A stretch of DNA of 64,000 bases, taken from Clostridia bacterium (lineage in GTDB: Bacteria > Bacillota > Clostridia > UBA1212 > UBA1255). The stretch lies in NCBI GenBank assembly GCA_017935905.1, contig JAGBGO010000035.1, positions 36,064-100,063 of the forward strand, written 5' to 3'. Below are positions 1 to 64,000 of this stretch, piece by piece. The translations under genes and the position numbers were made by a program. Numbering within the stretch: the first letter of the stretch is position 1; the number at the start of each line of letters is the position of its first letter. The notes below the pieces were generated by a model. The model did no database searches, was not told the DNA's origin, and saw only the letters and a list, made by a program, of their open reading frames with translations.

Positions 1-367
1 TTTCATGAATGCTGTTCACTCCGTGAGAATCCAAGGCGAAAAAACGCTGTACGGTGTAAAGCCCCAAATCTCTGGCTTGGCGTATCAACTGGCCTCTCGT
101 ACTGATAATGCCGTCGGCGCCTGCTTTGGCTAAGAATTCAATGCCGGCACGGTCTTTACCGATTCCGGAAGCAAGATCGATATGTACGAAAATCTTCTTG
201 CCCGCCCGATGAGCTGCCTGAATTCGCTGCGACACAGTCATAATGCCGGCTTTCAAATCGAACAGAACCTCACAGGGAGATTCCAATGCCGCTTTGAAGT
301 TTTCTTCATAAACAGAAGCAATTACCGGACTGCGTTCAAAAATGTCTTTCAATTCTGTCCCTTCCAC
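1..367 (-). CDS. GlpP-family glycerol-3-phosphate-responsive antiterminator. It is partial because the C-terminus lies beyond the window edge.
   Basis: The reverse-strand translation MEGTELKDIFERSPVIASVYEEN...KKIFVHIDLASGIGKDRAGIEFLAKAGADGIISTRGQLIRQARDLGLYTVQRFFALDS matches the GlpP (G3P antiterminator) family. A GTG start at 365-367 is preceded by a GGAGG ribosome-binding site. Confidence 0.55.
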   Translation of the reverse strand, partial: MEGTELKDIFERSPVIASVYEENFKAALESPCEVLFDLKAGIMTVSQRIQAAHRAGKKIFVHIDLASGIGKDRAGIEFLAKAGADGIISTRGQLIRQARDLGLYTVQRFFALDSHGVNSIHE

Positions 368-607
368 GTGCTGCGCCTCCTAATAAAATAAAAAAAGACG
401 CAAACTACCCCCTTATCCCACGGGGTATTTGCATCTCCAATCATCTCTGCTCTTTCATTATAAAAACAGAAGGCTGTTTTGTCAAGAGCACGGGTACGTG
501 CAAGCCCCCTCCCCGCTGAAAAGGCCGAGTCATTCAGCACGCTTTCGCAGGGTATTTGCCCGTGGAGCAAATGGAATTTACCCACGGGCAAATATGAAAA
601 AACAAAC

Positions 608-2269
608 TTATTTCGCGCCACTTTGAAGTAGCGAGTCAATGTAGTCCAAATTGAACACAACCCGCACCTTCTTGTAGCAATCGGTATATCCGCCCCAGTT
701 TGCTTTGTATCTCCAACCAACGCCGTAGGGAGACGCCGAAGTTCCGTCCGCATAAATACCGTGCATAGGATCGCAGGTAATCCAGCATTTCGGTAGCCAA
801 GACTGTACCTGACCCCAGTAAGCCGTCGTCAAACCCGGATAATTTCCGGAGTTAATATAGCACAGCATCTCAAGTGGCAAATTCTTCACAGGAGATAAAT
901 CTTTCACCCGCGTGTAACTCAAATTCAGGAATTTCAAAGAAGGACATTGGGCAAGGGGTGCAATATTGGAAAGAGAACCGCACCAGGCCAATTCCAAGAA
1001 GTCCAATTTCTTACAGTTCGCCAAGGGAGACAAATCCGTAATCGGGCTTCCGGAAAGAATGGCCAATTCCAGATCCGGCATATAACCCAAGAAGCTCAAA
1101 TCCCGCATCGTCGTATTGTGTCCCAAATCCACGTATTTCACCTTGGTCAAATACTTAAACAAATAACTGTTGCTGTCATCTACGTGATACACGGCGCGAA
1201 GCACGGTGGTATCGGTGAGCCAGCTGCGACTCTTGGTACTGGTGCTGTTGGGATAATAATGGAAAATTCTCCAAACAATTTCCGTTTGAGCCTTGTAATC
1301 GTCCCGAATCTGTGCCAGTACTTCATTGGTCAGTTTACAGTTATCCAGCTTAAAATGGGTGCAGCGGGTCAAAATATCCAACGCTTCCCGAATGGCGGGG
1401 GCGCCGCTGTCTCCGATGTTGGCATTGACGTAGGAGACGGTCTTGCTCAAAGTAGACAGCGTCTTGCCGTAAAGGGTAAAAGAATAATCAAACAAAACGC
1501 CGGGAGCTGCCGTCTGTAACTTCTTAACGTCCGCTTTACTCCAACTGCTACTTAGCTTCACCACGCAAGGCACCGTCAAAGACTTGGCTTCTTCAACCGA
1601 AGCATTGACTTCACTTGCGCTACGCCCGGTCCAGTCGTAAACCGGCCACGAACTGTCCAGCGTCACTTTGGTGTCGGTAATCACAGGTTCCACCGGTGCA
1701 GCCGGAACTGTAGAACCGTTGTACGTGGTAACGGTGAAAACGATTTGAGGATAAGCCGTCTTCAGATCATTGATTTGTTTCTCCGTAAGTTTCGTTTGAT
1801 TCAAAGCCACAGAGGACACTTTAGGCAAATATTTCAGATTTGCTTTCAGCGTATTATATTCAAAATCCGTATCCGTCAAAGAAAGATAGGTTACCGTATT
1901 GCCAACGGCTTTCGTTCCGACGGATACCGTGTAAATCACTTCAACCTTGGGATTAGCATCGGCAAAAGCCATAATTTCCGCGTAGCAATCGCTTCCGGAA
2001 AGGTCCGCTTTCTTCAAATTGGGATATTGGTAAAGCTGCGCAATGGTCTCTGCAGTTACCTGCATCTTCACTTCTTCCGACGGATCGGCAGGTCCCGGAC
2101 TTCCCGTAGGAGCAAGGCTGCCCGTAGGCGTCAAAGAAGTCTCCGGCGACTGCGTTGCATCAGGCGTATCTCCCACTTGATTCATCTGGCAAGCCACAAA
2201 AGCAATAACCAAGACAACAACGATCAGCAAGGCGGCTAAACGAATCCATTTTCCGTATTTTCTCACCAT
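608..2269 (-). CDS. Membrane-anchored surface protein with a C-terminal leucine-rich-repeat (LRR) domain
   Basis: It has an N-terminal signal anchor followed by a Pro/Thr/Ser-rich linker. The C-terminus carries LRR-like repeats (LxxLxLxxNxI.. ; ...ITDLSPLANCKKLDFLELAWCGSLSNIAPLAQCPSLKFLNLSYTRVKDLSPV). Confidence 0.5.
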   Translation of the reverse strand: MVRKYGKWIRLAALLIVVVLVIAFVACQMNQVGDTPDATQSPETSLTPTGSLAPTGSPGPADPSEEVKMQVTAETIAQLYQYPNLKKADLSGSDCYAEIMAFADANPKVEVIYTVSVGTKAVGNTVTYLSLTDTDFEYNTLKANLKYLPKVSSVALNQTKLTEKQINDLKTAYPQIVFTVTTYNGSTVPAAPVEPVITDTKVTLDSSWPVYDWTGRSASEVNASVEEAKSLTVPCVVKLSSSWSKADVKKLQTAAPGVLFDYSFTLYGKTLSTLSKTVSYVNANIGDSGAPAIREALDILTRCTHFKLDNCKLTNEVLAQIRDDYKAQTEIVWRIFHYYPNSTSTKSRSWLTDTTVLRAVYHVDDSNSYLFKYLTKVKYVDLGHNTTMRDLSFLGYMPDLELAILSGSPITDLSPLANCKKLDFLELAWCGSLSNIAPLAQCPSLKFLNLSYTRVKDLSPVKNLPLEMLCYINSGNYPGLTTAYWGQVQSWLPKCWITCDPMHGIYADGTSASPYGVGWRYKANWGGYTDCYKKVRVVFNLDYIDSLLQSGAK

Positions 2270-2314
2270 AATCCCTCCATCAATCCAGTTCTTGTACGAT
2301 TGTACCGCACAAAG

Positions 2315-2959
2315 TTAAGTTTGTCCACCAATTTCACGGCCGTGATGCACCGAAAAGTCTGCGTGCATCCCTTCTAATTTCTGTTTATCCCCATAGCCGT
2401 AGAAAACAGCGCAGGTGCGACCGAATCCCGCTGCTTTTCCCGCTTCAATATCCGTGTAGGAATCCCCCACCATCATACACCCGGCAGGCTCGGCCTCCAT
2501 GGCTTTCGCACAAAGGAGCAACCCCTCCGGATCCGGCTTCATGCGGGTCACGGATTCAGGACCGATGACGCGGGTAAAAAAGCGCCCGATCTGTAACTTC
2601 TCCACAATCATTCTCGTCAAAGGTTCCGGTTTGTTGGACACCACGGACATTTTAACGCCCCGTGCCTGAAAACCTTTCAACGTTTCCAAAATGCCGGGAT
2701 ATAAAACCGTTTCGTCACAGGGATGCGCCGCATAATAATTTTTGTACCATGCCAGAACTTCCGCTTTCTTGTCTTCTTCCACAGGCACCGTATGTTCAAC
2801 CAAATGTTTGGCACCCCAGCCCACGAAGGACATAATTTCAGGGGTAGTCATTTCCGGCACGCCATACTGACGCTGGGTAGCCCGAACCGAAGCGGCAATA
2901 TCCAATGCCGTGTCCGCCAAAACTCCGTCAAAATCAAAAACAACTGCTTGTAACTCCAT
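2315..2959 (-). CDS. HAD-superfamily hydrolase, phosphoglycolate-phosphatase-like
   Basis: It contains the VVFDFDGVLADT HAD motif I, a downstream SNKP motif and a GDSxxD motif. Confidence 0.75.
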   Translation of the reverse strand: MELQAVVFDFDGVLADTALDIAASVRATQRQYGVPEMTTPEIMSFVGWGAKHLVEHTVPVEEDKKAEVLAWYKNYYAAHPCDETVLYPGILETLKGFQARGVKMSVVSNKPEPLTRMIVEKLQIGRFFTRVIGPESVTRMKPDPEGLLLCAKAMEAEPAGCMMVGDSYTDIEAGKAAGFGRTCAVFYGYGDKQKLEGMHADFSVHHGREIGGQT

Positions 2960-2978
2960 TTTACTCTCAGACCTCTAC

Positions 2979-3929
2979 TTAAAACATTTTCTTTTTGAAC
3001 AAAATAATGGCTACGATGGCGCACACAAGGGCTGCACCGCCGCAAATCCCGTAAAATGCCCAACTAAACTGTGCAAGCGGCATGGGTACGTTCATACCGA
3101 AGAACCCGGAAATAATATTGGGAATGGACATAACAATGGTAACTGATGCTAAAAGTTTCATTACAATATTCAAATTGTTGGAAATAATTGAAGCAAAGGC
3201 GTCCATCATCCCATTCAAAATATTACTGTAAATGTTGGCCATTTCAATGGCCTGCTTATTCTCGATAATAACGTCCTCCAGCAAGTCCTCGTCTTCCGGA
3301 TATTTCTTAATAGAAATATTTGGGAAATTGTATTTCATCAACTTCGTCAGTACAATCTCATTGGACTTCAAAGAAGTAGAGAAGAAGACCAGAGATTTCT
3401 CTAAAGAGAGCAAAAGCATCAATTCTTTGTTCTTCATGGATTTATGCAGATCATTTTCAATATTGTTGGTAATTTTGTCAATCTGCCGCAAATATTGCAA
3501 ATAATACGTGGCGTTGCGGTACAAAAGTTGAAGAATGAAACGGTTCTTCTTAAACGTGCAGAACGTCTTCACCCGGTTCTCCAAAAAATCACGTATCAAC
3601 TGGGTTTTCTTCAGACTTACGGTAATCAGACACGTAGGGCACACGATAATACCTAAAGGCATGGTGGCATAAGCAAAGCGGTCGGAACCGGGTACAGCCT
3701 CTACCAAAGGGATATCTACTACGATCAACGTAACGCCGTCTTCGGATTCAATACGGGGGCGCTCTTCTTCGTCCAGGGCGGCGGTTAAAAAGTCTTGTTC
3801 CACACCCATTTTACCCGCAATCTCCTGAATCTCCGATTTGGAGGGATCCAGCATATTGATCCAGCACCCCTCTACGGGCGCCTCCAATTTTTGCAACTTG
3901 CCATCTTCGGAAAATAAAATCTCGATCAT
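2979..3929 (-). CDS. corA: Magnesium/cobalt transporter CorA
   Basis: It has the GMN signature (FGMNVPMP) followed by two C-terminal transmembrane helices, and is 316 aa long. Confidence 0.85.
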   Translation of the reverse strand: MIEILFSEDGKLQKLEAPVEGCWINMLDPSKSEIQEIAGKMGVEQDFLTAALDEEERPRIESEDGVTLIVVDIPLVEAVPGSDRFAYATMPLGIIVCPTCLITVSLKKTQLIRDFLENRVKTFCTFKKNRFILQLLYRNATYYLQYLRQIDKITNNIENDLHKSMKNKELMLLLSLEKSLVFFSTSLKSNEIVLTKLMKYNFPNISIKKYPEDEDLLEDVIIENKQAIEMANIYSNILNGMMDAFASIISNNLNIVMKLLASVTIVMSIPNIISGFFGMNVPMPLAQFSWAFYGICGGAALVCAIVAIILFKKKMF

Positions 3930-4336
3930 GGCTCCATCCCTCCCGGCCCTGTCTTTGCAGGTTTATTCCGCCACAGGCGCTCAATATTGTAGAACTCCCG
4001 CTCTTCTTCTAAAAATACGTGGGCCACCACGTCGGTGAAATCCATTAAAATCCAACGCGCCGTATCGTAACCCTCCAAATGCACGCAGGGCTGACCCGCT
4101 TCCTTCATCTTCTCCATCACTTCGTCGGCAATACCTCTTAAATGGGTAGAAGATGTGCCGCTGCAAAGAATAAATGCATCGGTAATAGGCGTCTGACCCG
4201 CCAAATCAATAACGTCAATTTGTTTCGCCTTTCGGTCCTCCATAGCATTGACTACAATTTCGGTAAAAATCTTTCCTTTATTTTGTTCGTTCATCACGTT
4301 ACGCTCCTTTATCATCTTATTCTTGCAACTTGCCAC
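3926..4336 (-). CDS. rsfS: Ribosome silencing factor RsfS (Iojap family)
   Basis: The 136-aa protein carries Iojap-like motifs (ILMDFTDVVAHVF..EREFYNIERLW). It sits in the conserved nadD-yqeK-rsfS arrangement. Confidence 0.8.
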   Translation of the reverse strand: MASCKNKMIKERNVMNEQNKGKIFTEIVVNAMEDRKAKQIDVIDLAGQTPITDAFILCSGTSSTHLRGIADEVMEKMKEAGQPCVHLEGYDTARWILMDFTDVVAHVFLEEEREFYNIERLWRNKPAKTGPGGMEP

Positions 4337-5474
4337 GCGCCCAATCTCGGGTATCTTTCGTGTCTTGGCAAATGGGTTTACCTTGTTCTTCTAAATGGGC
4401 GATGGTCATCTCGCATTCCGCCAGCACTGCAGGCAGCAATCCTTCTCGGTTCAGCACGTCCCGCACTTTGTCAAAATGAGGACCTTCCCTGCCGGCCTCG
4501 GTATAGTCCGCCACAAAAAGGATTTGTGCCAGCGTTCCCATACCGGGTTTGCCGGTGGTGTGGCATGCAATGGCTTCCAAAATATCGGGATCCTCCACAC
4601 CGTAACGGGTAGCGGCTAAAATTTCCGAGGCTTTTGCATGAAGCAATGCGCCATTATCCCCCTCTAACCCAAGCCATGCGTACTGGGCTTTTGTAAATTC
4701 CCGGGCTCCATCGTGGAGAAGGCCCGCCCACGCACATTTGTCTTCCGGGACTCCTACTTTGCGTCCGATGCGCATCGCTTCTTCCATCACCCCAATGCTG
4801 TGGGCGTATCGGGAAGGACTCAGCCGATTTTGCAGTTCTTGAGCAGCCGTTTCCAGATTCTTATGCTTGTCCCTTTGGTAAAGACCATTTTCCCGGATGA
4901 TTTCCGCCACACTTCCGGGCAGCCACCCATCCATATTTCGTCCTGCTTCGCAGCCGCTGCGAATTTCCGTGGAAGAAATGTCCACGCTGGGTACTTCCGC
5001 AAATTGAATCCGGGCGCCTTCCCGGGTGAGTTCCATATACTCAGTCCGGAAGTCTTCCCGGCTGTATCCCGGCCTGTACATCGCCACAAAACTACATAAT
5101 CGAAAGACTTGGTGATAATCTTTCCAGTGCTTTAAGTCCGCCAGTACGTCTGCGCCGATGATCCACACGTATTCCCCATCCGGATCTTGTGCGTGAAGGC
5201 TGCGTAGCGTGTCTACGGTGTAGGTATATCCGTTTCTTCGAATTTCCATATCCGATACGGAGAATTTAGGATTGCCGGTTTCCCGGATTGCTGCCTGCAC
5301 CATTTGCAGGCGCAGGATTCCCGGCGTTACGTTCCGATGTACCTTGTGAGGCGGGTCTCCCGTGGGCATAAATATCACGCGATCCAACCCTGCAGCGTTG
5401 AATACCGCAGAGGCTACGTCAATATGCCCTTTATGGATCGGATCAAACGTCCCTCCAAAAATCCCAATTCTCAT
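4317..5474 (-). CDS. nadD: Fused nicotinate-nucleotide adenylyltransferase NadD (N-terminal) and YqeK-type HD-domain phosphohydrolase (C-terminal)
   Basis: The N-terminus MRIGIFGGTFDPIHKGH carries the (H/T)xGH nucleotidyltransferase motif. The C-terminus carries an HD domain (YAHSIGV...LLHDGARE). It is one continuous 385-aa ORF. Confidence 0.8.
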   Translation of the reverse strand: MRIGIFGGTFDPIHKGHIDVASAVFNAAGLDRVIFMPTGDPPHKVHRNVTPGILRLQMVQAAIRETGNPKFSVSDMEIRRNGYTYTVDTLRSLHAQDPDGEYVWIIGADVLADLKHWKDYHQVFRLCSFVAMYRPGYSREDFRTEYMELTREGARIQFAEVPSVDISSTEIRSGCEAGRNMDGWLPGSVAEIIRENGLYQRDKHKNLETAAQELQNRLSPSRYAHSIGVMEEAMRIGRKVGVPEDKCAWAGLLHDGAREFTKAQYAWLGLEGDNGALLHAKASEILAATRYGVEDPDILEAIACHTTGKPGMGTLAQILFVADYTEAGREGPHFDKVRDVLNREGLLPAVLAECEMTIAHLEEQGKPICQDTKDTRDWARGKLQE

Positions 5475-5504
5475 CGTACTGCTTCTTTCCTTTTTCTTAC
5501 AAAA

Positions 5505-5540
5505 ACGCCCAACCGCTTTGTCATTCGGTGGGCGTTTCAG
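5505..5540 (-). terminator. Rho-independent terminator downstream of the 5573-5920 gene
   Basis: On the minus strand the hairpin AACGCCCACCGaatgacaaagCGGTTGGGCGTT is followed by TTTTGT. Confidence 0.5.
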
Positions 5541-5572
5541 GCTTCATCTCATACTTTGTTCCGTACATAGGC

Positions 5573-5920
5573 TTAATGTTTGGGAACCTTCTTATCCATA
5601 GCCTTCCCAAAACTATACCAAGAGTTGCGCAACTTATGACGAAGTTCCACATCAAACACCCATTCAATGGCGTCGTTTAATTTCTTTCTCATTTCAAGAT
5701 ATTCACCGCGGTTGAACCCGTCCTGTGCCAGAAGGGCATCCATATCCGCAATCCATGCACACACGCGATCAATCCCTGCCGCGTCCGGATCCACTTTCTT
5801 CTTCAAATGAAAAACCACTGACTTTACGGACTTCTTCTGAAGCTCCGCATCCGGTGTAAGTTGAATCGTTTCCTGCTTACCCACATGATCCGCTATACTA
5901 CTGCCACTATCTGTACTCAT
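5573..5920 (-). CDS. Hypothetical protein of about 115 aa
   Basis: The ORF is preceded by an AAAGGAG ribosome-binding site 7 nt before the second in-frame ATG (MSTDSGSS...). I recognise no family for it. Confidence 0.4.
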   Translation of the reverse strand: MSTDSGSSIADHVGKQETIQLTPDAELQKKSVKSVVFHLKKKVDPDAAGIDRVCAWIADMDALLAQDGFNRGEYLEMRKKLNDAIEWVFDVELRHKLRNSWYSFGKAMDKKVPKH

Positions 5921-5976
5921 GCACTCATCTCCTTTCAAGCTCCGACCTATACTATCATACGAAAAAAATCAAAACC

Positions 5977-5995
5977 TATCACATAATTTGTGATA
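5977..5995. promoter_or_regulatory. Palindromic operator-like site TATCACA-N5-TGTGATA in the 5' UTR of the 5573-5920 gene
   Basis: It is a perfect 7-bp inverted repeat with a 5-bp spacer. It lies about 30 nt downstream of a minus-strand TTGCAT-17-TACAAT promoter at 6025-6053. Confidence 0.4.
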
Positions 5996-6075
5996 AGTTT
6001 GATTTCTTTTTTGTTCTTGACTTGATTGTATCACTGCCGGCGGTAAAATGCAAGTTCATTTTCCCCGGCGTTTTC

Positions 6076-7440
6076 TCAGTTCTTTAAACTCTGCATAGGC
6101 GCCGGAATTCGTCCGCCTCTTGCAATAAAGGAGCTGCTGTCTTTCTCATACTGGCGCACCGGCATCACAGGGCCGCTTCCAAGCAGTCCACCAAATTCTA
6201 CCACGTCGCCCACTTTCTTTCCGGGCGCAGGAATAATGCGCACGGCCGTGGTCTTATGGTTGACCATGCCGATGGCCGCTTCGTCTGCAATAATGGCAGA
6301 AATGGTGGAAGCGCTGGTGTCTCCCGGCACCACGATCATATCCAATCCTACGGAGCATACGCAGGTCATGGCCTCTAATTTTTCGATGCATAAAGAGCCT
6401 TTCTGTACGGCTTCAATCATACCCTCGTCTTCACTGACAGGAATAAAGGCACCGGAAAGTCCGCCTACGTGAGAAGATGCCATCAATCCGCCTTTCTTCA
6501 CAGCATCGTTAAGCAGCGCAAGGGCAGCCGTCGTTCCCGGAGCACCGCAATGGCCCACACCCATTTCTTCGATAATGCGGGCAACGCTGTCTCCAACTGC
6601 CGGCGTGGGTGCCAAAGACAAGTCTACAATGCCGAAGGGCACGCCTAAACGCTCACTGGCAAGTTTTGCAACCAATTGACCCATACGGGTGATCTTAAAG
6701 GCTGTTTTCTTAATGGTTTCGGCTAAAACGGTGAAATCTTGTCCGCGTACGGCTTCAATGGCGCATTTGACTACACCGGGTCCGCTGACGCCTACGTTAA
6801 TGACGCACTCCGGCTCTCCCACACCGTGAAAAGCGCCTGCCATAAAGGGATTGTCCTCCGGGGCGTTGGCAAATACCACCAAGCGGGCACAGGATGCACC
6901 GCCGGTTTCTGCGGAAAGTTCTGCGGCTTTCTTAATTAAAATACCCATATCCCGCACCGCATCCATATTGATGCCGGCTTTAGAGGTACCTACGTTGACG
7001 CTGGTACAAACTTTCTGGGTTTCAAGGAGAGCGTAGGGAAGCGACTCTACCAAAGTCTTCTCGCTTACCGTATAGCCTTTGTGGACCAATGCGGAATAAC
7101 CGCCGATAAAGTTTACGCCGGTTTCTGCTGCCGCCCGGTCTAACGTGCGGGCCAGCGCCACGCATCCGTCAATATCGTGAGGGGCAATCATACCGACCGG
7201 GGTTACGGAAATTCTCTTATTTACAATGGGAATACCCAATTCCGTTTCAATCTCACAACAAACGGAAACTAAATTTCTTGCCGTATGGGTAATCTTATCA
7301 TACACCGCTTGGCACGTAGCCTGAATATCCCCCCGCACACAAGAAAGCAAATTGATGCCCATGGTGACGGTACGAATATCCAAATGTTCTTGTTGAATCA
7401 TTTTGACGGTTTGCGCAATTTCATCCGTAGAAATAAACAT
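6076..7440 (-). CDS. UPF0210 family protein (DUF711)
   Basis: The 454-aa protein is encoded immediately downstream of a ~90-aa ACT-domain protein. This is the conserved UPF0237/UPF0210 gene pair. Confidence 0.65.
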
Positions 7441-7455
7441 AATCGTTCACTCCTC

Positions 7456-7728
7456 TCAGATTTTGTGCATAGCATTGAAAATGTCTACGTGTTGCAACCG
7501 GATGCGTAGACCCATTTCGTCTCCCAATGCCGCCAAATTCGCCGCAAGCGGTGCAAAGCCACCCTTCACAGACGTAACGTCTACCAGCATGGTCATGGTA
7601 AAAATCTCATCCATAGTGGTTTGGCTGATATCTAAAATATTCACGTCTGCTTCTGCAAGCATATTGGATACGGCAGCAATAATGCCTACCCGGTCACTGC
7701 CGATCACCGTAAGTACTGCTTTAATCAT
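7456..7728 (-). CDS. ACT-domain protein (UPF0237 family)
   Basis: The 90-aa protein has the ACT-like motif MIKAVLTVIGSDRVGIIAAVSNMLAEADVNILDISQT. Confidence 0.7.
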   Translation of the reverse strand: MIKAVLTVIGSDRVGIIAAVSNMLAEADVNILDISQTTMDEIFTMTMLVDVTSVKGGFAPLAANLAALGDEMGLRIRLQHVDIFNAMHKI

Positions 7729-7752
7729 GGTATAATGCCTCCTTGTACGAAA

Positions 7753-8649
7753 TTACTGTTCCAACGTTTTGAAGCTGTACCCCTTGCCGGTGGCTTGGGT
7801 AATGAAGTCATCTAATACGTTAAACAAGGCTTCACTGGTATCCATAGAATAGATGATACCGTCTGCCAGACTTTCCACCATAACGCTCAAAGCATTCTTG
7901 GTTTCTCCGCCAATGGTGCGGGACCACAAGGCTACTTTGTAGCCCATAGCTTCTGCAATTGCGATATCCCGCGCGGAAATCTTCATAGGATCCGGGCGGA
8001 AAAATTCCATACGCTTGGTCGCCCCTGCGATACCTTGATAAGTTTCTTCCATGGTCCACAATTTATCACAGAACTGTTCGGGCGTGATGGTAGCGGTAGC
8101 AAAATTACCGCGAACGCCCAACACGTGACCTTCATTTACGATGCGTTTTAAAATATTCTCTGCTTCGTCGCCTAAATTCTTGTTAAGTTCAATGAAATTA
8201 TCCGGCATAAAGAACGTAGCTTTCAGGCTACTACCTTTCAACAAATCCAAAATTTTGACTTCCGTCCCTTGGATATAGCCTAAGTTGAACGTCAAATATA
8301 TATCAAGTCCTGTATCATCTGCTTTGGAATAGAAACAGGTAGTGTCTTTAATCACGGTCAAGGATTCCATATCGAAAGAAGACCATGCTTGATGATACGT
8401 AGCGGACAAACTGCTCAATTTTGTATAATCCACCGCGGGCCGCACGACAGGTCCCTGAGTAGGTTCCGGCGTCGCCGTAGGAGATGGCGTCCCTTGTGAT
8501 GCTGCCAACGTAGGAGATGCCGTTACCGGCGCCTTGGAAGGCTCGTTCAAAATTTCCTGGCTTTCCGGTCCTGTGAACGCTTGGGATACAATCAGCACCG
8601 TAACCGCAATAAACAATATGAAAAGTGCAATTAAATGACTCTTTCTCAT
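7753..8649 (-). CDS. Secreted NodB-homology (polysaccharide deacetylase-like) protein with degenerate catalytic motifs
   Basis: It has a signal peptide (MRKSHLIALFILFIAVTVLIV) and a Pro/Thr-rich linker. The NodB-like domain has TFNLGY in place of TFDDG and GHVLGVRG in place of H(S/T)xxH. Confidence 0.5.
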   Translation of the reverse strand: MRKSHLIALFILFIAVTVLIVSQAFTGPESQEILNEPSKAPVTASPTLAASQGTPSPTATPEPTQGPVVRPAVDYTKLSSLSATYHQAWSSFDMESLTVIKDTTCFYSKADDTGLDIYLTFNLGYIQGTEVKILDLLKGSSLKATFFMPDNFIELNKNLGDEAENILKRIVNEGHVLGVRGNFATATITPEQFCDKLWTMEETYQGIAGATKRMEFFRPDPMKISARDIAIAEAMGYKVALWSRTIGGETKNALSVMVESLADGIIYSMDTSEALFNVLDDFITQATGKGYSFKTLEQ

Positions 8650-8782
8650 TGGATCTCTCTCCTTCGATAGTATAACCTCTTGGATTATAACAAAGTTCCG
8701 GCAAAAAAACAATCGTCTTTTGCCGTCTGTCGGTTTGCCGGATTTCTATTTTGAAATGTACCGAACCAACGGAAAGCACCCG

Positions 8783-8822
8783 CCCTCCGGCCGGAGAGCA
8801 GGTGCTTCACAAAGCATTTTTC
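8783..8822 (-). terminator. GC-rich hairpin terminator downstream of the 8965-12525 gene and the small ORF
   Basis: On the minus strand the stem GAAGCACCtgctctccggccggagggcgGGTGCTTC is followed by a U-rich segment. Confidence 0.4.
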
Positions 8823-8835
8823 TTATAAACCCTTC

Positions 8836-8949
8836 TTACGGAAGATTCAAATCATCTTCCCAATCCGTTCCCTGCGTAGATTCTGTAATAATATCCTGTA
8901 CTTGGAACGTAAATACCTCAATTTCTGCTGTTTCAAAAATCTCTTTCAT
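8836..8949 (-). CDS. Candidate 37-aa acidic small protein (MKEIFETAEIEVFTFQVQDIITESTQGTDWEDDLNLP)
   Basis: A strong GGAGGGGG ribosome-binding site lies 7 nt upstream of the ATG, directly after the stop of the giant gene. The ORF lies upstream of the terminator hairpin. Confidence 0.3.
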   Translation of the reverse strand: MKEIFETAEIEVFTFQVQDIITESTQGTDWEDDLNLP

Positions 8950-8964
8950 ATCAGTTCCCCCTCC

Positions 8965-11900
8965 TTACGGGTTGTAGGCACTTGCCGCACAGCCATAATC
9001 ATAAACCGCTTGAATCAATGCATAGGACTTGCTCGTCTCGTCATTTGCAGCCACAAATGCATTGACGTAGGAGTTGATGCTGTAAGTAACTTCCTGTACA
9101 AGAACACCGTCTACGTACAAGCCAACTACAACGGGTGTGTCAAACTGGTGTGCATAAACTCCGTCGTAATCCCAGTAATAAATATTACCGGTGGACAATT
9201 CGAAGTTGTCATACGTTGTCTCGCCTACTTTGATCGTAATCTTGCTTGCGTCATTGGTTACGAACTTAAAGCGAAGACGTACGGTATTGAACAATGCGAG
9301 GCTTGCAGACTTCCAGTAGTTATTTGCATCGCTGCGTGTACCTACGCTCCGAACGCTTCCTGCATTGGTCATAGCTTGATTTACAGATGTCTTCTCACCG
9401 GCATCCAACTGGCTGTTGGCAAAGAGTGTAGCATCCGTAACACCTTCAAAGTACTTTTGAGACTCTGTTCCGTAGTTCAGCATTGCAATCAACACGTCGC
9501 GAAGTTTCTGCTTCTGACCGCTTGTATCCGCCGCTGCATCCTCTGCAGAAGGCAACATATTCATACAGTATTGTTGTAGGCTGTACGTCGCCACTTTATC
9601 TTTCCGCATACCGTCGATATACAATTCCGCAGAAATATTCTCACACATATCTTGAGGAAGAATATCCGGCAAGGAGAAGGTATACTGACCGTCGGCCTCT
9701 ACACCGTCCACCCAAATTACTTCACCTTTGAAGGTAAACTTCATTTGAACGGATTCCGCATCGTCAACATCAACATCGGCCTGCAAGTGAAGTGTAATCG
9801 CCTCATCCAACTCAGGTGCTGCCGTCTTAATTTCGCCTTCAACACCTTCTGTGATGGAGAAGTTCTTTACGTCAAAACCGGCAGTGCCGCCTTCCGCCAT
9901 AAAACCAAAATAAGCAATGTCCGCTGCAGTAGGCAAACGGTCAATCTTCTCAACAAACAATTGCTCACCGTCTAAGAACACTTGAATAGATTTTCCGGTT
10001 ACCTCTGCAGTTAAGTTAAACCACTGCTTGGTAGAGAAATCAAGACCGGATTTAACAACTACAAAGCTGTCAATATAAGCAATACCACTGGAATACGTAT
10101 GCTCCGGATCACTACCTTGTGCATGGCCACGGAACGACATCGTACCTGCAGCCATATCAAAGTCAAAACGAAGTTGATGGAATCTATAACCGCTGGATAC
10201 TTTCTCGCCAACCAAGAAACCGGCTCCGCCAACTTTGTCCACACCAGATGTGGTGATACATCTGTTCGGGGAGAAATCAACACTAACCTTATAACTTTCA
10301 AACGGAATCGTACGTGTACCTGAAATCCAAGACCCACCATTGCTTATAACAGGGACTCTCATGATGTAATCACCATTTTCATCTACGGTATAGCAATCCG
10401 TTTGATCATGAGCATTCAGTTGTTGAACATTTTTAAACCAATATTTAGCAGTATCATAATGTTCAAACACCTTCTCCGAAACGATATTGTCTACACCTTC
10501 ATAGATGCCGAAGTTCTTAATAGATTGTGTTGCTCCGGACGGGAAGAAACCAATATAGTTCAGTTCACCGGACGTAGGGAAATGACCCAATGATGCAGTT
10601 GTGATACTACCACCCGTTTTTGGATCGGTGAAATCCGGCGCTTGGTAGCCATCAAAATAAATCATAGTTTTCGTAGGTGTTACCTTGAAAACAACCTCAT
10701 GCCACGTGTCCGCATCAAAATCACCCTTATACCAAGAAGTTCCATACGTGGGTGTTGCAACATTCGTTCCACAATGCTCCCATACGTAAAAACTAACTGT
10801 CTTTGCGTCATAGTTCGGGTCAAAACGAATATTCATCCACTTAAGGTCATTAGGCGCGCTGCCATATCCCAAAAGAACACCCATATACTTACTTCCGTCA
10901 GACTTAATGTTCATCTTTACGGTATAACTGCCGTCCGGAAGTGCCACTTTCGTATAGGAATCCGTATGCGTTGTGGGAACCGAGTATACGTAATCCCCCT
11001 CGTCATCCAAATAGAACGTACCGGCGCAAGCACCTGCAAAATAATTCTTCATGTTTGCCTGATTTGCAAAAACATGTTTATAAATCAAATTTTCAGGACC
11101 GGTTGACGTCTCGGGAATAATCGATGTGTCTTCCGAATCCGGATAAACAATGTGAATCGTATGGGTTTGATTTCTTGCCGCTCCACCAAAACTCTGAATA
11201 CGGAAGTATACGCCATCCTCACCAGTTTCTTCACCCACGCCTTGGATTTCACTTAACTTTTGACGAGAAGTAAGCGCAGTGGCGGTCTCCGCATAAGAAT
11301 CAAATGCAGAACCGGTCTTGTCGCCAATTCCACGAATCATTACATTGCCGGTTTCATTCTTGGAGAAAGCAAATACATAGCCTTCCTCTGCAAAATCTGC
11401 GTAATTTCCATAGGTCACATGACTGTTAATGTCACGGATACTAATTGTGGAATATACAAGATTTTCATTGCTGCGCACATACCAAGTCATAGCTTGTTTG
11501 TTGGTATACGAAGGATTAATCGTACCCGAAGTGGAGGGATCACCCACTAACTGTACGAAAGAATAGTCATTGGTCGGATCATCCGGAATAATATGGATAT
11601 ATCCCTTACCATCTTTACCATCAGAACCAATCAAATCCGTCAACTTCACATGATGCTGTACAAAGCCCGGCTCAGCAGCAAGATTTACACGTACCGTATC
11701 ATAGACCATTGCCTCGTGGCTTTCGCTGAGAATCTCCGCGCCGCCACCTGTCGTCCAACGGCTGGGTTTTCTCTCGTCCACAGTAGAAGTCTTCGGTTTC
11801 GGATAAACAACTTTAATCGTGTATTTCAAATTGCTGGTTGCATCACCAAAACTCTGCAATCGGAAATATACACCATCTTCACCGGACGTCTCTCCGGCAC

Positions 11901-12525
11901 CTTGAATTTCACTCAATTTCAATCGGGAAATTAAAGAGGTCGTGTCCTCATAAGAATCAAAAGTGTTATATGTACGCTCGCCAATACCACGAATCATAAC
12001 GTTACCCACTTCATTCTTGGAGAAAGCAAACATAAATCCCTCGGATTTAATTTGAGATTGGATACCATAAATCTTAACAGGATTTCCTTCTCCTCTAAGA
12101 TATACAAGAGAGTTAGCACTACCATCGGTTCTAAGATACCAAGTCATCGCCTTTGTATCGCGTATCGGATCAATGCCGGTAGCACTGGGATCACCAACTA
12201 ATTGTACGAAAGAATAGTCCGTCATATAATTATCGCAGATAATATTGATATAGCCTTGACCATCTTCACCGTTCTCACCAATTAAATCCGTAAGAATCTG
12301 ATCCAGCTGCACATATCCGGAACCACTCTTCATATCCACTTCTACAATATCCGTAACCCAGGTAACGCTGGATTCGCTCAGTACCGATGCACCGGAACCG
12401 GCAGACCACTTAGAAGTAGACGTTGCCTCCGCACCTACACTCATCGGAAGCGTTACTGTAATCATCGAGCATACCATCAAAACCGTCAACAAAACGGAAA
12501 TGCTACTCTTCCACACTCTTTTCAT
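8965..12525 (-). CDS. Large (1186 aa) secreted multidomain protein
   Basis: It has an N-terminal signal peptide (MKRVWKSSISVLLTVLMVCSMITVTLPMSVGA). An internal ~220-aa tandem duplication follows. The C-terminal part has two concanavalin-A-like/LamG-type beta-sandwich segments. There is no LPXTG motif and no SLH domain. Confidence 0.6.
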   Translation of the reverse strand: MKRVWKSSISVLLTVLMVCSMITVTLPMSVGAEATSTSKWSAGSGASVLSESSVTWVTDIVEVDMKSGSGYVQLDQILTDLIGENGEDGQGYINIICDNYMTDYSFVQLVGDPSATGIDPIRDTKAMTWYLRTDGSANSLVYLRGEGNPVKIYGIQSQIKSEGFMFAFSKNEVGNVMIRGIGERTYNTFDSYEDTTSLISRLKLSEIQGAGETSGEDGVYFRLQSFGDATSNLKYTIKVVYPKPKTSTVDERKPSRWTTGGGAEILSESHEAMVYDTVRVNLAAEPGFVQHHVKLTDLIGSDGKDGKGYIHIIPDDPTNDYSFVQLVGDPSTSGTINPSYTNKQAMTWYVRSNENLVYSTISIRDINSHVTYGNYADFAEEGYVFAFSKNETGNVMIRGIGDKTGSAFDSYAETATALTSRQKLSEIQGVGEETGEDGVYFRIQSFGGAARNQTHTIHIVYPDSEDTSIIPETSTGPENLIYKHVFANQANMKNYFAGACAGTFYLDDEGDYVYSVPTTHTDSYTKVALPDGSYTVKMNIKSDGSKYMGVLLGYGSAPNDLKWMNIRFDPNYDAKTVSFYVWEHCGTNVATPTYGTSWYKGDFDADTWHEVVFKVTPTKTMIYFDGYQAPDFTDPKTGGSITTASLGHFPTSGELNYIGFFPSGATQSIKNFGIYEGVDNIVSEKVFEHYDTAKYWFKNVQQLNAHDQTDCYTVDENGDYIMRVPVISNGGSWISGTRTIPFESYKVSVDFSPNRCITTSGVDKVGGAGFLVGEKVSSGYRFHQLRFDFDMAAGTMSFRGHAQGSDPEHTYSSGIAYIDSFVVVKSGLDFSTKQWFNLTAEVTGKSIQVFLDGEQLFVEKIDRLPTAADIAYFGFMAEGGTAGFDVKNFSITEGVEGEIKTAAPELDEAITLHLQADVDVDDAESVQMKFTFKGEVIWVDGVEADGQYTFSLPDILPQDMCENISAELYIDGMRKDKVATYSLQQYCMNMLPSAEDAAADTSGQKQKLRDVLIAMLNYGTESQKYFEGVTDATLFANSQLDAGEKTSVNQAMTNAGSVRSVGTRSDANNYWKSASLALFNTVRLRFKFVTNDASKITIKVGETTYDNFELSTGNIYYWDYDGVYAHQFDTPVVVGLYVDGVLVQEVTYSINSYVNAFVAANDETSKSYALIQAVYDYGCAASAYNP
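11115..12414 (-). repeat. Intragenic tandem duplication (two ~650-bp diverged repeat units) inside the 1186-aa gene
   Basis: Protein residues ~36-255 and ~256-470 are colinear paralogues. Examples are ...GYINIICDNYMTDYSFVQLVGDPS... versus ...GYIHIIPDDPTNDYSFVQLVGDPS..., and ...GVYFRLQSFG... versus ...GVYFRIQSFG... Confidence 0.7.
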
Positions 12526-12655
12526 TTGCTAAACCTCCCTTAACTCTATACACAAACAAAAAGTTAACAATTGGATAATAATCCATTAACTAATTATACG
12601 CTTTGGGAGATTTTTTGTAAAGTGCTTTTTCAGGGCAAATTATGACGTAATTATC

Positions 12656-14770
12656 TTAAAACCGATCGGAAAAATAAACCTCCATAATACGGCCGGCAAT
12701 GGGTGCCGCATTAGAACCGAATACACCATGTTCCAACACAATAGAAATGGCAATCTCCGGGTCGTCCGCAGGCGCATAGCAAATCATTAAGCCGTGGGAG
12801 CTTTCACCGAAAGCTTCCAATCCGGTTTCCGGCGTACCCGACTTAGCTGCTACAAAACCGTAAGGGAATTTTGAAAAAACGGCATTGGCGGCTGCGTTCT
12901 CTCTTGCCATAGCTTTCATGCCTTCCCGTACAGCGTTTAAAATATACGCAGAAACACCCAAATTCGTTCCGCCTTCCGCTTTAGCCACATTGTCCGAAAC
13001 AACCGCACCCTCCCCATTGATAACAGACTTAATCAAATAAGGAGTTTTCAGGATTCCGCCATTGGCAAGTGCAGACGTGTAGTTACACAGTTGCAAAGGG
13101 GTAAAAAGGGTGTACAGCTGTCCAATGGACGTCTGGGCAGTGTCGGAATCACTCCATACGTGGGTAGTATCTTCTTCCCGCTGTTCCATAGTTTCCGGAT
13201 TGCTGCGAGAACCTGCGTATTCGCTGATTTCGATGCCGGTCTTCTCTCCTAAACCGAACTTCTTAATCCATGCGTCCAACGTATCGATGCCTGTGCGAAT
13301 GCCTGCTTCATAGAAATATATGTTACAGGAACGGGCAAGGGCACTCTTCAGAGCAATCTGTCCGTGGTAACCCAAGCAAGCGTGGGTTTGGGTGCCGATT
13401 TGAATGGTGTGGGTACAGTTGATGGTCTGGTTAACGGAAATCTTTCCTTCCATCAATGCGGCAACGGATATCAAAGGTTTAATGGTCGAGCCCACGGGAT
13501 AAAGACCTTGTGTAGCGCGGTTCAAGCTTGGGGAAGTGGGGTCCGCAAAAAGATCCACAATCGCCTGCTGGGCTTCTTTGTCCGTAGAAGGTGCAATGAA
13601 TATAGAATTATCGTAATACGGGTAATTGGCCATAGCAAGCACTTCCGCCGTTTTTACGTTCATTACCACAACAGATCCGGCGGCCGCATCGCCGAAATTA
13701 TTGTATCCGTTCTTCCCTGCCGCAATATCTGCCAAAGTTTTCTCTAAAATGGAAACACATTCTTTTTGCAGATTGTAATCAATGGTTAAATACACGTCGT
13801 TTCCACGTACCGGCGGTGTGTAGGATTCAGTCCGTACAATGCCGTTTGCATCCCGATAAACCACGCGCGTTCCATTTACACCCCGAAGATCGGATTCCGC
13901 TGCTTTCTCAATGCCGATCTTGCCGATCAAGTCGTCATTGCTGTAGCCTTGATCTTTCATTTCCTGGTATTCACTGTCGCTGATAGCCCGCACGTATCCA
14001 ATCAAATGGCTGGCTGCCGCAGCGTCCTGGTAAACACGATAGTATGCTTCTTCCGTAGTAATACCGGGGAAATCAAAATACCGCGCCGACAAATATTCCA
14101 TGGTTTCTTTGCAAACGTCCGTGGCAATGGTGGTAGGGCGCAAATAACTAAGACCAAAAAAGTGAGTTTGGTACCGTATAATCATAATCTTGTACGCCTG
14201 GGCATCCGTATACTTCTCGTCCAGTTCAAAAACCTTGTTGCGCAAATAATCGTAGGCGTCTCTTGCGGTCTTAATATTCTCCTTGTCCGACTTGCTGAAG
14301 CCGCTTACAATCGTATTCAACCAGTTATTCAGTGCCTTCTCCCGGTTCTCCCCGTCAAAAGCACTGCCCCATTCCAAGTTTGGCGTAATATACCGTTTCA
14401 AATTGTTGGTATATACGTCATTATTTTGTTCGAACAGCTCGATGAGGGCTAAATACATCGCGTCGCGATCCGCCTGTTCCATTTTGTAGTTCACCATATT
14501 TACCTGATAGGCAACGCGGGTTGTGGCAAGAAGCACGCCGTTTCGGTCGTAAATATCGCCCCGGCGGGCTTTCACCGTAAGTTCCGCTGTAGAAAGAGCC
14601 GTCTGACCCGCTTGAGAATTTAGCGCATCACCTTGACGAATCTGGAGGTCGTACAAGCGACCAATCATCACCGCAGAAACAACAAATACCATCAGCCCCG
14701 CGTAAAAATGAGGACTGGTAATCATGCGTTTCAGTTCTCTTTTGACAATCTTCCAATATTTAGCAAACAT
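12656..14770 (-). CDS. Penicillin-binding protein 2 (class B transpeptidase, rod-complex associated)
   Basis: It has an N-terminal transmembrane helix and a dimerisation domain. The transpeptidase motifs STIK (SxxK), SCN (SxN) and KSGT (KTG) are present. It lies directly downstream of mreBCD. Confidence 0.8.
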   Translation of the reverse strand: MFAKYWKIVKRELKRMITSPHFYAGLMVFVVSAVMIGRLYDLQIRQGDALNSQAGQTALSTAELTVKARRGDIYDRNGVLLATTRVAYQVNMVNYKMEQADRDAMYLALIELFEQNNDVYTNNLKRYITPNLEWGSAFDGENREKALNNWLNTIVSGFSKSDKENIKTARDAYDYLRNKVFELDEKYTDAQAYKIMIIRYQTHFFGLSYLRPTTIATDVCKETMEYLSARYFDFPGITTEEAYYRVYQDAAAASHLIGYVRAISDSEYQEMKDQGYSNDDLIGKIGIEKAAESDLRGVNGTRVVYRDANGIVRTESYTPPVRGNDVYLTIDYNLQKECVSILEKTLADIAAGKNGYNNFGDAAAGSVVVMNVKTAEVLAMANYPYYDNSIFIAPSTDKEAQQAIVDLFADPTSPSLNRATQGLYPVGSTIKPLISVAALMEGKISVNQTINCTHTIQIGTQTHACLGYHGQIALKSALARSCNIYFYEAGIRTGIDTLDAWIKKFGLGEKTGIEISEYAGSRSNPETMEQREEDTTHVWSDSDTAQTSIGQLYTLFTPLQLCNYTSALANGGILKTPYLIKSVINGEGAVVSDNVAKAEGGTNLGVSAYILNAVREGMKAMARENAAANAVFSKFPYGFVAAKSGTPETGLEAFGESSHGLMICYAPADDPEIAISIVLEHGVFGSNAAPIAGRIMEVYFSDRF

Positions 14771-14784
14771 CCAAATCCCCCTCC

Positions 14785-15333
14785 TTACACGTCATATTGA
14801 ATCATAGGCTTCGGCTCTAATTTCTTCAAAATCCACAACACCGGCACCAGCATCAGGCCAAGCACGATCAGGTGGTACAGCGTTTGAGGTAAAATGCGGG
14901 TTATCAAGTGCGCACCGTAGCCGTGGGCATAAAGGGCACCGCTCTTAGTGGCATATAACGTAAGGACCCGAACGAAGAAACTTTCCACCATGCAATAGAA
15001 AAATAAAAGAGGCGGAAGAACCGCGCAAGGCCACCATTTCTTCTCCCGAAGAAATGCAGGGCCGGAGATAGACGCGCCCACTGCAAAAAACATATACAAA
15101 AGTGCATAGAATCCCAAATATCGCCCGTAAACGATGTCATAGAAAAAGCCGGCAGAAATACCCAACACCATAGCCTCTTCCTTCTCCATACGAGAAGCAA
15201 TCAAAAGGATAAAAACCGGTAGCAGTTGCGGCATCGCCCCAAGCAACTGAACGTCTTGGGGAAGCAAGGCTTGCAGCACTGCCAAGATCAGTACCGAAAT
15301 ACAATAATAAATAATATGTTTCCGGTCTCGCAT
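14785..15333 (-). CDS. mreD: Rod shape-determining protein MreD
   Basis: The 182-aa polytopic membrane protein sits between mreC and pbp2. Confidence 0.65.
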   Translation of the reverse strand: MRDRKHIIYYCISVLILAVLQALLPQDVQLLGAMPQLLPVFILLIASRMEKEEAMVLGISAGFFYDIVYGRYLGFYALLYMFFAVGASISGPAFLREKKWWPCAVLPPLLFFYCMVESFFVRVLTLYATKSGALYAHGYGAHLITRILPQTLYHLIVLGLMLVPVLWILKKLEPKPMIQYDV

Positions 15334-15357
15334 GCCGTGCCGCCTTTCTGTAAATGC

Positions 15358-16200
15358 TTATGGTTGTGGTTCCGCTCCGCCCTGGGGAATCAGTATGTTT
15401 ACCGAAATCAGCGTACTGAAATGAACACTGGGTTCCACTTCCGCAAAACGGGATCCGTCCACAGCTACACCTACACGAACCACGGTGCCAATGGTAAGGC
15501 CGCGGGGATAAACGCCGCCGCTTTCTGCCGTCACCAACACGTCCCCTTCTTTAATCTCTGCATCCGGGGAAATACGATCCACCCGAAGAAGGCCTTCGTA
15601 ATTCTCATTGCTGGTACCGCAGACACGCACCAATTCATCATTGTGGGAAATACGCGCCATCAATACGTTCTGCTCATCAATAATACAACGAACTTTTGAC
15701 GAAACAAGGCCGGCATTGTAAACAATGCCCACCAAACCTTTGGAGGTAATCACCACGTATCCATTCTTGATACCGTGAGCAGTTCCTACGTCAATGGTGA
15801 ACTCGTTAAACCAGCCGGTTACGTCCTGGGTAATCACGTCTGCGCGAACAATCTTGTATTCCCGAATAGTTTCTTCCATTTCCAAGAGATCTCGAAGTTC
15901 CTCATTTTCTCGCTCCAAACGGGCATTTTCATCCTCTAAGGAAGAAAGATTCTCATTCTCCTCCCGAAGTGCTTCGATTTCCGCCTGGATTTCTTTGTAG
16001 TCCTGTAAAATGGTGATCCGCTGACCAATGGCGTTTCCCACGGAAGAAAAGGCTTTCTGCACATAATACACCGGCGTACCGATAACTTTATAAAAACCAT
16101 GGAGTTGGCTATCTGCATTGGCAGAAATAGCAACAAACACAGCCATCAATATGGACAATATAATCAGTACAAACAGAAAAATTTTGGATTTCTTGCTCAT
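15358..16200 (-). CDS. mreC: Rod shape-determining protein MreC
   Basis: It has an N-terminal transmembrane helix, a coiled coil (EIEALREENENLSSLEDENARLERENEELRDL) and a C-terminal beta-domain. Confidence 0.8.
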   Translation of the reverse strand: MSKKSKIFLFVLIILSILMAVFVAISANADSQLHGFYKVIGTPVYYVQKAFSSVGNAIGQRITILQDYKEIQAEIEALREENENLSSLEDENARLERENEELRDLLEMEETIREYKIVRADVITQDVTGWFNEFTIDVGTAHGIKNGYVVITSKGLVGIVYNAGLVSSKVRCIIDEQNVLMARISHNDELVRVCGTSNENYEGLLRVDRISPDAEIKEGDVLVTAESGGVYPRGLTIGTVVRVGVAVDGSRFAEVEPSVHFSTLISVNILIPQGGAEPQP

Positions 16201-16239
16201 CCGCGTTCCTTTCTGCCCCGGTATGCAGCATGCGGGCTA

Positions 16240-17259
16240 TCAGAACTTACGCATGGTTCTGTTTTGAGAAAGCATGCGGCGAAGTTCCGGATCCTCTAAA
16301 CACTTACCGGTACCTCTTGCCACACAATCCAAAGGATCGTCTGCAATGTGTACGGGAATACCGGTCTCAATCTTAATAATCTTATCTAAACCGCTGAGCA
16401 GCGCGCCGCCGCCTGTGAGCATAATGCCCTTCTCCATAACGTCTGCAGCCAACTCCGGAGGCGTTGCTTCCAAAGTTTCCTTCACGGCATCAATAATGGC
16501 CGCAACCGGTTCTTTCAACGCTTCCACAATTTCCGAGGAAGTTAATTGAATATTCTTGGGCAAGCCGGAGAAAATATCACGGCCCTTTACGGACATTCTT
16601 TCCTCCTGTGCCTTAGGATAAGCGGCACCAATGGTAATTTTAATTTCTTCCGCGGTGCGCTCACCGATAACCAAACTGTGTTCTTTCTTGGCATAGGTAA
16701 TAATGGCTTCGTCTAATACGTCGCCGGCTACCCGCAAAGATTTGGAATTTACAATGCCGCCCATAGACAGCACGGCAACTTCACTGGTACCGCCGCCGAT
16801 ATCTACAATCATGCAACCGGTGGCTTCTTCAATGGGAAGACCTGCACCGATAGCGGCTAAGATAGGCTCTTCGAACAATACCGGACGCTTTCTGGCACCG
16901 GCTTTCTCGGCAGCTTCCTCCACGGCCATATATTCAACTTCCGTTACACCGGAAGGCACGCAGATCAGCAAGTTGGGCTTACCAAATCCTGCAGAAGCCA
17001 TGGCTTTTCGAATAATATGACGGAGCATCTGTTCCGTAATATCAAAGTCTGCAATCACACCGTCCTTTAAAGGACGAATGGCCACGATACTGCCCGGTGT
17101 ACGACCAATCATCAATTTAGCCGCATTGCCTACCGCCAAAACTTCGTTGGTGTTCTTATTGACTGCCACAACGGAAGGCTCACGAATAATGATGCCCTTG
17201 CCGTTCATGTGTACCAACGTATTTGCAGTACCTAAATCAATTCCGATATCTCTTGCCAT
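16240..17259 (-). CDS. mreB: Rod shape-determining protein MreB (actin homologue)
   Basis: The sequence MARDIGIDLGTANTLV... is 339 aa long and the actin-fold ATPase motifs are present. Confidence 0.9.
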   Translation of the reverse strand: MARDIGIDLGTANTLVHMNGKGIIIREPSVVAVNKNTNEVLAVGNAAKLMIGRTPGSIVAIRPLKDGVIADFDITEQMLRHIIRKAMASAGFGKPNLLICVPSGVTEVEYMAVEEAAEKAGARKRPVLFEEPILAAIGAGLPIEEATGCMIVDIGGGTSEVAVLSMGGIVNSKSLRVAGDVLDEAIITYAKKEHSLVIGERTAEEIKITIGAAYPKAQEERMSVKGRDIFSGLPKNIQLTSSEIVEALKEPVAAIIDAVKETLEATPPELAADVMEKGIMLTGGGALLSGLDKIIKIETGIPVHIADDPLDCVARGTGKCLEDPELRRMLSQNRTMRKF

Positions 17260-17275
17260 ATACTCTCAACCTTCC

Positions 17276-17974
17276 TTATTCTGCCTGCAGTTCCTCCATA
17301 TCACCTTCTAAGAAGAAACTGTAGTATTGGTCTTTGCCGTAAATAATATGATCTGCCAGCACAATGCCCAGGATCTTACCGGCTTCTGCCAGCCGCCGCG
17401 TGGTTTCCCGGTCTTCTCGGCTGGGTGTACAATCGCCGCTTGGATGATTGTGCATCACCACCACGCCGGATGCCCGATTCACTACCGCCGGGGAAAAAAC
17501 TTCCCTGGGATGTACGATAGCCCGGTCTACCGTGCCCACCGAAACCGTGACGTCTTTCAAAATCTGCCACTTCCGGTCTAACAAAACTACTTTGAAATGT
17601 TCTTGAGGCAAGTGCATTTCGCCGCTGTACAAAGAAGCCAACTGCTCAATGCTGCCAATCCTCGTTTTCTTTCCCACTTCACCTTTGGAAATTCGTCTGC
17701 CTAATTCAAAAGCAGCTAACAAGGTAACGGCTTTTGCAAAGCCTACGCCGGAAATTTCTGTCAGGGCCTGTACACTAAGCGCTCCTAATCCATACAGTCC
17801 TTCGCTTCTGGCCAGCACGTCTTGGGCCACCTCTACGGCGTTCCGCTTCCGATTTCCGCTTTTGAGTAAAATCGAAATCAGTTCCGTATCGGATAAAGTT
17901 TCCGGACCGTACGCTTCCAACCGTTCATAAGGACGAAGCCCTTCCGGAAGCGTCTTCATCGTTCTGCCGTCCAT
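17276..17974 (-). CDS. radC: RadC-family (UPF0758, JAB/MPN) protein
   Basis: It has an HhH N-terminal domain and the JAMM motif HNHPSG...D. Confidence 0.85.
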   Translation of the reverse strand: MDGRTMKTLPEGLRPYERLEAYGPETLSDTELISILLKSGNRKRNAVEVAQDVLARSEGLYGLGALSVQALTEISGVGFAKAVTLLAAFELGRRISKGEVGKKTRIGSIEQLASLYSGEMHLPQEHFKVVLLDRKWQILKDVTVSVGTVDRAIVHPREVFSPAVVNRASGVVVMHNHPSGDCTPSREDRETTRRLAEAGKILGIVLADHIIYGKDQYYSFFLEGDMEELQAE

Positions 17975-18103
17975 ATTCCACTCCTTTCCTTCTGTTCGGT
18001 TGCCGCCTGAAGGTCGTGTGTATTATGGAAATGCATACAATGTTAGTATACCTTTTTTACCCGAAAAACACAATACGTTTTTTGGACGCAGAACAGCCCG
18101 ATC

Positions 18104-18826
18104 TTATCGCTCCAACATGGTGCGAACCAACTCGTAGGCAAACATCCAATGAAGTTCCTTCGTAGGGTGGTTTACTTCGTTGGACAGCAGTTTGTTGGTG
18201 TTTACACCGCGGCTGCGCATAAGTTCCCACAAAGCGTGACAATCGCAAACGGGAACGTTCATCTCTCCGGCAATTCTCCGGGCACTGTCTAAGAACAAGC
18301 GAAGCAAGCCGTCCCGCTCCCCTTGGCTGACGGTCCGGATCACTTGTTCAATGGTTTCATTGGCATTGTGATAATCCGTATAATCCGAACGGGTGTTGGG
18401 CGTCATAAAGATCACTTCTGCGCCGGTTTCCTGAATGCGGGTAAAAATCTTCTTAAGTGCTGCTTCGTAAGCGGGCAAACGATCTGCACCTTCTGCCGCA
18501 TCATTCAAACCGAAGCATACAACCACCAGGTCAGGCTGATAACTAAGTACGTCCCGTTCCAAACGCTCCAAACCAAGTTCCGCGTTCTGACCGGAAATAC
18601 CGGCATTGATGATGCTCACGGGAACGGCAGGATACAACATACCCAGCAAGGTTTTTACTTTCGTTACGTATCCGTCTTCCGCACGAAACGCTGTCAAAAG
18701 CTGACCCTGCTCTACGTAAATTTCAAAGCAACCTTGCGTAACGCTATCGCCTAAGAAAGCAATCACCGGTTGACGGTTTTCATGCAGGCTGTTTTGCTTT
18801 GCAAGAATCTTATCTATAATTTTCAT
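18104..18826 (-). CDS. SGNH/GDSL-family hydrolase
   Basis: The GDSL block (IAFLGDSVTQG) and the D-x-x-H region near the C-terminus are present. Confidence 0.75.
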   Translation of the reverse strand: MKIIDKILAKQNSLHENRQPVIAFLGDSVTQGCFEIYVEQGQLLTAFRAEDGYVTKVKTLLGMLYPAVPVSIINAGISGQNAELGLERLERDVLSYQPDLVVVCFGLNDAAEGADRLPAYEAALKKIFTRIQETGAEVIFMTPNTRSDYTDYHNANETIEQVIRTVSQGERDGLLRLFLDSARRIAGEMNVPVCDCHALWELMRSRGVNTNKLLSNEVNHPTKELHWMFAYELVRTMLER

Positions 18827-18923
18827 AAAATATCGCTCCTTATTTGCAAAAAGAGCTTCAGAACAGGCTGTTCCGAAGCTCTTCGTTTCATTTCAGTCCA
18901 ACCGAAATCCCTATCAACTGAAA

Positions 18924-20036
18924 TTAGTTAATAATGGTATTCTCAGTTTCCTTGTCGAACACGTGAACTTTGTTGGGGTTGATTGCAAAGCGCATGGTAT
19001 CTCCGGAATACAAGTTAGCGCGAGGCTTAACACGTGCAATGAAGAGAGAGGAACCAAGCATCATGTACAGCAAGGACTCAGCACCCAAAAGCTCTACAAC
19101 GTCAATCTTGGACTCAATCTGAGAATCCGGATACATCTCAAGGTACATAGCCTCGTCGTGTACGTGCTCAGAACGAACACCCATAACAACTTCCTTGCCG
19201 ATGTAACCCAAATCTTCAAGAACTTTACCTTTTGCTTCAGGCAATTTGATGGTCCAACGCTCGATACGAAGCTGAACGGCATCGCCTTCCTTCTCAACGC
19301 GGCAGTTTACAAAGTTCATTTGAGGAGAGCCCATGAAACCTGCAACGAACATGTTTACGGGTTTCTCGTACAAACGTTGCGGGCTGTCTACCTGCTGAAT
19401 GTAACCGTCTTTCATAACCACGATTCTGGAACCCATAGTCATAGCCTCGGTCTGGTCGTGGGTTACGTAAATAACGGTTGTTTGAAGTTTCTGGTGAAGT
19501 TTAATAATCTCTGTACGCATCTGAGCACGGAGCTTTGCGTCCAAGTTAGACAAAGGTTCGTCCATCAAGAATACTTTCGGTTCACGAACGATTGCACGAC
19601 CAAGGGCTACTCTCTGACGCTGACCACCGGACAAAGCCTTAATGGAACGGTCAAGTAAGTGCTCAATTTCCAGAATACGAGCAGCTTCTGCAACTCTCTT
19701 CTTAATCTCACCCTTCGGAGTCTTTCTCAATTTAAGACCGAATGCCATGTTCTCAAACACGGTCATGTGGGGGTACAAAGCGTAGTTCTGGAATACCATG
19801 GCGATATCACGATCCTTGGGAGCGATATCGTTTACCAACTTGCCGTCAATGAGAAGCTCACCGGACGTGATTTCCTCAAGACCTGCAACCATACGAAGCG
19901 TCGTAGACTTTCCGCAACCGGAAGGTCCTACCAATACAACGAACTCCTTATCTTCAATATCCAGATTGAAGTCGTTTACGGCTGTAACGCCGCCGGGGTA
20001 TTTCTTGTAAATGTTCTTCAATTTAACACTTGCCAT
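18924..20036 (-). CDS. Sugar ABC transporter ATP-binding protein (MsmX/MalK/UgpC type)
   Basis: Walker A (GPSGCGKST), the signature LSGGQRQR and Walker B (LMDEPLSNLD) are present. It has the C-terminal TOBE regulatory domain of MalK-type ATPases. There is no adjacent permease, as for the orphan energiser MsmX. Confidence 0.85.
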   Translation of the reverse strand: MASVKLKNIYKKYPGGVTAVNDFNLDIEDKEFVVLVGPSGCGKSTTLRMVAGLEEITSGELLIDGKLVNDIAPKDRDIAMVFQNYALYPHMTVFENMAFGLKLRKTPKGEIKKRVAEAARILEIEHLLDRSIKALSGGQRQRVALGRAIVREPKVFLMDEPLSNLDAKLRAQMRTEIIKLHQKLQTTVIYVTHDQTEAMTMGSRIVVMKDGYIQQVDSPQRLYEKPVNMFVAGFMGSPQMNFVNCRVEKEGDAVQLRIERWTIKLPEAKGKVLEDLGYIGKEVVMGVRSEHVHDEAMYLEMYPDSQIESKIDVVELLGAESLLYMMLGSSLFIARVKPRANLYSGDTMRFAINPNKVHVFDKETENTIIN

Positions 20037-20284
20037 GTTGTATATATACCTCCTGCAATTTAATATGTCTGGGCAGAATTTTTCTCTGCACTTTCACTAT
20101 GGCTACTATGATACCACAAATTTCATCCAAATAAAAGTAAAAAAACAATGACATTCCACCGCCATTTTTTATGCACCTTGCCCAAAACTTCGAAAAATGT
20201 CATAATTTCTCAACAATTCCTGTCCCGATATGTTATATTATAGAAGTGTTTTACGGAAACTACTACAGAAAGGATCGTGTCCTT

Positions 20285-21568
20285 ATGAGCAACACAACGC
20301 TTCCTACGGAAGAACAGAACAAGCAACCTTCGGAGCAGCCGAAGCAAAAGAAGGTAAAGATTAAGAAGTACAAGCTTACCGTGATGGATTACATCACCAT
20401 CGGTTTTACCGCTGTGATCGTATTGATTATGGTATTTATTTTACTTCGTACGATTCGTCCGGATTGGTTCCAATCTTCTAAGCAGAACAACGGGCAACCT
20501 TCTGCTTCCATGAGTGCTACAGAAGAGCCTTCCTCGGATCCCACCCTTTCCGACAATGGAAACACGTACGGAAACTTTTCCAATAGCCCTTGCATCGCCG
20601 AGATCGACGATCGGTTGTATTTCGTTTCCGCCGGAGATGACGCAAAGCCTTATTTGTACGTAAAGGCGGAGGGCGAGACGAGAAAATTGGTACAGGACAA
20701 CGTTTTCTGTCTGAACGTGATTTCCGATCCTTTCACCTATGCAGATGACGCCAAAGCGTACGCATACACCGTGTTCTATTTAGATGCCGACGGCAATATT
20801 TGTTGCGTGACAGACGGTCCGGTTTACAGCGATGCACCCTTTATGGAAAATGTCGTTGAGAAGAGAATCTACAAAGAGGGCGCCTACAAGTCCATTGCGG
20901 TTCGCGGCGAATATTTGTTCTTTATTGACAAGGACGGCCACGTAGGCAAGATGTCTTTAATTGAGGAAGCCTATACGGTACTCAGCAAAGAAAGCTACAA
21001 AGCGTTGTCCGTGTATGGCACCAGCATTTTTGCACAGCACGAAGACGGTACCATTTACTTGCTGTCCACGGTGGCACGCCCCGTAAGTACACCGACACCT
21101 ACGCAAGATCCTTCTGCTTCTCCCGAAGCTACGGCAACTGCAACACCTGCACCTACGGAAACTGCAACGCCGGTTCCCGGTGTGGATGAGTATGAGATTC
21201 AAATTCTGACGGAGAAAGTAACCCACTTCTGTGTAGACGGTTCTTATCTCTACACCGTTTCCGACAGCGGCATCGTTCGTCGCTCCGGCGATGGCACGAT
21301 GAAGGATACGTTAAGCAAGCGGAAAGCTGAATATATTAACGTTCTGGACGGTCAGATTTTTGTGGTTTCTCAAGGAACGCTTTACGTAGGTACGGCAGCA
21401 CAGTACGTTTCCGGCACAGAAGTTGCCATCGGCAGCGTATCCTCTTCGATCGGCATTAGTTTGACAGAGGATGCAGTATACGTATACGCCGGCGGCTTGA
21501 AGGTTTCCACCTACGATAAAGAAACAGATAAGTACAGCGCGCTTACCAAGGTGACTTTGCCGGCGTAA
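20285..21568 (+). CDS. Membrane-anchored protein with a DUF5050-like beta-propeller repeat region
   Basis: An AAAGGAT ribosome-binding site lies 9 nt before the ATG at 20285. It has an N-terminal transmembrane anchor and a Pro/Thr-rich segment. Motifs of the form hYhhxxxdGxhxk recur (RLYFVSAGDD, EYLFFIDKDGHVGKM, GTIYLLS, SYLYTVSDSGIVRR, GQIFVVSQGTLYV). Confidence 0.4.
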   Translation: MSNTTLPTEEQNKQPSEQPKQKKVKIKKYKLTVMDYITIGFTAVIVLIMVFILLRTIRPDWFQSSKQNNGQPSASMSATEEPSSDPTLSDNGNTYGNFSNSPCIAEIDDRLYFVSAGDDAKPYLYVKAEGETRKLVQDNVFCLNVISDPFTYADDAKAYAYTVFYLDADGNICCVTDGPVYSDAPFMENVVEKRIYKEGAYKSIAVRGEYLFFIDKDGHVGKMSLIEEAYTVLSKESYKALSVYGTSIFAQHEDGTIYLLSTVARPVSTPTPTQDPSASPEATATATPAPTETATPVPGVDEYEIQILTEKVTHFCVDGSYLYTVSDSGIVRRSGDGTMKDTLSKRKAEYINVLDGQIFVVSQGTLYVGTAAQYVSGTEVAIGSVSSSIGISLTEDAVYVYAGGLKVSTYDKETDKYSALTKVTLPA

Positions 21569-21592
21569 GCGGAGCGTTTTTCAAAAAAACGA

Positions 21593-21630
21593 ATCCCCGT
21601 GGTTTTTCCGAGGCCACGGGGATTTTTATA
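21593..21630. terminator. Bidirectional rho-independent terminator between convergent genes
   Basis: The hairpin ATCCCCGTGGtttttccgaggCCACGGGGAT is flanked by an A-tract upstream and TTTTTAT downstream. Confidence 0.6.
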
Positions 21631-21681
21631 AAGAGTTACGATATACGGTAAAAAGTTCGCAGGTTTCCAAAATCCATCTTC

Positions 21682-22518
21682 TTATCGAATCAATTCATAT
21701 ACGTCTTTAATGCTGTCAAACACGTAATCCGGCTTTTCGGCTTCCGGCAGCGCCGCAATGTCGTCCAATGTGGCCTCTCCCGACAACACACAAATAGAAT
21801 AAACCCCGGCATTCTTAGCAGACATAATATCCGTATGCAAGCGATCTCCCATCACAGCCACTTCGCTGTGTTTCAGACCCATTTTCTCGATTACCATATC
21901 AATCATACTGGGATTGGGTTTTCCCGCGATGAAAGAAGGCTTGCGCCCGGTGGCGCCTTCGATCATCAGCATAAAGGAACCGGCATCGGGAATCGAGCGT
22001 CCCGCTTTCATAGGACAAACCATATCCGGGTGGGTGGCCCAATAGGTTACGCCGTCTGCTAAATAATCACAGAACACGCAAAGACGGCTATATTCCAATG
22101 TGGTATCAAAACCCAACACAGCAAAATCCGGACGCTTGTCAGGATCTTCCGTATATTCCGTTACAATTTCAAAGCCTGCCTCCCGGAATGCCGTAATCAG
22201 CGCCGGTGTGCCAAGCACCACCAGGCGGGCGCCGGGCTTCACTTTATTCAAATGGAAAATAGTGGCATTCACCGACGTACAGAAATCCTCCTCTGCCGCC
22301 GCAATGCCTAATTTGCCCAACTTCTCCACGTAGGCCTGTGTATTCTTGGAAGAATTATTGGTGATATACACCGCATTTTTACCCTGAACCTTCAAAGTTT
22401 CCAAGAAGTCCAGCGTGCCGTCAAATAACGTGGTATCCAAATAAATGGTACCGTCCATATCCAACAGGAAATATTTTACATTTTTCAGCGGTGCGGGATC
22501 TTTCGTATTTCGTTGCAT
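21682..22518 (-). CDS. HAD-superfamily subfamily IIA hydrolase (NagD/p-nitrophenylphosphatase-like)
   Basis: It has the FLLDMDGTIY motif I, the ...YITNNSSK motif and a C-terminal GD...D motif. Confidence 0.75.
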   Translation of the reverse strand: MQRNTKDPAPLKNVKYFLLDMDGTIYLDTTLFDGTLDFLETLKVQGKNAVYITNNSSKNTQAYVEKLGKLGIAAAEEDFCTSVNATIFHLNKVKPGARLVVLGTPALITAFREAGFEIVTEYTEDPDKRPDFAVLGFDTTLEYSRLCVFCDYLADGVTYWATHPDMVCPMKAGRSIPDAGSFMLMIEGATGRKPSFIAGKPNPSMIDMVIEKMGLKHSEVAVMGDRLHTDIMSAKNAGVYSICVLSGEATLDDIAALPEAEKPDYVFDSIKDVYELIR

Positions 22519-22519
22519 C

Positions 22520-24688
22520 TTATTTACCTCCTATGCGGGACATACTTCTTTGTGCCATCACTAAATCGTGGTAAATGCCTTTCTTAGCCAACAATTCTTC
22601 GTGAGTACCCACTTCTGCAAGGCCGCCTTTGTCCAATACGAAAATGCGGGTAGCATTGCGCAGGGTGGAAAGTCGGTGGGCAATGGCAATCGTCGTGCGA
22701 TCCTGAATCAAAATCTGCAAAGCATCCTGAATCTGTTTTTCCGTCTCCGTATCCAAGGATGCGGTAGCCTCGTCCAGAATTAAAATCTTTGGATCCCGAA
22801 GCAGCGCCCGGGCAATGGCAATGCGTTGCCGTTCTCCTCCGGACAACGTCTGACCTTTCTCCCCCACTCGGGTTTGGTAGCCCTGGGGCAATTTACAAAT
22901 AAACTCGTGGGCACCGGCAATCTTAGCGGCGCGGATAATTTCATCTCGGGTCGCCGTAGGTTTCGCGTAGCGCAGATTGTCGTAGACACTGCCGGCAAAC
23001 AGGAAAGTTTCCTGCAGCACCGCACCCACTTGGGAGCGGAGAGATTCCTGAGAAAACGTGCGAATATCCGTGCCATCGATGCGGATTTCCCCTTCCGTTA
23101 CGTCATACAGACGCATCACCAGGTTAATCAACGTAGATTTGCCCACACCGGAATGCCCCACAAGCCCGATCATTTCACCGGGGTGAATTTCAAAGGAAAT
23201 ATCCTTTAACACTTCCGAAGTCGGATCGTAGCCAAAGGAAACGTGATCGAAGGTAATGGTGCCTTCAATCTCTACGTCCTTGGCAGCTTCCGTATCCGCA
23301 ACTTCCGGCGTTTCATCCAGCACGTCAAACAAACGCACCAGTGCGGTGACCGCCCGCGCCAGGGCAGTGGGAATTCTGGTGAGCCATTGGATGGGCCCGT
23401 AAATCAGGGATACGTACGACGTAAACATCGTAGCCTCACCAATGGTCATAGTGCCGCCCAAAATTTTCTTTCCCGTGTAATACAACAAGAAGTACGTGCC
23501 CAGCGTTAAAGAAAAACGAATAAAGGGAGAAACCTTCGCCCAGAAAACTTCGTTGCGCACGGCAATCTGCCGTTCCTCGCCTGCCGCGCTACCGTAGCGC
23601 TCCGCCTCCCGGTCTTCCGTACCGTAAGACTTTACCACCCGGATGCCGGAGAAAATATCAAACAACACGTTTCCGGCACGGCTGCCGGCACGCCACTGCT
23701 GACCGTAGAGCTTTCGCACCTTGTGATGGAAGCCTCGCATCGCGGCAATAGCAATAGGCATGGGTAAAATGACGATTAAGAACAACCGCCAATCGTATGC
23801 CAGCATAACGCCGGCGATGGCAAGAAGCAACAACACTTGCCCAAAAATATTGGGAATTTCATATACGATAAAAGCTTGTACGTCCTGAGTATCTTGCCCA
23901 ACCCTTTGAATCAATTCACCGGCAGTCCGACGGGAGATTTGGGAGAGGGACATACTGTGGACTTTTTCAAAAACGTTTTCCCGAAGGCGCACGGAAATCC
24001 GCACGGCAGCTTGCATAATGGTAATGTTTCGCAGGATATTCACCACTTCATTGAGCAAGTAAACGCCCAACATAGAAAGTACCACTGCTACAAAGCCCGC
24101 AGCCACTTGTCCCGGTGCAGATTGCACCAAGGCTTGCATTTCGCTGTTTCTGATGTAATGGTCTACCAGAACTTTGCTCACGTAAGGGCCTAACAAGCCT
24201 ACTGCCGCTGCCAGCAAGAAGAATACAGCGGATCCAATTAAATATTTCTTGTACGGCAGTGCCAGTTGTACAAATCGGGCAAAAACTTTCTTTTTGTCCA
24301 CGCATTTCATACAAACGCTGTCGGGTCTTGGCAATTTCGCACCGCACTTGGGACATTTTGCAGTACCGGCGACTTGTAAATCTTCCGGAAAATCCCCGTT
24401 TTTCTTGTAAAGATTCAGCAAACGCACGACTTCCGCAAACAAATTGCGGTGCTCCATAGTACTGCGACACAGAATGCGGAAATGGCCTTCTGCATCTTTA
24501 TATTCTAAAGAAACGCTGCCATTTTCCCCACGAAGCAAGAACTCCTGCACGTCGGAAAAAGCCACAACCCGCGCCTGTTCGCCGTCTTCAAAGCACGTCA
24601 AAACCTCCCGGGTCACTTCCACCCGGCCTGTACATAGGTCGCCGCCCAGCGTCAGGTTATATCGAATTTCATTTCCAGCCGCCTTCAA
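22520..24688 (-). CDS. ABC exporter (fused TMD-NBD half transporter) with a ~150-aa N-terminal cytoplasmic extension ending in a zinc ribbon
   Basis: A TTG start is preceded by an AAGGAGG ribosome-binding site. The N-terminal extension contains CPKCGAKLPRPDSVCMKC. Six transmembrane helices and a C-terminal nucleotide-binding domain follow, with Walker A GHSGVGKST, LSGGERQR and ILILDEATASLD. Confidence 0.75.
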   Translation of the reverse strand: MKAAGNEIRYNLTLGGDLCTGRVEVTREVLTCFEDGEQARVVAFSDVQEFLLRGENGSVSLEYKDAEGHFRILCRSTMEHRNLFAEVVRLLNLYKKNGDFPEDLQVAGTAKCPKCGAKLPRPDSVCMKCVDKKKVFARFVQLALPYKKYLIGSAVFFLLAAAVGLLGPYVSKVLVDHYIRNSEMQALVQSAPGQVAAGFVAVVLSMLGVYLLNEVVNILRNITIMQAAVRISVRLRENVFEKVHSMSLSQISRRTAGELIQRVGQDTQDVQAFIVYEIPNIFGQVLLLLAIAGVMLAYDWRLFLIVILPMPIAIAAMRGFHHKVRKLYGQQWRAGSRAGNVLFDIFSGIRVVKSYGTEDREAERYGSAAGEERQIAVRNEVFWAKVSPFIRFSLTLGTYFLLYYTGKKILGGTMTIGEATMFTSYVSLIYGPIQWLTRIPTALARAVTALVRLFDVLDETPEVADTEAAKDVEIEGTITFDHVSFGYDPTSEVLKDISFEIHPGEMIGLVGHSGVGKSTLINLVMRLYDVTEGEIRIDGTDIRTFSQESLRSQVGAVLQETFLFAGSVYDNLRYAKPTATRDEIIRAAKIAGAHEFICKLPQGYQTRVGEKGQTLSGGERQRIAIARALLRDPKILILDEATASLDTETEKQIQDALQILIQDRTTIAIAHRLSTLRNATRIFVLDKGGLAEVGTHEELLAKKGIYHDLVMAQRSMSRIGGK

Positions 24689-24702
24689 CAGCCCAAGCCT
24701 CC

Positions 24703-25224
24703 TTACAAATACAGTTCCAAATGACGGTAACTCTTACGCGGGAGTGCATCCACGCTCATAATTTCATACACGTTGCCGTCCACGTCGTACACCAGCAAAT
24801 GGTCCGGCGTGATTTTGGTAATAGAGCGGTAGGTGTCCTGCACAGAGAACGATTTCTTGCCGCTTGCCGTAGTCACGTCCCAGTGAGTAAATCCGTACCG
24901 TTCTTTAATTTTCTCAATGGACAGGATTTCCCGGGTAAAATATTTTCTGGAAAGTTCCGTTCTGCAAGCCTCCCGGCTCTCTTCCGAAAGCTCCTGCAAA
25001 TCCCGGATCAAGCCAATTTCTTTCATCTCGCAATCCGTTACAGAAATATGGGTTTCCGGCTCATCAAAGGGAAAACACCGACTGAGCAGCACCCGGTCGT
25101 AATGTTCCTCTCCCATATCCATAGACAAAAATCCCTCGTCGTCACAAAAGGATGCGTTGTCCTTCGTAAGCCACGTAACGTCCACAATCCCGGATAATCC
25201 GTCTTTCTTTTGCTTCTCTTCCAT
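24703..25224 (-). CDS. Hypothetical cytoplasmic protein encoded between the two ABC exporter genes; possibly DUF1854-like
   Basis: The 173-aa protein is acidic and tightly packed between two ABC genes, with its stop overlapping the next ribosome-binding site. The family assignment is from memory only. Confidence 0.35.
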   Translation of the reverse strand: MEEKQKKDGLSGIVDVTWLTKDNASFCDDEGFLSMDMGEEHYDRVLLSRCFPFDEPETHISVTDCEMKEIGLIRDLQELSEESREACRTELSRKYFTREILSIEKIKERYGFTHWDVTTASGKKSFSVQDTYRSITKITPDHLLVYDVDGNVYEIMSVDALPRKSYRHLELYL

Positions 25225-25227
25225 ACT

Positions 25228-27441
25228 TTACTCCTCCACACCGATATTCTTCAGTGCGCTTAACTGAAGTTGATATAACCGGTAATAAATTCCTTTTTGT
25301 TTCAAAAGCTCCACGTGGGTGCCGGTTTCCGGCATCTTTCCCTTCTCAATGACAATTAAACTGTCCGCATTGCGCAGGGTGGAAAGTCTGTGGGCGATCA
25401 TAATGGTGGTCCGGTTCTCCGAAAGTCGTTCCAGGGCCTCCTGAATGGTGCGCTCCGTGGCCGTATCCATGGCCGCCGTGGCTTCATCCAAAATTAAAAT
25501 CTTAGGGTCTTTCAAAATGGCGCGGGCAATGGAAATCCGCTGTCGCTCTCCCCCGGATAAATCCTGATGTCCAAAGCCGATCTTGGTATGATAGCCGTTG
25601 GGCAACCGCATAATAAAATCATGGGCACCGGCAATCCGCGCCGCATGCAGAATTTCTTCTTTGGAAGCGTCCGGATTGGCGTAGGCAATATTCTCCAGCA
25701 CCGTGCCTGCAAATAAATAAGTTTCCTGAGAAACGATGGACACGCTTCTGCGCAAATCCTCAAAAGCCATATCTTTCACATTGACGCCGTCGATATAAAC
25801 GCCGCCGGAATCCACGTCATACAAGCGAATCAACAGATTCGCAAGGGTACTCTTGCCGGCACCGGAATGGCCTACGATACCTAAACGGTGTCCGGCGGAA
25901 ATTTTGAAAGAAATCCCTTCCAGCGTCTTGCGCCCTTTCTCATAAGAGAACTCCACGTCCCGGAACTCCACGTCTCCCCGAATTTCCGGCATAGACACAG
26001 GATGCTCCGCTTCCACAACGTCGGGAGAAGCGTCCGCAATTTCAAACAAACGTTGCATGCCGTTGACGCACCGGGTAAAATTATCCGACATATTGACAAA
26101 GCTAAACATAGGACCGTTCAAAATGCCCACGTAGGAAATAAATACCATTAAAGTACCGTAGGTAATCTGTCCTTTCATCGCCATCCAGCCGCCCACGCCC
26201 CAGACCAGTAAAGTGGAGAAATAAATCAGCAAATTCAAAGACGGGTGACGGGTGTTGTGGAAATACGTCAATTTTCTGGTCATCTCCGCCGCTTGTGTTG
26301 AGTAATAGTTGAATCGGCCGGTCTCTTCTTTCTCCCGGGCAAAGGCTTTCACCACCCGAACGCCGTTCAAAGAGTCGGACAGCACGCTGTTCATAGAGCG
26401 GTTCCGGGCATAACTTCTGGCATTCATCCACCGCTGCTGTTTCAGCACCCGGGTGACGGCATACAGGTAAAATGGCAGCGGAATGAGGGACGCAATGGCC
26501 AAAGGCACGTCAATGGTCAGCATTAAAATAAACACCGTCACCACTTGAATCAGGCTGGAGAAGAACACGGGAAAACCGTTTACAAAGAACCAGTAAATGG
26601 CATTGGAGTCCCGGTTAATCTGGGTCATCAAGCCGCCGGTCTGCCGCCCTGTAAAGAAGCGCATAGACAGTCTGCGAATGCTGTCGAAAATGGTGCGTTT
26701 CAAGTCGTAAATAATCCTGGCAGAGACTTTCGCCGTTACAATATCGCTGACCATCGTAATAAGAATCGTAGCGATTTGCGTGGCCAGCATCAGCGTAACC
26801 ACAAACAAAAGATCTCCGTAGAACTTTCCCCGAATATCCAGCACTTGGTCGTAGAAGAACGACGTGGACAAATACGGAGAAACGATGCCCAATATACTGG
26901 TAATGGCCATAGCCAAAAGGGCCAGCAGAATCTGTCCCTTGAATTTCTTGGCAAGGGTTAAGAATCGACCCACAATACTGGCTTTGTCCATACAGTCAGG
27001 ACAAACCTTTCGGTTTGGATCGGGATAACGGCGGTGACATTTCGGGCAAAATTGCTCCTGCAGGAAATCCTGTTCGTCTACCGTAATCTCACCGGTATCC
27101 ATTTGCATTTTTAAGTATTTAGCGAAAAGCCGGCACTCTTGCTTTCGGCTGTTGGTTAAAGTAGCAAGCAGCTTCCGCTTCCCTTGATATTCTCCAATGA
27201 ATACGCAAGTGCCGATCTTCTCTTCAATGGCTGGATTCTGTAAATCTTTCAAGGCATAGGTTTGGACGCGGTCTCCGTCGGAAATCAGCAGCGTGTCTTT
27301 GGTGGCCGCCAAAACGATTTCCCGCTCGTCATAATGGGCATTCAAATCCGCCCGGGCAAACAAAAGAACGTCCTCCGGGCTAACTTTCATCTTATGTAAT
27401 ATTTCGCCTGCACCATCGGTGCGTTGCGATAATTCCAACAT
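25228..27441 (-). CDS. ABC exporter (fused TMD-NBD) paralogue with an N-terminal zinc-ribbon extension
   Basis: The N-terminal ~150 aa contain CPKCHRRYPDPNRKVCPDC. Transmembrane helices and a nucleotide-binding domain follow (GHSGAGKST, LSGGERQR, ILILDEATAAMD). Confidence 0.75.
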   Translation of the reverse strand: MLELSQRTDGAGEILHKMKVSPEDVLLFARADLNAHYDEREIVLAATKDTLLISDGDRVQTYALKDLQNPAIEEKIGTCVFIGEYQGKRKLLATLTNSRKQECRLFAKYLKMQMDTGEITVDEQDFLQEQFCPKCHRRYPDPNRKVCPDCMDKASIVGRFLTLAKKFKGQILLALLAMAITSILGIVSPYLSTSFFYDQVLDIRGKFYGDLLFVVTLMLATQIATILITMVSDIVTAKVSARIIYDLKRTIFDSIRRLSMRFFTGRQTGGLMTQINRDSNAIYWFFVNGFPVFFSSLIQVVTVFILMLTIDVPLAIASLIPLPFYLYAVTRVLKQQRWMNARSYARNRSMNSVLSDSLNGVRVVKAFAREKEETGRFNYYSTQAAEMTRKLTYFHNTRHPSLNLLIYFSTLLVWGVGGWMAMKGQITYGTLMVFISYVGILNGPMFSFVNMSDNFTRCVNGMQRLFEIADASPDVVEAEHPVSMPEIRGDVEFRDVEFSYEKGRKTLEGISFKISAGHRLGIVGHSGAGKSTLANLLIRLYDVDSGGVYIDGVNVKDMAFEDLRRSVSIVSQETYLFAGTVLENIAYANPDASKEEILHAARIAGAHDFIMRLPNGYHTKIGFGHQDLSGGERQRISIARAILKDPKILILDEATAAMDTATERTIQEALERLSENRTTIMIAHRLSTLRNADSLIVIEKGKMPETGTHVELLKQKGIYYRLYQLQLSALKNIGVEE

Positions 27442-27456
27442 ACGAAACAATCTTCC

Positions 27457-27945
27457 TTACTCTTCCGCAATTTGGCTGTACGTAATGGTGAGCACGTATC
27501 CGTCTGCGTCAATCAAAAACGTAAGCACCGTATCTTTCTTTGTGTAAATTAAATTTCCGTGCAAAGGATCCTCTATAAATTCCGTGCCGTATGCCGAAAG
27601 GACAGTCTCACGTGTATCGCCTATGGCCACTTCCTCTTCCGTGGTGACCGCATTGCTGCGAAGGATAATCGACGTGATCACTTCTTTATTTTGCACCATG
27701 CCGGTAATTACCATAAAATGGGGATACGTATAGGTGGTTTGATCGCCTTCCGGAATGCGGTTCTCATAAGTGCCAAACGCTTCTTCCCCGATGGAGAACT
27801 CGGTGCCTACCCGCACGCCTTGAAATTCAAAATAAGGTTTCTCATCAGGCGGTGTGACTGCGGGCTTTCGCTGCTTGCAACCCCCGAAAAAACACAGGGT
27901 GCATGCCAAAAGGATCGTGCAAATCACCAACTTACCCTTACCCAT
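27457..27945 (-). CDS. Putative lipoprotein
   Basis: The start MGKGKLVICTILLACTLCFFGGC has a lipobox-like FFGGC. A ribosome-binding site precedes it. It is the first gene of the lipoprotein-ABC-x-ABC operon. Confidence 0.5.
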   Translation of the reverse strand: MGKGKLVICTILLACTLCFFGGCKQRKPAVTPPDEKPYFEFQGVRVGTEFSIGEEAFGTYENRIPEGDQTTYTYPHFMVITGMVQNKEVITSIILRSNAVTTEEEVAIGDTRETVLSAYGTEFIEDPLHGNLIYTKKDTVLTFLIDADGYVLTITYSQIAEE

Positions 27946-28037
27946 AGAAACCCCACCTTTCTTGCAAAAAAACATACGCTATTATGATAATTTATTTCCC
28001 GCCTACTGTCAAGAAATATCGGCCTTTTTTACGCATT

Positions 28038-28066
28038 GCAACCCCTTGCCAATTATGTTACAATGA
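28038..28066 (+). promoter_or_regulatory. Sigma-A-type promoter for pgi
   Basis: TTGCAA-17-TACAAT lies upstream of the pgi ribosome-binding site. Confidence 0.45.
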
Positions 28067-28098
28067 CCCTGTTATTTTATCATAAAGGTGGTTTGACT

Positions 28099-29430
28099 AT
28101 GAGTTTTATCCGTTTTGATTACACGCGTGCAGACAAATTCTTGTCTGAAGATGAAATTTTGAATTTAAAGGGCCAGGTGGTAGATGCCCACAACACCCTG
28201 CACAACAAGACCGGTGCCGGCAGCGATTTTACCGGTTGGGTAGATCTTCCCGTGAATTATGACAAGGAAGAATACGCACGTCTTAAGAAATGCGTAGAGA
28301 AGATCCGCAAAGATTCTCAGATTCTTGTGGTGGTTGGTATCGGCGGTTCCTATTTGGGTGCCCGCGCTGCCATTGAAATGCTCAGTCCTTCTTTCTACAA
28401 CGTTGAGTGTATTGCCGGCAAGAAAGGTGCGATTCGCAAGTCCGATACGGCGGTGATTTTCGCCGGCAACAGCATCAGCTCCAACTATTTGGCAGACCTT
28501 ATGGATTTAATTGAAGGTTGCGATATTTCCGTAAACGTAATTTCTAAATCCGGTACCACCACGGAGCCTGCTATCGCTTTCCGTATTTTGAAAGAATATA
28601 TGGAGAAGAAATACGGCAAGGCTGAGGCCGCTAAGAGAATTTACGCTACAACCGACAAGGCACGAGGTGCTCTTCGCACCTTGGCGACGCAGGAAGGTTA
28701 CGAGACGTTCGTAATTCCCGATGACGTAGGCGGCCGTTACTCCGTATTAACTCCCGTTGGTTTGCTGCCGATCGGCGTTGCCGGTATGGATTTGGATCAG
28801 ATTATGAAAGGTGCGAAAGATGCATACGATCGCTATTTTGAGCCGGACGTAACCAAGAACGATTGCTACGCCTATGCGGCTGCCCGCAATGCTTTGTACC
28901 GCAAAGGTAAGACCATTGAGATTATGGTAAACTACGAGCCTTCTCTTCACTATATGACCGAGTGGTGGAAACAACTCTACGGCGAGAGCGAAGGCAAAGA
29001 CGGCAAAGGTATCTTCCCTGCAGGGGTAGATTTCAGTACTGATCTTCACTCCATGGGCCAGTACATTCAAGACGGTATCCGGAATTTGTTCGAAACTGTT
29101 TTGTTGGTAGAGGCACCCCGTCGCTCCGTCATCATCGAGGCAGACGAGGCAAACTTGGATGGACTCAATTATCTTGCCGGCATGGACGTAGATTACGTAA
29201 ATAAGCAAGCGGCAGAAGGTACGTTCCTCGCTCACAGAGACGGCGGCGTTCCCAACTTGTTCTTGAACATCCCTGCTTTGGATGAATACAACTTCGGCGC
29301 TTTGGTTTACTTCTTCGAGAAGGCTTGCGGCATCAGCGGCTATATGTTAGGCGTGAATCCTTTCAACCAGCCCGGCGTGGAGGCGTACAAGAAGAATATG
29401 TTCCACTTGTTAGGGAAGCCCGGATATTGA
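28099..29430 (+). CDS. pgi: Glucose-6-phosphate isomerase (short bacterial type)
   Basis: [15 protein letters not shown]... is about 444 aa with the PGI family signature regions and the SIS fold. An AAAGGTGG ribosome-binding site is present. Confidence 0.85.
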
Positions 29431-29458
29431 TTTTGGTAAAATGGTTTGAATTTGAAAG

Positions 29459-29491
29459 CGACCGCTCCTGTTGAGCGGTCGTTTTTGTGTT
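29459..29491 (+). terminator. Rho-independent terminator of pgi
   Basis: The hairpin CGACCGCTCctgttGAGCGGTCG is followed by TTTTTGTGTT. Confidence 0.65.
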
Positions 29492-29551
29492 GCGAATGAT
29501 GCCGATAGGTTGTAAACAAGCATAAAACGATGCTTCACGACCTATTCGCCA

Positions 29552-29956
29552 TTAAATTTTCTGTTTAAGAAAATCTTCAAGCGCCATCAACCACAATTCA
29601 TCTTTTTCTTTTTCGGCTCTCAACTTACAAGCATTGAGTTCGTTTTCCAATAACGGAAAGGGCATTTTCAACAATCTATCAAATATAATGTATGCGCCCG
29701 GCCAGTTTAAATCTTGTAACCACTCAAACAACAGGCACAAATATGGCTTCAGTTCTTCATCTGTTTTTAATGCAAGGACCCTTGCACACGGCTCCCAAAT
29801 ACATTTTGATTTTTCAGGAATTACCGGCTGAATAAAAGGATAAAGATATTTATATTTTTTCGCCTCATTGATGCCCACGGAGATCTTCGTTTCATATTCT
29901 TCATCCGTGTACGACGAATCCCAAATAAATGATTCATAAATTTCGTCTAATGTCAT
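29552..29956 (-). CDS. Hypothetical protein (DUF5071-like)
   Basis: The 134-aa protein has a WLQDLNWPGA motif. The family is recalled from memory. Confidence 0.35.
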   Translation of the reverse strand: MTLDEIYESFIWDSSYTDEEYETKISVGINEAKKYKYLYPFIQPVIPEKSKCIWEPCARVLALKTDEELKPYLCLLFEWLQDLNWPGAYIIFDRLLKMPFPLLENELNACKLRAEKEKDELWLMALEDFLKQKI

Positions 29957-29978
29957 AATGGTAAAACACCTCGCTTTG

Positions 29979-30887
29979 TTATAAACATTCTGCCCAAACC
30001 ACGTATTTTTCCAGCAGCGTCACCGGCTGGTAGGCAAGTTTGGACGTACGAAGGGATTCATTGCCCATATCGTCTTCCCGATTGACGTACAGAATTTCAG
30101 AAGTTCCGTACATTTTAGCAAATTCGGAGGCAATTTTCTGGTAGGCGCCGGGATACGTCCGGGAGGCTTTTTCAATGTGTTCGTAGAGCATATTGCCTCG
30201 CTTGCTGCCAATGGCAAAAGCCACCACGTCCCCGCCCACTAAAACGCAAGTGCCAAGCAGTCCGTACAATTCATAGTTCTCCAGCACTTCTTCCACGTAG
30301 CCCATTTCCGTGATTGCGCCCTCCGAGCGAGCTTGTCCGCCGTAGACAGCTAAAAACTTTTTACACAAGTCCAAATTCTCCCGGGAAATGGCCGTTACGC
30401 AGGCGTCCGGATATAATTTATGGAAGCGATTGACAAAATTCCGCTGGCCGTGAAGCTTCTTCCCGGGGAAAGTCTGCATAGAGTTTACGTCATACACGTA
30501 ATCCGCCCAATCCCGCATAGATTGGCAGCGGGCAATGGTAAAATATTCCTTCAATGTCTCCACTTGTGCCGGCGTTACGGGACTGAAAATCAATGTTTCC
30601 CCGCGGCTTTTTACAGTTTCCGCCAGTTTATGGAGGGCAGCACCCAAATTTCCCTCTCCGCAAGGCACGGAATAAGCCACGAACCCGTCGGGGTGGATGA
30701 TTCTGAAGAACAGCATTTTCGAATCTACACAAAAAGCCGTTTGAAAATGATGCCGCCACATAAAAATGGTGCCGGGGAGCGTGTCACATATATTTCCCTT
30801 TTCAAAAGCCAAATACTTGCATACGAAATCGTAATCTGCAAGGGTCAGCGGCTTAAAATCAAGCATGCTATCACATCCGCCGGCCAT
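29979..30887 (-). CDS. DUF2156 / LPG-synthase-C-like (GNAT-fold) protein
   Basis: The 302-aa protein has a GKKLHGQRNFVNRF block that resembles the conserved region of the phosphatidylglycerol lysyltransferase C-terminal domain family. Confidence 0.45.
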   Translation of the reverse strand: MAGGCDSMLDFKPLTLADYDFVCKYLAFEKGNICDTLPGTIFMWRHHFQTAFCVDSKMLFFRIIHPDGFVAYSVPCGEGNLGAALHKLAETVKSRGETLIFSPVTPAQVETLKEYFTIARCQSMRDWADYVYDVNSMQTFPGKKLHGQRNFVNRFHKLYPDACVTAISRENLDLCKKFLAVYGGQARSEGAITEMGYVEEVLENYELYGLLGTCVLVGGDVVAFAIGSKRGNMLYEHIEKASRTYPGAYQKIASEFAKMYGTSEILYVNREDDMGNESLRTSKLAYQPVTLLEKYVVWAECL

Positions 30888-30910
30888 TATACGCTATTTT
30901 GGTAAATTTT

Positions 30911-31180
30911 TCAATTCTTTTGCAAGGCGTGGTGCTGTTCTTTCAGTTTGCGCACCAACATATCGTAGCGAACCTCGTAGGCTTTTTGTAAGTAAATGTA
31001 GTATTCCACCATATCGGGCTCCGTGACGAAGTTAAAATTGTTCCGGGCGGCTTGAAGGAGTCCCCGTACCCGTTCAATTTCGTCATTTAACGTTACCATT
31101 TCCGGATTCGCCCACTCCGGTGCAGCTCCGTCTTTTTGGACCTTTTGGACACCGGCCCGGAAAAATCTGATTATGTCCAC
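30911..31180 (-). CDS. DUF2508 (YaaL-like) small protein
   Basis: The 89-aa protein has ...NFVTEPDMVEYYIYLQKAYEVRYDMLVRK, typical of the YaaL family found in spore formers. Confidence 0.5.
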   Translation of the reverse strand: MDIIRFFRAGVQKVQKDGAAPEWANPEMVTLNDEIERVRGLLQAARNNFNFVTEPDMVEYYIYLQKAYEVRYDMLVRKLKEQHHALQKN

Positions 31181-31304
31181 TGATGCTCACCTCTTCCTTG
31201 CATATATATGGAGGTAGGGGGCGAAAAATCACTTGACAATCCCAATTATTCTGCCATAATGAAATGAGAAAAGACTGCTGTAATTTCATTGTGTAAAGGT
31301 AGTT

Positions 31305-32150
31305 GTGGATATGAAGAAAGATATTGCCAAGAAGCTGTTTATTCTGCTGGTATTGCCTTTGATAGCAATGGCCCTGGGGACCGCATGCGGCGAAGCGCCC
31401 CACCATGCAGCGTCTACGTCAGCAGTCACGCAAACCCCTATTGCTTCACAGTCAAGCGATATGCCTGCTTTTGCGTCTACGCCTACAACCGCACCTACAA
31501 CCACGGCTGCGCCGGCACCCACACAGCAACCTGTCAAAAACACCCCGGCGCCCACCGCCGGCACACAAACACAGCGCAAGCGTTATCATATCGAAGTTTC
31601 TTTAGCCGCACAAATTGTATACGTATACGAAATTAATCAAGACGGTTCTAAAGGCGATCTGGCCAAAGCTATGCTTTGCTCCACCGGATTGTTGGGCGGA
31701 AACGAAACGCCGATCCGAAAATGGGTGATTTTAGATAACGGTATGGAATACCAAGCTGTTCGAGATGCCCGAGGCCTGTCCCGTTATAAATTCGAATGGT
31801 TAGACGGCATCTCTGCCGGTCAGTATATGTCCCGTATGTGGAAAGTAGAGACGGACGCCGTTACCGGTGAAGAATACTTTGCATCTTCCGGCTATTTATT
31901 CCATTCCGTCCCCTACAAGAAGATCGATCGCAATGCCTTGAAGACAGAAGAATGGAACAAATTAGGCAAGCCCGCATCCAACGGCTGCATTCGTATGACC
32001 GTAGCGGACGCCAAATGGATTTATGATCACGTAGCAGCCTACTCTTACGTATACACCATTGAAGGCACGCCGGATCCGGAGTTATGGGCCGCTTTGAAAT
32101 TGCCGGATTTACCTTTGGACGTCACCCGGGATCCCACCGACGTATTTTAA
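31305..32150 (+). CDS. L,D-transpeptidase (YkuD/ErfK family) with a signal peptide and Pro/Thr linker
   Basis: The catalytic region ...HS...SNGCIRM carries the conserved Cys. There is an N-terminal signal peptide. Confidence 0.8.
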   Translation: MDMKKDIAKKLFILLVLPLIAMALGTACGEAPHHAASTSAVTQTPIASQSSDMPAFASTPTTAPTTTAAPAPTQQPVKNTPAPTAGTQTQRKRYHIEVSLAAQIVYVYEINQDGSKGDLAKAMLCSTGLLGGNETPIRKWVILDNGMEYQAVRDARGLSRYKFEWLDGISAGQYMSRMWKVETDAVTGEEYFASSGYLFHSVPYKKIDRNALKTEEWNKLGKPASNGCIRMTVADAKWIYDHVAAYSYVYTIEGTPDPELWAALKLPDLPLDVTRDPTDVF

Positions 32151-32154
32151 CGGC

Positions 32155-32868
32155 TCAACCAATCTCCCGCACAGAAAATATTTTACGAATGGTGTCTACC
32201 AAACAAGGGTTGGCACTTCTGTCCTGTCCGTATAAATACACGGTGCGCGGGGCAATGGTAAGCAGCGACGAGAGAATCACGTCATCTTCATTTTCCAGGC
32301 AGGCTACGTCCTCCAGGTCAGCGTAGTCGTAGGTGATTTCAATGCCGGTTTCGGTAAAAATATGGTGCTGCCCCATGCCGTCTGCCAGCAGAAGCACGGT
32401 ATCCACCAAAGGATCACAATCCTTCACGTAGGTTTGCAAGAGCATCAAAAAGTCTCTGTACTGTTCTTCCTGCTCCAGTTCCCGCAAAGATAATTGTATG
32501 CAATAACACAGCTCCGACAGCACTTCCTGCAAGCGAAAACGAAGAAATCCTTCCACGTGGAGCGTATTATACTCCTTTAAGTAGTCGCCGAAGATTTTGG
32601 CGATATTTTTTCGATTATTTTGGACTGCCCGACGGAAAGCTTCGGTAAAAAATCGCTCATTTGCATGAACAAAACGCTTGCGGGCTTCTTTATATAAATA
32701 GGTTTCCTCCGCAAACGTGCAAAATAACGGGACCAATGTATCTGCAGGTGCGGATATTTTCCAAAGATTTCCCTCCTCCAAAATCGAAATTTTACCTTGA
32801 AAAACGGTTTGCAATACTTGGGTGTAGGTGCCGGGAATGACGTAAAAATTTTCCATAAACTGCCTCAT
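32155..32868 (-). CDS. YtxC-like putative sporulation protein
   Basis: The 237-aa protein has the motif EGFLRFRLQE. Its size and composition resemble the YtxC family. Confidence 0.45.
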   Translation of the reverse strand: MRQFMENFYVIPGTYTQVLQTVFQGKISILEEGNLWKISAPADTLVPLFCTFAEETYLYKEARKRFVHANERFFTEAFRRAVQNNRKNIAKIFGDYLKEYNTLHVEGFLRFRLQEVLSELCYCIQLSLRELEQEEQYRDFLMLLQTYVKDCDPLVDTVLLLADGMGQHHIFTETGIEITYDYADLEDVACLENEDDVILSSLLTIAPRTVYLYGQDRSANPCLVDTIRKIFSVREIG

Positions 32869-32973
32869 CGATTGCTTTCATTTACTATTTTATGCATAGG
32901 CATACTTTTTCGCCCCTTTGGAAAAATAAATTACGGTACGTTTTTATTGTGCCGGAAAGGAGATTATTTGAAT

Positions 32974-33192
32974 ATGAGAACTTTTTTAGATCGTGTTGCA
33001 TTGATTATTATTCTCATTGGTGCAATTAACTGGCTTTGTATCGGTTTCTTCCAGATGGATTTAGTGGCCACTTTGTTTGGCGGACAGTCCGCTTTGATGA
33101 GCCGTATCGTATATTCTTTAGTAGGTCTTGCAGGTCTTTACTCCATTAGTTTGTTGTTTAGACCCCTTCCCGAAGGCTACCACGAAGCGTAA
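32974..33192 (+). CDS. DUF378 small membrane protein
   Basis: MRTFLDRVALIIILIGAINWLCIGFFQMDLVATLFGG... is a typical DUF378 two-transmembrane protein. A ribosome-binding site lies before the ATG at 32974. Confidence 0.6.
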   Translation: MRTFLDRVALIIILIGAINWLCIGFFQMDLVATLFGGQSALMSRIVYSLVGLAGLYSISLLFRPLPEGYHEA

Positions 33193-33291
33193 AATGCAAG
33201 GAAATATTTCCCTTGTATGCTTTTAAGATGCAAAACAAAGAATAGCACTGCCGAAACAAAGTTCGGCAAACCACATTGGAGGTAATTCAAA

Positions 33292-33483
33292 ATGGCAAAC
33301 AGCAGAAATAAAACAGCTTTTGACAATATGAAGTACGAAATTGCGAAGGAAACAGGCGTAAACTTGAAGCAAGGTTACAACGGTGATTTAACTTCCAGAG
33401 AGGCCGGCACAATTGGCGGTAACATCGTACGGAAAGTATTTGAAAGCTATACCGGAAAGAATTATTATACCGGTAAACAATAA
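33292..33483 (+). CDS. Alpha/beta-type small acid-soluble spore protein (SASP)
   Basis: The 63-aa protein has the SASP signature MKYEIAKETGVNL... and ...GGNIVRK. Confidence 0.7.
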   Translation: MANSRNKTAFDNMKYEIAKETGVNLKQGYNGDLTSREAGTIGGNIVRKVFESYTGKNYYTGKQ

Positions 33484-33498
33484 GTTGTAGATGAAGAA

Positions 33499-33530
33499 GA
33501 GCCGCTCTTTTCGGGCGGCTCTTTTCGCAT
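33499..33530 (+). terminator. Rho-independent terminator after the SASP gene
   Basis: The hairpin AGAGCCGCtcttttcgGGCGGCTCT is followed by TTTCGCATT. Confidence 0.55.
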
Positions 33531-35123
33531 TCATTCCAATTCATACGCAAACCCAAAAGAACAGATCACCCGTTTGCTGATTTTCTCCGTGTGCGTTCCA
33601 TCGGTCGTCAAACGGCTGTAAACACTTTCTTCGTTCCAAGGGGTGACGGTAAAATACACTTCGCCTCCTACCATTTCAGCCAAGATTTCCGTCTGTCCTT
33701 TCGCACCTCGGTACGTACCTAAAATATCTTTTGAAAGAAGCTTCCCTTGAGACAGCGTCGTTACGCTGCGAATCTCCGCATTGTCATACGTGGACAAGTA
33801 TACGGCCGTTTCTTCCCGCAACAAAAGAGGCTGAATGGATCGAGATAGTGGAACGTCGCAAGCCACCGGTTTCTCACCGCCTAATTCCACGTACCATAAG
33901 CCATATAAATAACTGCTGCCGAAATTCATCCAGCTTTCCGGATTGCTTTGGTTCAAAATAAAACTTTTTCCGGAAACCGCCTGTACGTAGAAGCGATCTC
34001 CCCCTTCACGGTCCACGCGAAGGAAATCCCGAATCATCGTAGGATTCTTCTTATAAATCTTGAAAGACCCCGTATAAGACAAAATCCGCAAGGCAGTCGC
34101 ATCCGAAATATCGGCTACATCCAACCGAAGCAGATAAAGACCTTTGTCCGTAGACACCAGCATTTCTTCTAAACGTTCATTCCAATCCAGTACGCGGTAA
34201 ATAGGACCAAGCGTTTCAAACAAGCGTTTCGTTTGTGTGTCATTTTCCAGGAACAGCGTTCTTTCCGTTTCACAGAACGTATACGTGTCCCCGTCTTTGC
34301 GACCTACAACCCTGCGCACGTTTTCTTCCAATCGGGTGGATTCGGTAGGTGTAATGCGATAGTCGCCGTCTTGTTTCCTGCAAAAAACCGTAGGTTCCGT
34401 CACGTTGGACGCCCAGGAAGAAGATGCATAAATTTCCAGTACGTCTTGGGCAAGTTCCGTTTGGGTGCCAAGCATTACCTGATGTAAAGAAAGATTGCCG
34501 TCTTGATCTAAGGAAGCGATTGCATCCCCATAGGACAGCGCCACACTCTTTACGTCTTCCGCAAGTACGGTGGAGGTTTCGCCGTCGTAGGCATACAACT
34601 GATTGGCACGGTGGTATCCGCAAGCGTACACCACGCGCTCTCCCACAAAAAGGAAACTATCCACGTTGGTGGCAACCAATTTGGTGGTCATGGTGGTAAA
34701 ATCCGTCAAAAACAAAGTAGGAATGTCACGGTCCTGCAACAAAAACAACATTTGCTTCCCGTCTTCCCGCACCGTACACTGTTTCCGCATCCGCAGTTCT
34801 TCCGTAATATTATGTTTAGAAGCGTAGAAAGCAATATTGACACCGGCGGGGGTAATATCATACGCTTTTCCGGAAAGGCCGCCGTAAAAAAGCATCAATT
34901 TCCCGTCCTGCTCGTATACAAAAGGTGCGTCTTCTTGAGAAAGCGGTTCGTCAAAGCCGTCGATGACAATGCGCACGTCTGCCGCATTCTCTGCCAAGGG
35001 AGAGCCAATCCAGCGGGTAAGCCCGCGGTCGATTGCCGGAATGTGCAAAAGCAGGATACATACCAATACGAAGCCGATCACAATACCCAGCGTCTTTAGT
35101 CCTCGGATCCATTTATCTTTCAT
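33531..35123 (-). CDS. Hypothetical membrane-anchored protein (530 aa) with a single N-terminal transmembrane helix and a beta-rich exo-domain
   Basis: The transmembrane helix is at residues ~10-30. No family is recognised. It overlaps the upstream gene by 4 nt. Confidence 0.4.
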   Translation of the reverse strand: MKDKWIRGLKTLGIVIGFVLVCILLLHIPAIDRGLTRWIGSPLAENAADVRIVIDGFDEPLSQEDAPFVYEQDGKLMLFYGGLSGKAYDITPAGVNIAFYASKHNITEELRMRKQCTVREDGKQMLFLLQDRDIPTLFLTDFTTMTTKLVATNVDSFLFVGERVVYACGYHRANQLYAYDGETSTVLAEDVKSVALSYGDAIASLDQDGNLSLHQVMLGTQTELAQDVLEIYASSSWASNVTEPTVFCRKQDGDYRITPTESTRLEENVRRVVGRKDGDTYTFCETERTLFLENDTQTKRLFETLGPIYRVLDWNERLEEMLVSTDKGLYLLRLDVADISDATALRILSYTGSFKIYKKNPTMIRDFLRVDREGGDRFYVQAVSGKSFILNQSNPESWMNFGSSYLYGLWYVELGGEKPVACDVPLSRSIQPLLLREETAVYLSTYDNAEIRSVTTLSQGKLLSKDILGTYRGAKGQTEILAEMVGGEVYFTVTPWNEESVYSRLTTDGTHTEKISKRVICSFGFAYELE

Positions 35124-36508
35124 ACGCGCCTCTTCTTTCTGCCAAACGTGCCATAATACCGGCTATGGGGGCTTCTTGCAACGCCCAGGGTACAAAGGGT
35201 CATCACGGTATACAAACACAGGAACCACAGTGCCCCATCGCCCATAGACAGCGCCGCTTCACAAACCGGTCGCCAACGCATCAGGCCGGTAAAATGGCGG
35301 AAAATTTCCCGCTCATTTTGGAAAAATTTCGCCTGTCCGGCGTGATATACCCAAATGCCGTCTGCCGCATTCTCTGCCCATGGTGCACAATAAAATACCT
35401 GGTCACCCCAGACCGGAATTTCCTTCCGGGCGATTTCTTTCAGTTCCCGGTTTAGCCGCACCATTTGTACGCCGTAGCGGTCCGCACCCGGTTTTTGCGC
35501 CGTATAGGCGCGAAGCAAAAGGCCGTTCTCCGTAGAAAGACCTTGAGACACCAAAATCGGTGCAGGAGATGGATACGTAATTTCCTTGGTAATTGCACCG
35601 TTTCGATCTATTTCCATAAAGAAAGATTCCTCACCGTGGGGGGCACTTTCGAAAACGAAGGAAAGACCTTGGGTACGCAATATATTCAAATCTTCCACCC
35701 GGTTCACACCGTGAAGAAGCCAATTCCCTTGTTCATGATCCAAAATTTTGATCACCGTGGCTTTGGATCCTTCTTCTCCCGCCACGGCTTTGCGCCAAAT
35801 TCGATTGCCTTCTAAATCATAGAAAGCGCAAAAGGCTCGATGCACGGTTTCTTTCATACCGCTTTCAGAAGTGCACCCTGCAATAAGCGCACCGGTTTGA
35901 TCGCAGCGAACGTCATAAATCTCTCTTGTTTGTTCCGAATTGAGACGAAGGACGATATTGCCTTCCTTGTTAAAAATGGTGACCCGTTGATTTTGAATGC
36001 CCGCATAAGCTTGTCCCGCCTGATTGGCGCAAACAAACCGGTTGAAACCGTATTGTGACCCATCTTCAGGTTCCTGATAACAAGTCGGCTCCTGCACGAT
36101 TCCATGTCGATCGATCTTGTATACTGCACCGTAAGAGACGGCATCTTCCCCTCTTGGGGAAACCAAACAAATCAAATGAATTTCATTGCCTAAAGTAAAC
36201 ACCTGCTGCAGCGTAAGGGCGGCGCCGTCTACGCCAAAATCATCTCCAACAAAACCGCTGATGTGAGGTCCGTAAATTCTGAAAAATAGATTGCCGGCAT
36301 TCGTGCCTTCCGTATACTGCCCGATTACAGCCGCTTCCCCCTGAGGCAAGCCTACAAATTCCAATATTTCTTCATCAGCTGCACGCGCTTCCCGGGCAAT
36401 GCCTTCATATAATTCTGTACACGTTCCGTATCCCAATACAAACACAAAGAGACACACCATGGTAACCGTGGCTAAGATCAATACGTATAGCAATGCTCTT
36501 TTGAACAT
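35120..36508 (-). CDS. Hypothetical membrane-anchored protein (462 aa) with a single N-terminal transmembrane helix
   Basis: It is a complete ORF. Its N-terminal transmembrane helix is MFKRALLYVLILATVTMVCLFVFVL. It is co-oriented with, and 4-nt-overlapping, the next gene. Confidence 0.4.
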   Translation of the reverse strand: MFKRALLYVLILATVTMVCLFVFVLGYGTCTELYEGIAREARAADEEILEFVGLPQGEAAVIGQYTEGTNAGNLFFRIYGPHISGFVGDDFGVDGAALTLQQVFTLGNEIHLICLVSPRGEDAVSYGAVYKIDRHGIVQEPTCYQEPEDGSQYGFNRFVCANQAGQAYAGIQNQRVTIFNKEGNIVLRLNSEQTREIYDVRCDQTGALIAGCTSESGMKETVHRAFCAFYDLEGNRIWRKAVAGEEGSKATVIKILDHEQGNWLLHGVNRVEDLNILRTQGLSFVFESAPHGEESFFMEIDRNGAITKEITYPSPAPILVSQGLSTENGLLLRAYTAQKPGADRYGVQMVRLNRELKEIARKEIPVWGDQVFYCAPWAENAADGIWVYHAGQAKFFQNEREIFRHFTGLMRWRPVCEAALSMGDGALWFLCLYTVMTLCTLGVARSPHSRYYGTFGRKKRRV

Positions 36509-36596
36509 AATCCGCGCATCCTTCTAGTAAAATATCTTCTTAAGTATAACACAAAGGCCGGAATGGAGCAATTCTCTATTTTACCATTTTACCTTT

Positions 36597-37298
36597 TTAC
36601 CCGAAATCTCCAAGGCCGCCCTGCATCGCTTCCTTAATCTTCTCCAAAGCGGCTTTTTCAATTCTGGAGACATAGGAACGGGAAATGCCCAACATCCGTC
36701 CCACTTCTCTTTGGGTTTTCTCCACGCCGTTCAAAAGGCCGTACCGAAGTTGAATAATCAGCCGCTCTCGTTCTTCTTGCAGATTTTGAACGGCTTTGCG
36801 AATGGCTTTTTTCTGCACGTTCAAATCCACTTCTTCCACTAATTCAGAGTCGTCGCAACGGAGCAAATCCATGAGCACGATTTCGTTGCCGTCCCGATCA
36901 ATGCCAATGGGTTCGTGCATGGATACTTCTCCATTGTATTTTTTGTTGGCGCGTATGTACATCAGAATTTCATTTTGAATACAGGAAACGGCATACGTCC
37001 CCAGCCGAGCGCCTTTGCTTCCGTCAAAAGAAGACAGGGCTTTGATCAAGCCAATGGTGCCGATAGAAATCAGTTCGTCCGGCGTGGCACTGACCGTACT
37101 GTATTTTTTCGCCGTGTGGGCAACTAAACGAAGGTTGTGTTCCAAAAGAATCCGACGGCTTTCGCTGCGCTGTCCTTCCGTGGCTCCGTTTCGAAATCGG
37201 TTTAAATGATACGCTTCCTCTTCTTGGGTAAGCGGTTGGGGAAATCCGCTACTTCCGCCAATATACGTGGAAAATTGCTTGTTTTGCTCCTGCTCCAT
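36597..37298 (-). CDS. sigK: Sporulation sigma factor, most similar to SigK and lacking a pro-sequence
   Basis: Region 2 reads FPQPL...LLEHNLRLVAHTAKKY...LISIGTIGLIKA. Region 4.2 reads TQREVGRMLGISRSYVSRIEKAAL, and the ISRSYVSRIEK block matches SigK. There is no hydrophobic N-terminal pro-peptide and the gene is uninterrupted. Confidence 0.65.
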   Translation of the reverse strand: MEQEQNKQFSTYIGGSSGFPQPLTQEEEAYHLNRFRNGATEGQRSESRRILLEHNLRLVAHTAKKYSTVSATPDELISIGTIGLIKALSSFDGSKGARLGTYAVSCIQNEILMYIRANKKYNGEVSMHEPIGIDRDGNEIVLMDLLRCDDSELVEEVDLNVQKKAIRKAVQNLQEERERLIIQLRYGLLNGVEKTQREVGRMLGISRSYVSRIEKAALEKIKEAMQGGLGDFG

Positions 37299-37445
37299 AG
37301 TGCCCTCGTGCTGCCTCGTTGCTTTCTTAAACAGTATATGAGGCCCTCCGGGTTGTTCGTGTCTGTCTTATTTGGCTTTGGAAAAATATTTATGTAAAAT
37401 GTGGTTGACGAGCCGTGTTTTTGTTGCTATAATAAGTTTCGCTTT

Positions 37446-37537
37446 GGAGAAGTACCCAAGTAGGTTGAAGGGGACGGTTTGCTAAATCGTTAGGTCGGGT
37501 GACCGGCGCCGGGGTTCGAATCCCCGCTTCTCCGCCA
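37446..37537 (+). tRNA. tRNA-Ser (anticodon GCU), class II with a long variable arm; CCA is encoded
   Basis: The cloverleaf is GGAGAAG acceptor stem / D-arm / anticodon loop TTGCTAA / long variable arm GGTCGGGTGACCGGCGCC / T-arm GGGGTTCGAATCCCC / CTTCTCC-GCCA. Confidence 0.85.
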
Positions 37538-37542
37538 AACAC

Positions 37543-37576
37543 AAAGAGACACCTTTTGAGGTGTCTCTTTTGTGTT
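37543..37576 (+). terminator. Rho-independent terminator after tRNA-Ser
   Basis: The hairpin AGAGACACCttttgaGGTGTCTCT is followed by TTTGTGTTT. Confidence 0.65.
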
Positions 37577-37778
37577 TCGTCGAAAACTGCGGCGGGGATG
37601 AGAAGCCCGCAGGGGTTCGTCGCAGGTGCCGGGCGCAGAGGGCGACCGGACGCCGAAGTCTCGAGCAGCGCAGCATTTCCCGGCACCGCCGACACGCGGT
37701 GGGAAATGCCAGTAAGCGCAGAGTATCCCCGCTTCTCTTTGTTTCACAGAAACTTGCGGCGGGGATGAGAAGCCCGCA
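37575..37778. repeat. GC-rich structured intergenic block with two 37-38-bp direct repeats and a duplicated tRNA-Ser 3'-end fragment
   Basis: Direct repeat 1 at 37575-37611 and direct repeat 2 at 37741-37778 are AACT(T)GCGGCGGGGATGAGAAGCCCGCAGGGGTTCGTC. Between them is a 9-bp-stem hairpin (GCATTTCCC...GGGAAATGC at 37663-37699). ATCCCCGCTTCTC at 37715-37727 copies the tRNA 3' end. Confidence 0.6.
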
Positions 37779-37782
37779 GGGG

Positions 37783-37915
37783 TTCGTCTTCTCAATGGGA
37801 TGTAAAAAGCCAAAATCGGCTTAAATTATACTTTTTTCAGGCCAATTTGTATACAAACCGGCTTTTTACCGCAAAAACATACCGGAATTCCGGTCAAACC
37901 GCGGAAATCCGGTAT
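37783..37915. repeat. Dispersed ~110-130-bp intergenic repeat, copy A
   Basis: Copy A is about 75% identical to copy B at 53643-53760. Shared blocks are CAATGGGATGTAAAA, CCAA(A)TTGTATACAAA, TTTTACCG.GAAAA.ATACCGGAATT. Copy A also has the perfect palindromes TTTGTATACAAA (37846-37857) and ACCGGAATTCCGGT (37871-37884). An inverted terminal copy TTTACATCCCA lies at 37938-37948. Confidence 0.6.
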
Positions 37916-37965
37916 AAAATTGTCTTAAAAATCAAATTTACATCCCACTGGCATTTTACCAAAAC

Positions 37966-39018
37966 TCATTTCAAATACAACGCTTTGAAATCTTCTCGAT
38001 CCCGAAGGGGGTCAAAGCAGGGATGATTATTCAAACTATCAATAAAATCATCCAAATCCGTAGCATCGCGGTCCGTCTTGATTGTCTCCCCCGCTACACG
38101 GTCAAAGAAGGGGGCCGTGAAACGGTACTGTGTTTGCTGGCCGTATTGTACCATTTCCTCCGCGTGAAATCTCGCCGTTCGCAACGCCGCAATAACTTCG
38201 TCGTATCGTTTTTCTTCGCAGAGCATAAACGCTTTATCCATGGCGTTATATTGTAAAATATTGTGATAATATTGGTAATTGCCATCCGGGAAAAGAATTT
38301 TCAAGATTTGTTCGATGGCATCGCGGGCTGCGATCGAGTAGTTTGCAACCTTGAATTGTAACAAAAATTCATTCAAACAATTTTCTGCAACCTTTTGCCT
38401 GTGGCAAATCTTTTCCTCACCTTCTAAACACCAGCAAAGGGCACTATCTCGATCATGGTCATTTTCGATCCGCATCGCATACTCTTTTGCTTCGGTCTTT
38501 CTTCCCAGCATATGAAGGGGCCAAACAATTCCCTGCAACGCACGATTACGCAATTTAGAATCGTTTGTATTGTCCAAAACAAGTTTGTAGTGTTTAGCAG
38601 AGCTTTCAAGCAACCGATTGTATGATTCCGGATCTTCCGCTAGGGAACCAACATAGAATTCTGCAGAAGCAAGCCATTCCATATATTCCATATTTCCGGG
38701 ATACGCCTCTACTGCGCGGACAGCCACCGCGTAATTTTTCTCCTTGTCATCATGTTTCCAATATTCATGAAACGCCTCTTCAAACTCTGCCTTTCTCAAA
38801 TCCTTTTGATACTGATCCATTTCCAATAAATAATCGGTGGTGACGCCAAAGAGATTCGCAATAGGCGGTATCAGGGATATATCCGGCATTGCACAGTCGG
38901 TTTCCCAACGACTTACAGCCTGCGGGGATATCGACAACAATTCAGCAAGGTTTTCCTGGGTCATATCGGCTTCCCGCCGAAGTTTTTTGATAATTTTACC
39001 AAAAGACATATAGATCAT
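37966..39018 (-). CDS. XRE-family HTH transcriptional regulator with a large C-terminal helical domain (possibly TPR-like); RNPP-like architecture
   Basis: The N-terminal Cro/C1-type HTH is IKKLRREADMTQENLAELLSISPQAVSRWE. The C-terminal domain is about 280 aa and helical. Confidence 0.6.
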   Translation of the reverse strand: MIYMSFGKIIKKLRREADMTQENLAELLSISPQAVSRWETDCAMPDISLIPPIANLFGVTTDYLLEMDQYQKDLRKAEFEEAFHEYWKHDDKEKNYAVAVRAVEAYPGNMEYMEWLASAEFYVGSLAEDPESYNRLLESSAKHYKLVLDNTNDSKLRNRALQGIVWPLHMLGRKTEAKEYAMRIENDHDRDSALCWCLEGEEKICHRQKVAENCLNEFLLQFKVANYSIAARDAIEQILKILFPDGNYQYYHNILQYNAMDKAFMLCEEKRYDEVIAALRTARFHAEEMVQYGQQTQYRFTAPFFDRVAGETIKTDRDATDLDDFIDSLNNHPCFDPLRDREDFKALYLK

Positions 39019-39213
39019 ACTCCTGTTTCATTACTCAACCGGTTTGTACTTCTATTATATTAAAGCATATTGATTTGTCCATCTCTCGTTAATTGAGCAT
39101 CCGTAAATTCAAAATTGGGTCGTTTGTTTTATGAATTTTTTATGTCTTTTTTATTGACTTTCATTAAACACTATGTTATAAAGAAATCAATAAACTACAA
39201 GGAGCTCCCAACA

Positions 39214-39441
39214 ATGGACGGCAAAAATGTACCACGTTTCTTTTTAACATTATTCTTAGGCTGGATCGGTAGCTTTATTATCAACCACTCCGGCTTGAAA
39301 CCCGAAGGCTACACATGCAGAACGACAGCTTATTTCTTCTTGACCTATCTTACTTGCGGTATTTATCAGCTTGTTGCATCCATCTGCAACTTTGGCTTCA
39401 GCCCCAATAAAGAGAAGAACATTGGCTATTCCAAGGACTAA
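39214..39441 (+). CDS. Small (75 aa) two-transmembrane membrane protein, divergent from the XRE regulator
   Basis: An AAGGAG ribosome-binding site lies 7 nt before the ATG at 39214. The sequence FFLTLFLGWIGSFIINHSGLKPEGY...YFFLTYLTCGIYQLV resembles a TM2-domain-like protein. Confidence 0.4.
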   Translation: MDGKNVPRFFLTLFLGWIGSFIINHSGLKPEGYTCRTTAYFFLTYLTCGIYQLVASICNFGFSPNKEKNIGYSKD

Positions 39442-39503
39442 TAAATAACCTTGCAGGCATACCAAGACGGATCGGTGCAAACCGGTCCGTTTTTTACGCA
39501 AAT

Positions 39504-40352
39504 TCAGCCCAAGCGAAAAGCCTCTTTCAGCATCTCGTAGAATGCCCGCACAAAACCGGGAGCCGTTTGCGCCTCTCGGCAATATAAATACACGTCACGA
39601 CTGTAAGCGCCCACCGGCCACAATTCAATGCCCTCAGAAAACAAACCCCGCCAGGAATGTTCCGGCACAAAAGCAATGCCCAGACCCAACTCCACGCATT
39701 TTCGAATGTAAAATGGGTCCTCACTTTGCAGCGTAATTTCCGGTTCAAAACCCATATCCCGGCAAATGGTTTGGGTAAATTGATACAAACTGCCCGGGGC
39801 ACTCATGGTAATAAACGATTTCTCCCCAATGGCAGCGCGGTCTATCACGGTGCCCGCCGGAAAAGTCCCTTTCTGAGCGGCCAACACAATATTTTCCCGG
39901 AAAAGTTTTTCCCGCACCATGCCCGGTAAATTCAATTCTTGGTCAGAAACCAGCACGTCAAAATCCGCATTCTCCCGCTTCACTTCATGGGTGGTCACAA
40001 TATGGACGCCGGAATACTGCAATTGAAAACGTTCGATAGCCTCCATCACTGTGCGGCGGTTAATGTGAATGCCCACGTGCAGGGTGCCCCGATTGGTATT
40101 GCCCGAGGCGACGCTGGCGGCCTGTTCCAAAATCCCCAGGGCGCGCTTTGTCTCCAGGTAGAAGGCCTTCCCCCGCTCGTTCAAGGTGATACGGTTGGCG
40201 GTACGGGTAAAAAGGTGCACCGATAACTCTTGCTCCAGCCGTTTGATGCTTTGAGAAATATCAGAAGGTGGCACTTGAAACTTCCGTGCCGTTTTAGAAA
40301 AATTCTGGGTCTGTGCCGCGTCGCAGAAATATTTTAATTGCAGTAACTCCAT
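39504..40352 (-). CDS. LysR-family transcriptional regulator
   Basis: The N-terminal wHTH is MELLQLKYFCDAAQTQNFSKTARKFQVPPSDISQSIKRLE. A substrate-binding domain follows. Confidence 0.8.
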   Translation of the reverse strand: MELLQLKYFCDAAQTQNFSKTARKFQVPPSDISQSIKRLEQELSVHLFTRTANRITLNERGKAFYLETKRALGILEQAASVASGNTNRGTLHVGIHINRRTVMEAIERFQLQYSGVHIVTTHEVKRENADFDVLVSDQELNLPGMVREKLFRENIVLAAQKGTFPAGTVIDRAAIGEKSFITMSAPGSLYQFTQTICRDMGFEPEITLQSEDPFYIRKCVELGLGIAFVPEHSWRGLFSEGIELWPVGAYSRDVYLYCREAQTAPGFVRAFYEMLKEAFRLG

Positions 40353-40491
40353 TTTACCCACCCCTTCCCGGATACTATAACACATTTTGCTATCACTTTC
40401 AACATATAGTATTGTACTTCATTTCATTATTTACATAATAGTATCCCCGTGCTATGATTGCACTCGATCCAAGTTGAAAGGGGTTTTCCTG

Positions 40492-40806
40492 ATGACAGAA
40501 TTATTGGAAATGGTTATGTTAATATGTTTTGGAATTTCTTGGCCGATGAACGTGGTAAAATCCTACAAGGCAAGAAGCACCCAAGGAAAGAGCCTTACGT
40601 TCCTTTTGATGATCATTATCGGGTATATTGCCGGTATTATTTCCAAATTGATGAATCCTGCCTTTATGTCCGCAATTTCGGACAAATGGTTTGTGCTTTT
40701 CATTTACTTCTTAAACCTTTTTATGGTATTGCTGGATTTCATTCTCTACTTCCGCAATGCACACTTGATGCACAAATACGCACCGCTTAAAAAGGCCCAT
40801 TGCTGA
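40492..40806 (+). CDS. Small membrane protein (104 aa, three transmembrane helices), divergent from the LysR regulator
   Basis: A ribosome-binding site (AAAGGGG) precedes the ATG at 40492. The protein is hydrophobic and no family is recognised. Confidence 0.4.
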   Translation: MTELLEMVMLICFGISWPMNVVKSYKARSTQGKSLTFLLMIIIGYIAGIISKLMNPAFMSAISDKWFVLFIYFLNLFMVLLDFILYFRNAHLMHKYAPLKKAHC

Positions 40807-40817
40807 GACAGGCTCTC

Positions 40818-40846
40818 TTTACAAGTTTTTGTCCTTTTGATATAAT
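40818..40846 (+). promoter_or_regulatory. Sigma-A promoter for cysK
   Basis: TTTACA-17-TATAAT lies about 30 nt upstream of the cysK start. Confidence 0.55.
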
Positions 40847-40878
40847 GGCAAAGATTATGAAGAAAGAGATTCTATCCT

Positions 40879-41808
40879 ATGATTTGCAATACAATTTTGG
40901 ACGCTTTGGGCAACACACCGATGATTAAACTGAACCGCATGGTCGGCAAAGACTGCGCCGATATTTTGGTGAAATTCGAAGGTTTGAACGTAGGTGGTTC
41001 CATTAAAACCAGAACCGCATACAATATGATTCTTCGCGCGGAGCAACAAGGTCTGCTCACGCCGGAGTCCATCATTGTAGAGCCCACTTCCGGCAACCAG
41101 GGAATTGGTCTATCGTTGGTTGGCGCGGTAAGAGGATACAAAGTAAAGATCATTATGCCCGACTCCGTCAGCGAAGAACGGCGGAAGTTGGTGAAGCAAT
41201 ACGGTGCTGAAGTTATTTTGGTACACGACGATGGCAATATTGGTTTGTGTATTGAAGAATGTATCGGTTTAGCTCAGAAGATGCAGCAAGAAGACCCGCG
41301 GGTATTTGTTCCCCAGCAATTTGAGAATCCCGCCAATCCGGAGGTGCAGCGAAGCGTTACCGGAATGGAAATCTTAGCCCAAGTAAATGGTCCCATTCAC
41401 GGCTTCTGCTCCGGCATCGGCACCGGCGGTACCATTACCGGCATTGGTGAAACGCTGAAACAAGCCAATCCGGAGATAACCATTTGGGCAGTAGAGCCGG
41501 AGAATGCTGCTATTTTATCCGGCGGTTCCATTGGCACCCACTTGCAGATGGGCATTGGGGACGGTTTGATTCCCCAAATTTTGAATCAAGAGATTTATCA
41601 GGACGTTTGTATTATTAAGGACGAAGAGGCATTACAGACTTCCAAGGATTTAGCCGCCAAGGAAGGGATTCTTTGCGGCATCAGTTCCGGCACCAACGTA
41701 GCGGCGGCCATGAAGTTAGCCAAGAAGCTGGGCCCCGGTCACACAGTAGTCACCGTGCTTCCCGACACCGCGGAGCGTTATTTCTCCACACCCCTTTTTG
41801 CTGAATAA
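40879..41808 (+). CDS. cysK: Cysteine synthase A (O-acetylserine sulfhydrylase)
   Basis: It has the PLP-enzyme lysine motif (..GGSIKTR..) and the glycine-rich loop GTGGT. It is 309 aa. Confidence 0.85.
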   Translation: MICNTILDALGNTPMIKLNRMVGKDCADILVKFEGLNVGGSIKTRTAYNMILRAEQQGLLTPESIIVEPTSGNQGIGLSLVGAVRGYKVKIIMPDSVSEERRKLVKQYGAEVILVHDDGNIGLCIEECIGLAQKMQQEDPRVFVPQQFENPANPEVQRSVTGMEILAQVNGPIHGFCSGIGTGGTITGIGETLKQANPEITIWAVEPENAAILSGGSIGTHLQMGIGDGLIPQILNQEIYQDVCIIKDEEALQTSKDLAAKEGILCGISSGTNVAAAMKLAKKLGPGHTVVTVLPDTAERYFSTPLFAE

Positions 41809-41886
41809 GAAGAAATTGACACTTCAACAAAATTCGTGTATAGTACGATTGTTGATTGTTCAACAAGTTCCTTGGAGGTATTTTTT

Positions 41887-42336
41887 ATGGTAGACCGTTT
41901 TGAACGTTTTTCCTTTGCAATTTATGAATTATCCCGTTATTGGCACAAGATTGCCTCGGATGAAATGGAGAAATATGGATTAAAAGGGCCGTATGCCGTT
42001 TATTTTACCACCCTGTACCGAAATCCCGAAGGAATGACCGCCGCCCGCCTTTGCGAAGTTTCCGGCCGTGACAAAGCGGACGTTTCCCGGGCCATCAGCG
42101 CCATGGAGAAACAAGGACTGGTGACAAAAGAAGGCAGTCAGTATCGCGCACTGCTGAAGCTGTCCCCCGCCGGCATGCAAGCCGCCAACCAGATCAATGA
42201 ACGAGCGCGGGTTGCCGTGGAATTAGGAGGAAGAGGGTTAACGCCGGAACATCGGGAAATTTTCTACGCCGCTATGGAACAAATTGTTGCAAATCTTCAA
42301 ATACTCAGTGAGGAAGGACTTCCTTCAGAAAGGTAA
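41887..42336 (+). CDS. MarR-family transcriptional regulator
   Basis: It has a winged-HTH core (LKGPYAVYFTTLYRNPEGMTAARLCEVSGRDKADVSRAISAMEKQGLV). A GGAGGT ribosome-binding site is present. Confidence 0.7.
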   Translation: MVDRFERFSFAIYELSRYWHKIASDEMEKYGLKGPYAVYFTTLYRNPEGMTAARLCEVSGRDKADVSRAISAMEKQGLVTKEGSQYRALLKLSPAGMQAANQINERARVAVELGGRGLTPEHREIFYAAMEQIVANLQILSEEGLPSER

Positions 42337-42340
42337 TTCA

Positions 42341-43177
42341 ATGAAAATTGTATTTGATTCATCGGCAGATCTTCGTGGTCTTACAAAGAGCTCGTCTTCT
42401 TGTGCCCCTTTAAAGATTATTACTGCAGAAAAAGAATATGTGGACAACGATTCTTTAGATATTGGCGGTATGGTGGAAGATTTGCTGCACTACAAAGGTA
42501 AATCCTCCACGTCCTGCCCCAACCCGGAAGATTGGCTCTCTGCTTTTGGTGATGCCCGGGAGATTTTCTGCATTACCATTACCGGAACCCTTTCCGGCAG
42601 TTACAATGCCGCATGTGTGGCAAAAAATTTGTATATAGAGCGTCACCCGGATGCACAAATTTGCGTAATCAACTCCCTGTCCACGGGACCGGAGATGAAA
42701 TTGATTATCGAAAAATTGCAGGAGTGGATGGAAGGGGGCCTGCACTTTTAAGAAATTGTGCCAAAAATCGAGACGTACCGACAAAACACCGGACTGCTGT
42801 TTATGTTGGAATCTATGCGCAATTTAGCCAACAACGGAAGAGTCAGCACCCTTTCTGCAAAAGCGGCGGGACTGCTCGGCATCCGTGTGGTAGGAAAAGC
42901 CAGCGATCGGGGAGATTTAGAACCTTTAGACAAGTGTCGCGGGGAGAATCACGCGTTGGCATCTTTGGTTAAGCACTTGAAAGGGCTGGGGTTTGCAGGG
43001 GGTAAAATACGCATTGCCCACTGCTTTAACGAAACCGGCGCCAAGAAATTACAAGATTTAATTTTAGCCGAATACCCGCAAACCCACGTGCAAATCTACC
43101 CCACCGGCGGCCTTTGCAGCTTCTACGCAGAAAAAGGCGGCCTTCTCGTAGGTTTTGAGAAAGCCGCTGAATTATAA
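42341..43177 (+). pseudogene. DegV-family (fatty-acid-binding, EDD-fold) gene interrupted by a single in-frame TAA at 42749-42751
   Basis: The N-terminal half (42341-42748) and the C-terminal half (42752-43177) are in the same reading frame. They translate to ...LQEWMEGGLHF*EIVPKIETYRQNTGLLFMLESMRNLANNGRVS.., which reads as a contiguous DegV. Confidence 0.6.
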
Positions 43178-43187
43178 ACAAATCCTT

Positions 43188-44030
43188 TTAACAGATCCAA
43201 TCTTGAAGCCGTGTAAGCACGCGGTCTACCGAAGGATCCCCTTGGCAGGCGCCTTGGTACTCAATGGCGTAATAGCCGTCGTACCCGGATGCTTTCAAAA
43301 GGCGAATCGCTTCTTCGATGCGCACCGTGCCGGTACCGGCCTCTACTTCCCGCACCCAGTTGCCATAAATGGTTTCCAGGCATCCGGGACCGATTTCCGC
43401 TTTCGAAACCGGCGTCAGATCTTTCACGTGGGCATGCACAATCTGCTTCGGGAAAGCGCGGATAAAGTCCACAACGCTTTCTTCCACCTGGGCAATATTG
43501 CCGAAGTCTGCCACGGCGCCTACGTTTCGGTCCACAGCGTCTAAGAAACGCTGAAAACCGGCTACACCGTTAAACACAAAGCCCTGGTCTTCGTAAATGG
43601 AACGAATCCCTAAACTTGCAGCATAATCGTAAACGGTGCGAACGCTTTGTACGCCTTGTGCGAACAAAGCTTCCTTGCGGGCAAGCACGTCTTGTGGGTT
43701 TCCAAAATCACAGGCAACGGTGTGGTGCAAATAGGGGGATCCCAAAATAGCTGCAACCTCTGCATATTGGCACAGACGCGCTACGTTTTCTTTGGCATGC
43801 TCCCCGGCTACGTCGCAGAATAAAGAAAAACACGGGAAAACAACGCCTCGTTCGTCCGCATATTGGCGGATTTCTTTTGCTGCAGCCAAATCCGGCTGTG
43901 CAAATTCAAAATTGCAAAACCCTTCCACCGCCGTAAGCCCTTTGGCTACCGCTAAATCAATGATCTCTTTGTAAGAGGTCATCCCGGGATAGGGAGGTGT
44001 GTAAAAACAAATTTTCCCACTCATTGACAA
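43188..44030 (-). CDS. Sugar phosphate isomerase/epimerase (xylose-isomerase-like TIM barrel)
   Basis: The 280-aa protein has a TIM-barrel AP-endonuclease-2/XylA-like fold. Confidence 0.7.
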   Translation of the reverse strand: MSMSGKICFYTPPYPGMTSYKEIIDLAVAKGLTAVEGFCNFEFAQPDLAAAKEIRQYADERGVVFPCFSLFCDVAGEHAKENVARLCQYAEVAAILGSPYLHHTVACDFGNPQDVLARKEALFAQGVQSVRTVYDYAASLGIRSIYEDQGFVFNGVAGFQRFLDAVDRNVGAVADFGNIAQVEESVVDFIRAFPKQIVHAHVKDLTPVSKAEIGPGCLETIYGNWVREVEAGTGTVRIEEAIRLLKASGYDGYYAIEYQGACQGDPSVDRVLTRLQDWIC

Positions 44031-45040
44031 TCACCAAAATCCAAAACTTTTCCGCCGGCTTCTGCGCTTTCAAAAAGTTTCTCCAAAGCATAAATGGTCT
44101 TGGCGGACTCTTGGGGAGGATTGCGGTCATTGTCCAAATTTTTATCAAAAATCTCTGCCAAATATTCAATCTCGCCCATAATACCGTCCCGATCCGGAAG
44201 CGCAATGGATTCCGCAGTGCCGTCGGTCTTGGTAAATATAACTTGGTCCCGGGTGTATGTCAAGATGCCTTTTTCAAATTCCACTTTGTAGTTGGCGTTA
44301 AATTCCGTTTCTGCCCCCAACCAAGCGCTCTTAATATCCACGGTCAGGTCTGCGTAAATAAACTGACTGTCGGCACGGTCATAGGGGTAGACAATATCCT
44401 GTGTCTTACAAGACATTTTCAAAGGATTGCCAAACAAGCAGCGCACCAAGTCAATGTCATGAATATTCAATTCTGCCAAGCAGCTGCCTGCTTTGCCCGC
44501 GCGGGTTTGCCATTGGTCTTTGCTCCACAAAGGAACGGGGCTGTAACGGGTAAATTCCGCGGACAATACTTTGCCGTACAGATTCTTCTTCACAGCTTCT
44601 TGCAAATACTCATAGGCGGGCCAGAAACGAAGGCATTGTCCGATCATTAAGAATTTCCCTGTTTTCTTGGCTGTGTCTACCATGAATTTACATTGTTCGT
44701 AGCTTTCCGCCATAGGTTTTTCGCAAAAAACAGAATAACCGGCTTCCATCACAGCTACCGCCATGGGGGCATGGAATTTTGTAGGCAAACAAATATCTAC
44801 CAGATCCGGTTGCTCTTTCTCCACCATTTCACGCCAATCGGTATATTGGCCAAAAGGCAATTCATTGGTAATTTCTCCTTTTGTGGGCAAATTAATCTTC
44901 GTAATGGTTCTGAATTTCTCCAGATCCGTATCGCAGGCACCGACCAATTGAATGGGAAGACCTCTCCGATTGCAATCCCAGTAAGCAAAACGGTGCGCCT
45001 GTGCAATTCCGCCAAAACCAATCATAGCAACTTTCAGCAT
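44021..45040 (-). CDS. Gfo/Idh/MocA-family NAD(P)-dependent oxidoreductase
   Basis: The N-terminal Rossmann motif is MLKVAMIGFGGIAQAH. The protein is 339 aa. Confidence 0.8.
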   Translation of the reverse strand: MLKVAMIGFGGIAQAHRFAYWDCNRRGLPIQLVGACDTDLEKFRTITKINLPTKGEITNELPFGQYTDWREMVEKEQPDLVDICLPTKFHAPMAVAVMEAGYSVFCEKPMAESYEQCKFMVDTAKKTGKFLMIGQCLRFWPAYEYLQEAVKKNLYGKVLSAEFTRYSPVPLWSKDQWQTRAGKAGSCLAELNIHDIDLVRCLFGNPLKMSCKTQDIVYPYDRADSQFIYADLTVDIKSAWLGAETEFNANYKVEFEKGILTYTRDQVIFTKTDGTAESIALPDRDGIMGEIEYLAEIFDKNLDNDRNPPQESAKTIYALEKLFESAEAGGKVLDFGDCQ

Positions 45041-45189
45041 TTTCGACCCCTCCGAATATGTTCGTTTGTTTATGGTTATAGCCTATCATTTTACCGCGAG
45101 GCTTTTCAATGGAAGATTGTTCTTTATTCTTATACAATCGTTCACAAGAGATCGTCCAATTTGACTATTTCATAAATTTATGTTAGGGT

Positions 45190-46140
45190 ATGGACAATAT
45201 GAAAGGGCGTGAATCAATGCATCAAGTGCCGGCAAGGAGACCCAGTTTCCAATTAAAACCCATTGTAGATATTTCCAGAATTTTTACCGTTTTCTACTAC
45301 GAATTCAGCGGAGATTACCAATTTGAAGGAGAATCCCACAATTTCTGGGAGTTTGTGTACGTGGACAAAGGGGAATGTAAGCTGTTTAACAGTGGCCGAA
45401 CTTTCCACATGAAGACCGGCAATATTTATTTTCACAAGCCCAACACTTTTCACGCTTTGTACGGCATGCCGGAGCAGAATTTCAACGTGCTGATTATTTC
45501 CTTTTCCTGTAAATCCGAAACCATGAACGCCATTCCCGATGAAATGATTCAGGTCTCCGGTGAACTGCGCAGTGTTCTTTCAAAAATTACCCGGGAATGT
45601 CGGAACGCTTTTTACCTACCCATCATTGATAAAGATATCCCCGCCATCCAAGCCAAACGCTCCACGCTGCTGGGCGCGCGGCAACTCATTAAATTATATA
45701 TGGAAGAATTTTTGATTTTGCTGATGCGCAAAGAGCATTTGCGAAATGCCAAGAACCCCACCCTCTCCCTCCTTTCCGGACAAGAAGTGGGGCAGGAGAA
45801 TTTAGTGGCTTCTATCAAGGCGTATTTGCTGGCGAATCTGCGAGAAAAGATTACCATCGATGATCTTTGCAGGGAATTTCATTACAGTAAGACGTATATT
45901 TGTACCAATATTAAGAAAGCTACCGGCTATTCCGTGATTGAGTTTATCAACCAAGCCAAAACGGAACGGGCAAAAGACTTAATTCGGGAGAATAAAATGT
46001 CTCTCACCCAAATTTCCGAAGCGTTGGGTTTTTCCGGATTGGAATATTTCAGCAAAGTCTTTAAGCAATACGCAGGACTTTCCCCCAGCGGCTACAAAAA
46101 GAAATTAAAAACTTTATTAGGATATACCTTTGAACAATAG
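45190..46140 (+). CDS. AraC-family transcriptional regulator (cupin N-terminal, HTH C-terminal)
   Basis: The C-terminal AraC HTH is ...LTQISEALGFSGLEYFSKVFKQYAGLSPSGYKK. Confidence 0.75.
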   Translation: MDNMKGRESMHQVPARRPSFQLKPIVDISRIFTVFYYEFSGDYQFEGESHNFWEFVYVDKGECKLFNSGRTFHMKTGNIYFHKPNTFHALYGMPEQNFNVLIISFSCKSETMNAIPDEMIQVSGELRSVLSKITRECRNAFYLPIIDKDIPAIQAKRSTLLGARQLIKLYMEEFLILLMRKEHLRNAKNPTLSLLSGQEVGQENLVASIKAYLLANLREKITIDDLCREFHYSKTYICTNIKKATGYSVIEFINQAKTERAKDLIRENKMSLTQISEALGFSGLEYFSKVFKQYAGLSPSGYKKKLKTLLGYTFEQ

Positions 46141-46229
46141 ACAAAATTGTAAAAAAGGAGTATACTGTAACATACTTGAAAAAGAACTGTGAACGAACAG
46201 TCCGATAATAAAATAAAGAGGAGGATCTT

Positions 46230-48422
46230 ATGAATTACAAGAGACTATTCGCATTATTATTTTTGTGTGCGATCTGCTTGAGCTCCGCAGTGCTTGCACC
46301 TGCCACGCCCCAAGCATCCGTGAAAGTGGGCACCGTGAAACCCAGCACCTGGGTAGCCGTTGACGGTTTAGGAAGAACGGTTGCTTCCCACAGCGAAGCA
46401 GGCAACGTAAAGACGAATAAGACCGTGGGTGTTTTCTTTTGGAGCTGGCACGATTACTGGGCACAGTATCCTGCAAGAAACATCTCTCAAATTATGAGTA
46501 AGAACCCTGCTGCCAAGAACGATTACAACCATTCTGCCTGGGGCGGAGAAGATTCCAAACAGAAACCCTATTTCTGGAACGAACCGATTTATGGATATTA
46601 CAAAACCTCCGACCGGTACGTATTGAGAAAACAAGCAGAGTTGCTTGCGGATGCCGGTGTAGACGTAATTTTCTTCGACTGTTCCAACGGTACACAAAAT
46701 TTTCTTACGCAGGCACAACTGATCTTCAGTGAGTTCAGCAAAGCAAAAGAAGACGGTGTAGATGCACCCAAGGTTTCTTTCGTGCTGAGTTTACATAACA
46801 ACGCAGACTCCACAACGCAGTTGAAAGAATTGTACAATCAGATTTATTCCAAAGGCAAGTACAAGGATATGTGGTTCTATTGGGAAGGAAAGCCTATGTT
46901 GATGGCACGTTATTCCCAATTGAATACCAACGACCCAACGGAGAAGGCTATTAAGAATTTCTTTACTTTCCGCAGAAATGAGCCTACTTACTCTTTTGCA
47001 AACACCAAATACGCAGATAAAGCCTGGGGCTGGTGTTCCGTGTATCCCCAGACCAAATACGGTATTCGCGATGACGGCTCCGTAGAGCAGATGTGCGTCA
47101 GCGCAGCCCAGAATGCGCGTGTAAGCGGCAGCAAAGTCGTTTCCCCCGTTGCTATGAACGATTCCAGCGGCACTGTTTTGGGCCGTGGCTACGCAAAGGG
47201 AAATTATTCGTACAGCTACACCTACAAGAATCAAAAAGTTACCGTAAATCAAAGCACAAAGAATGCATATACCTACGGTCTTAATTTCCAGCAGCAGTGG
47301 GACTACGCATTGAGCGTAAATCCGGACTTTATCTTTGTCACCGGTTGGAACGAATACGTTTGTCAGCGTTTGGAAACTTACGCCGGTACGTCCAACGGTT
47401 TCTCCGATAACTTTACGGACGAATTCAGCCGAGACATCGAGCCCTCTAAGGGTATTTTGAAAGATAACTTCTATTATCAGTTGGTCAGCAACATCCGTAA
47501 ATTCAAAGGTGTCAACAAACAACCTACGGGTACGGACGCTACCGGTGTTGCAAGAACCATTGACATTAACAGCAGCAAAGATCAATGGACAAACGTTTCT
47601 TTGGCTTACAACCACTACGTAGGCAGCACCAAGAAGCGGAACACTGCCGGCTACAAAGGCTCTGCTTATTCCAGCGATGCTGCACGCAATGATATCGTAA
47701 CTTCCAAAGTTGCTTACGACGCAGAGTATATTTACTTTATGGTAGAGACAGCCGCAGATTTGACGTCTTCTTCCGACAAGGCTTGGATGCGTCTTCTGCT
47801 GGATACCGATCCTACCGGCGTCAGCAAGAATTGGGAAGGATTTGAGTATATCATTAACCGTGTATCCCCCTCCGGCGGCAATGCCACCATTGAGAAATCT
47901 ACCGGCGGTTGGAAATTCTCCAAAGTAGGCACCGCAAAGTTTACGGTGAAGGGCAATCGCTTACAAATTGCAGTGCCCAGAAGTGCCGTTGGCCTTACAG
48001 ATTTGAATAAATTGACGTTCAATTTCAAATGGGCAGATAACACCCTTGCAAAAGGTGCAACCACCGACAGCGGTGACATTATGGATTACTACTTATATGG
48101 CGACGTAGCACCGGGCGGGCGTTTCATGTTTGCCTTTAACGGAACTGCGAAAGCAAAACCGGTAGGTTCGGTAGGTGCAACGGCAACCAATCCGCCTGCT
48201 ACAAAGGCACCTGCAGCTACAAAGGCACCTGCAGCCACGAAGGCGCCTGTAACAAACACGACAGCACCCACGGAACCCGACGTTTCTCCTACAATTTCGG
48301 TTGAAGAACAGCAGGAATCTTCCGGAGGTCTTCCCGGATACGTCTGGGGAATTGTGGGCGGTGGCGCAGCCGTTGTGATTGCAGCCGTTGTCATCATCAT
48401 CTTGGTACTGAAGAAGAAATAA
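46230..48422 (+). CDS. Secreted putative glycoside hydrolase (GH99/GH71-like TIM barrel) with a PAATKA repeat linker and a C-terminal transmembrane anchor
   Basis: It has a signal peptide. The block VGVFFWSWHDYW...YGYYKTSDRYVLRKQAELLADAGVDVIFFDCSNG looks GH99/GH71-like. A C-terminal beta-sandwich follows, then ATKAPAATKAPAATKAP repeats, then the transmembrane anchor IVGGGAAVVIAAVVIIILVLKKK. Confidence 0.45.
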   Translation: MNYKRLFALLFLCAICLSSAVLAPATPQASVKVGTVKPSTWVAVDGLGRTVASHSEAGNVKTNKTVGVFFWSWHDYWAQYPARNISQIMSKNPAAKNDYNHSAWGGEDSKQKPYFWNEPIYGYYKTSDRYVLRKQAELLADAGVDVIFFDCSNGTQNFLTQAQLIFSEFSKAKEDGVDAPKVSFVLSLHNNADSTTQLKELYNQIYSKGKYKDMWFYWEGKPMLMARYSQLNTNDPTEKAIKNFFTFRRNEPTYSFANTKYADKAWGWCSVYPQTKYGIRDDGSVEQMCVSAAQNARVSGSKVVSPVAMNDSSGTVLGRGYAKGNYSYSYTYKNQKVTVNQSTKNAYTYGLNFQQQWDYALSVNPDFIFVTGWNEYVCQRLETYAGTSNGFSDNFTDEFSRDIEPSKGILKDNFYYQLVSNIRKFKGVNKQPTGTDATGVARTIDINSSKDQWTNVSLAYNHYVGSTKKRNTAGYKGSAYSSDAARNDIVTSKVAYDAEYIYFMVETAADLTSSSDKAWMRLLLDTDPTGVSKNWEGFEYIINRVSPSGGNATIEKSTGGWKFSKVGTAKFTVKGNRLQIAVPRSAVGLTDLNKLTFNFKWADNTLAKGATTDSGDIMDYYLYGDVAPGGRFMFAFNGTAKAKPVGSVGATATNPPATKAPAATKAPAATKAPVTNTTAPTEPDVSPTISVEEQQESSGGLPGYVWGIVGGGAAVVIAAVVIIILVLKKK

Positions 48423-48445
48423 ACTTTTAATCCGCAACAAAAATG

Positions 48446-48480
48446 TGGCTCCAAGTAATGCTTGGAGCCATTTCTTTTGT
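48446..48480. terminator. Bidirectional terminator between convergent genes
   Basis: The hairpin TGGCTCCAAGtaatgCTTGGAGCCA is followed by TTTCTTTTGT, and an A-tract lies upstream. Confidence 0.65.
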
Positions 48481-48505
48481 GCCGCCCTAATCATGAACAA
48501 ATCGA

Positions 48506-50017
48506 TTATCGACCTTTCTTGATCTGCCGAATCAGCATTTGAATTTCAGCAATCTGTTCTTCCGGTGCAGTCAATACGTCATATTGAACCGGTGTGCCAA
48601 AGGCGTACAATGCACCCTTCAATCCTTTTCCAAACATAGCATACGTTTGAATCTCCCATGGTGCCATGTCTGTTAGTTGCATTTGGATCAAGGCGTTGAT
48701 GCTGTCCGAGGACAGGTTGGTTTTTGTATTGTCTGTAATTGCCGTAAGCACTTCCGGGAAATTGGAAATCGTCGCCGGAGACATCAGTTTCTTCAAGATT
48801 GCTTGAATCACCCGCTGTTGGTGAACGCCTCGCTGCATATCCCCACCGGGAAGATTATAACGGTGCCGTACAAAAGCAAGGGCTTGGTCTCCATTTAAAT
48901 CATTTAAGCCTTTATGAAACGTGTACTTGCCGAATGTGAACGCATAGTCGGATTCCGCCGTAACGCCGCCCAGCGCATCTACGATTCGGATCAAGGAATT
49001 AAAATTCACTTTCACGTAGTAGTTAATATTAATATCGTATAAGGCTTCTAACGTATCAATAGAACAATTGATTCCGTAAACACCTGCGTGGGTCAATTTA
49101 TCCATTTTCGCGGGATCTCCGCTCAAAGCAACGTACGTATCTCTGGGTGTATTGATCAAAAGAATCTTCTTCGTAATCGGATTGATCACCGCAATCTGGT
49201 TCACGTCCGACCGTCCGTTGTCCGCAATAGGATAATTTCCTTTGGTATCCATACCGGAAATATAAACGATAAACGGCGTTTTGGTAACGTCTACGTTTTC
49301 AATTTCAATTTCTTGCTCTACCCTGGCACTTTCCGAAAGCATCCGCGCCCAGTTCAGAAAATCTGCGTCGAAAAATTCCGTAATGTTAGCAACCATACCC
49401 TCATCCAGCAAAATTGCGTCCACTTCCTCATCCTTCAACGCTTGTATCAATTGGGTGTAGTCTGCGTATTCTGCTACGCGAACTTGCTGCGCCAAGTCTT
49501 CTTTCAATTGTTCTACGGCTTGTGCCATGGTATCGTTCATAGGATCCGGGCGCACACCCACGTTGTGATTTTTGAGTTGCTCAAGGGTTTCGTATTCCGA
49601 ATCTTGCCGGACGTAAACCGACACGACGATCGTTGTAACGTTTGCGCCTTGGTTGGTTTGTTCCAAATTCTTGTATACGAAACGAAGGGCAACGCTTCCC
49701 CATATAGAAGTGATTGCCAAAATCAGGCTCAAAATCAAGCTGACAACGCCCGCGCCCACCGCACGCTTTTGCATGCAAAGGGACAAAACGTGCAAACCGA
49801 TCAGAATAACCGTACCGATTAAAAGAACAATAAAATAACTATGAGGCAGGAATGACAGCACGCCCACGTAGCCCGTAAAAGCGACCAACGCCAATACTTC
49901 TATACAAAAAGAAACCCATGCAGCCCAAAACACAACGCGTCGAAAACGTTGCTGTCTTCGTTGTTTCTTTAACGCTTTGCAAGAAGCCTCAGATTGTGCA
50001 GATGATTGTGCGGACAC
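48506..50017 (-). CDS. LCP-family (LytR-CpsA-Psr) protein with a polytopic N-terminal membrane domain
   Basis: The LCP domain blocks (..ILLINTPRDTYVALSG...; ...KLTHAGVYG) follow several N-terminal transmembrane helices. Confidence 0.7.
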   Translation of the reverse strand: MSAQSSAQSEASCKALKKQRRQQRFRRVVFWAAWVSFCIEVLALVAFTGYVGVLSFLPHSYFIVLLIGTVILIGLHVLSLCMQKRAVGAGVVSLILSLILAITSIWGSVALRFVYKNLEQTNQGANVTTIVVSVYVRQDSEYETLEQLKNHNVGVRPDPMNDTMAQAVEQLKEDLAQQVRVAEYADYTQLIQALKDEEVDAILLDEGMVANITEFFDADFLNWARMLSESARVEQEIEIENVDVTKTPFIVYISGMDTKGNYPIADNGRSDVNQIAVINPITKKILLINTPRDTYVALSGDPAKMDKLTHAGVYGINCSIDTLEALYDININYYVKVNFNSLIRIVDALGGVTAESDYAFTFGKYTFHKGLNDLNGDQALAFVRHRYNLPGGDMQRGVHQQRVIQAILKKLMSPATISNFPEVLTAITDNTKTNLSSDSINALIQMQLTDMAPWEIQTYAMFGKGLKGALYAFGTPVQYDVLTAPEEQIAEIQMLIRQIKKGR

Positions 50018-50142
50018 GAATCTTCCCTACCTTTCCAATACGATTAAAATCCAAAGGAATTATAGCACACTTTTTTCAGAAAATACAACAAGCACCCGTT
50101 TTACCCGAGTGCTTGCCTGTACTGTCGAAAATAGGTTGTGCT

Positions 50143-51006
50143 TTACTCTACGGAACCCTCCCCGTAAACTTCCGTAATAATATCCGTCAAGAACTTCTTG
50201 CCGTCGATAATATCACGAATCTGCTCGTCGCCGTCAATCTCACGCTCGATGGTGATATGAGAATCGTAACCCAATGCTTTAAGGCCGCGAATCAATGCAG
50301 GGAAGTTGGCTTTGCCTTCGCCCAAACGTGTTTCTTCGCCTAAGTTCATACCGTTGGTAGGGAACTTACCGTCTTTCGCATGCAAGTTTCTTACGTACTT
50401 GCCGATTACGTCCAAAGCATCTACCGGATTGCCCTTGCCATAGAGGATCAAGTTTGCCGTATCCAAGTTTACAGCCAGGTTGTCCGTGCCTACGCGCTCA
50501 AAGCAACGAAGCATGGTAATGGGGGTTTCCTGACCGGACTCAAACAATAAGTACTGGCCGTTTGCCTTCAAATGCTCCGCTACGTGACGGATGGCAATGC
50601 ACAAACCGGGGAAATTGGGATCGGAAGGATTCTCGGGAATAAAGCCCATGTGGGTTGCAACGTCGGTTACGCCCAACTTCTTTGCAAAGTCAGCGCCGTC
50701 GCACAAGTTCTGTACACGAAGGGTTCTGTACTCCGGGGGAACCAAGCCAAGGGCGTAGGGGCCGTCGAAGAAGTTCCAAGCCATACGGCCGGGGCCTTCC
50801 CAACCACACCAGAATGCAGAAATGGTAACGCCGTACTTCTTGCACAATTCGTTAATCTTGTCTGCGTTCTCGTCAGTCCAAACACAAGACTCCCAGGAAC
50901 TAAGCTGACAGTAGTGAATATCCATTTCCTTTAATTTTTGAAATTTTTGCTCCAATTTCTCAATTGTGTTTTGCGGTTCCACAACGATTAAAACACCAAT
51001 TTTCAT
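50143..51006 (-). CDS. Sugar phosphate isomerase/epimerase (xylose-isomerase-like TIM barrel)
   Basis: The 287-aa protein is a paralogue-type of 43188-44030. Confidence 0.7.
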   Translation of the reverse strand: MKIGVLIVVEPQNTIEKLEQKFQKLKEMDIHYCQLSSWESCVWTDENADKINELCKKYGVTISAFWCGWEGPGRMAWNFFDGPYALGLVPPEYRTLRVQNLCDGADFAKKLGVTDVATHMGFIPENPSDPNFPGLCIAIRHVAEHLKANGQYLLFESGQETPITMLRCFERVGTDNLAVNLDTANLILYGKGNPVDALDVIGKYVRNLHAKDGKFPTNGMNLGEETRLGEGKANFPALIRGLKALGYDSHITIEREIDGDEQIRDIIDGKKFLTDIITEVYGEGSVE

Positions 51007-51137
51007 ACGTTAACCTCCAATTATGAATTGAATTATATTTTACTTTATGATACCATACTCTTGTTGGGTACTGATTTATTTTTTTGACCTATATTTGTAT
51101 TTTTTTGACTTTTCGTAAAATGGAGGTTGGAGGTTCT

Positions 51138-51980
51138 ATGGCAAGACCCGCACTGAAAGAAATCACCCCGGTGGTTTACAAAGACCACGCGGTAAAGGTG
51201 CTGCACCACATGGAAACGGCACCCCATGCCGAGTGTTTTCCTTTGCACTGGCACGATCGTGTGGAGCTACTTTTGATTACACAAGGATCCATGGAAATCC
51301 AATTAGGCGATGAACTGCAAGTGGCAGCGCAAGGCAGTTTGGCGATTATCAACGTAGGGCAGCCCCATCGGGGAATCGCCGGAGACCAAGGGGTGCAATA
51401 CCAAGTGCTGATGTTCGAACCCGGTACTTTTCAAAACAGCACACCGGCATCCCAACGTTTTATTGCCCCCATTTTACAGAACCAAACGGTATTTTGCCAC
51501 GTCACCCAAAATGAAGAGGTGCTGCAAACCGTCCGCCAAATCCTGCAACTCCACGAAGACCCTTACACGAACCCCCTGCAGATTATGGGCCTCACGTATT
51601 ACTTATTAGGGCTTTTCAGCCGCCACTGTTTAGGGACGGCCCGGGTAACCGCACAGGAAGACGCGCAATTTAAGCCTGTACTGGAATATATGAATGCGCA
51701 TTTTACCGAGAAAATTTCTACCAAAACGCTGAGTCACACCTTCGGCTACGACGAAGCCTATTTTTGTCGGCGTTTTAAGCGCACCACCGGCATTACGGTG
51801 ATGAAATACATTCAAATTCTGCGGCTGGAATATGCCCAGCAATTGCTCAAAAAGAAAGACCGAAATATCAGCGATATTGCGGTCCTCTGCGGTTTTTCAG
51901 ATATTTATTATTTCACTCGGTGCTTTAGCAAGCACTTCGGCATCGCGCCCACCGAATTCAGGAAAGCCCACCGAGGGTAA
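51138..51980 (+). CDS. AraC-family transcriptional regulator (cupin plus HTH)
   Basis: GGAGGTTGGAGG lies before the ATG at 51138. The C-terminal HTH is TKTLSHTFGYDEAYFCRRFKRTTGITVMKYIQ. Confidence 0.75.
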   Translation: MARPALKEITPVVYKDHAVKVLHHMETAPHAECFPLHWHDRVELLLITQGSMEIQLGDELQVAAQGSLAIINVGQPHRGIAGDQGVQYQVLMFEPGTFQNSTPASQRFIAPILQNQTVFCHVTQNEEVLQTVRQILQLHEDPYTNPLQIMGLTYYLLGLFSRHCLGTARVTAQEDAQFKPVLEYMNAHFTEKISTKTLSHTFGYDEAYFCRRFKRTTGITVMKYIQILRLEYAQQLLKKKDRNISDIAVLCGFSDIYYFTRCFSKHFGIAPTEFRKAHRG

Positions 51981-53601
51981 GCCGTAGGTCCGCCAGTTCC
52001 TCCGGCTTTACCTTCTCCACCTGCCGATCATAGGTAATGAGACCGTTCACCTCATCCTCCACGTCGGAAATTTGGGTATATACCGCAGCGCACAAGCCCT
52101 TCTCTATCAAAGGCGCCACTTCCTCTAAATAAACTTTGCGCAAAGCCTGCACAAATTCTTCTCGGGACGTGCATTTTCCGTAGCCGTATTCCTTCTTGGG
52201 GTTAAACACGTGCCCTTCCACCTGATACGAATACCCGCCGAACTCCGACAGCACCAAAGGTTTTTTCCCTGCTTTCAAACGCACCTTGCGGAAATATACG
52301 TGGCGGCTGTCCACGTCTGAGTCCACCCCGGAGAACCAACCGGACGCCGTATCGATCACGCGGCTGTCGTCCAAGGTCTTGAGCCGCTTGTACATGGCCG
52401 TACCGCAGAACTGACCCCAGCCTTCGTTAAAAATGGTCCAATAGCAAATACAAGGATGATGATAAAGGGTTTCTACTGTCTCTACCATCGCCTGCTCAAA
52501 TGCCGCCCGGCTTCGCTTATTTCTGTGGAGCCACCGATCCGGAAGCCACTTTAAGCCAACCGTAGGCAGCACTGTATCCCGCAAGAAAGAATACGCGCCG
52601 TTATTTACCATATCCTGAAACACCACCATGCCTAAGCGGTCACAGGCATAATAAAATAACTGAGGCTCAATCTTAATGTGTTTGCGCAGCATATTAAAGC
52701 CAAGTTTCTTGGCAAACAGAATATCTTGTTCGTACGCCGTCGGACTGTTCGGCGTAAAAATGCCGTCTTGCCAATACCCCTGATCCAAAAGACCGTGGAA
52801 GAAATAAGGTTTCCCGTTGAGGCAAATCCGCGGATATCCGTCCACGTCCTTGATTTCAAGGGTACGCAGGGCAAAATAAGACTGCACCCGGTCCTTTCCG
52901 GTCTGAACGGTAAAATGGTACAAATAAGGATCCTCCGGAGACCAATTTCGCGGATTTGGAATCGGGATGCGGCAACTGCCATTTTCCAGTTCCACCGGCA
53001 CCATACTCTGAATTTCCACAACGCCCTCCGTAGCGCCGCTTACAGAAATTTCCACCCAATCTGCCCCATTTTTCACCCGAATTCCCTGAATATACACCTC
53101 CGGCACCGACTCCATCCATACCGTCTGCCAAATACCGGAAACCGGAGTGTACCACATGCCCCCACGTTTGCGGGTTTGCTTGCCGTAGGGCAAAATCTTC
53201 TTACTTAAATGATCCCGCACTTCCACCGTAAGCACGTTCTCCCCTTGCAGGAAATCGGTCACGTCAAAGGTAAAAGGCAGATATCCCCCTTCGTGGGTTC
53301 CCACCACCCGGCCGTTGACGTACACCCGGGCAATTTGGTCTACGGCGCCGAAATGGAGTAGCACACGGCTTTTCCGAAAGCCTTCCGGGAGGGTAAAATG
53401 CCTTTGATACCAAAGCACTTGTTCTTCCCGGTACACTTCTCCGGTGCCGGACAGTTTGGACTCCGGGCAGAAGGGCACTTGAATGGTTTGGTTATATTGG
53501 GGCTTGTCGCCTTCGTTGCATACATCAAAATCCCATGGACCATTGAGGCACAAAAAAGATTCTCTTTGCAAGGTAGGGCGAGGATATTGGTTCCAGTTCA
53601 T
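51958..53601 (-). CDS. Glycoside hydrolase family 2-like protein (beta-galactosidase/beta-glucuronidase type)
   Basis: The 547-aa protein has an N-terminal sugar-binding region, an Ig-like region and a TIM barrel, with the block YWTIFNEGWGQ. An AAAGGAGAT ribosome-binding site is present. Its 3' end overlaps the AraC gene convergently by 23 bp. Confidence 0.55.
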   Translation of the reverse strand: MNWNQYPRPTLQRESFLCLNGPWDFDVCNEGDKPQYNQTIQVPFCPESKLSGTGEVYREEQVLWYQRHFTLPEGFRKSRVLLHFGAVDQIARVYVNGRVVGTHEGGYLPFTFDVTDFLQGENVLTVEVRDHLSKKILPYGKQTRKRGGMWYTPVSGIWQTVWMESVPEVYIQGIRVKNGADWVEISVSGATEGVVEIQSMVPVELENGSCRIPIPNPRNWSPEDPYLYHFTVQTGKDRVQSYFALRTLEIKDVDGYPRICLNGKPYFFHGLLDQGYWQDGIFTPNSPTAYEQDILFAKKLGFNMLRKHIKIEPQLFYYACDRLGMVVFQDMVNNGAYSFLRDTVLPTVGLKWLPDRWLHRNKRSRAAFEQAMVETVETLYHHPCICYWTIFNEGWGQFCGTAMYKRLKTLDDSRVIDTASGWFSGVDSDVDSRHVYFRKVRLKAGKKPLVLSEFGGYSYQVEGHVFNPKKEYGYGKCTSREEFVQALRKVYLEEVAPLIEKGLCAAVYTQISDVEDEVNGLITYDRQVEKVKPEELADLRLTLGGLS

Positions 53602-53630
53602 CGTTTTATCTCCTTTGGTGGGATGGGTTT

Positions 53631-53660
53631 ATTGTACCACGACAGCAATGGGATGTAAAA
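53631..53660 (-). promoter_or_regulatory. Sigma-A-type promoter (TTTACA-18-TACAAT) for the GH2-like gene, embedded in repeat copy B
   Basis: On the minus strand TTTACAtcccattgctgtcgtggTACAAT lies about 30 nt upstream of the ribosome-binding site. Confidence 0.45.
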
Positions 53661-53760
53661 CGCAGAAAATCAACGAAAATATACATTTGGAAGTCCAAAT
53701 TGTATACAAATCGCCATTTTACCGTGAAAATATACCGGAATTTATGCAATCGTTAAAGTA
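53643..53760. repeat. Dispersed intergenic repeat, copy B
   Basis: It aligns with 37783-37915 at about 75% identity. Confidence 0.6.
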
Positions 53761-54200
53761 TCCCCCCGGACGTAACAAGGATCGTCACCGCCATAGTACA
53801 CAGACGTACCCCAAATGGGTACAAATTTTACAGAAATTTCCCGCTCCACAATCAAGGTAAAAGAAACCTTTTCACGGAAATCATTCTCAGCGTTATCGTC
53901 CACACCAATTTGCAGCGTATAATAACATTGATTACCAACCTCAATTTTGCAGAAACCGGTAGAGGCGGAACCTTCCACATACGACAAATTAACCGCATAC
54001 TGTCCCGGCGCTAACGTCATCGTGTTGGAAGTATAGAGATCTTCCTCTCCCTGCAAGATCTGAATATCCAAAGTATAGTTGGCAGCAACAATCCGGTTAC
54101 TGCCGGAATCTACACCGGCGGTAAAATACCCAAAGGCTGCAAAACTCATCGATGTGAGCAAAAGCACAATAGATACAAAAGAAAAATATATTTTTCTCAT
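53742..54200 (-). CDS. Small secreted protein (152 aa), last gene of the SipW/TasA-like operon
   Basis: The signal peptide is MRKIYFSFVSIVLLLTSMSFAAFGYFTAG. Its start overlaps the upstream gene in an ATGA arrangement. Confidence 0.45.
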   Translation of the reverse strand: MRKIYFSFVSIVLLLTSMSFAAFGYFTAGVDSGSNRIVAANYTLDIQILQGEEDLYTSNTMTLAPGQYAVNLSYVEGSASTGFCKIEVGNQCYYTLQIGVDDNAENDFREKVSFTLIVEREISVKFVPIWGTSVYYGGDDPCYVRGDTLTIA

Positions 54201-54826
54201 GCGGCACCCCCTTGCTGGGTCGCGCGAACAATCAACCCTAAATCTACTTCCGGCACCACTTCGCCTCGGTAATTCGCTTGGTTATCGACCTCTTCCGGCA
54301 TCCGTACGATAAGCGCCACGTATGCAGTTTCCTCGGCACCCAAAGAAGCCTTCTCCGAAGCATATTGATTTAATTCCATATTGGCATAGGCGCAGGCTCG
54401 CTCTCTTGTTCCCACAAGGGCATCCAGCGCGCCTTCGTCTGTGTCAGTCACCAAACCGAATTTCAAATAGTCCTGCAGGATAAACGGCTCTCCCATCATA
54501 TTCTCTGCCACGGTATATCCCGTCACGTTAACAGCAGTATAAAAATCAAAAGGTACAGTTCCCTTGTTCTCCACTTTCAAATAAACCACTTGCACGTAAC
54601 CGGGCTCATACAAAGCGTTGTCATCAAACACCTTTGTATCTGCCTCAAGCTCTTTATACGACCCATCCGCCTGCCTATAAGACACCTTCAACTCAAAATC
54701 TGCAAAATGGAACACGTTCTGTAATTCCGGCGTAGCATCAGAGAACCATGCAATGGAGGTACCGGCACCCAAAATAATCCATAACAAAATCAAGCCTACA
54801 CTGAGGGTAAAAGCAATTTTCTTCAT
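54197..54826 (-). CDS. TasA/camelysin-like protein with a SipW-cognate class signal peptide
   Basis: MKKIAFTLSVGLILLWIILGAGTSIAWFSDA has a motif matching the SipW-cognate signal (..GT.A.FSD). An AAGGAGGG ribosome-binding site is present, and its start overlaps the previous stop in an ATGA arrangement. Confidence 0.55.
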   Translation of the reverse strand: MKKIAFTLSVGLILLWIILGAGTSIAWFSDATPELQNVFHFADFELKVSYRQADGSYKELEADTKVFDDNALYEPGYVQVVYLKVENKGTVPFDFYTAVNVTGYTVAENMMGEPFILQDYLKFGLVTDTDEGALDALVGTRERACAYANMELNQYASEKASLGAEETAYVALIVRMPEEVDNQANYRGEVVPEVDLGLIVRATQQGGAA

Positions 54827-55467
54827 GCTTTTTCCCTCCTTTTTCGCAAGATAAACAGCAAGATTAACAGGAAACCCGCCCCACCTAAGATCGCAAACCA
54901 CAAAGGCCGATTAAAAGTATCGCCCGTAGGCGGCACCGGGTCGTCATTTTCCACTGGAAACTCCTCTACCTTAAATTCCCAATCCAAATAGCCGGTCTGC
55001 CCGCTATATTCATTGCCAAGGGTCACCGGCACCTCCAAAAGAACTTCCAGATTGACCACGCCGCCGGAATACAAAGTACCCAAGCAAACCCAATCGGAAA
55101 GTTGCGCCGTTTCGGAAGCTGCGCTGTCAAACATATACGCCATGGTATTGTCCGAAGCGGCCCGCACTTTCAGTCCCAACTGAGACAAAAATCCTTCCGA
55201 GCCCGCCTGCGCACCCAAGGCGCGCAGATAGATCTTTACTTTAACCTTCTTAGAGGCTTCATTTCGAACTGTAATGTTTTGTGTCAATGTATCCCCGGGC
55301 ATAACGTCCTTAAATGCAGGAAACAAATCCGTAGGAGACTGACTGCTGCCGGGGGTAAAAATAAATTCACCTGAATCTCCGGCATACGTGACGGAACTCT
55401 CCTTTGCCATAGTCGGCAGGCTGAAACACAGCAGCAATATGAAAATGATACAAAAAATTCTTCTCAT
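54823..55467 (-). CDS. Secreted protein with a C-terminal LPXTG-like sorting signal (VPPTG, hydrophobic segment, RKRREKA)
   Basis: It has a standard signal peptide and a beta-rich domain. The C-terminal tripartite cell-wall sorting signal is VPPTGDTFNRPLWFAILGGAGFLLILLFILRKRREKA. Confidence 0.5.
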   Translation of the reverse strand: MRRIFCIIFILLLCFSLPTMAKESSVTYAGDSGEFIFTPGSSQSPTDLFPAFKDVMPGDTLTQNITVRNEASKKVKVKIYLRALGAQAGSEGFLSQLGLKVRAASDNTMAYMFDSAASETAQLSDWVCLGTLYSGGVVNLEVLLEVPVTLGNEYSGQTGYLDWEFKVEEFPVENDDPVPPTGDTFNRPLWFAILGGAGFLLILLFILRKRREKA

Positions 55468-55479
55468 CTTGCCACCTCC

Positions 55480-56046
55480 TTATTCCATCGGCCAACCGGA
55501 AGCCGTATAGGTCTTTCCGTCCGTAATAGGATTATGCTCACTCTGAACTGCGTGGGCAGAAACCGTCAAGGACAGCGTCTTACCAATGTAACGATTATCC
55601 ACTTTATCCCCTACGATTTCCACATGGGAGAAAACGCAAGGCGTTGTTTCGCCCGGTGTTAAAATGCTTTTATAATAGTACCAGCCTTCATGAAACTCCC
55701 AATGCTCTGCGTCAATATTCAATTTGAAACAATCCTCTGCAGAAAGTTCTTGGGCATTCACGCCGTACACCACTTTGACCCGCAGGTAAAATGGGTGGGT
55801 GCACGTGTTCTCAATAGTCACTTCTTTGCTCACCACGTCGCCGGGAACAATGTACACACCCTCACTGGGAAACGCCGTACCTTGCTCTGTGGTTTCGTGG
55901 ATAATAAATTGGATTTCGCCGGAGGTCACTACGTTCGTAGCCTTTCCCACGGTAGAATAAAATGCAAGTGTGCCTTGTGCAAAGAAGGTCATCAAAATGG
56001 CCACCATTGCAATGGCGACAATTTTCAACTTCATACTTCTCAACAC
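55480..56046 (-). CDS. TasA/camelysin-like protein with a SipW-cognate signal peptide
   Basis: The N-terminus is MKLKIVAIAMVAILMTFFAQGTLAFYS. The protein is 188 aa. Confidence 0.5.
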   Translation of the reverse strand: MLRSMKLKIVAIAMVAILMTFFAQGTLAFYSTVGKATNVVTSGEIQFIIHETTEQGTAFPSEGVYIVPGDVVSKEVTIENTCTHPFYLRVKVVYGVNAQELSAEDCFKLNIDAEHWEFHEGWYYYKSILTPGETTPCVFSHVEIVGDKVDNRYIGKTLSLTVSAHAVQSEHNPITDGKTYTASGWPME

Positions 56047-56231
56047 AAAAACCTCCTTTATAATTTTAGTAGAAAAAGGGCATCAGACGATATTGGGGGA
56101 TGCATATCCAATGCCCTTTCTGCCTAAGAGATAATCCTCGGCAGGCAAAAAGTATAAATCTGAAAGAAGCAGGACTTATACCCTTTGCTTGCCGCCCAAC
56201 GCCTCGCAAGGCGTTGGGACGGGCAAAACAA

Positions 56232-58430
56232 TTATTTTACAGTAGCATTTTGAACATTGGAAGTTACAAGCGTACCAATATTCTCAGCAGTAAGAAGAAC
56301 ACCGTTCAACCGGCAGTTCTCAAAGGTAACCGCCGCACGAGGATCCATTGCAAAGCCTTCGCTGAAATCGCAATCTACAAAGGTTGTGGGCGCATAGGGA
56401 CGGCAGAACGCATAACCTGCACCCTTACCAAAACTACAGCCTGTAAATTCAGCATCGCCAATAGTTGCAGCATAACTGGTCCAACCATTGATAACACAGT
56501 TTGTAGCCGTTAAACCATTACCGGTTCCTTGATCACAACTAATTGTGTAGGTAGGACCATCAATGGTTACATTTTCCAAATAAACTCTGCTACCTGTAGC
56601 GTTGTGATTTACAAACACACCACGGAAACCTTTTGCAATTGTCAGATTTTTTATCGTGCCACCAGTGATATTAATGGCAGAATCCCATGTACTGGTTGCA
56701 CCATTAACAATCAAGACCTTACCATTTCCATCCAAAGTTTCACCATTTTTGATATTGAGACCGGTAGCGCCATATCCATTACTCTCACTGTCAGTGGTTG
56801 TAATATCACAATCGAGGATGATAAGCTGTGCATCTCCTTCCAATGCTTCTCTAAGTGCATCAGCATCTTTTGCATAAGCAATCATCGTCTCAGCACTCTC
56901 TATATCGTAACACTCATACCCGTCATTATCGATGTAAGGCGCTTTGATTGTAGACAACCCAAAATTGGCGACATTATCCCTGACTAATGTGTTGCATTTA
57001 GAAAGCGCATAGAAATTTCTAAGAGCAATTACAGTCATATCTCCAGCAAAGGTATTCAGGAAACTATTTTCCAGAACAGAAATCTTTAATGCATAAGAAC
57101 AAGAAGCATTGTTATGGGGTGTAACGACTACATTACCATTCATAAACGTATTACCAATTACAGAAACGTGACCCTGGGTAGCACCTACATACACAGCAGT
57201 ATTTACAGTTGTATCTGCGGTTCCAAAACTGTTGTTGATAATCTTAAATTCGCCTTTAAGCTGATAACCGGGATAGTACATATAAATATAATATAAGGCA
57301 TCCGTTTCAAAGGTACACCCATCAATAACAGCACCTTTCATACCGCCACTTTTACGATTTCTTTCATAGAAAACAACAGGAATATATTTACTGGAATCTG
57401 CAGGCTTTCCGGTAAAGGTACAATTGATAATTTGCAGATTATCTGCACCGTTTGCGCTGTTCTCGGCACCAGTCACATTGGTGTAAAGATCAAGTGCATT
57501 ATTGACGCCACTTGTTTTAGTCATACCGTACGCCATCTGAGCACCTGCCGCATCAAAGGTAATGCCAATCAACTTGCAATTATTCTTTGCATTGGCATTA
57601 ACATAGTCAACAACAGCAGAATTAGTAACCAGTGTCAAATCGTTTTGAGTCAGTGTAAGTTTGCCATATTGTCCATCAGACAATCCAATTACCATACCTT
57701 CTGTAGCTGTAGCAAGAATATCGTCAATGGTTTCAGGTGTAGCAACTACATCACAAGGCAAAGCATCTGCATCGTAATCATTACCGAAGGCATCATTCTC
57801 ATTGACATATTGAGTAGCTACAAGATTAATTCCTAATCTGATGGTAGGAACAACAGTCCCGGTCTTGTAATTTGCCTCATTACCAACGGTTTCAGGCATA
57901 TAAACTACCATGGAAATATAATCCGTATCATTGGTAGACTCCAGGGTAGAGCCTTTGGAAAATCCTGCCGAAATTACGTTGGCGTCTGTAATAGCAGCTC
58001 GTGCCTCATCCCGACTTGCAAAAGCTGTTTCTGTTTCAACAACACCAAATTGAATATAGTTAGAAAGCTTAAATTTCTCTCCCGAAACATTTGTGCCCAA
58101 TGTTTCAGAAATAACATTAATGCCCAAATGATACTTAAACGCCAGGGTACCAGCGTTTACCACTTTCAGATACACAACTTCTGTATGACCGGGTTCCCAA
58201 AGAGCCTCCGCATCAAATACGTTGGTATTCTCATCCACAAGTTTCCAATCCTTTGCGTCCGTGCTCCAATACAATTCTGCATCCAAATTACCGGACTTAA
58301 TAATATTATTGTTCGATGATACACTGTCTGTAAACCATGCAAAAGTAGTACCAACCAACATAGATACGCACATAACGAGTGCCAATGCACTCATCAATAA
58401 AGCACGTTTTGTGCTTTTTGTTTTTGTCAT
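56232..58430 (-). CDS. Large (732 aa) fusion of an N-terminal TasA/camelysin-like domain with a C-terminal right-handed parallel beta-helix (pectate-lyase-like) region
   Basis: The SipW-cognate signal is ALVMCVSMLVGTTFAWFTDS. A ~220-aa TasA-like domain follows. Then come many beta-helix rungs (..NCTFTG.., ..IINNSFG.., ..VIGNTFMNGN.., ..LENSFLN.., ..TGGTIKNLTI.., ..ATNCVINGW..). An AGGAGG ribosome-binding site is present, and its start overlaps the upstream stop. Confidence 0.55.
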   Translation of the reverse strand: MTKTKSTKRALLMSALALVMCVSMLVGTTFAWFTDSVSSNNNIIKSGNLDAELYWSTDAKDWKLVDENTNVFDAEALWEPGHTEVVYLKVVNAGTLAFKYHLGINVISETLGTNVSGEKFKLSNYIQFGVVETETAFASRDEARAAITDANVISAGFSKGSTLESTNDTDYISMVVYMPETVGNEANYKTGTVVPTIRLGINLVATQYVNENDAFGNDYDADALPCDVVATPETIDDILATATEGMVIGLSDGQYGKLTLTQNDLTLVTNSAVVDYVNANAKNNCKLIGITFDAAGAQMAYGMTKTSGVNNALDLYTNVTGAENSANGADNLQIINCTFTGKPADSSKYIPVVFYERNRKSGGMKGAVIDGCTFETDALYYIYMYYPGYQLKGEFKIINNSFGTADTTVNTAVYVGATQGHVSVIGNTFMNGNVVVTPHNNASCSYALKISVLENSFLNTFAGDMTVIALRNFYALSKCNTLVRDNVANFGLSTIKAPYIDNDGYECYDIESAETMIAYAKDADALREALEGDAQLIILDCDITTTDSESNGYGATGLNIKNGETLDGNGKVLIVNGATSTWDSAINITGGTIKNLTIAKGFRGVFVNHNATGSRVYLENVTIDGPTYTISCDQGTGNGLTATNCVINGWTSYAATIGDAEFTGCSFGKGAGYAFCRPYAPTTFVDCDFSEGFAMDPRAAVTFENCRLNGVLLTAENIGTLVTSNVQNATVK

Positions 58431-58450
58431 TTTATTTTTCCTCCTAATCA

Positions 58451-59137
58451 TTAAGCCTCAATGGCCATTCCAACAGTCGCGAAAGCTTCATACGCATTAT
58501 CGCCAACGTGCTCAGTCTGTACCGCCTGAGCCTTTACGTCAATTGCAAAACTGCCGCTAAACGCAGCCGCTTGTTCTCGCGTTAGGGACTCGGGAACCTT
58601 CACAGCGTTGAAGAGTACCAGATCTTCTTCGCTTTCAAGAATATCCGTATAGTACAGTACGTAGGTAACAGTATCTGTTTCGCCATTGATATCTTTCGAG
58701 ATATGATCCCATTTCGTTTCATCAAAACCAACAAAGACCGTGTTCATATCAATATCCAAGCCAACTGCATTGATCCATGCGGTCGCATCAGAAATCTTCA
58801 CAATCACACGAATGTATTGATCGTAATGACCCGTATTGGTAACGTGTGCAATCTTACTGAGTTCGTCACCGGGAAGAATATTCTCATAAACAAGGGACGC
58901 ATCTGTTCTCTCAACATCCTCGACTTCATTAAAGTCACCGTCGCCGTTAGAATCTTTCTGCTCCCATACATCTACAGAGAAAATCTTATCCGGCGTATTG
59001 TCCTCAGAATCAGCAACGAAGAATTCGTTGTACACGCTGTCCTTGTGTGAGAACCATGCGAGTGATCCCATAGAGAGAATGGCGATTAAGCATACTGCCA
59101 AAGCTGTTACAAAAACCTTTTTCTTATTGAACTTCAT
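58451..59137 (-). CDS. TasA/camelysin (peptidase M73 / CalY)-like protein with a SipW-cognate signal peptide
   Basis: MKFNKKKVFVTALAVCLIAILSMGSLAWFSHK is followed by a TasA-like beta-domain. The protein is 228 aa. Confidence 0.6.
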   Translation of the reverse strand: MKFNKKKVFVTALAVCLIAILSMGSLAWFSHKDSVYNEFFVADSEDNTPDKIFSVDVWEQKDSNGDGDFNEVEDVERTDASLVYENILPGDELSKIAHVTNTGHYDQYIRVIVKISDATAWINAVGLDIDMNTVFVGFDETKWDHISKDINGETDTVTYVLYYTDILESEEDLVLFNAVKVPESLTREQAAAFSGSFAIDVKAQAVQTEHVGDNAYEAFATVGMAIEA

Positions 59138-59193
59138 GTTATTTGCCTCCTTTCAATTCATTTTTCTATAAAACGGTGCATAAATCACCGATT

Positions 59194-59403
59194 TTACCGG
59201 TAAAATGGCAATAAAGATAACCACAATTCCCTTCTTTGCCAAATCCAGTACTGCCGTTCTTCCCCTTCCGTGCGGTCAATTTCCGAATTTACATACTGAA
59301 GCTCCCGGCAAAAATCTCTAATCCAAAGAACAAAGCCAACCAGCAAAAGAAAACCAAAACCGCCGCCAATGATGACTGCCAAAATTGCTACCATTTCATC
59401 CAT
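59194..59403 (-). CDS. Small single-transmembrane protein (69 aa)
   Basis: The sequence MDEMVAILAVIIGGGFGFLLLVGFVLWIR... has a ribosome-binding site 12 nt upstream. Its start overlaps the end of sipW. Confidence 0.3.
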   Translation of the reverse strand: MDEMVAILAVIIGGGFGFLLLVGFVLWIRDFCRELQYVNSEIDRTEGEERQYWIWQRRELWLSLLPFYR

Positions 59404-59935
59404 GCGTAGGCGGTACCTCCTTCTTCCGCTTGGCGATTAAATCCGGCAAGAAAACCACAAGAATCAGCGCCACACCGCCGGCCAGTACAAAATACATACC
59501 CGGTGGATTTTGAATAAACTCTGCCACGTATCCCAAATAGGGAATACTGAATTGAGGTACACCGATTACGTTGTTGTAATGCACCGGGGAAGAATCCACC
59601 GTATTGTTAGCGTCACCTTTGGTGTAGAACACTTGCTTCTCTGTATCGACTTCTACAACCCGATGCGTTGCCACCACTAAATTCTCATTTAAGATAAACG
59701 TAATGGGGTCACCCACTTGAATCGTGCTTTTGTCTTTCACGGTTTTTACGTAGATCAAATCGCCTGCGCTGTACGTAGGCTCCATACTGCCGGAAAGCAC
59801 GTTAAACACCCGGTACCCTAATATTCGGGAACCCATCAAGAACACGGCACATAACACCACCAGCACAACGATTACAGTAGACACACTATTCCAAATGCGC
59901 TTTGCACGCTTCTTCGTTCTCTCATTCATAGTCAT
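59396..59935 (-). CDS. sipW: Signal peptidase I, SipW (archaeal/eukaryal S26B) type
   Basis: It has an N-terminal transmembrane helix, the catalytic Ser block VLSGSMEPTYSAGDLIYV, the His/Asp region GDANN and a C-terminal transmembrane helix. Confidence 0.8.
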   Translation of the reverse strand: MTMNERTKKRAKRIWNSVSTVIVVLVVLCAVFLMGSRILGYRVFNVLSGSMEPTYSAGDLIYVKTVKDKSTIQVGDPITFILNENLVVATHRVVEVDTEKQVFYTKGDANNTVDSSPVHYNNVIGVPQFSIPYLGYVAEFIQNPPGMYFVLAGGVALILVVFLPDLIAKRKKEVPPTHG

Positions 59936-60617
59936 CCGTTCCTTCCCGGATTTCTTTCTCCGCAAGTTGCGCTTTCAAGGCTTCCAACTCTGCCAGCACA
60001 CGGGCACTTTCTTCCCGTTCTTCTGAAAGCTTTTGTCGCTCCGCTTCCATCTCCGCCATTTGCTCCTGTTTATATTTTCGGAACAATTGAATACAACGAA
60101 AGCCCTGATAGAGAATCAGCAACATAAAAGGCACAAAGATACAAAGCATATAGCCTTGGGTGGTTTTCATAAAGTTGAAGAATGTTCCCACATCAGGAAT
60201 GTGACCGGTGTACTTACCCAAAATATAAGGGTACGTAACAATAGTCGCATCATCGGTGTCTGTGGTAGTACCGTATGTAACAAATCCCGGATTCCCTTTG
60301 GCATCCGTGGTTTTGCGCCGAATTTTATGGGTAATGGTTTCTCCGAAACTTTCGCTGTCTTGTGAAATAAACGTAATAATGTCCCCTTCTTTCAGGGTGG
60401 ACGGGCTCACTTCTTTCACAAAAATCAAATCGCCGGCATCAAAATCCGTTTTGCTCATAGAGTCTGTCCGTACTACAAATGCTTTGTATCCAAACAAACT
60501 GCGATCATTTCGGTTGAAAGTGGTTACGGAAATAACGGTAAAAATCATCATACACACCGCAACTGCCACCACAATCCACACCAGTACTTTTCGAACAATC
60601 CCCAATATCTTTTTCAT
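59922..60617 (-). CDS. Second SipW-type signal peptidase I paralogue with a C-terminal coiled-coil extension
   Basis: The sequence is MKKILGIVRKVLVWIVVAVAV...VVRTDSMSKTDFDAGDLIFV...; it has a second transmembrane helix and an acidic coiled-coil tail (EQMAEMEAERQKLSEEREESARVLAELEALKAQLAEKE). Confidence 0.7.
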   Translation of the reverse strand: MKKILGIVRKVLVWIVVAVAVCMMIFTVISVTTFNRNDRSLFGYKAFVVRTDSMSKTDFDAGDLIFVKEVSPSTLKEGDIITFISQDSESFGETITHKIRRKTTDAKGNPGFVTYGTTTDTDDATIVTYPYILGKYTGHIPDVGTFFNFMKTTQGYMLCIFVPFMLLILYQGFRCIQLFRKYKQEQMAEMEAERQKLSEEREESARVLAELEALKAQLAEKEIREGTDDYE

Positions 60618-60630
60618 GCAAAATTCCCCT

Positions 60631-60789
60631 CTATTTATCGTTCTTTTGCGCCAAACTTTCTGATAACTTTTCAAAAAACGCTTCGGTTTCTTCTTTGGAC
60701 GTCTGCTGGTCGCTCTCACAGTTCGGACAAATCATTCGCCCCTCCGGAACCGGGACTCCGCAACAGACACAAATATCTACATCGTTCAT
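60631..60789 (-). CDS. 52-aa Cys4 zinc-ribbon protein, first gene of the operon
   Basis: The sequence is MNDVDICVCCGVPVPEGRMICPNCESDQQTSKEETEAFFEKLSESLAQKNDK. An AGGAAG ribosome-binding site is present. It lies 13 nt upstream of the second sipW start. Confidence 0.45.
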   Translation of the reverse strand: MNDVDICVCCGVPVPEGRMICPNCESDQQTSKEETEAFFEKLSESLAQKNDK

Positions 60790-60817
60790 TTATCCACACC
60801 ACTTCCTTACCTGTTGG

Positions 60818-61091
60818 CACATAATGATTATTATGTTGTATGAGAGGTAACTTGTTTCTGAAGCAATAACGTTTTTATGCGTTCCGACAAAATATAAAGG
60901 TATAGAAAAATAACCTTTCCTTAGAAATTCAAAGGCAAGGTTTCACTCATATTACGTAATTGTTGTATTTTTTGTAAACTAATTATAGAATTAGTTGATT
61001 TCTTCAAAAAGGTATGCTATTATACGGCACACGAATGGCATATTCGTGTGTCTTCGTATGTATATACTTACAACATAATAATCATTATGTG
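60818..61091. promoter_or_regulatory. Putative invertible (phase-variable) promoter segment bracketed by perfect 23-bp inverted repeats
   Basis: The left inverted repeat CACATAATGATTATTATGTTGTA is at 60818-60840. The right copy at 61069-61091 is its exact reverse complement. The 228-bp AT-rich core contains sigma-A-like promoters in both orientations. On the minus strand TTTACA-18-TAATAT lies at 60949-60978. On the plus strand TTGATT-17-TATTAT lies at about 60996-61024. A hairpin is at 61028-61050. The tyrosine recombinase gene abuts the right inverted repeat. Confidence 0.55.
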
Positions 61092-61096
61092 TTCTT

Positions 61097-61918
61097 TTAC
61101 AGCAACAATCTCAAATTTTCCATTCTTTTTTGATGTTCATATCCGGTTGTCATAATATAAATTCTGGTCGTATTGATATTGGAGTGCCCCAGTATATCCG
61201 CAAGCTTTGCAATATCTTTTTCAATACCGTAAAATGTCCGGGCAAATAAGTGCCTTAAATTATGAGGAAAAACTTTCTCCGGAGCTACGCCGGCCTGCTT
61301 ACACAGATGTTTCATTTCTCGCCAAATATTGCTACGGCTGATGGGTTTACCGTTACGGGTGGTAAAAATCATACCGGTCTGAATACCCTGTCTGGCAATA
61401 TATTGCTTCAATTTGTCCCTTAATTCCCGCACAAGAAAGATTTTTCGTATCTTACCCTTGCAGGAAACCATTGCCTCTCCCTTCTTCACTGCTTCTACCG
61501 TGATGGCGGAAAGCTCACTGACGCGAATGCCGGTGGCACAAATGGTTTGCACAATCAGGGATAAGCGCCTGTTCTGCTGTCGTTCCGCCGCGCGAACCAA
61601 TCGGAAATATTCCTCTTTCGTCAGTTCTTTTTGGGCAGGACAATAGGCTTCTTGCTGGATTTTGTACTGTTTCACGCATAAATGATGCCTGCCGGCGAAA
61701 CGCAAATAACTGTTTAGGGATGCAATCATAGAGTTTGCACTGCGTACAGCGTACTGCTCGCCCAAATGTTTTTTGTAGTTAAGAATGTCTTGTTTGACGG
61801 GAACTTTATCCCCCATATATTGCATAAAGTATCGGATGTCTCTTAGATATTTTTCAATCGTTGCAGGACTTTTTTCATCCTCTTGCAAAAATTGTTTAAA
61901 TTGTTCGATCGTTGTCAT
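61097..61918 (-). CDS. Tyrosine site-specific recombinase (XerC/D-integrase family), candidate invertase for the adjacent switch
   Basis: The catalytic signature is R (TGIRVSEL) ... HNLRHLFA ... LGHSNINTTRIY. The protein is about 274 aa. An AAAGGAG ribosome-binding site is present. Confidence 0.8.
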   Translation of the reverse strand: MTTIEQFKQFLQEDEKSPATIEKYLRDIRYFMQYMGDKVPVKQDILNYKKHLGEQYAVRSANSMIASLNSYLRFAGRHHLCVKQYKIQQEAYCPAQKELTKEEYFRLVRAAERQQNRRLSLIVQTICATGIRVSELSAITVEAVKKGEAMVSCKGKIRKIFLVRELRDKLKQYIARQGIQTGMIFTTRNGKPISRSNIWREMKHLCKQAGVAPEKVFPHNLRHLFARTFYGIEKDIAKLADILGHSNINTTRIYIMTTGYEHQKRMENLRLLL

Positions 61919-61984
61919 GCCAATCAACTCCTTTATTAATTGATACTTTTATTATTATAGGTTTGAAAAATAATTTCAATACAA

Positions 61985-62013
61985 TTGACTTATTAGACAA
62001 CTATTGCTATAAT
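61985..62013 (+). promoter_or_regulatory. Sigma-A promoter TTGACT-17-TATAAT for the pgmB-GH65 gene
   Basis: It is a near-consensus promoter about 40 nt upstream of the AAAGGAG ribosome-binding site and ATG at 62055. Confidence 0.6.
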
Positions 62014-62054
62014 GCACTTGTTTAATAAAAATTGGCCAAAAGGAGTTTTTTCTG

Positions 62055-64000
62055 ATGAGAAATTACAACATTAAAGCTGCGCTGTTCGATTTGGATGGCG
62101 TGATCGTGTTTACCGACAAATATCACTATTTGGCATGGAAGCAATTGTCCGACGAGCAGGGCTGGGATTTCAATGAAACTGTCAACAACCGCCTGCGGGG
62201 CATTCCCAGATTGGCTTCCTTAGAAGAGATTTTGAAGCACAACAACATTGATCTTCCTTTGGAGGAGAAGATTGTGCTGATGAACCGGAAGAATGATTAT
62301 TACGTAAAGCTTTTAGAGCAGATCAATCCCGGGGACGTTTATCCGGGTTCTGTGGAGTTTATTAAGAAACTGCGGGAAAGAGGCATTCTGATTTCCCTTT
62401 GTTCTTCCAGCAAGAACGCGCCCTTGGTGTTGGAGAAGTTAGGTCTTACAGAATTGTTTGACGCCGTTGTGACCGGTCACGATATTAAGAACGCAAAGCC
62501 GGATCCGGAGATTTTCTTACTTGGCGCAAAACGTCTGAATATGCCCGTATTCCACTGCGTTGTTTTTGAAGATGCCAAAGCCGGCATTGAAGGTGCCCGG
62601 GCGGCCCGCATGAAGACCGTAGGTGTGGGAAACAAAGAAGAAACAGAGAAGATTGCGGATACGTTCATTATGAACTACGACGAAATCGACGTGGAAACGT
62701 TCTTGGAGTCGGGACGGAAACAGCCTTTGCCGGTACATGAAACCAAGATTATTGAAACCGAGTTTAATCCTTACGATACAGGCCATATTGAAAGTGTTTT
62801 TGCATTGGGTAACGGATACATCGGTCTTCGGGGTACCTACGATGAAACGGACGAGGGCAGCAAGAGTTTGCCGGGGATGTATTTGAACGGCATTTTCTGT
62901 ACCAGAGAACTGAATCACCTTTTCCCCTTTCCGCTCCACTCCACCCACGACCAGTACACCATCAACTTGTCCGATTGGCGTATTTTCAATTTGTTTATTG
63001 ATGGAGAAAAGGCTTGCTTCTCCAAGGAGAATATCAAAGAACACCGCCGTGAATTGGATATGGTAAGAGGCGTCATTGAGAGATCTTTTGTATTTGAGAC
63101 TTCCACCGGCAAGAAAGCACAGGTACAGAGCCTTCGCATGGTAAATATGGACGAGGTACACGGTGCACAAGTTCAGTACAGTGTAACGCCCTTAAACTTT
63201 GACGGAGAAATCGTCATCAAGTCCGAAGTGGTGAAACTCACCGGCACTTGGGATTTGTGGCCTTGCGTGCTGGCTTCCGAACAGGATACGGACGGCATTT
63301 ACAGTTTCATTCAAGAAGTGACCACGACCAAACAGCGCGTCGCCTGCGCCGTTGCCCACACGGTGGGCGGTGCATCTAACGTTCGCGGGGAAAATAGTGA
63401 AAACTGTTACACCACCGTAATCACTGCAGATGCAAAGCGAGGCGTACCCGTAACGGTTTCTAAATACGTTGCTTTTAGTTGCACCATGGACAAGAGCGAA
63501 GATATGGAAGGGGATGCCCGCCGTTTGGCTGCTGCCAATCGGGATGCCGGCATGGAAGTGCTGGCGGCTCGCCAGGCTGCTTTCTGGAAGAAACACTGGG
63601 AGAACGGCGATATCATCGTAGAAGGCAACCCCGCCGACCAACAAGCCATCCGTTATAGCTTATTCCAGCTTCGTCAGCAATTAGCAACCATTAACCAAAG
63701 CCCCATCGGTGCTACAGGTCTTACAGGTCTGAATTACAGCGGCAAGGCATTCTGGGATACGGAAATGTACTTGATGCCTTATTACAATTTTACCCAGCCG
63801 GAGACGCAGAAAGAGTTGATTTTGTACCGTTACAAGACGCTCCCCAGAGCTCGCCAGCGTGCAAAAGAGTACGGTCTGTGCGGCGCCATGTATCCTTGGT
63901 GCGGTATTGACGGTGAAGAAACTTCCGTTGTATTCGAGGCTTCCACCGCAGAATACCACTTACACAGCGATATTGCTTACTCCATCTGGCGTTACTACGA
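62055..64000 (+). CDS. Fusion of beta-phosphoglucomutase (HAD) with a GH65 disaccharide phosphorylase (maltose/kojibiose/trehalose phosphorylase type). Partial; it continues past the window end.
   Basis: The N-terminal ~215 aa are HAD beta-PGM (AALFDLDGVIVFTDKYH...KNAKPDPEIF...FEDAKAGIEGARAA). They continue without a stop into the GH65 N-terminal domain (FNPYDTGHIESVFALGNGYIGLRG) and the catalytic domain (GLNYSGKAFWDTEMYLMPYY; EYHLHSDIAYSIWRYY). Confidence 0.8.
   Translation, partial: MRNYNIKAALFDLDGVIVFTDKYHYLAWKQLSDEQGWDFNETVNNRLRGIPRLASLEEILKHNNIDLPLEEKIVLMNRKNDYYVKLLEQINPGDVYPGSVEFIKKLRERGILISLCSSSKNAPLVLEKLGLTELFDAVVTGHDIKNAKPDPEIFLLGAKRLNMPVFHCVVFEDAKAGIEGARAARMKTVGVGNKEETEKIADTFIMNYDEIDVETFLESGRKQPLPVHETKIIETEFNPYDTGHIESVFALGNGYIGLRGTYDETDEGSKSLPGMYLNGIFCTRELNHLFPFPLHSTHDQYTINLSDWRIFNLFIDGEKACFSKENIKEHRRELDMVRGVIERSFVFETSTGKKAQVQSLRMVNMDEVHGAQVQYSVTPLNFDGEIVIKSEVVKLTGTWDLWPCVLASEQDTDGIYSFIQEVTTTKQRVACAVAHTVGGASNVRGENSENCYTTVITADAKRGVPVTVSKYVAFSCTMDKSEDMEGDARRLAAANRDAGMEVLAARQAAFWKKHWENGDIIVEGNPADQQAIRYSLFQLRQQLATINQSPIGATGLTGLNYSGKAFWDTEMYLMPYYNFTQPETQKELILYRYKTLPRARQRAKEYGLCGAMYPWCGIDGEETSVVFEASTAEYHLHSDIAYSIWRYY

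Follow-up and report, generated by a model that had tools for sequence, protein, structure and literature searches.

A probable phase-variable operon for a SipW-dependent, wall-anchored TasA/BsaA-type fibre in an uncultured Clostridia bacterium

The analysed DNA, a stretch of 64,000 nucleotides here called the window, holds a run of genes in which two SipW-type signal peptidases accompany six exported proteins, with a tyrosine recombinase and a perfect inverted repeat immediately upstream, and this raises the question of what the locus builds and how it is switched. This operon of an uncultured rumen or gut Clostridia bacterium most likely builds a wall-anchored fibre of the type known as TasA in Bacillus and BsaA in Clostridium, as judged from sequence; we put a probability of about 0.6 on the full reading, in which a phase-variable operon specifies a SipW-dependent donor-strand fibre of the TasA/BsaA type that is tied to the wall via a sortase substrate.

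Organization of the locus

A first-pass annotation had described eleven co-oriented, tightly coupled genes with many ATGA overlaps between positions 53742 and 60789. Their common orientation and coupling stand, but ten minus-strand genes lie in this interval (the annotation's own list also totals ten), each with a Shine-Dalgarno sequence, and ATGA occurs at only two of the four overlaps, namely the 4-nt overlaps P8/P9 and P9/P10, those of SipWA/SipWB and SipWB/TM69 being of 8 nt each; the remaining intergenic gaps measure 13, 56, 20, 185 and 12 nt. An eleventh co-oriented gene, that of the recombinase, is located beyond the interval. The features, in the direction of transcription, are as follows.

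61097..61918, minus strand: tyrosine recombinase, 273 aa, candidate invertase (PF00589 96.5 bits, PF02899 33.9 bits)
61069..61091: inverted-repeat arm, recombinase-proximal, TACAACATAATAATCATTATGTG, perfect 23-nt complement of 60818-60840
60841..61068: candidate invertible promoter-bearing segment, 228 bp, between the two repeat arms
60995..61023, plus strand: best promoter-like site of the segment, TTGATT-17-TGcTATTAT, directed away from the operon
60818..60840: inverted-repeat arm, operon-proximal, CACATAATGATTATTATGTTGTA, 28 nt upstream of the first start codon
60631..60789, minus strand: Cys4 zinc-ribbon protein, 52 aa, first gene of the operon (weak PF13240 and PF18912 matches)
59922..60617, minus strand: SipWA, divergent SipW-type signal peptidase, 231 aa, coiled-coil tail in the cytoplasm (TIGR02228 67.3 bits)
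59396..59929, minus strand: SipWB, canonical SipW-type signal peptidase, 177 aa (TIGR02228 104.4 bits; SipW model 112 bits)
59194..59403, minus strand: TM69, single-pass membrane protein by sequence, 69 aa, lineage-specific
58451..59137, minus strand: P5, BsaA/TasA-like subunit, 228 aa, signal SLAWFSH, Asn-Glu-Lys pattern (TIGR04090 1.3e-4)
56232..58430, minus strand: P6, TasA-like N-domain (~215 aa) and C-terminal cargo of ~500 aa (TIGR04088 25.1 bits)
56227..58320: strain-variable cassette (P6 body), replaced in the same-species MAG L030
55480..56046, minus strand: P7, very conserved BsaA-like subunit, 188 aa, candidate fibre shaft (TIGR04090 1.5e-7; PF12389 21.6 bits)
54823..55467, minus strand: P8, wall-anchored beta-sandwich protein, 214 aa, candidate fibre base (Sec signal; VPPTG, TM and RKRREKA)
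54197..54826, minus strand: P9, cargo-free paralogue of the P6 N-domain, 209 aa, SIAWFSD (34% identical to the N-terminus of P6)
53742..54200, minus strand: P10, fifth SipW-type substrate, 152 aa, AAFGYFT (N-terminal family match to P6N/P9)

The 52-aa protein, with a CxxC...CxxC arrangement, is 100% identical in four other assemblies, and in the related locus L006 its position is held by a different small zinc-ribbon gene. TM69 returned no family match in profile searches and is confined to the window's species and close relatives (69 aa in L009 and L030, 62 aa in L027).

The recombinase and its candidate promoter switch

The recombinase, which has a promoter-like site of its own (61979..61951), is Xer-like according to its best NCBIfam scores, with weaker matches to tyrosine-type DNA invertases. 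The core of the adjoining repeat occurs exactly twice in the window as compared to an expectation of 0 from 100 shuffles, and each arm contains an internal dyad, ACATAAT..ATTATGT, which in L002 has become ACATAAC..GTTATGT, a compensatory change. Orthologues of the recombinase (47-72% identity) adjoin the same core in 11 other loci, and core and orthologue together precede SipW/TasA-like operons in the window and in L009, L007, L006, L012, L019 and L002, an association of at least seven distinct loci in which L002 is counted with its compensated repeat variant.

Segments equivalent to that of the window measure 228-242 bp in L002, L006, L007 and L009, and their sequences are unrelated except for the window/L009 pair. 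The -10 element of the best promoter-like site lies 45 nt from a repeat arm, and both hexamers are retained at the same position in L009; this geometry matches that of the operon-facing extended -10 promoters of L006 and L002, placed 46 and 36 nt, respectively, from the arm. An operon-facing alternative at 60978..60949 (TTTACA-18-TAATAT) has a -10 that is, by inspection, not conserved in L009. As the promoter faces the recombinase, the switch appears, from these promoter-like motifs, to be in the OFF orientation in this assembly; the recombinase would flip the 228-bp segment, and a flippable promoter probably controls the operon.

The recombinase-controlled promoter proposed by the first-pass annotation is strongly supported by these comparative loci, yet the recombinase could be imagined as an integrase and the repeats as the termini of a small mobile or miniature element, intact or decayed, beside a constitutive or ordinarily regulated operon. 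In keeping with such an element, all six same-species assemblies carry one orientation and none a flipped copy, L002 sits among mobile-element genes (TnpV, relaxase, ParB, serine recombinase), and the recombinase scores best on Xer-type models. The repeats are, however, inverted rather than direct, and a core conserved across taxa around unrelated segments is the reverse of the pattern expected of a miniature transposable element. The segment's extended -10 promoters, moreover, are directed towards the operon in L002, L006 and probably L007 and away from it in the window and L009, at the same distance from the arm in either case, and the compensatory change in the arm's dyad also speaks against an element, which we consider distinctly improbable. 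Flipping in culture, supported by sequencing reads, has been published for a Clostridia-specific group of invertons associated with tyrosine recombinases, the published examples enclosing segments of about 205 and 228 bp (PMC11892184). With the E. coli fimS/FimBE switch and with Clostridia inverton group 139/invertase group 35 (PMC11892184) the locus shares short inverted repeats flanking a promoter segment of ~200-300 bp, a tyrosine recombinase alongside and surface-structure genes downstream. The literature searched did not connect this switch family with SipW/TasA operons.

Signal peptidases, exported proteins and candidate wall anchor

Both peptidases exceed the curated cut-off (51.85 bits) of TIGR02228, the model for archaeal/SipW-type signal peptidase I, in agreement with their first-pass description as S26B/SipW-type enzymes. 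The catalytic Ser and His are present in each; SipWA carries them in DSMS and THK and has GT in place of the GD box in 4/4 orthologues, and SipWB has SGSMEP, THR and GDAN. Some related loci have a single peptidase, a SipWA-type enzyme in L002 and a SipWB-type one in L010.

The four N-termini that had been assigned to the SipW-cognate class (SLAWFSH, TFAWFTD, TLAFYS and SIAWFSD) occur nowhere else in the window. Profile searches yielded TasA/camelysin matches as well as those to S26B, although no protein of the operon reaches the curated cut-off of PF12389 or TIGR04090. The TasA/BsaA/camelysin character of the substrates was recovered by profile for P6, P7 and the orthologues of P5, and by paralogy or profile-profile comparison for P9 and P10. 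P6 passes TIGR04088 (cut-off 19 bits) and falls just below the PF12389 cut-off of 22.5 bits with 21.5 bits; P7 scores 31 bits on the BsaA family model TIGR04090, below the family cut-off of 60. P5 aligns with P7, including the N, the E and PGDxxSK, and its orthologues pass TIGR04088 (25.6 and 32.2 bits) and match BsaA at 1e-5. P9 resembles the N-domain of P6 at E 1e-34, and all related loci with P8 have an orthologue of P9, at 56-80%, after it. P10, previously considered the weaker candidate, returned no curated family match in profile searches; its SipW-type N-terminus holds, since its family (orthologues of 230-314 aa with a Thr/Glu-rich tail) aligns with that of P6N/P9 over the signal and first strand at a probability of 96.6 and E 5e-10, in 58 columns only. 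Profile-profile links join the P10, P6N/P9, P7 and P8 families, those of P8 to P7 and to P6N/P9 at hhalign probabilities of only 28-30%. All six exported proteins thus look like one TasA/BsaA-like superfamily, with very uneven support, P10 being placed there by its N-terminus only and P8 tentatively.

P8 bears the sole LPXTG-like sorting signal of the window and an ordinary Sec-type export signal, as had been proposed. It passes TIGR01167 (17.1 bits, cut-off 15.9), and the signal is kept as PPxTG or xPPTG in a 49-sequence sample of its ~3,500-member family. TasA and AbpA are among the most probable matches to its structure model, by which P8 is possibly TasA-like. The window holds no sortase gene; the related locus L010 is adjoined by a class B sortase (TIGR03064 180.7 bits, cut-off 153.75), and SrtB of C. 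difficile uses the motifs PPKTG and SPKTG (PMC4155245, PMC5118464).

P6 is the strain-variable cargo gene of the operon. Its C-terminal cargo is probably a beta-helix; the C-terminal 422 aa gave no Pfam match, and more than 3,441 homologues join the N-domain to beta-helix, LRR, pectate-lyase-like or SASA domains. In L030, 4.95 kb with genes for two other TFAWFTD proteins (1051 and 606 aa) takes the place of the cassette, with 95-97% nucleotide identity to the window on both sides, and the same position in L009 encodes proteins of 881 and 625 aa.

Proposed fibre assembly and its alternatives

Since the subunits are TasA-like and carry SipW-type signals, donor-strand assembly is implied. P7 is ~75% identical in 1,427 homologues, across families, which fits a homopolymer interface. 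Its AF2 model has the TasA fibre (8aur_A) as highest-probability PDB match (probability 0.99, TM 0.42), and its putative donor strand (residues 20-38) shows disorder in the model, as was reported for monomeric BsaA. In C. perfringens BsaA, a donor-strand exchange polymer, an N35-K74 isopeptide bond is catalysed by E56. P7 and P5 display an Asn-Glu-Lys pattern like this lock: N34, E47 and K70 of P7 are invariant in 43 close homologues aligned, and their mature positions (~10, 23, 46) resemble, by numbering, BsaA positions 8, 29 and 47. Of 50 diverse relatives, 29 have both Glu and Lys, 12 have neither and 9 are mixed (Fisher p 5e-5, phylogeny ignored). The P5 family and the two TasA-like proteins of L006 likewise have all three residues; within the operon only P5 and P7 have the complete pattern, the Lys position being Val in P6 and P9, an invariant Gln in P8 and Asn in P10 (the last by visual comparison of the PG-motif).

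In the ON state, SipWA and/or SipWB would cleave the unusual signal peptides at the membrane, releasing N-terminal strands that would insert into the next subunit. P7, possibly also P5, would form the shaft, its subunits locked by a Glu-catalysed Asn-Lys isopeptide bond as in BsaA. P6-type proteins, P9 and P10, which possess the donor Asn and no acceptor Lys, may therefore be donor-only tip or cap subunits, the P6-type cargo varying between strains (probably a beta-helix here; LRR, pectate-lyase-like or SASA elsewhere). P8, with neither Asn nor Lys, would accept the last strand, and a class B sortase whose gene lies elsewhere in the genome would attach the protein to peptidoglycan. Such a role has been proposed for LPXTG-bearing BsaB and is analogous to that of TapA, which nucleates and anchors the B. 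subtilis TasA fibre by strand complementation (PMC9674648, PMC10151520).

The locus might instead serve SipW-dependent secretion or surface display without any fibre, the products being monomers or small complexes, released or wall-anchored, such as enzymes or adhesins bearing a TasA-like handle, and P8 an independent wall protein. That no curated TasA or BsaA cut-off is reached and that the cargo domains resemble enzymes or adhesins agrees with this, as does the formation of only dimers by C. perfringens BsaB and the many uncharacterised TasA-family members. Such conservation as that of P7 would, however, be unusual for a free secreted protein, the Asn-Glu-Lys residues co-vary, P7, P8 and P9 lie side by side in each of the six inspected locus types with P8, and a donor-strand-like N-terminus, a SipW-type signal peptide and after it a strand in which an Asn is conserved, is found in five proteins of the operon; a locus without a fibre is thus unlikely. 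Somewhat less so, though still doubtful, is a fibre that is a P7 homopolymer, with P5, P6, P9 and P10 acting independently of it as matrix or accessory proteins, in the manner of BsaB beside BsaA or TapA beside TasA: BsaB is not incorporated into BsaA oligomers, and the complete Asn-Glu-Lys pattern is restricted to P5 and P7. Against this, the SipW-type signal and a first strand with Asn are retained in all the paralogues, and the exchange of cargo while the TasA-like N-domain is always preserved suggests that this domain is a docking module. A fibre, and assembly of its paralogues into a heteropolymer, are inferred from sequence.

The first-pass view that the C. perfringens sipW-bsaA system is much simpler is overstated, as most strains also have an LPXTG-bearing BsaB homologue with a sortase B gene (srtB) adjacent. 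The bsa operon (sipW-bsaA-bsaB(-bsaC)) shares with the locus a peptidase of the SipW type and TasA-like subunits that carry SipW-type signals, and P7 matches the BsaA family model with an analogous N/E/K pattern. The present locus lacks the VWA protein (BsaC) but adds a second peptidase, a set of six TasA-like proteins, a swappable cargo-bearing subunit, zinc-ribbon and small membrane-protein genes, and a candidate invertible promoter with its own recombinase. A dedicated SipW also processes the fibre subunits of B. subtilis tapA-sipW-tasA and B. cereus sipW-tasA-calY; sequence likeness to Bacillus TasA is limited to weak profile matches, the B. subtilis TasA fibre, formed by donor-strand exchange (PDB 8aur), being the most probable fold match of P7. 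B. subtilis TasA differs in having no isopeptide triad, no sortase anchor and one peptidase, and is regulated by SinR/AbrB rather than DNA inversion. With SpaA-type sortase pili the locus would share a shaft, tip adhesin and wall-anchored base subunit, a C-terminal sorting signal, isopeptide bonds and variable tip adhesins, but there a pilin-specific sortase joins the subunits (Thr-Lys), whereas here the sorting signal is on P8 only. Operons with several TasA/BsaA paralogues, LPXTG proteins and a sortase had been noted by 2024-25, as had the heteropolymer idea (bioRxiv 10.1101/2024.11.04.621531). The operon type described here, itself unstudied, is common in gut Clostridia, and its architecture recurs widely in Clostridia.

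Operon layout and the two signal peptidases

The stretch at 53742-60789 very probably constitutes a well-defined, real SipW/TasA-type locus, made up of the following genes, given from 5′ to 3′.

60631-60789, minus strand: Cys4 zinc-ribbon protein, 52 aa
59922-60617, minus strand: SipWA, signal peptidase, 231 aa
59396-59929, minus strand: SipWB, signal peptidase, 177 aa
59194-59403, minus strand: TM69, single-pass membrane protein, 69 aa
58451-59137, minus strand: P5, exported protein, 228 aa
56232-58430, minus strand: P6, TasA-like N-domain with cargo, 732 aa counted from the public gene-call start
55480-56046, minus strand: P7, BsaA-like protein, 188 aa
54823-55467, minus strand: P8, VPPTG protein, 214 aa
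54197-54826, minus strand: P9, paralogue of the P6 N-domain, 209 aa
53742-54200, minus strand: P10, AAFGYFT protein, 152 aa

The first-pass annotation had described eleven co-oriented genes; the common orientation stands and the count does not, as ten genes lie within 53742-60789, ten are named in its own list, and the eleventh is the recombinase at 61097-61918. All ten operon genes are preceded by a Shine-Dalgarno sequence, four of the junctions overlap (two by 8 nt, two as ATGA), and the remaining gaps measure 12-56 nt, except for the 185 nt between P6 and P7; the P6 start in the public gene calls is placed seven codons downstream. The rest of the 64-kb window is ordinary chromosome encoding a PBP, ABC transporters, an LCP protein and glycoside hydrolases, with neither sortase genes nor type IV pilus genes in these 64 kb, and an Rfam scan across the locus returned no match.

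Two SipW-type peptidases had been claimed, and both SipWA (67.3 bits) and SipWB (104.4 bits) exceed the curated 51.85-bit cut-off of TIGR02228, the model of archaeal/SipW-type signal peptidase I; with the Bacillus SipW equivalog model they obtained 80 and 112 bits, respectively, below its cut-off of 190, as is expected outside Bacillus. SipWB displays the canonical motifs SGSMEP, THR and GDAN. SipWA keeps the Ser (DSMS) and the His (THK), and in all four orthologues aligned, with a B. subtilis sequence as reference, GT takes the place of GD. Beside this change in the GD box, an Asp replaces the first Gly of SGSMEP in the SipWA orthologues. SipWA furthermore carries a cytoplasmic coiled-coil tail of approximately 45 aa, and an AELxALKAQL coiled coil is conserved throughout its orthologues; at the related loci L010 and L012 the coiled coil is instead fused to a canonical peptidase. 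Both enzymes are probably active, because related loci manage with one type each, L002 having a SipWA-type peptidase alone and L010 a SipWB-type peptidase alone, in coiled-coil-fused form. It was considered unlikely that SipWA is a dead paralogue, SipWA being the sole peptidase of L002. Downstream of the peptidases the same operon specifies five proteins with SipW-type signals, including all four for which such N-termini had initially been reported, and none is encoded elsewhere in the 64 kb.

Exported proteins, conserved core and exchangeable cargo

Profile searches bore out the S26B-type assignment of both peptidases and the SipW-cognate signal TIGR04088 (cut-off 19 bits) in P6 at 25.1 bits, and did not do so for PF12389 (cut-off 22.5 bits), with which P6 reached 21.5 and P7, the best, 21.6 bits. 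TIGR04088 scored 13.6 bits with P5, 25.6 and 32.2 bits with P5 orthologues and 16.9 bits with a P9 orthologue; P7 and P10 had no match to this model. For TIGR04090, the BsaA family model with a 60-bit cut-off, the scores of P7 (31.4 bits, E 1.5e-7) and P5 (21.8 bits) were likewise too low, and a precomputed PF12389 match is present in many P6 homologues. As no domain profile exceeds its curated cut-off, these proteins are distant relatives rather than members of the curated families. P9 and the N-domain of P6 are paralogues (34% identity, E 1e-34). P10 had been regarded as a weaker candidate SipW substrate; by hhalign its family matches that of P6/P9 in the signal and first strand at a probability of 96.6 and an E-value of 5e-10, over only 58 columns and unaccompanied by a TIGR04088 match. 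Further hhalign comparisons, all with probabilities within the 22-30% range, gave E-values of 5.7e-4 for P8 with the P7 family, 6.2e-4 over 154 columns for P8 with the P6 N-domain/P9 family, and 9.5e-4 for the latter with P7. Fold-level evidence was taken from AF2 models because PDB sequence searches with P5, P7, P9 and a P7 profile found nothing relevant. Model quality is moderate, with a pLDDT of 68.8 for P7 and of 73.5 for P8; the most probable PDB match of the P7 model was the TasA fibre 8aur (probability 0.99, TM 0.42), and the N-terminal strand, residues 20-38, is disordered in this monomer model. By sequence comparison, the first strand is conserved in five of the exported proteins of the operon. 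Altogether, a distant membership in the TasA/BsaA superfamily is suggested for all six exported proteins, on very uneven evidence: P6 is firmly linked, the link of P5, P7 and P9 is good, that of P10 is limited to the N-terminus, and that of P8 is tentative.

P8 has an ordinary Sec signal, in keeping with its first annotation as a conventionally exported protein, and the VPPTG cell-wall sorting signal annotated for it was confirmed by a TIGR01167 score above cut-off (17.1 versus 15.9 bits). Its C-terminus, DDPVPPTGD...LWFAILGGAGFLLILLFIL-RKRREKA, comprises the pentapeptide, a hydrophobic stretch and a basic tail, and represents the sole LPXTG-like sorting signal in the 64 kb. The P8 family has 3,545 members (approximately 60% identity among the matches listed) and a sorting signal of the form DDPxPP(x)TGD followed by a transmembrane segment and a K/R tail; in a sample of 49 aligned homologues P180 and T181 show no variation, and more than 90% have G182 and D183. 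A class B sortase (TIGR03064, 180.7 bits) adjoins the related locus L010/L011, which agrees with the type of motif, PPxTG, on which C. difficile SrtB acts; that enzyme recognises PPKTG and SPKTG (PMC4155245, PMC5118464).

In C. perfringens, BsaA polymerizes by donor-strand exchange, and E56 catalyses an isopeptide bond that locks the polymer by joining N35 of the donor strand to K74 of the accepting subunit (bioRxiv 10.1101/2024.11.04.621531). In P7, residues N34, E47 and K70 are invariant among 43 close homologues aligned and occupy mature positions of about 10, 23 and 46, as compared to 8, 29 and 47 in BsaA; from these similar positions alone we infer that they may be equivalent to the BsaA triad. 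P5 and the two TasA-like proteins of L006, an Acutalibacteraceae MAG, show the same pattern (..TN.., ..E, PGDxxSK). Among 50 diverse P7 relatives (28-58% identity, from a search of 1.84 billion representatives) 29 have both the Glu and the Lys, 12 have neither and the other 9 are mixed (Fisher p 5e-5, phylogeny being ignored); all three residues are found in 28. The donor-strand Asn is kept in P6, P9 and P10, where the Lys is absent, its position being taken by Val in P6 and P9 and by Asn in P10 (the last assigned by eye from the PG-motif); P8 has no donor Asn and an invariant Gln at the Lys position. A tentative model, to which we give less than even odds, would have P7, and perhaps also P5, build a shaft locked by isopeptide bonds, with P9, P10 and the cargo proteins as donor-only tips or caps and P8 as an acceptor-only base that would not need SipW processing and would be fixed to peptidoglycan by sortase B. 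Two Cys residues of P7, C78 and C102, are invariant in the close clade and are not kept in the more distant relatives (28-58% identity); in this extracellular protein of an anaerobe, the pair might serve as a clade-specific disulfide or as metal ligands.

P7 shows approximately 75% identity across 1,427 homologues, which come from MAGs of Oscillospiraceae, Tyzzerella and other Clostridia, and 1,729 P7-like representatives were obtained at 50% clustering. One homologue, P0300 (76% identity), is labelled at NCBI as a 'Bacteroidaceae bacterium' MAG and most likely derives from a mis-binned Clostridia contig. Adjacency of P7, P8 and P9 was observed in all six P8-bearing locus types inspected (L007/L008, L009, L010/L011, L030, L031-L040 and the window), and almost all named members of these families are annotated as 'hypothetical'. 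The slot 5′ of P7 holds one to three proteins of up to 2,000 aa that combine a TFAWFTD signal and a TasA-like N-domain with differing C-terminal cargo domains (beta-helix, LRR, pectate-lyase-like or SASA). In L030 (GCA_054269015.1), a same-species MAG with 95-97% nucleotide identity flanking the P6 cassette, the P6 body (window 58320-56227) is swapped for 4.95 kb (8111-13065) encoding two other TFAWFTD proteins of 1051 and 606 aa, with one breakpoint directly behind the conserved part that encodes the signal peptide and the other directly behind the stop codon. The P6 slot of L009 encodes proteins of 881 and 625 aa, and in another species the cargo genes vary among 2000, 1885 and 1151 aa. Just past the P6 stop, the 185 nt that separate P6 from P7 contain a 9-bp GC-rich hairpin lacking a U-tract (CCCAACGCC-TTGCGA-GGCGTTGGG, 56195-56218, minus), which is followed by a second small hairpin and sits in a stretch conserved with L030; it could act as a partial terminator or RNA-stability element setting the cargo:shaft gene ratio. 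The GC content is approximately 0.40-0.41 in 56001-58000 (the P6 cassette) and in 60001-62000 (recombinase and switch), as against 0.45-0.50 elsewhere, which fits an exchange of both modules.

The candidate invertible switch

The region upstream of the operon comprises the following elements.

60818-60840: operon-side arm of the inverted repeat
60841-61068: enclosed segment
61069-61091: recombinase-side arm of the inverted repeat
61097-61918, minus strand: tyrosine recombinase

A perfect 23-nt inverted repeat thus encloses 228 bp between the first operon gene and the stop codon of a recombinase assigned by profile matches to the Phage_integrase/Xer-like tyrosine recombinases, the nearer arm being 5 nt from this stop codon. 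The repeat core was found twice in the window and in none of 100 shuffles. The same core, ACATAATGAnTATTATGTTGT, lies beside orthologous recombinases (47-72% identity) in L006, in L007/L008 (a Tyzzerella MAG), in L009 and in seven metagenome contigs, and the core of L002 is ACATAACGAGAGTTATGTG. Repeats, segment and adjacent recombinase also occur together in L002, L006, L007, L009, L012, L013, L015, L019, L021, L023 and L025, and the module is located 5′ of a SipW/TasA-like operon in seven distinct loci (the window, L009, L007, L006, L002, L012 and L019). A scan of JGI/ENA metagenomes with the exact 23-mer gave no match; with a version of the repeat containing one N it gave 14 loci, 7 of them with a recombinase. 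The segments measure 228-242 bp and are without similarity to each other, except for those of the window and L009; as the arms are conserved and the interior is not, selection acts on the arms rather than on the interior. The possibility that the recombinase is an integrase accompanied by a miniature transposable element was rejected, given that the repeats are conserved while the interior diverges. The dyad within the arms reads ACATAAT..ATTATGT in the window and ACATAAC..GTTATGT in L002, a compensatory change that would be the expected appearance of a tyrosine-recombinase core site.

By consensus motif, L002 and L006 possess strong predicted extended -10 promoters directed toward the operon, the distance to the operon-side arm being 36 nt in L002 and 46 nt in L006. 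In L007 a TTGCAT-17-TGcTAAAGT site was located by eye about 46 nt from this arm, and the automated scan gave just a different, weaker site at 92 nt. In the window and L009 the only equivalent promoter-like site faces the recombinase (TTGATT-17-TGcTATTAT in the window, 60995-61023, 45 nt from the arm), and because this sole site points at the recombinase the window is somewhat more plausibly in the OFF than in the ON state. As oriented at present, transcription from the switch promoter (60995-61023, plus) would enter the recombinase gene from its 3′ end in antisense direction, which might dampen recombinase expression in the OFF state. The recombinase of L009 (1118-1960) is called as two ORFs of 153 and 91 aa beside a switch in the same presumed OFF orientation; it is a pseudogene, with the switch locked OFF, or else its split is an artefact of assembly. 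The X positions in the P5 translation of the same contig suggest ambiguous bases.

A recombinase-controlled promoter had been proposed for the locus, and of this proposal the module of repeats, segment and recombinase was corroborated; a flipped orientation was seen in none of six same-species assemblies (the window, L001 and L026-L029) and none of three for L002-L004, assemblies showing the majority state only. The junction of a flipped state would consist of the recombinase-side flank, the arm and the reverse-complemented interior (...ATTATTATGTTGTA|TGAGAGGTAACTTG...). A group of Clostridia invertons, group 139, displays read-supported flipping and tight linkage to adjacent tyrosine recombinases, with enclosed segments of approximately 205 and 228 bp in the examples given and with one Intestinimonas example biased by mucin attachment (Microbiome 2025, PMC11892184). 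The switch of the window resembles this group in segment size and in its adjacent tyrosine recombinase, and may belong to it. We consider it likely, judging from sequence features, that a functional invertible promoter is situated upstream of the operon.

The surroundings of the module differ among loci. In L012 (95-5639, human gut metagenome) the switch family stands 5′ of a LytTR-like regulator, a GGDEF/EAL protein, a coiled-coil-tailed SipW and one TasA-like protein, an arrangement that would tie the DNA-inversion switch to c-di-GMP signalling. In L025 (2011-4112) the recombinase and repeat pair adjoin an unrelated acetyltransferase-like ORF and a MATE-like transporter, and the module is therefore not exclusive to SipW/TasA operons. 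The L002-type locus consists of recombinase, switch, a TetR-like gene, SipWA and three cargo proteins, with P8 and P9 absent, and is flanked by TnpV, relaxase, ParB and serine recombinase genes (L002, 3840-4844 and 18623-22208), so that it may be carried on a mobile element.

A possible class of switched surface pili

To our knowledge, work on TasA/BsaA fibres has dealt almost solely with their part in the biofilm matrix of Bacillus and C. perfringens. SipW-dependent donor-strand fibres of this type are an already known kind. The central idea of the first-pass annotation, an elaborate SipW/TasA-type fibre system, is supported, yet it is not new, because a preprint already reports an LPXTG-bearing BsaB next to srtB in most C. 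perfringens strains and suggests donor-strand heteropolymers from the multiple paralogues (bioRxiv 10.1101/2024.11.04.621531). In the literature searched, no description was found of a recombinase/inverton module linked to SipW/TasA operons across families, of the ultra-conserved P7-P8-P9 core, or, for TasA/BsaA-type operons, of a strain-variable cargo cassette or a duplicated SipW-type peptidase.

With a probability of about 0.35, the locus may typify a class of Gram-positive surface pili that is widespread among Clostridia of gut and rumen and as yet undescribed. The shaft (P7) would arise by SipW-triggered donor-strand exchange and be locked by isopeptide bonds between subunits; exchangeable enzymes or adhesins would cap it as tips, docking by means of their TasA-like N-domain; the dedicated, acceptor-only and sortase-B-anchored P8 would be its base; and a dedicated tyrosine-recombinase inverton would turn the entire structure ON and OFF. 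In such a pilus the principles of TasA fibres, of chaperone-usher-like assembly and of sortase pili would be combined. A residue rule is predicted, whereby Asn, Glu and Lys together would mark a shaft protein, Asn only a tip, and neither in combination with PPxTG a base.

The system is widespread, its homologues in Clostridia of gut and rumen forming clusters by the thousand, and entirely uncharacterised, the principle having been anticipated earlier. If the proposal is correct, many uncultured commensal Clostridia would bear phase-variable, covalently stabilised, wall-anchored fibres with strain-specific cargo, displaying LRR, pectate-lyase-like, sialate-esterase-like and probably beta-helix domains, and a Clostridia-specific inverton/recombinase family would be connected to a defined surface structure. 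This would be relevant to adhesion to plant fibre and mucus, to strain-level niche differences, and to immune or phage evasion.

Follow-up and report, generated by a model that had tools for sequence, protein, structure and literature searches.

A putative adhesin-displaying subunit of a SipW-dependent, TasA/BsaA-type fibre operon in gut Clostridia

Introduction

To date, TasA-type fibres have been recognised chiefly as scaffolds of the biofilm matrix. In the TasA/TapA/SipW system of Bacillus subtilis (PMC9674648; PMC10151520), export relies on a dedicated SipW peptidase and SipW-type signals, the jelly-roll subunit TasA, a single 26-kDa domain, carries an N-terminal donor strand, and fibre nucleation and anchoring are attributed to the minor strand-donating protein TapA. 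The clostridial sipW-bsaA-bsaB-bsaC operon of Clostridium perfringens (PMC7395162; PMC11580942) encodes BsaA-family subunits and BsaC, a large accessory protein whose von Willebrand A domain is of a binding type; in most strains it also encodes a BsaB-like protein with an LPXTG motif. For TasA-superfamily (AbpX/AbpA/Tafi) loci in archaea and a few bacteria, donor-strand subunits of major and minor kinds have been described at the level of prediction, together with a structurally variable tip protein, a signal peptidase of their own (SPase I) and LPXTG or SLH cell-wall anchors (bioRxiv 10.64898/2026.01.04.697558; PMC9245690). Tip proteins and LPXTG anchors in such loci have thus already been published as predictions, which limits the novelty of the system presented here.

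Pectate-lyase-like right-handed beta-helices serve for binding, not catalysis, in the SRRP binding region of Limosilactobacillus reuteri (5nxk) and in PfbA of Streptococcus pneumoniae (3zpp/4mr0), both LPXTG-anchored monomers with SecA2/Sec export. In Bacteroidota, accessory/tip subunits of type V (Mfa/Fim) pili combine an N-terminal donor-strand-exchange pilin module with an extra C-terminal domain. Demonstrated DNA switches upstream of surface-structure operons, such as fimS of Escherichia coli with FimB/FimE and the RecV-dependent switches of Clostridioides difficile (PMC5914908; PMC5903667), consist of a few hundred bp between short inverted repeats and lie next to a tyrosine recombinase.

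Herein, we analysed B732, a gene within a 64-kb stretch of Clostridia DNA (the window). We favour, with a probability of about 0.55, the reading that its product is a modular subunit of a phase-variable, SipW-dependent donor-strand fibre of the TasA/BsaA type that displays an adhesin on gut Clostridia.

Results

B732 is an intact gene

B732 (56232..58430, minus strand; stop codon at 56232-56234) encodes a 732-aa SipW-dependent protein with a TasA-like domain and a double beta-helix. The ORF including the first ATG runs over 56232..58451 (minus strand) and would give 739 aa, but the ATG at 58430 was taken as the real start because AGGAGG lies 9 nt upstream and the equivalent Met is the start in all B732 homologues. 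Full-length homologues with 37-60% identity and 93-99% coverage were found in dozens of independent assemblies; more than 30 of them keep the same domain order in independent samples and hosts, and an independent ENA record contains a partial protein (P0001) that is 100% identical to B732. The AF2 model was confident and continuous, with a mean pLDDT of 84.

A join of two genes by a sequencing frameshift, which had been named as a possible refutation, is ruled out by the uninterrupted ORF, its own RBS and the full-length homologues. An assembly or annotation artefact of any kind, whether a frameshift join or a chimeric contig, has nothing in its favour beyond the unusual length and composition of B732, and given the same evidence together with the continuous model and the identical ENA protein, its probability is negligible. 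An origin from a phage tailspike or a plasmid was also rejected, as tblastn gave no match among 50,697 phage and 72,556 plasmid records.

A SipW-type signal precedes a TasA-like domain

A SipW-cognate signal had been proposed for the N-terminus, and it was borne out by TIGR04088, whose match to aa 24-56 of the 739-aa ORF (25.1 bits) exceeded the cut-off of 19. The signal peptide occupies aa 1-31 (58338..58430, minus strand), and cleavage would fall at MLVGTTFA / WFTD, with the cleavage and donor strand of TasA (PMC9674648) as the model.

The mature protein starts with a donor-strand-like segment (WFTDSVSSNNNIIKSGNLD), which together with the TasA-like jelly-roll domain makes up aa 32-210 (57801..58337, minus strand), as assigned from PF12389, Foldseek and paralogy with the operon protein E209. 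[quoted passage not shown] AF2 left this segment mostly disordered, with pLDDT mostly below 50 (residues 31-53 of the 739-aa ORF). The domain behind it was modelled as a jelly roll at pLDDT 80-91, and Foldseek matched the B732 model to the TasA fibre subunit 8aur_A (probability 1.00, E 2.4e-3, 227 columns) and to archaeal AbpA 7ueg (probability 0.97).

The PF12389 scan gave a match to B732, but its 21.5 bits were just below the cut-off of 22.5 and it covered only the first part of the domain (aa 15-105, profile positions 3-78). Among the full-length homologues, 29 of 31 matched PF12389 (E<0.01), and several exceeded the cut-off, including P0059 (29.6 bits), P0050 (26.9 bits) and P0148 (36.6 bits), the last over profile positions 3-193 of 196. 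The TasA/camelysin-like domain put forward in the sequence-only reading was confirmed by the fold match to 8aur_A. The likeness to TasA itself is detectable only via Pfam and fold, and a profile search of PDB sequences from B732 did not reach TasA. BLASTP aligned the TasA-like domain with stand-alone E209 at 34% identity over 208 aa (E 2e-34).

A conserved carrier bears interchangeable passengers

Behind the TasA-like domain lies an acidic junction, E-x-D-[SA]-F-G-x-D-Y-D-x-D-A-L-P (aa 211-227; 57750..57800, minus strand), recognised by homologue conservation. It is almost invariant in the homologue alignment (A1), was modelled in B732 at pLDDT <50 (AF2), and falls at about aa 215 in 104 of 120 homologues regardless of passenger type. 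Together, the signal, the TasA-like domain and the DSFGxDYD junction make up a carrier that hundreds of gut Clostridia genomes encode; carrier and junction are common to those 104 relatives, while the passengers differ and include Beta_helix, LRR_5, Pectate_lyase_5, NosD and M26_N domains. Across hundreds of proteins, the carrier (55-70% identity) is better conserved than the passengers, as would be expected for an assembly interface.

The carrier family is not rare. At least 569 B732 relatives were found in GTDB species genomes and database matches numbered 3442, with generic NCBI labels. A fusion of TasA-like domain and beta-helix had not been recognised as a described architecture. Our literature searches found no paper on this particular family and nothing specific on PF20585/DUF6562, but in public data the fusion is abundant. 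Unlike single-domain TasA, the TasA-like domain of B732 carries about 520 aa of beta-helix behind the junction. The AbpX/AbpA/Tafi descriptions do not cover this gut-Clostridia family, nor do they contain the junction motif, swappable passengers, a module shared with Bacteroidota or a recombinase switch.

The passenger consists of two beta-helices

The AlphaFold check that had been suggested showed TasA-like and right-handed parallel beta-helix folds, not an unrelated fold. The beta-helix region of about 500 aa is of the pectate-lyase type, as had been read from the sequence, but it is not one continuous run, being divided into two domains at about aa 228-519 and 520-732. Beta-helix 1 (aa 228-519; 56874..57749, minus strand) is capped by a helix at its N-terminus and shows N-x-F motifs in its rungs. 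The terminal module (aa 520-732; 56235..56873, minus strand), a widely shared C-terminal module, has a cap helix of its own, directly followed by a short low-confidence stretch; these last ~210 aa are very conserved and were modelled at pLDDT 95.6.

The beta-helix fold is mostly found in enzymes (lyases, hydrolases and tailspike depolymerases), which counts against an adhesin. B732 might instead be a fibre-tethered or secreted polysaccharide-degrading enzyme, with one or both beta-helices acting as lyases or hydrolases on dietary, mucin or matrix polysaccharide and the TasA-like domain merely immobilising the enzyme on the matrix fibre. The top structural neighbours agree with this, being PL6/PL1/PL3 lyases, GH28/GH87/GH110 enzymes and phage depolymerases, and the N-terminal cap is weakly similar to that of chondroitinase B. 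The residues D282, K289, D/E363, R366, D/E377, K/R478 and Y356 are conserved in beta-helix 1, where the charged ones would fit a catalytic site, and in the terminal module several D, R, W and Y residues are invariant (TWDS, RPY). However, identity to those enzymes is 10-20%, and no CAZy-type family of Pfam or NCBIfam matched B732. Scans for Beta_helix, Pectate_lyase_3 and NosD had been proposed as a check on the beta-helix; they did not support it at the family level, since PF13229 Beta_helix, PF12708, PF05048 NosD and the PL families gave no match on B732 at E<=1 in Pfam and NCBIfam. The terminal module alone likewise lacked a beta-helix or lyase family match in both databases, and the PF13229 matches in 7 of 31 homologues sit in a different C-terminal module. 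Moreover, sister proteins bear clearly non-enzymatic passengers (LRR_5) in the same place, and the family nearest to the terminal module carries an adhesive annotation in Pfam. We consider an enzyme less likely than an adhesin, though it deserves more weight than the other alternatives. As binding beta-helices, SRRP and PfbA are only 13-16% identical to B732 and have no fibre-subunit fusion.

The nearest family in question is PF20585 Pectate_lyase_5, described as a 'putative pectate lyase-like adhesive domain'. It did not match the terminal module of B732 (gathering score 24.3), but on proteins whose module is 62-71% identical it scored 23.7-30.9 bits over the first half of the module, indicating that the module family straddles the PF20585 threshold.

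The terminal module is shared with Bacteroidota

About 1,200 cluster representatives contained the terminal module at E<=1e-10, and it was at the extreme C-terminus in 154 of 182 proteins. Lipoproteins of Bacteroidota end in the same module with 61-71% identity. One of them, P0199, has a C-terminus 66% identical to the last 208 aa of B732 and an N-terminus matching Mfa_like_1 (E 2e-19), and its gene lies between Mfa_like_1 genes in a type V pilus operon. Among the best representatives (150 listed, 135 of them newly returned), 56 of the 135 had Bacteroidota-type lipoprotein N-termini and 53 of the 135 had SipW-type ones. Only this module is common to B732 and the Mfa/Fim subunits, which differ in their unrelated pilin fold family, lipoprotein export, protease-driven assembly and Gram-negative envelope.

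B732 occupies a variable slot in a putative fibre operon

Besides B732, the operon comprises a pair of SipW genes, four genes for small TasA/BsaA-like proteins and one for an LPXTG-type protein; all lie on the minus strand, are co-directional and partly overlap. The SipW-like signal peptidases are encoded by sipW1 (59922..60617; 231 aa, with a charged coiled-coil-like C-terminal tail) and sipW2 (59396..59929; 177 aa), both also called as genes in locus L084. They matched TIGR02228 with 67.3 and 104.4 bits, respectively (cut-off 51.85), and the SipW equivalog NF046067 with 80 and 112, both below its cut-off of 190. A 69-aa membrane protein (59194..59403), an ORF with a gene call in L084, comes next, followed by A228 (58451..59137), a small SipW-signal TasA/BsaA-like subunit with weak TIGR04090/TIGR04088 matches and orthologues at the same position in related operons.

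On the other side of B732 lies C188 (55480..56046), a small BsaA/TasA-like subunit assigned from PF12389 (21.6 bits), TIGR04090 (E 1.5e-7) and synteny; no other gene of the operon is as well conserved (68-74% in relatives), and C188 is a candidate shaft subunit. D214 (54823..55467) has an ordinary signal peptide, a beta-rich domain, a PPTGD motif, a hydrophobic TM segment and a basic RKRREKA tail. With a TIGR01167 LPXTG_anchor score of 17.1 bits (cut-off 15.9) and orthologues of 51-64% in related operons, it is a candidate cell-wall anchor; no sortase gene (TLxTC ORF) was found within the 64-kb window. E209 (54197..54826), the stand-alone paralogue of the B732 TasA-like domain, truly starts at M26 in an ATGA overlap with the D214 stop and has orthologues of 45-58% in related operons. 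The last small subunit, F152 (53742..54200), is an ORF with a SipW-like N-terminus and orthologues in loci L027 and L033. In related operons, a variable slot with 1-3 large carrier-type genes is enclosed by the conserved core of sipW1, sipW2, A, C, D, E and F.

The intergenic region between B732 and the next subunit gene (56047..56231, minus strand) is strongly structured (MFE -73.5 kcal/mol, z -5.7), and 5 related loci retain its long hairpin, which shows 4 compensatory pairs; Rfam gave no match over 53000-64000, the hairpin region included. The locus in the window is flanked by sugar-metabolism genes, and at L001, a related locus, TnpV, relaxase and ParB are close by.

This operon differs from the TasA system in its pair of SipW genes, its four small paralogues and its LPXTG-type anchor. 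It is like the C. perfringens operon in its BsaA-family subunits, but the accessory domain is a double beta-helix in B732 and vWA in BsaC; in B732 the passenger forms one protein with a complete TasA-like domain, and BsaC was compared by its vWA description. That operon also suggests another reading, in which B732 would be a surface or secreted monomer that is never polymerised, its TasA-like domain would be a stalk or a SipW-recognition/folding module, and the co-located small subunits would make a separate fibre. BsaC is secreted as a monomer, apparently independent of BsaA oligomers, and BsaB is absent from long oligomers (PMC11580942). Nevertheless, the B732 carrier is a full paralogue of stand-alone E209, donor-strand-like N-terminus included, it is better conserved than its passengers, and pilin-type carriers of Bacteroidota bear the same terminal module. 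We hold a monomer to be rather improbable.

A putative invertible element lies upstream of the operon

Perfect 23-nt inverted repeats (60818-60840 and 61069-61091) around 228 nt form a putative invertible element (60818..61091) upstream of the operon. It is 6 nt from the stop of a gene for a 273-aa tyrosine recombinase located immediately upstream (61097..61918, minus strand; PF02899 and PF00589 on the identical protein). Recombinase orthologues (50-66%) occur on the same strand and in the same position at 16 loci, of which 15 have the repeat arrangement, with perfect repeats of 15-25 nt, gaps of 216-275 nt and the core ACATAA-N5-6-TTATGT. Between the related species-level loci L010 and L033, the interior of the element is inverted and the flanks are collinear.

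All three assemblies of the window's own species, including two further ENA contigs with an identical recombinase, have the segment in one orientation, and the opposite orientation did not turn up for this species when JGI metagenome contigs were scanned with the exact arms. Inside the segment, the promoter search gave one sigma-70-like site per strand, not above chance. Literature searches found neither invertons linked to sipW nor the core ACATAA-N5-6-TTATGT and its association with SipW/TasA-like operons, and invertible-element control is not reported for the C. perfringens bsa operon. The fimS and RecV-dependent switches are demonstrated, whereas the B732 element is known here from its arrangement in the DNA. 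Operon expression is probably phase-variable through inversion of the 228-nt segment by the adjacent recombinase.

Discussion

The architecture of SipW signal, TasA-like domain and pectate-lyase-fold beta-helix stood up to analysis, and of the two roles first suggested, fibre-tip adhesin or matrix-remodelling enzyme, the adhesin is best supported by the context. This is because the same operon contains the stand-alone pilin-domain paralogue E209, an LPXTG-type anchor and two SipW genes, because the slot holding B732 varies between related operons, and because type V pilus proteins of Bacteroidota also carry the terminal module.

In this fibre-adhesin model, one of the two SipW peptidases would remove the B732 signal after Sec export and expose the N-terminal strand WFTD...SGNLD. 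This strand and the TasA-like jelly-roll domain would integrate B732 into a fibre of C188, E209, A228 and F152, most likely as the first-assembled distal (tip) subunit, as TapA or AbpB are thought to act, and the PPTGD protein D214 would tie the fibre base to the cell wall. Since B732 combines a donor strand with an acceptor domain, its place could be at any point of the fibre rather than at the tip. The acidic junction would join the pilin module to the passenger, beta-helix 1 may be a stalk or a second binding surface, and the terminal module would be the business end, most likely binding a glycan ligand common in the gut. Inversion of the 228-nt segment by the tyrosine recombinase probably switches the whole operon. 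Counting against the model are the lack of a sortase in the window, the single orientation of the element, the PF12389 score below threshold and the PDB profile search without TasA.

A broader proposal is possible but more tentative. The ~210-aa module may be a plug-in unit at the distal end of unrelated donor-strand fibres, SipW/TasA-type in Clostridia and type V Mfa-like in Bacteroidota, exchanged between the phyla and borne in Clostridia on a dedicated carrier for swappable cargo that is phase-variable via a conserved inverton. Exchange of the module between Clostridia and Bacteroidota at 61-71% identity would imply a shared, important gut ligand.

Little is understood, to our knowledge, of the attachment of gut Clostridia (Oscillospiraceae, Acutalibacteraceae and relatives), which are abundant and for the most part uncultured, to mucus, food particles or other cells. 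If the proposed readings are true, TasA-type fibres would have a further role in these bacteria, as phase-variable stalks on which interchangeable adhesins are displayed, and one adhesin module would be a common currency between two dominant gut phyla. The 210-aa module would then be a concrete target for ligand hunting, with Hydrogeniiclostridium mannosilyticum ASD2818 as a cultured organism whose related locus (L035) contains the recombinase, the repeats and six large TasA-fusion genes, and metagenomic surveys of phase variation would gain a new class of inverton-controlled surface structure.

Gene model and predicted structure of B732

An uninterrupted ORF was found at 56232–58451 on the minus strand, amounting to 739 aa when counted from the first ATG. 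AGGAGG lies 9 nt ahead of the ATG at 58430, and the equivalent Met is the start in every full-length homologue, indicating that the 732-aa protein at 56232–58430 (B732), as proposed in the sequence-only reading, is the correct gene model. That reading described a SipW-cognate signal, a TasA-like domain and a single long beta-helix region. The signal was recognized by NCBIfam TIGR04088 (25.1 bits, cut-off 19). Pfam PF12389 (TasA/camelysin) scored 21.5 against a cut-off of 22.5, the match being limited to the first part of the domain; this threshold, narrowly missed by B732, is reached within its family. No beta-helix, pectate-lyase or NosD model of Pfam or NCBIfam matched at E ≤ 1, and sequence searches of the PDB returned only weak pentapeptide-repeat matches near the C-terminus. 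Thus, the sequence-family tests alone were nearly negative.

An AlphaFold2 model built on an alignment of 31 full-length homologues had a mean pLDDT of 84. In the numbering of the 739-aa ORF, an N-terminal signal helix was followed by an unstructured stretch (residues 31–53) covering most of the mature N-terminal segment, a beta-sandwich (~57–215), a low-confidence acidic junction (218–229), a first beta-helix (~235–528), a cap helix (530–538), a short low-confidence stretch (549–553) and a second beta-helix reaching the C-terminus. In Foldseek searches of the PDB, the N-terminal domain matched the TasA fibre subunit (8aur_A, probability 1.00) and the archaeal bundling pilin AbpA (7ueg, probability 0.97), and the remainder matched PL6 lyases and chondroitinase B. 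These fold matches confirmed the SipW/TasA-like/beta-helix architecture, except that the beta-helix region comprises two domains instead of one. In the predicted model, it belongs to the pectate-lyase-like fold by structure only.

Operon organization

All genes from 60789 down to 53742 were on the minus strand and tightly packed, in the order of a 52-aa zinc-ribbon ORF, two SipW-like peptidases, a 69-aa membrane protein, A228, B732, a 185-nt structured gap, C188, D214, E209 and F152. A228, C188, E209 and F152 are small TasA/BsaA-like subunits, and D214 is a candidate LPXTG-type anchor. The zinc-ribbon ORF (60631–60789, minus strand) contains two CxxC pairs (MNDVDICVCCGVPVPEGRMICPNCES..). It comes first behind a putative invertible segment, ahead of sipW1, and gene calling in two other assemblies (L084 and L085) also recovered it. 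The peptidases scored 104 and 67 bits with TIGR02228 (cut-off 51.85); the first (59922–60617, minus strand) bears a highly charged, coiled-coil-like C-terminal tail of ~55 aa (..KQEQMAEMEAERQKLSEEREESARVLAELEALKAQLAEKE..), which the second lacks, and two SipW paralogues per operon are kept in relatives. C188 gave BsaA-family and PF12389 matches below threshold. D214 (54823–55467, minus strand) combines an ordinary signal with a PPTGD/TM/basic sorting signal, with TIGR01167 (LPXTG_anchor) above its cut-off; despite this, no sortase-like (TLxTC) ORF was found anywhere in the 64-kb window. The start of E209 overlaps the D214 stop by ATGA. Signal, fold and operon are all those of the TasA-type fibre superfamily. 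The feature is real, and its architecture was correctly read.

Related loci had the order sipW1, sipW2, A, slot, C, D, E, F, with identities of 68–74% for C, 51–64% for D and 45–58% for E, and between one and three large carrier-cargo genes, unequal in length, filled the slot. Pilus operons with variable adhesins show this layout, in which conserved core genes surround a changeable slot for large multidomain subunits. Six large carrier-cargo genes form an array in Hydrogeniiclostridium mannosilyticum, where the locus of strain ASD2818 (L035, 7211–22390) contains a recombinase, inverted repeats, six genes of 504–728 aa with a TasA-like N-terminal domain, and one sipW; this cultured species is therefore a tractable organism for testing the system. 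At another locus, L001, TnpV, an HTH regulator, a relaxase and ParB (1840–2844, 16623–18208) flank the recombinase and operon, hinting at carriage on a mobile element; unlike L001, the window's locus is flanked by sugar-metabolism genes.

The 185-nt gap (56047–56231, minus strand) folds into four hairpins (MFE −73.5, z −5.7). A ~20-bp hairpin, GGCAAUCAAAGGG..CCUUUUGAUUGC, recurs in five related loci directly upstream of the C188 orthologue; four of its pairs are compensatory, and Rfam gave no match. Its role may be to terminate transcription partially, to stabilise the mRNA or to mark the edge of the variable gene slot.

A conserved carrier with exchangeable cargo

Among 8000 candidates scored in a search of 5.8 billion proteins, 3442 were relatives of B732. 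About 30 were full-length (37–60% identity, 93–99% coverage) and came from independent samples, and an independent ENA record (P0001) held a partial protein 100% identical to B732; B732 is thus not an artefact, such as two genes joined by a frameshift. At least 569 encoding loci were found in a scan of one genome per GTDB species. Among the loci listed, nearly all belonged to gut Clostridia MAGs of human, ruminant and rabbit origin (Oscillospiraceae, Acutalibacteraceae, Eubacteriales and Lachnospiraceae), with H. mannosilyticum as the one cultured species. The fusion is not rare. One full-length SipW/TasA-type homologue (48% identity, residues 1–734) lies in a bin labelled Bacteroidaceae (L046, CAVHCH010000020.1); mis-binning of the contig or a genuine transfer of the entire gene may explain it.

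Most matches spanned only the first 30% of the query, at an identity (55–70%) above that of the full-length matches, and the motif D-[SAG]-[FY]-G-x-x-Y-D followed the TasA-like domain at about residue 215 in 104 of 120 such relatives. These results indicate that the signal, TasA-like domain and junction form a carrier whose cargo is exchangeable. Modules behind the carrier in these relatives included PF13229 Beta_helix, PF13306 LRR_5, PF20585 Pectate_lyase_5, PF05048 NosD and PF05342 M26_N. In B732 the junction reads E-x-D-S-F-G-x-D-Y-D-x-D-A-L-P (aa 211–227; 57750–57800, minus strand); it is the family's most conserved stretch, though modelled as disordered, and may bind Ca, latch subunits together or be a site of processing. 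E209, a stand-alone paralogue 34% identical to the carrier domain over 208 aa (E 2e-34), lacks the motif and ends at the exact point where the junction starts in B732.

The terminal module occurs in two phyla

In a search with residues 232–739 only, the last ~210 residues proved to be the most widely shared part of B732. This terminal module was 55–74% identical in ~180 retrieved proteins and lay at the extreme C-terminus in 154 of 182, whatever the middle region; short proteins of 440–460 aa consist of carrier and terminal module alone. Some proteins, including P0218–P0224, hold 2–5 copies, not always C-terminal, which fits poorly with a strictly terminal role. Against 1.84 billion cluster representatives, the module profile recovered 1707 members at E ≤ 1e-3, including 1225 at E ≤ 1e-10 and 713 at E ≤ 1e-30. 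Many carriers of the module were, unexpectedly, non-clostridial. Among the best 150 representatives listed, 135 were newly returned, of which 56 had Bacteroidota-type lipoprotein N-termini and 53 SipW-type N-termini.

The module of P0199 was 66% identical over 208 aa, and the first 400 residues of this protein are an Mfa_like_1 fimbrillin (E 2e-19). Its gene order (DUF5119, Mfa_like_1, P0199, Mfa_like_1) is that of a type V pilus operon. P0190, named a Muribaculaceae DUF6562 protein at NCBI, was 63% identical over 207 aa; DUF6562 has a weak Mfa2 match, and P0205 lies within an array of DUF6562 paralogues behind a DUF3575 outer-membrane protein. The Bacteroidota lipoproteins at L088 (3519–6119) and L086 (8001–10469) end in modules 63–66% identical to the last 208 aa of B732; L088 and contigs of the window's species stem from one metagenome study. 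Donor-strand pilin-type carriers of two phyla thus bear the same end module, which suggests exchange between the phyla. This placement is the strongest argument that the module may be a fibre-displayed functional head.

The sequence-only reading suggested a tip adhesin or a matrix-remodelling enzyme. Structural neighbours of the beta-helices include binding proteins and enzymes alike, so the fold gives no verdict. Conserved D282, K289, Y356, D/E363, R366, D/E377 and K/R478 in helix 1, together with W, D, R and Y residues that are invariant across the terminal module's relatives, favour or permit catalysis, but sister proteins hold non-enzymatic LRR_5 cargo in the same slot, and no CAZy-type family of Pfam or NCBIfam matched B732. 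Close relatives of the module fall on either side of the threshold of PF20585, annotated as a putative pectate lyase-like adhesive domain, although the module of B732 itself had no Pfam match to it. Judged from these comparisons and the mounting of the module on pilins, ligand binding seems favoured, and a catalytic, polysaccharide-acting role for the beta-helices is unlikely.

A proposed fibre model

In TasA, residues 28–38, exposed by SipW cleavage, act as the donor strand by which the next subunit is completed, and TapA is thought to supply the first strand (PMC9674648). BsaA of C. perfringens polymerises in the same way, and, besides the large vWA protein BsaC, the bsa operon of most strains encodes a BsaB-like protein with an LPXTG motif (PMC11580942). 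A 2026 preprint reports TasA-superfamily loci that encode SPase I, minor subunits, predicted tip proteins of variable structure and LPXTG anchors, and in which donor strands carry an aromatic amino acid in position 2 and an acidic one in position 4 (bioRxiv 10.64898/2026.01.04.697558). Wang et al. suggested the TapA-like AbpB as a possible FimH-like tip adhesin (PMC9245690).

Beyond the architecture, each step of our model is inferred. Because its predicted mature N-terminus, WFTDSVSSNNNIIKSGNLD, fits the TasA/BsaA/AbpX donor-strand patterns, we propose that B732 would be the initiating, distal subunit, donating its N-terminal strand to a shaft subunit, which would be E209 and/or C188. The fibre would be ended and anchored by D214, whose N-terminus is not of the SipW type, and the beta-helices of B732 would bind a ligand. 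The system would then work like donor-strand fibres of the TasA/BsaA/AbpX type with a tip protein. As B732 also has an acceptor domain, its lateral incorporation in the fibre is possible.

A probable invertible element upstream of the operon

A 273-aa tyrosine recombinase (PF02899 and PF00589) is encoded at 61097–61918 on the minus strand. Between it and the operon, perfect 23-nt inverted repeats (60818–60840 and 61069–61091), beginning six nt past the recombinase stop, enclose 228 nt. An orthologous recombinase (50–66% identity) occupied the same place in 16 of 83 fetched loci, 15 of which had perfect inverted repeats of 15–25 nt, 216–275 nt apart, with the common core ACATAA-N5-6-TTATGT. Between two Faecalimonas MAG loci (L010 and L033), the flanks were collinear and the enclosed segment was reversed (70% over 207 nt), which, on this comparison, is the signature of an invertible element. 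Whereas the segment is inverted between loci, three assemblies of the window's species had it in one orientation, and a metagenome scan for the other found nothing more; promoter prediction within the 228 nt gave no informative signal. Weighing the inversion against this limited signal, phase variation is likely, and the inverton is probably a switch for the whole fibre operon.

Our literature search found no paper on a TasA-like domain as a carrier for beta-helix or other cargo, on the acidic junction motif, on an end module common to Clostridia and Bacteroidota, or on a recombinase switch at a sipW operon. Tip proteins in TasA-superfamily loci are already a published general idea. The significance of the finding rests mainly on the cross-phylum module and the conserved inverton, and less on the fusion as such.

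Follow-up and report, generated by a model that had tools for sequence, protein, structure and literature searches.

A zinc-ribbon gene at the head of a SipW/TasA-like fibre operon behind an invertible promoter in a Clostridia bacterium

Organisation of the SipW locus

The window, a stretch of 64,000 nucleotides of DNA from a gut Clostridia bacterium, contains a small minus-strand ORF (Table 1). As read from the window sequence, it has 52 codons, starts with ATG and stops with TAG. This ORF was found to be the first cistron of a SipW/TasA-like fibre operon located behind a recombinase-controlled invertible promoter. Its product is a protein of 52 aa (MNDVDICVCCGVPVPEGRMICPNCESDQQTSKEETEAFFEKLSESLAQKNDK), and since a TAA codon is present in frame immediately 5' of the ATG, the start is unambiguous. 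The SD-like AAGGAAGTG lies 10 nt from the ATG, a somewhat long spacing, and an SD-like site 8-12 nt 5' of the ATG is kept in the orthologues of loci L006, L087 and L091. At the other end, the stop codon is followed by 13 nt containing GAGGGGA and then by the ATG of sipW1, whose SD overlaps the stop region of the small ORF. The initial annotation had described a small Cys4 ORF with its own ribosome-binding site, placed between the invertible switch and the first sipW and 13 nt before the sipW start, and both the ORF and its placement were found exactly in that form.

The 52-aa protein has four zinc ligands (C7, C10, C21 and C24, in the arrangement C7-x2-C10-x10-C21-x2-C24) and a net charge of -6 calculated from its sequence, with 11 D/E and 5 K/R residues. 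It contains no His residues, hence no HxxxCxxC motif, and neither a signal peptide nor a TM segment was found in it. It is thus an acidic, cytoplasmic protein of the zinc-ribbon type, in which a predicted helix, fast-evolving, acidic and amphipathic, comes after the ribbon.

Table 1. Features of the SipW locus and its switch in the window.
Feature	Position	Strand	Remarks
739-aa camelysin/TasA-like protein	56232-58451	minus	SipW-type signal peptide; TIGR04088 25.1 bits, cut-off 19
228-aa SipW-dependent (BsaA/TasA-like) secreted protein	58451-59137	minus	
TM69, 69-aa single-pass membrane protein	59194-59403	minus	motif EIxRTxGxExxxWxxxxRxLWLSLLPF
SipW2, canonical SipW signal peptidase, 177 aa	59396-59929	minus	overlaps SipW1 by 8 nt
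SipW1, 231-aa divergent SipW-type signal peptidase	59922-60617	minus	TIGR02228 67.8 bits, cut-off 51.85
52-aa Cys4 zinc-ribbon ORF	60631-60789	minus	knuckles at residues 7-24, then an acidic amphipathic C-terminal tail
SD-like AAGGAAGTG	60800-60808	minus	5' of the small ORF; eight of nine positions match AAGGAGGTG
Inverted repeat arm, operon-proximal, 23 nt	60818-60840		perfect repeat with 61069-61091
Invertible segment, 228 bp	60841-61068		between the repeat arms; related homologous segments found inverted, flanks collinear
Extended -10 promoter TTGATT-17-TGcTATTAT	60995-61023	plus	inside the switch, facing away from the operon (OFF)
Inverted repeat arm, recombinase-proximal, 23 nt	61069-61091		perfect repeat with 60818-60840
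Tyrosine recombinase, 273 aa, presumed invertase	61097-61918	minus	Phage_integrase E = 2e-27; gene call in L001
GH65-family glycoside hydrolase gene	62055-63998	plus	runs past the end of the window

Among the products of the operon, SipW1 is an atypical signal peptidase with TDSMS in place of SGSMEP and THKI in place of THRV; it lacks the GDAN motif and ends in a coiled-coil tail of about 50 residues. A canonical SipW2 always accompanies SipW1 here, and the homologues of SipW1 amount to more than 7,000 clusters at 90% identity. TM69 has no family match in Pfam or NCBIfam, and its cytoplasmic motif recurs in SipW1 loci regardless of the type of gene that leads them. TM69 and the SipW1 tail are two conserved, cytoplasm-facing partners in SipW loci.

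The camelysin-like cargo was observed to vary between near-identical strains, with a protein of 739 aa in the window as against proteins of 1051 and 606 aa in another strain (L001:12360-17415). In the syntenic locus L091, a 1198-aa LRR_5 protein is inserted in the cargo region (7667-11263). Cassette-like turnover of the fibre/adhesin genes of the SipW locus is suggested.

The invertible switch

The 23-nt inverted repeat was found in identical form in five other assemblies that carry an identical 52-aa protein, and the 228-bp segment has the same orientation in the window and in all five of them. Only one strong promoter, TTGATT-17-TGcTATTAT, is present within the invertible segment. The assembled switch of the window most likely faces OFF, and since its sole strong promoter points away from the operon, the small ORF is probably silent in the assembled state. 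With the window and the five assemblies all showing one orientation, phase-OFF appears to be the predominant state of the SipW locus in the populations sampled. An operon-facing candidate, TTTACA-18-TAATAT, was rejected as the switch promoter as such sites are no better than chance (two sites against 3.0 expected).

Inversion of the segment would place the -10 element near position 60886 and would give a leader of about 90 nt running through the repeat arm into the small ORF. The small ORF had been proposed to be translated from a switch-driven transcript; its position as the first cistron behind the switch agrees with this, whereas the promoter as assembled points away and is likely OFF.

Both orientations were observed among related loci. 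An equivalent extended -10 promoter is directed toward the operon in five of them (L071, L074, L078, L082 and L008) and away from it in six (L065, L086, L007, L026, L087 and L091). In the L071 group, the inner switch segments are 78-92% identical as reverse complements only, whereas the downstream flanks (150 nt) align without inversion at 97-99% identity. These segments are thus inverted between genomes while their flanks remain collinear, which provides direct comparative evidence that these elements invert. The opposed copies of the switch are located at L065:1284-1563 and L086:473-752 on the one hand and at L071:4956-5235 and in L074, L078 and L082 on the other.

A repeat core, ACATAAT..ATTATGT, related to that of the window was found in L087, L091, L007 and L026. 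Three copies of the inverted repeat occur in four loci (L026:5315-5692, L029:121-472, L065:1221-1563 and L078:136-477), an arrangement that would permit alternative inversions. In L091, a good fixed promoter (aTGACt-17-TGTGTATAAT; L091:5844-6000) is present between the switch and the zinc-ribbon ATG, and expression in this locus may not depend on the switch alone.

Conservation and genomic context of the small ORF

Short ORFs are common in this region, where 6 kb contain 56 ORFs that reach 30 aa or more, and a length of 52 codons is not beyond chance. The gene status of the small ORF is therefore based on its conservation, which exceeds chance, and not on its length. The first homologue search, carried out with a word index, returned two clusters only, and an exhaustive HMMER search together with a profile search reached further, the former recovering full-length relatives (76% and 62% identical) and, below these, a series of proteins of 57-64 aa. 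Nine columns (C7, C10, G11, P15, E16, G17, C21, C24 and E25) are invariant in an alignment of 16 relatives, and R18 and M19 are nearly so. The same pattern was observed in an alignment of 105 sequences in which the Cys residues of the zinc knuckles are invariant or near-invariant.

The coding sequence shows signs of purifying selection. Comparison with an 82%-identical copy gave a dN/dS of 0.125/0.353 and comparison with a 52%-identical syntenic orthologue a dN of 0.316 with dS saturated (both Nei-Gojobori); counting values of about 0.35 and about 0.13, the ratio is about 0.35 or lower. Purifying selection extends to the tail of the zinc ribbon when close relatives are compared (0.091/0.566), and these relatives keep a [FY][FL]xx[LI]xxx[LF] stripe in it. 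The frequency of short ORFs in the region would fit a chance ORF in a 5' leader that is no gene at all, but the conservation, the invariant Cys4 set and a dN/dS below 1 effectively refute this reading, independent public gene calls exist, and we give it next to no credence. Judged from the sequence comparisons, the small ORF is a genuine protein-coding gene. The initial annotation had considered it small enough to be missed by automatic annotation. This is not the case, as NCBI lists it as 'hypothetical protein J6L76_03900 [Clostridia bacterium]' and the ENA gene calls, in which it is called on five contigs, include it as well.

The close junction with sipW1 could also be taken to mean that translation of the small ORF simply feeds ribosomes to the sipW1 start, the peptide itself being of little function. 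The 13-nt junction, the sipW1 SD overlapping the stop region and the stop/start overlaps found in relatives are in line with such a coupling leader. On the other hand, the Cys4 set and the PEGRM motif are strictly conserved and the tail is under purifying selection, so that the product itself must be under selection, and many SipW1 loci have no leader ORF. In addition, no RNA structure beyond that of shuffled controls was found at the small ORF/sipW1 junction (fold z = +0.9) that could hide the sipW1 RBS, and a model with a sequestered sipW1 RBS was dropped on this account. We regard a pure coupling leader as very unlikely.

Zinc ribbons linked to SipW genes were found in the window and in twelve other loci (L087, L091, L094, L097, L100, L103, L007, L017, L026, L033, L145 and L169). 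The junctions between the zinc ribbon and the next gene measure 13, 11, 22 or 1 nt, or are overlaps of 4 to 17 nt. Conservation upstream of sipW, the check that had been put forward for the ORF, was confirmed, as the relatives keep the ORF together with a tight or overlapping junction even in distant genomes. A SipW-locus context was observed in eight of the nine zinc-ribbon subfamilies looked up, the exception being the pseudogene-like P0132 type. The stand-alone subclade, to which the 52-aa protein belongs by its signature (CxxCGxx[VI]PEGRMxCxxCE, in proteins that stand alone and measure 44-67 aa) and by its context directly upstream of, and coupled to, SipW1 in a SipW/TasA-like cluster, thus recurs directly upstream of SipW1 or of TM69/74, usually with a gap of at most 22 nt or with a stop/start overlap.

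Two of these relatives are of particular use for comparison. The first is a 63-aa paralogue in the same MAG (P0126, J6L76_07080) that heads a second locus of matching architecture (L087:4939-12192). The gene order in this locus is recombinase, a pair of 26-nt inverted repeats 146 nt apart, zinc ribbon, two SipW genes, TM69 and three large camelysin-like proteins. Its repeat core resembles that of the window, and cross-recognition by both recombinases is conceivable. The second is the syntenic orthologue in L091 (P0276), which is 52% identical and has the same GH2, PemK and GH65 flanks; the synteny of both loci is confirmed by the GH65 gene of the window, which is 96% identical to the flanking gene of L091. 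Between these two loci, the zinc ribbon (52%) is far less similar than SipW1 (85%), the recombinase (83.5%), the 228-aa secreted protein (93%) and GH65 (96%), and the two paralogous zinc ribbons of the MAG are 36.5% identical as against 67.5% for the SipW1 copies. The zinc ribbon therefore evolves faster than its neighbours.

The remaining relatives show more varied surroundings. More than 200 assembly blocks contain P0259, which overlaps a gene of the SipW1 type, whereas P0303 and P0340 overlap the gene of TM74, a homologue of the TM69 of the window; such an overlap of a stand-alone zinc-ribbon gene with a TM74 gene was found in L097, L103, L145 and L169. P0286 adjoins a divergent XRE HTH gene and has no recombinase; a divergent XRE-type HTH gene of 75 aa is present beside the zinc ribbon in L094-L096. 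Other relatives likewise occur in SipW/TasA-like loci that have no recombinase or inverted repeat, and the zinc ribbon is thus not a device of the switch as such. The charge of the tail differs by subfamily, being acidic in the window and basic in L094, L097, L100 and L103. In L097, a 330-aa protein with three CRCSCG-type Cys repeats overlaps the zinc ribbon from upstream (4009-5001); one end of it resembles the AP2 DNA-binding type by eye, and it has no Pfam or NCBIfam match.

From the side of SipW1, 80 species-representative loci were fetched, and 78 of them allowed a classification of the co-oriented gene directly upstream. The most common was a TetR-family regulator (about 195 aa; PF00440 above cut-off; for example L071:5408-5995), with 37 occurrences. 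A camelysin-like protein was found in ten loci, a different small Cys4 protein (CxxC...GQLCxxC) in six and the zinc-ribbon family of the 52-aa protein in four (L007, L017, L026 and L033), the remaining 21 having none or another gene. A related recombinase, accompanied or not by inverted repeats, is present in about 25 of the fetched loci.

TetR and the zinc ribbon were never found together in one locus among the 78. The TetR leaders resemble the zinc ribbon in position, orientation and coupling to SipW1, and several are located behind the same type of switch (L071, L065, L078, L082 and L086), with the order recombinase, switch, TetR and sipW in L071-type loci. They differ from it in that their fold (about 195 aa) is unrelated and includes a DNA-binding HTH, whereas the zinc ribbon is acidic and has no obvious DNA-binding surface. 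The second small Cys4 type (54-94 aa, with weak similarity to DUF4428; L028:5703-5867, L029, L030, L063, L077 and L084:5739-5984) is unrelated to the zinc-ribbon family.

Zinc ribbons are absent within 6 kb in 74 of the 78 SipW1 loci, which have the same SipW1 tail and TM69. Carriage is at most about 15% of SipW1 loci (about 1,200 against more than 7,000 clusters), the figure of 1,200 being an upper bound as it takes in relatives outside SipW loci such as the P0132 type. The zinc ribbon is therefore optional in SipW1 loci, which fits a regulator better than core machinery.

Fold, wider family and possible function

No significant match to the 52-aa ORF or its relatives was found in Pfam, NCBIfam, PHROGs or PADLOC. 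The best Pfam matches were weak and to generic zinc-ribbon domains (E = 0.0024 and 0.0067), and the NCBIfam scan gave weak PRK00420 matches only. The two CxxC knuckles of the protein are spaced as in PF13240 Zn_Ribbon_1 (about 10-15 residues apart), and its fold class is probably the same; the score for this family is 18 bits against a gathering threshold of 25, which places the protein outside it, and a few relatives carry a precomputed PF13240 or PF18912 match. Generic zinc ribbons (PF13240, DZR/DZR_2) are alike in having two CxxC knuckles within about 20 residues, whereas the family of the window has the rigid signature given above and a specific genomic context. In the AF2 model, built from 105 sequences, the pLDDT is 69.6, a moderate confidence, with values of 77-86 for the knuckles and low confidence for the helix at residues 32-50. 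A Foldseek search of this model against the PDB gave nothing at E < 1 and generic zinc knuckles only. With this gene, already annotated as 'hypothetical', a subclade specific to SipW loci can be set apart within a known fold class.

Several known regulators were compared with the protein. DksA/TraR C4-type zinc-finger proteins bind in the secondary channel of RNA polymerase, and the half-motif CxxCGxP[IV]PExR is common to both groups. A family member matches PHROG 54, 'DksA-like zinc finger', without significance (E = 0.012), and a sequence-profile search of the PDB gave ORC1 and TraR as non-significant matches (E = 1.5 and 6.1 for TraR). The loop between the knuckles is 17 residues in TraR as aligned and 10 in the 52-aa protein, and the N-terminal coiled coil of DksA/TraR has no counterpart in the 52-aa protein, in which the ribbon starts from residue 7 and the helix is C-terminal. 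With a non-significant profile match, a short loop and no N-terminal coiled coil with an acidic tip, the protein is not a member of DksA/TraR.

CsfB/Gin, a small Cys4 anti-sigma factor of Bacillus, and SinI are small cytoplasmic proteins that regulate by binding to transcription factors, and the SinI/SinR anti-repressor pair controls the Bacillus tapA-sipW-tasA operon. The likeness to SinI/SinR lies in the link to a sipW/tasA-type operon, and an XRE gene is found beside the zinc ribbon in L094-L096 and not beside the ORF of the window. SinI has no zinc site, unlike the 52-aa Cys4 protein. No match of the 52-aa ORF to CsfB/Gin or any other anti-sigma family was found at E <= 1 in Pfam and NCBIfam, and the protein is a member of neither CsfB/Gin nor the ZAS (HxxxCxxC) group. 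Activator profiles of the phage Mu Com and P2 Ogr type gave no match in the Pfam or PHROG scans. The initial annotation had proposed a regulator of the anti-sigma or anti-repressor kind; a regulatory or adaptor role remains plausible from the TetR position and the paralogue-led second locus, whereas the kinship to anti-sigma factors or anti-repressors is backed by no significant family match.

The zinc-ribbon core as a whole is more widely distributed than the subclade. A metagenome scan with the family profile gave 455 relatives, and most of the best 80 are located outside SipW loci. The core was found as an N-terminal module fused to a Phage_holin_4_1 holin (E = 1.4e-29; L148 and L172) and to DUF551 (E = 2.4e-13; L180), in coiled-coil proteins that are about 130 aa long and carry a TM segment at the C-terminus (L124-L135 and L183-L187), and at the N-terminus of HD-like and winged-helix-like proteins. 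Some small members of the family carry a TM tail of their own, and eleven loci with the core are derived from viral contigs. GenBank phages, searched by tblastn with a relative of 96 aa, contained no match. The metagenome and viral scans contradicted an earlier view by which all members of the family belong to SipW loci, and this view was narrowed to the stand-alone subclade. The core is thus a promiscuous, phage-rich clostridial module, the link to SipW loci being limited to the stand-alone subclade that is closest to the window protein. One HMMER match of 1186 aa (P0125) was rejected as a relative, since it is a WD40 protein in which a CAVPMPDGR repeat occurs by chance; that its length equals that of the window ORF 8965-12525 is coincidental.

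The P0132 type, a 62-aa form abundant in human-gut contigs, has an in-frame stop (MVC*NCEK) or no ATG, and its copies look like decaying, pseudogene-like sequences. Copies of this type adjoin Wzz/CpsD-type EPS genes in eight loci (L111, L119, L123, L131, L132, L134, L136 and L137, about position 4019).

These observations bear on the view that the gene is a passenger of prophage origin, a stand-alone zinc ribbon from a phage-rich family that landed beside sipW and has no role in the fibre. The frequent occurrence of the core in viral contigs and in phage-type proteins (the holin and DUF551 fusions) and the pseudogene-like state of the P0132-type human-gut copies speak for it. Nevertheless, the zinc ribbon is placed repeatedly, position-specifically and in coupled form upstream of SipW1 or TM74 across genomes with 60-75% SipW identity, both paralogous loci of one genome carry it, and the gene is under purifying selection. 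The domain in general may have a passenger origin, which leaves the repeated coupled placement unexplained; for this gene we consider it improbable.

We tentatively favour, at a confidence that stops short of probable, a small protein-binding and locus-specific regulatory adaptor. The grounds for this preference are that the gene is optional, occupies the TetR position, diverges in a locus-specific manner and has no basic surface; a net charge of -6 without a basic surface points to protein binding rather than DNA binding. The argument from the TetR position is positional only, and with acidic tails in some subfamilies and basic tails in others it is uncertain that one mechanism holds for all members. 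According to this scheme, the zinc ribbon would be made only when the switch is ON, at a level comparable to that of SipW1 through translational coupling. The adaptor would then act through protein-protein contacts, filling the place that TetR has in the TetR-led related loci, and would tune how strongly its own fibre locus or the paralogous locus is expressed, without itself being part of the secretion machinery.

The main rival to the regulatory adaptor is a membrane-side accessory, in which the zinc ribbon docks on the coiled-coil tail of SipW1 or on TM69/74 and aids SipW processing or the assembly or gating of fibre export. Translational coupling to SipW1 or TM74 implies co-production, the SipW1 tail and TM69 are conserved and face the cytoplasm, and holins as well as coiled-coil proteins with a C-terminal TM segment carry the core at their N-terminus, while small members with a TM tail exist. 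The fusions and the TM74 overlaps fit a membrane-side partner as well as a regulator. Against this, 74 of the 78 SipW1 loci have the same tail and TM69 and lack the zinc ribbon within 6 kb, which shows that it is not an obligate subunit, and the tail chemistry of the zinc ribbon does not follow the neighbouring gene. An accessory of this kind is possible, though we hold it to be rather doubtful.

A more far-reaching form of regulation can be drawn by analogy with Bacteroides, in which UpxY and UpxZ are the first genes behind invertible capsule promoters and are present as a diverged paralogue for each locus. The resemblance lies in two paralogous switch-led loci in one MAG, each with a leader gene of its own. 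The differences are that there is no homology, that phylum and cargo are other ones, and that relatives of the zinc ribbon also occur in loci without a switch. If the analogy held, the leader of each phase-variable fibre locus would act in trans when ON and would silence or outrank the other fibre loci as a new zinc-ribbon and docking-helix adaptor that binds a conserved host factor, for example RNA polymerase. We consider this an unlikely extension.

In Bacillus biofilms, SipW/TasA-type fibres form the main protein scaffold. A literature search on sipW with the terms invertible, zinc ribbon, phase variation and gut Clostridia turned up no account of the gene, nor of SipW loci that vary in phase. 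From the loci described here, a large set of related SipW loci in uncultured gut Clostridia is phase-variable, and many of the more than 7,000 SipW1 clusters are located behind recombinase switches. The zinc ribbon is one of four alternatives at the head of these loci, the others being TetR, the second Cys4 type and no leader. Its function would show how these bacteria choose the surface fibre that they display. Should the protein act as a partner of SipW, it would provide a first example of a cytoplasmic accessory to a bacterial signal peptidase of the ER type, while a locus-specific factor acting in trans would represent a compact new regulatory principle. If trans-silencing by the leaders were true, these loci would provide a Gram-positive, protein-fibre counterpart of the UpxY/UpxZ hierarchy of Bacteroides.
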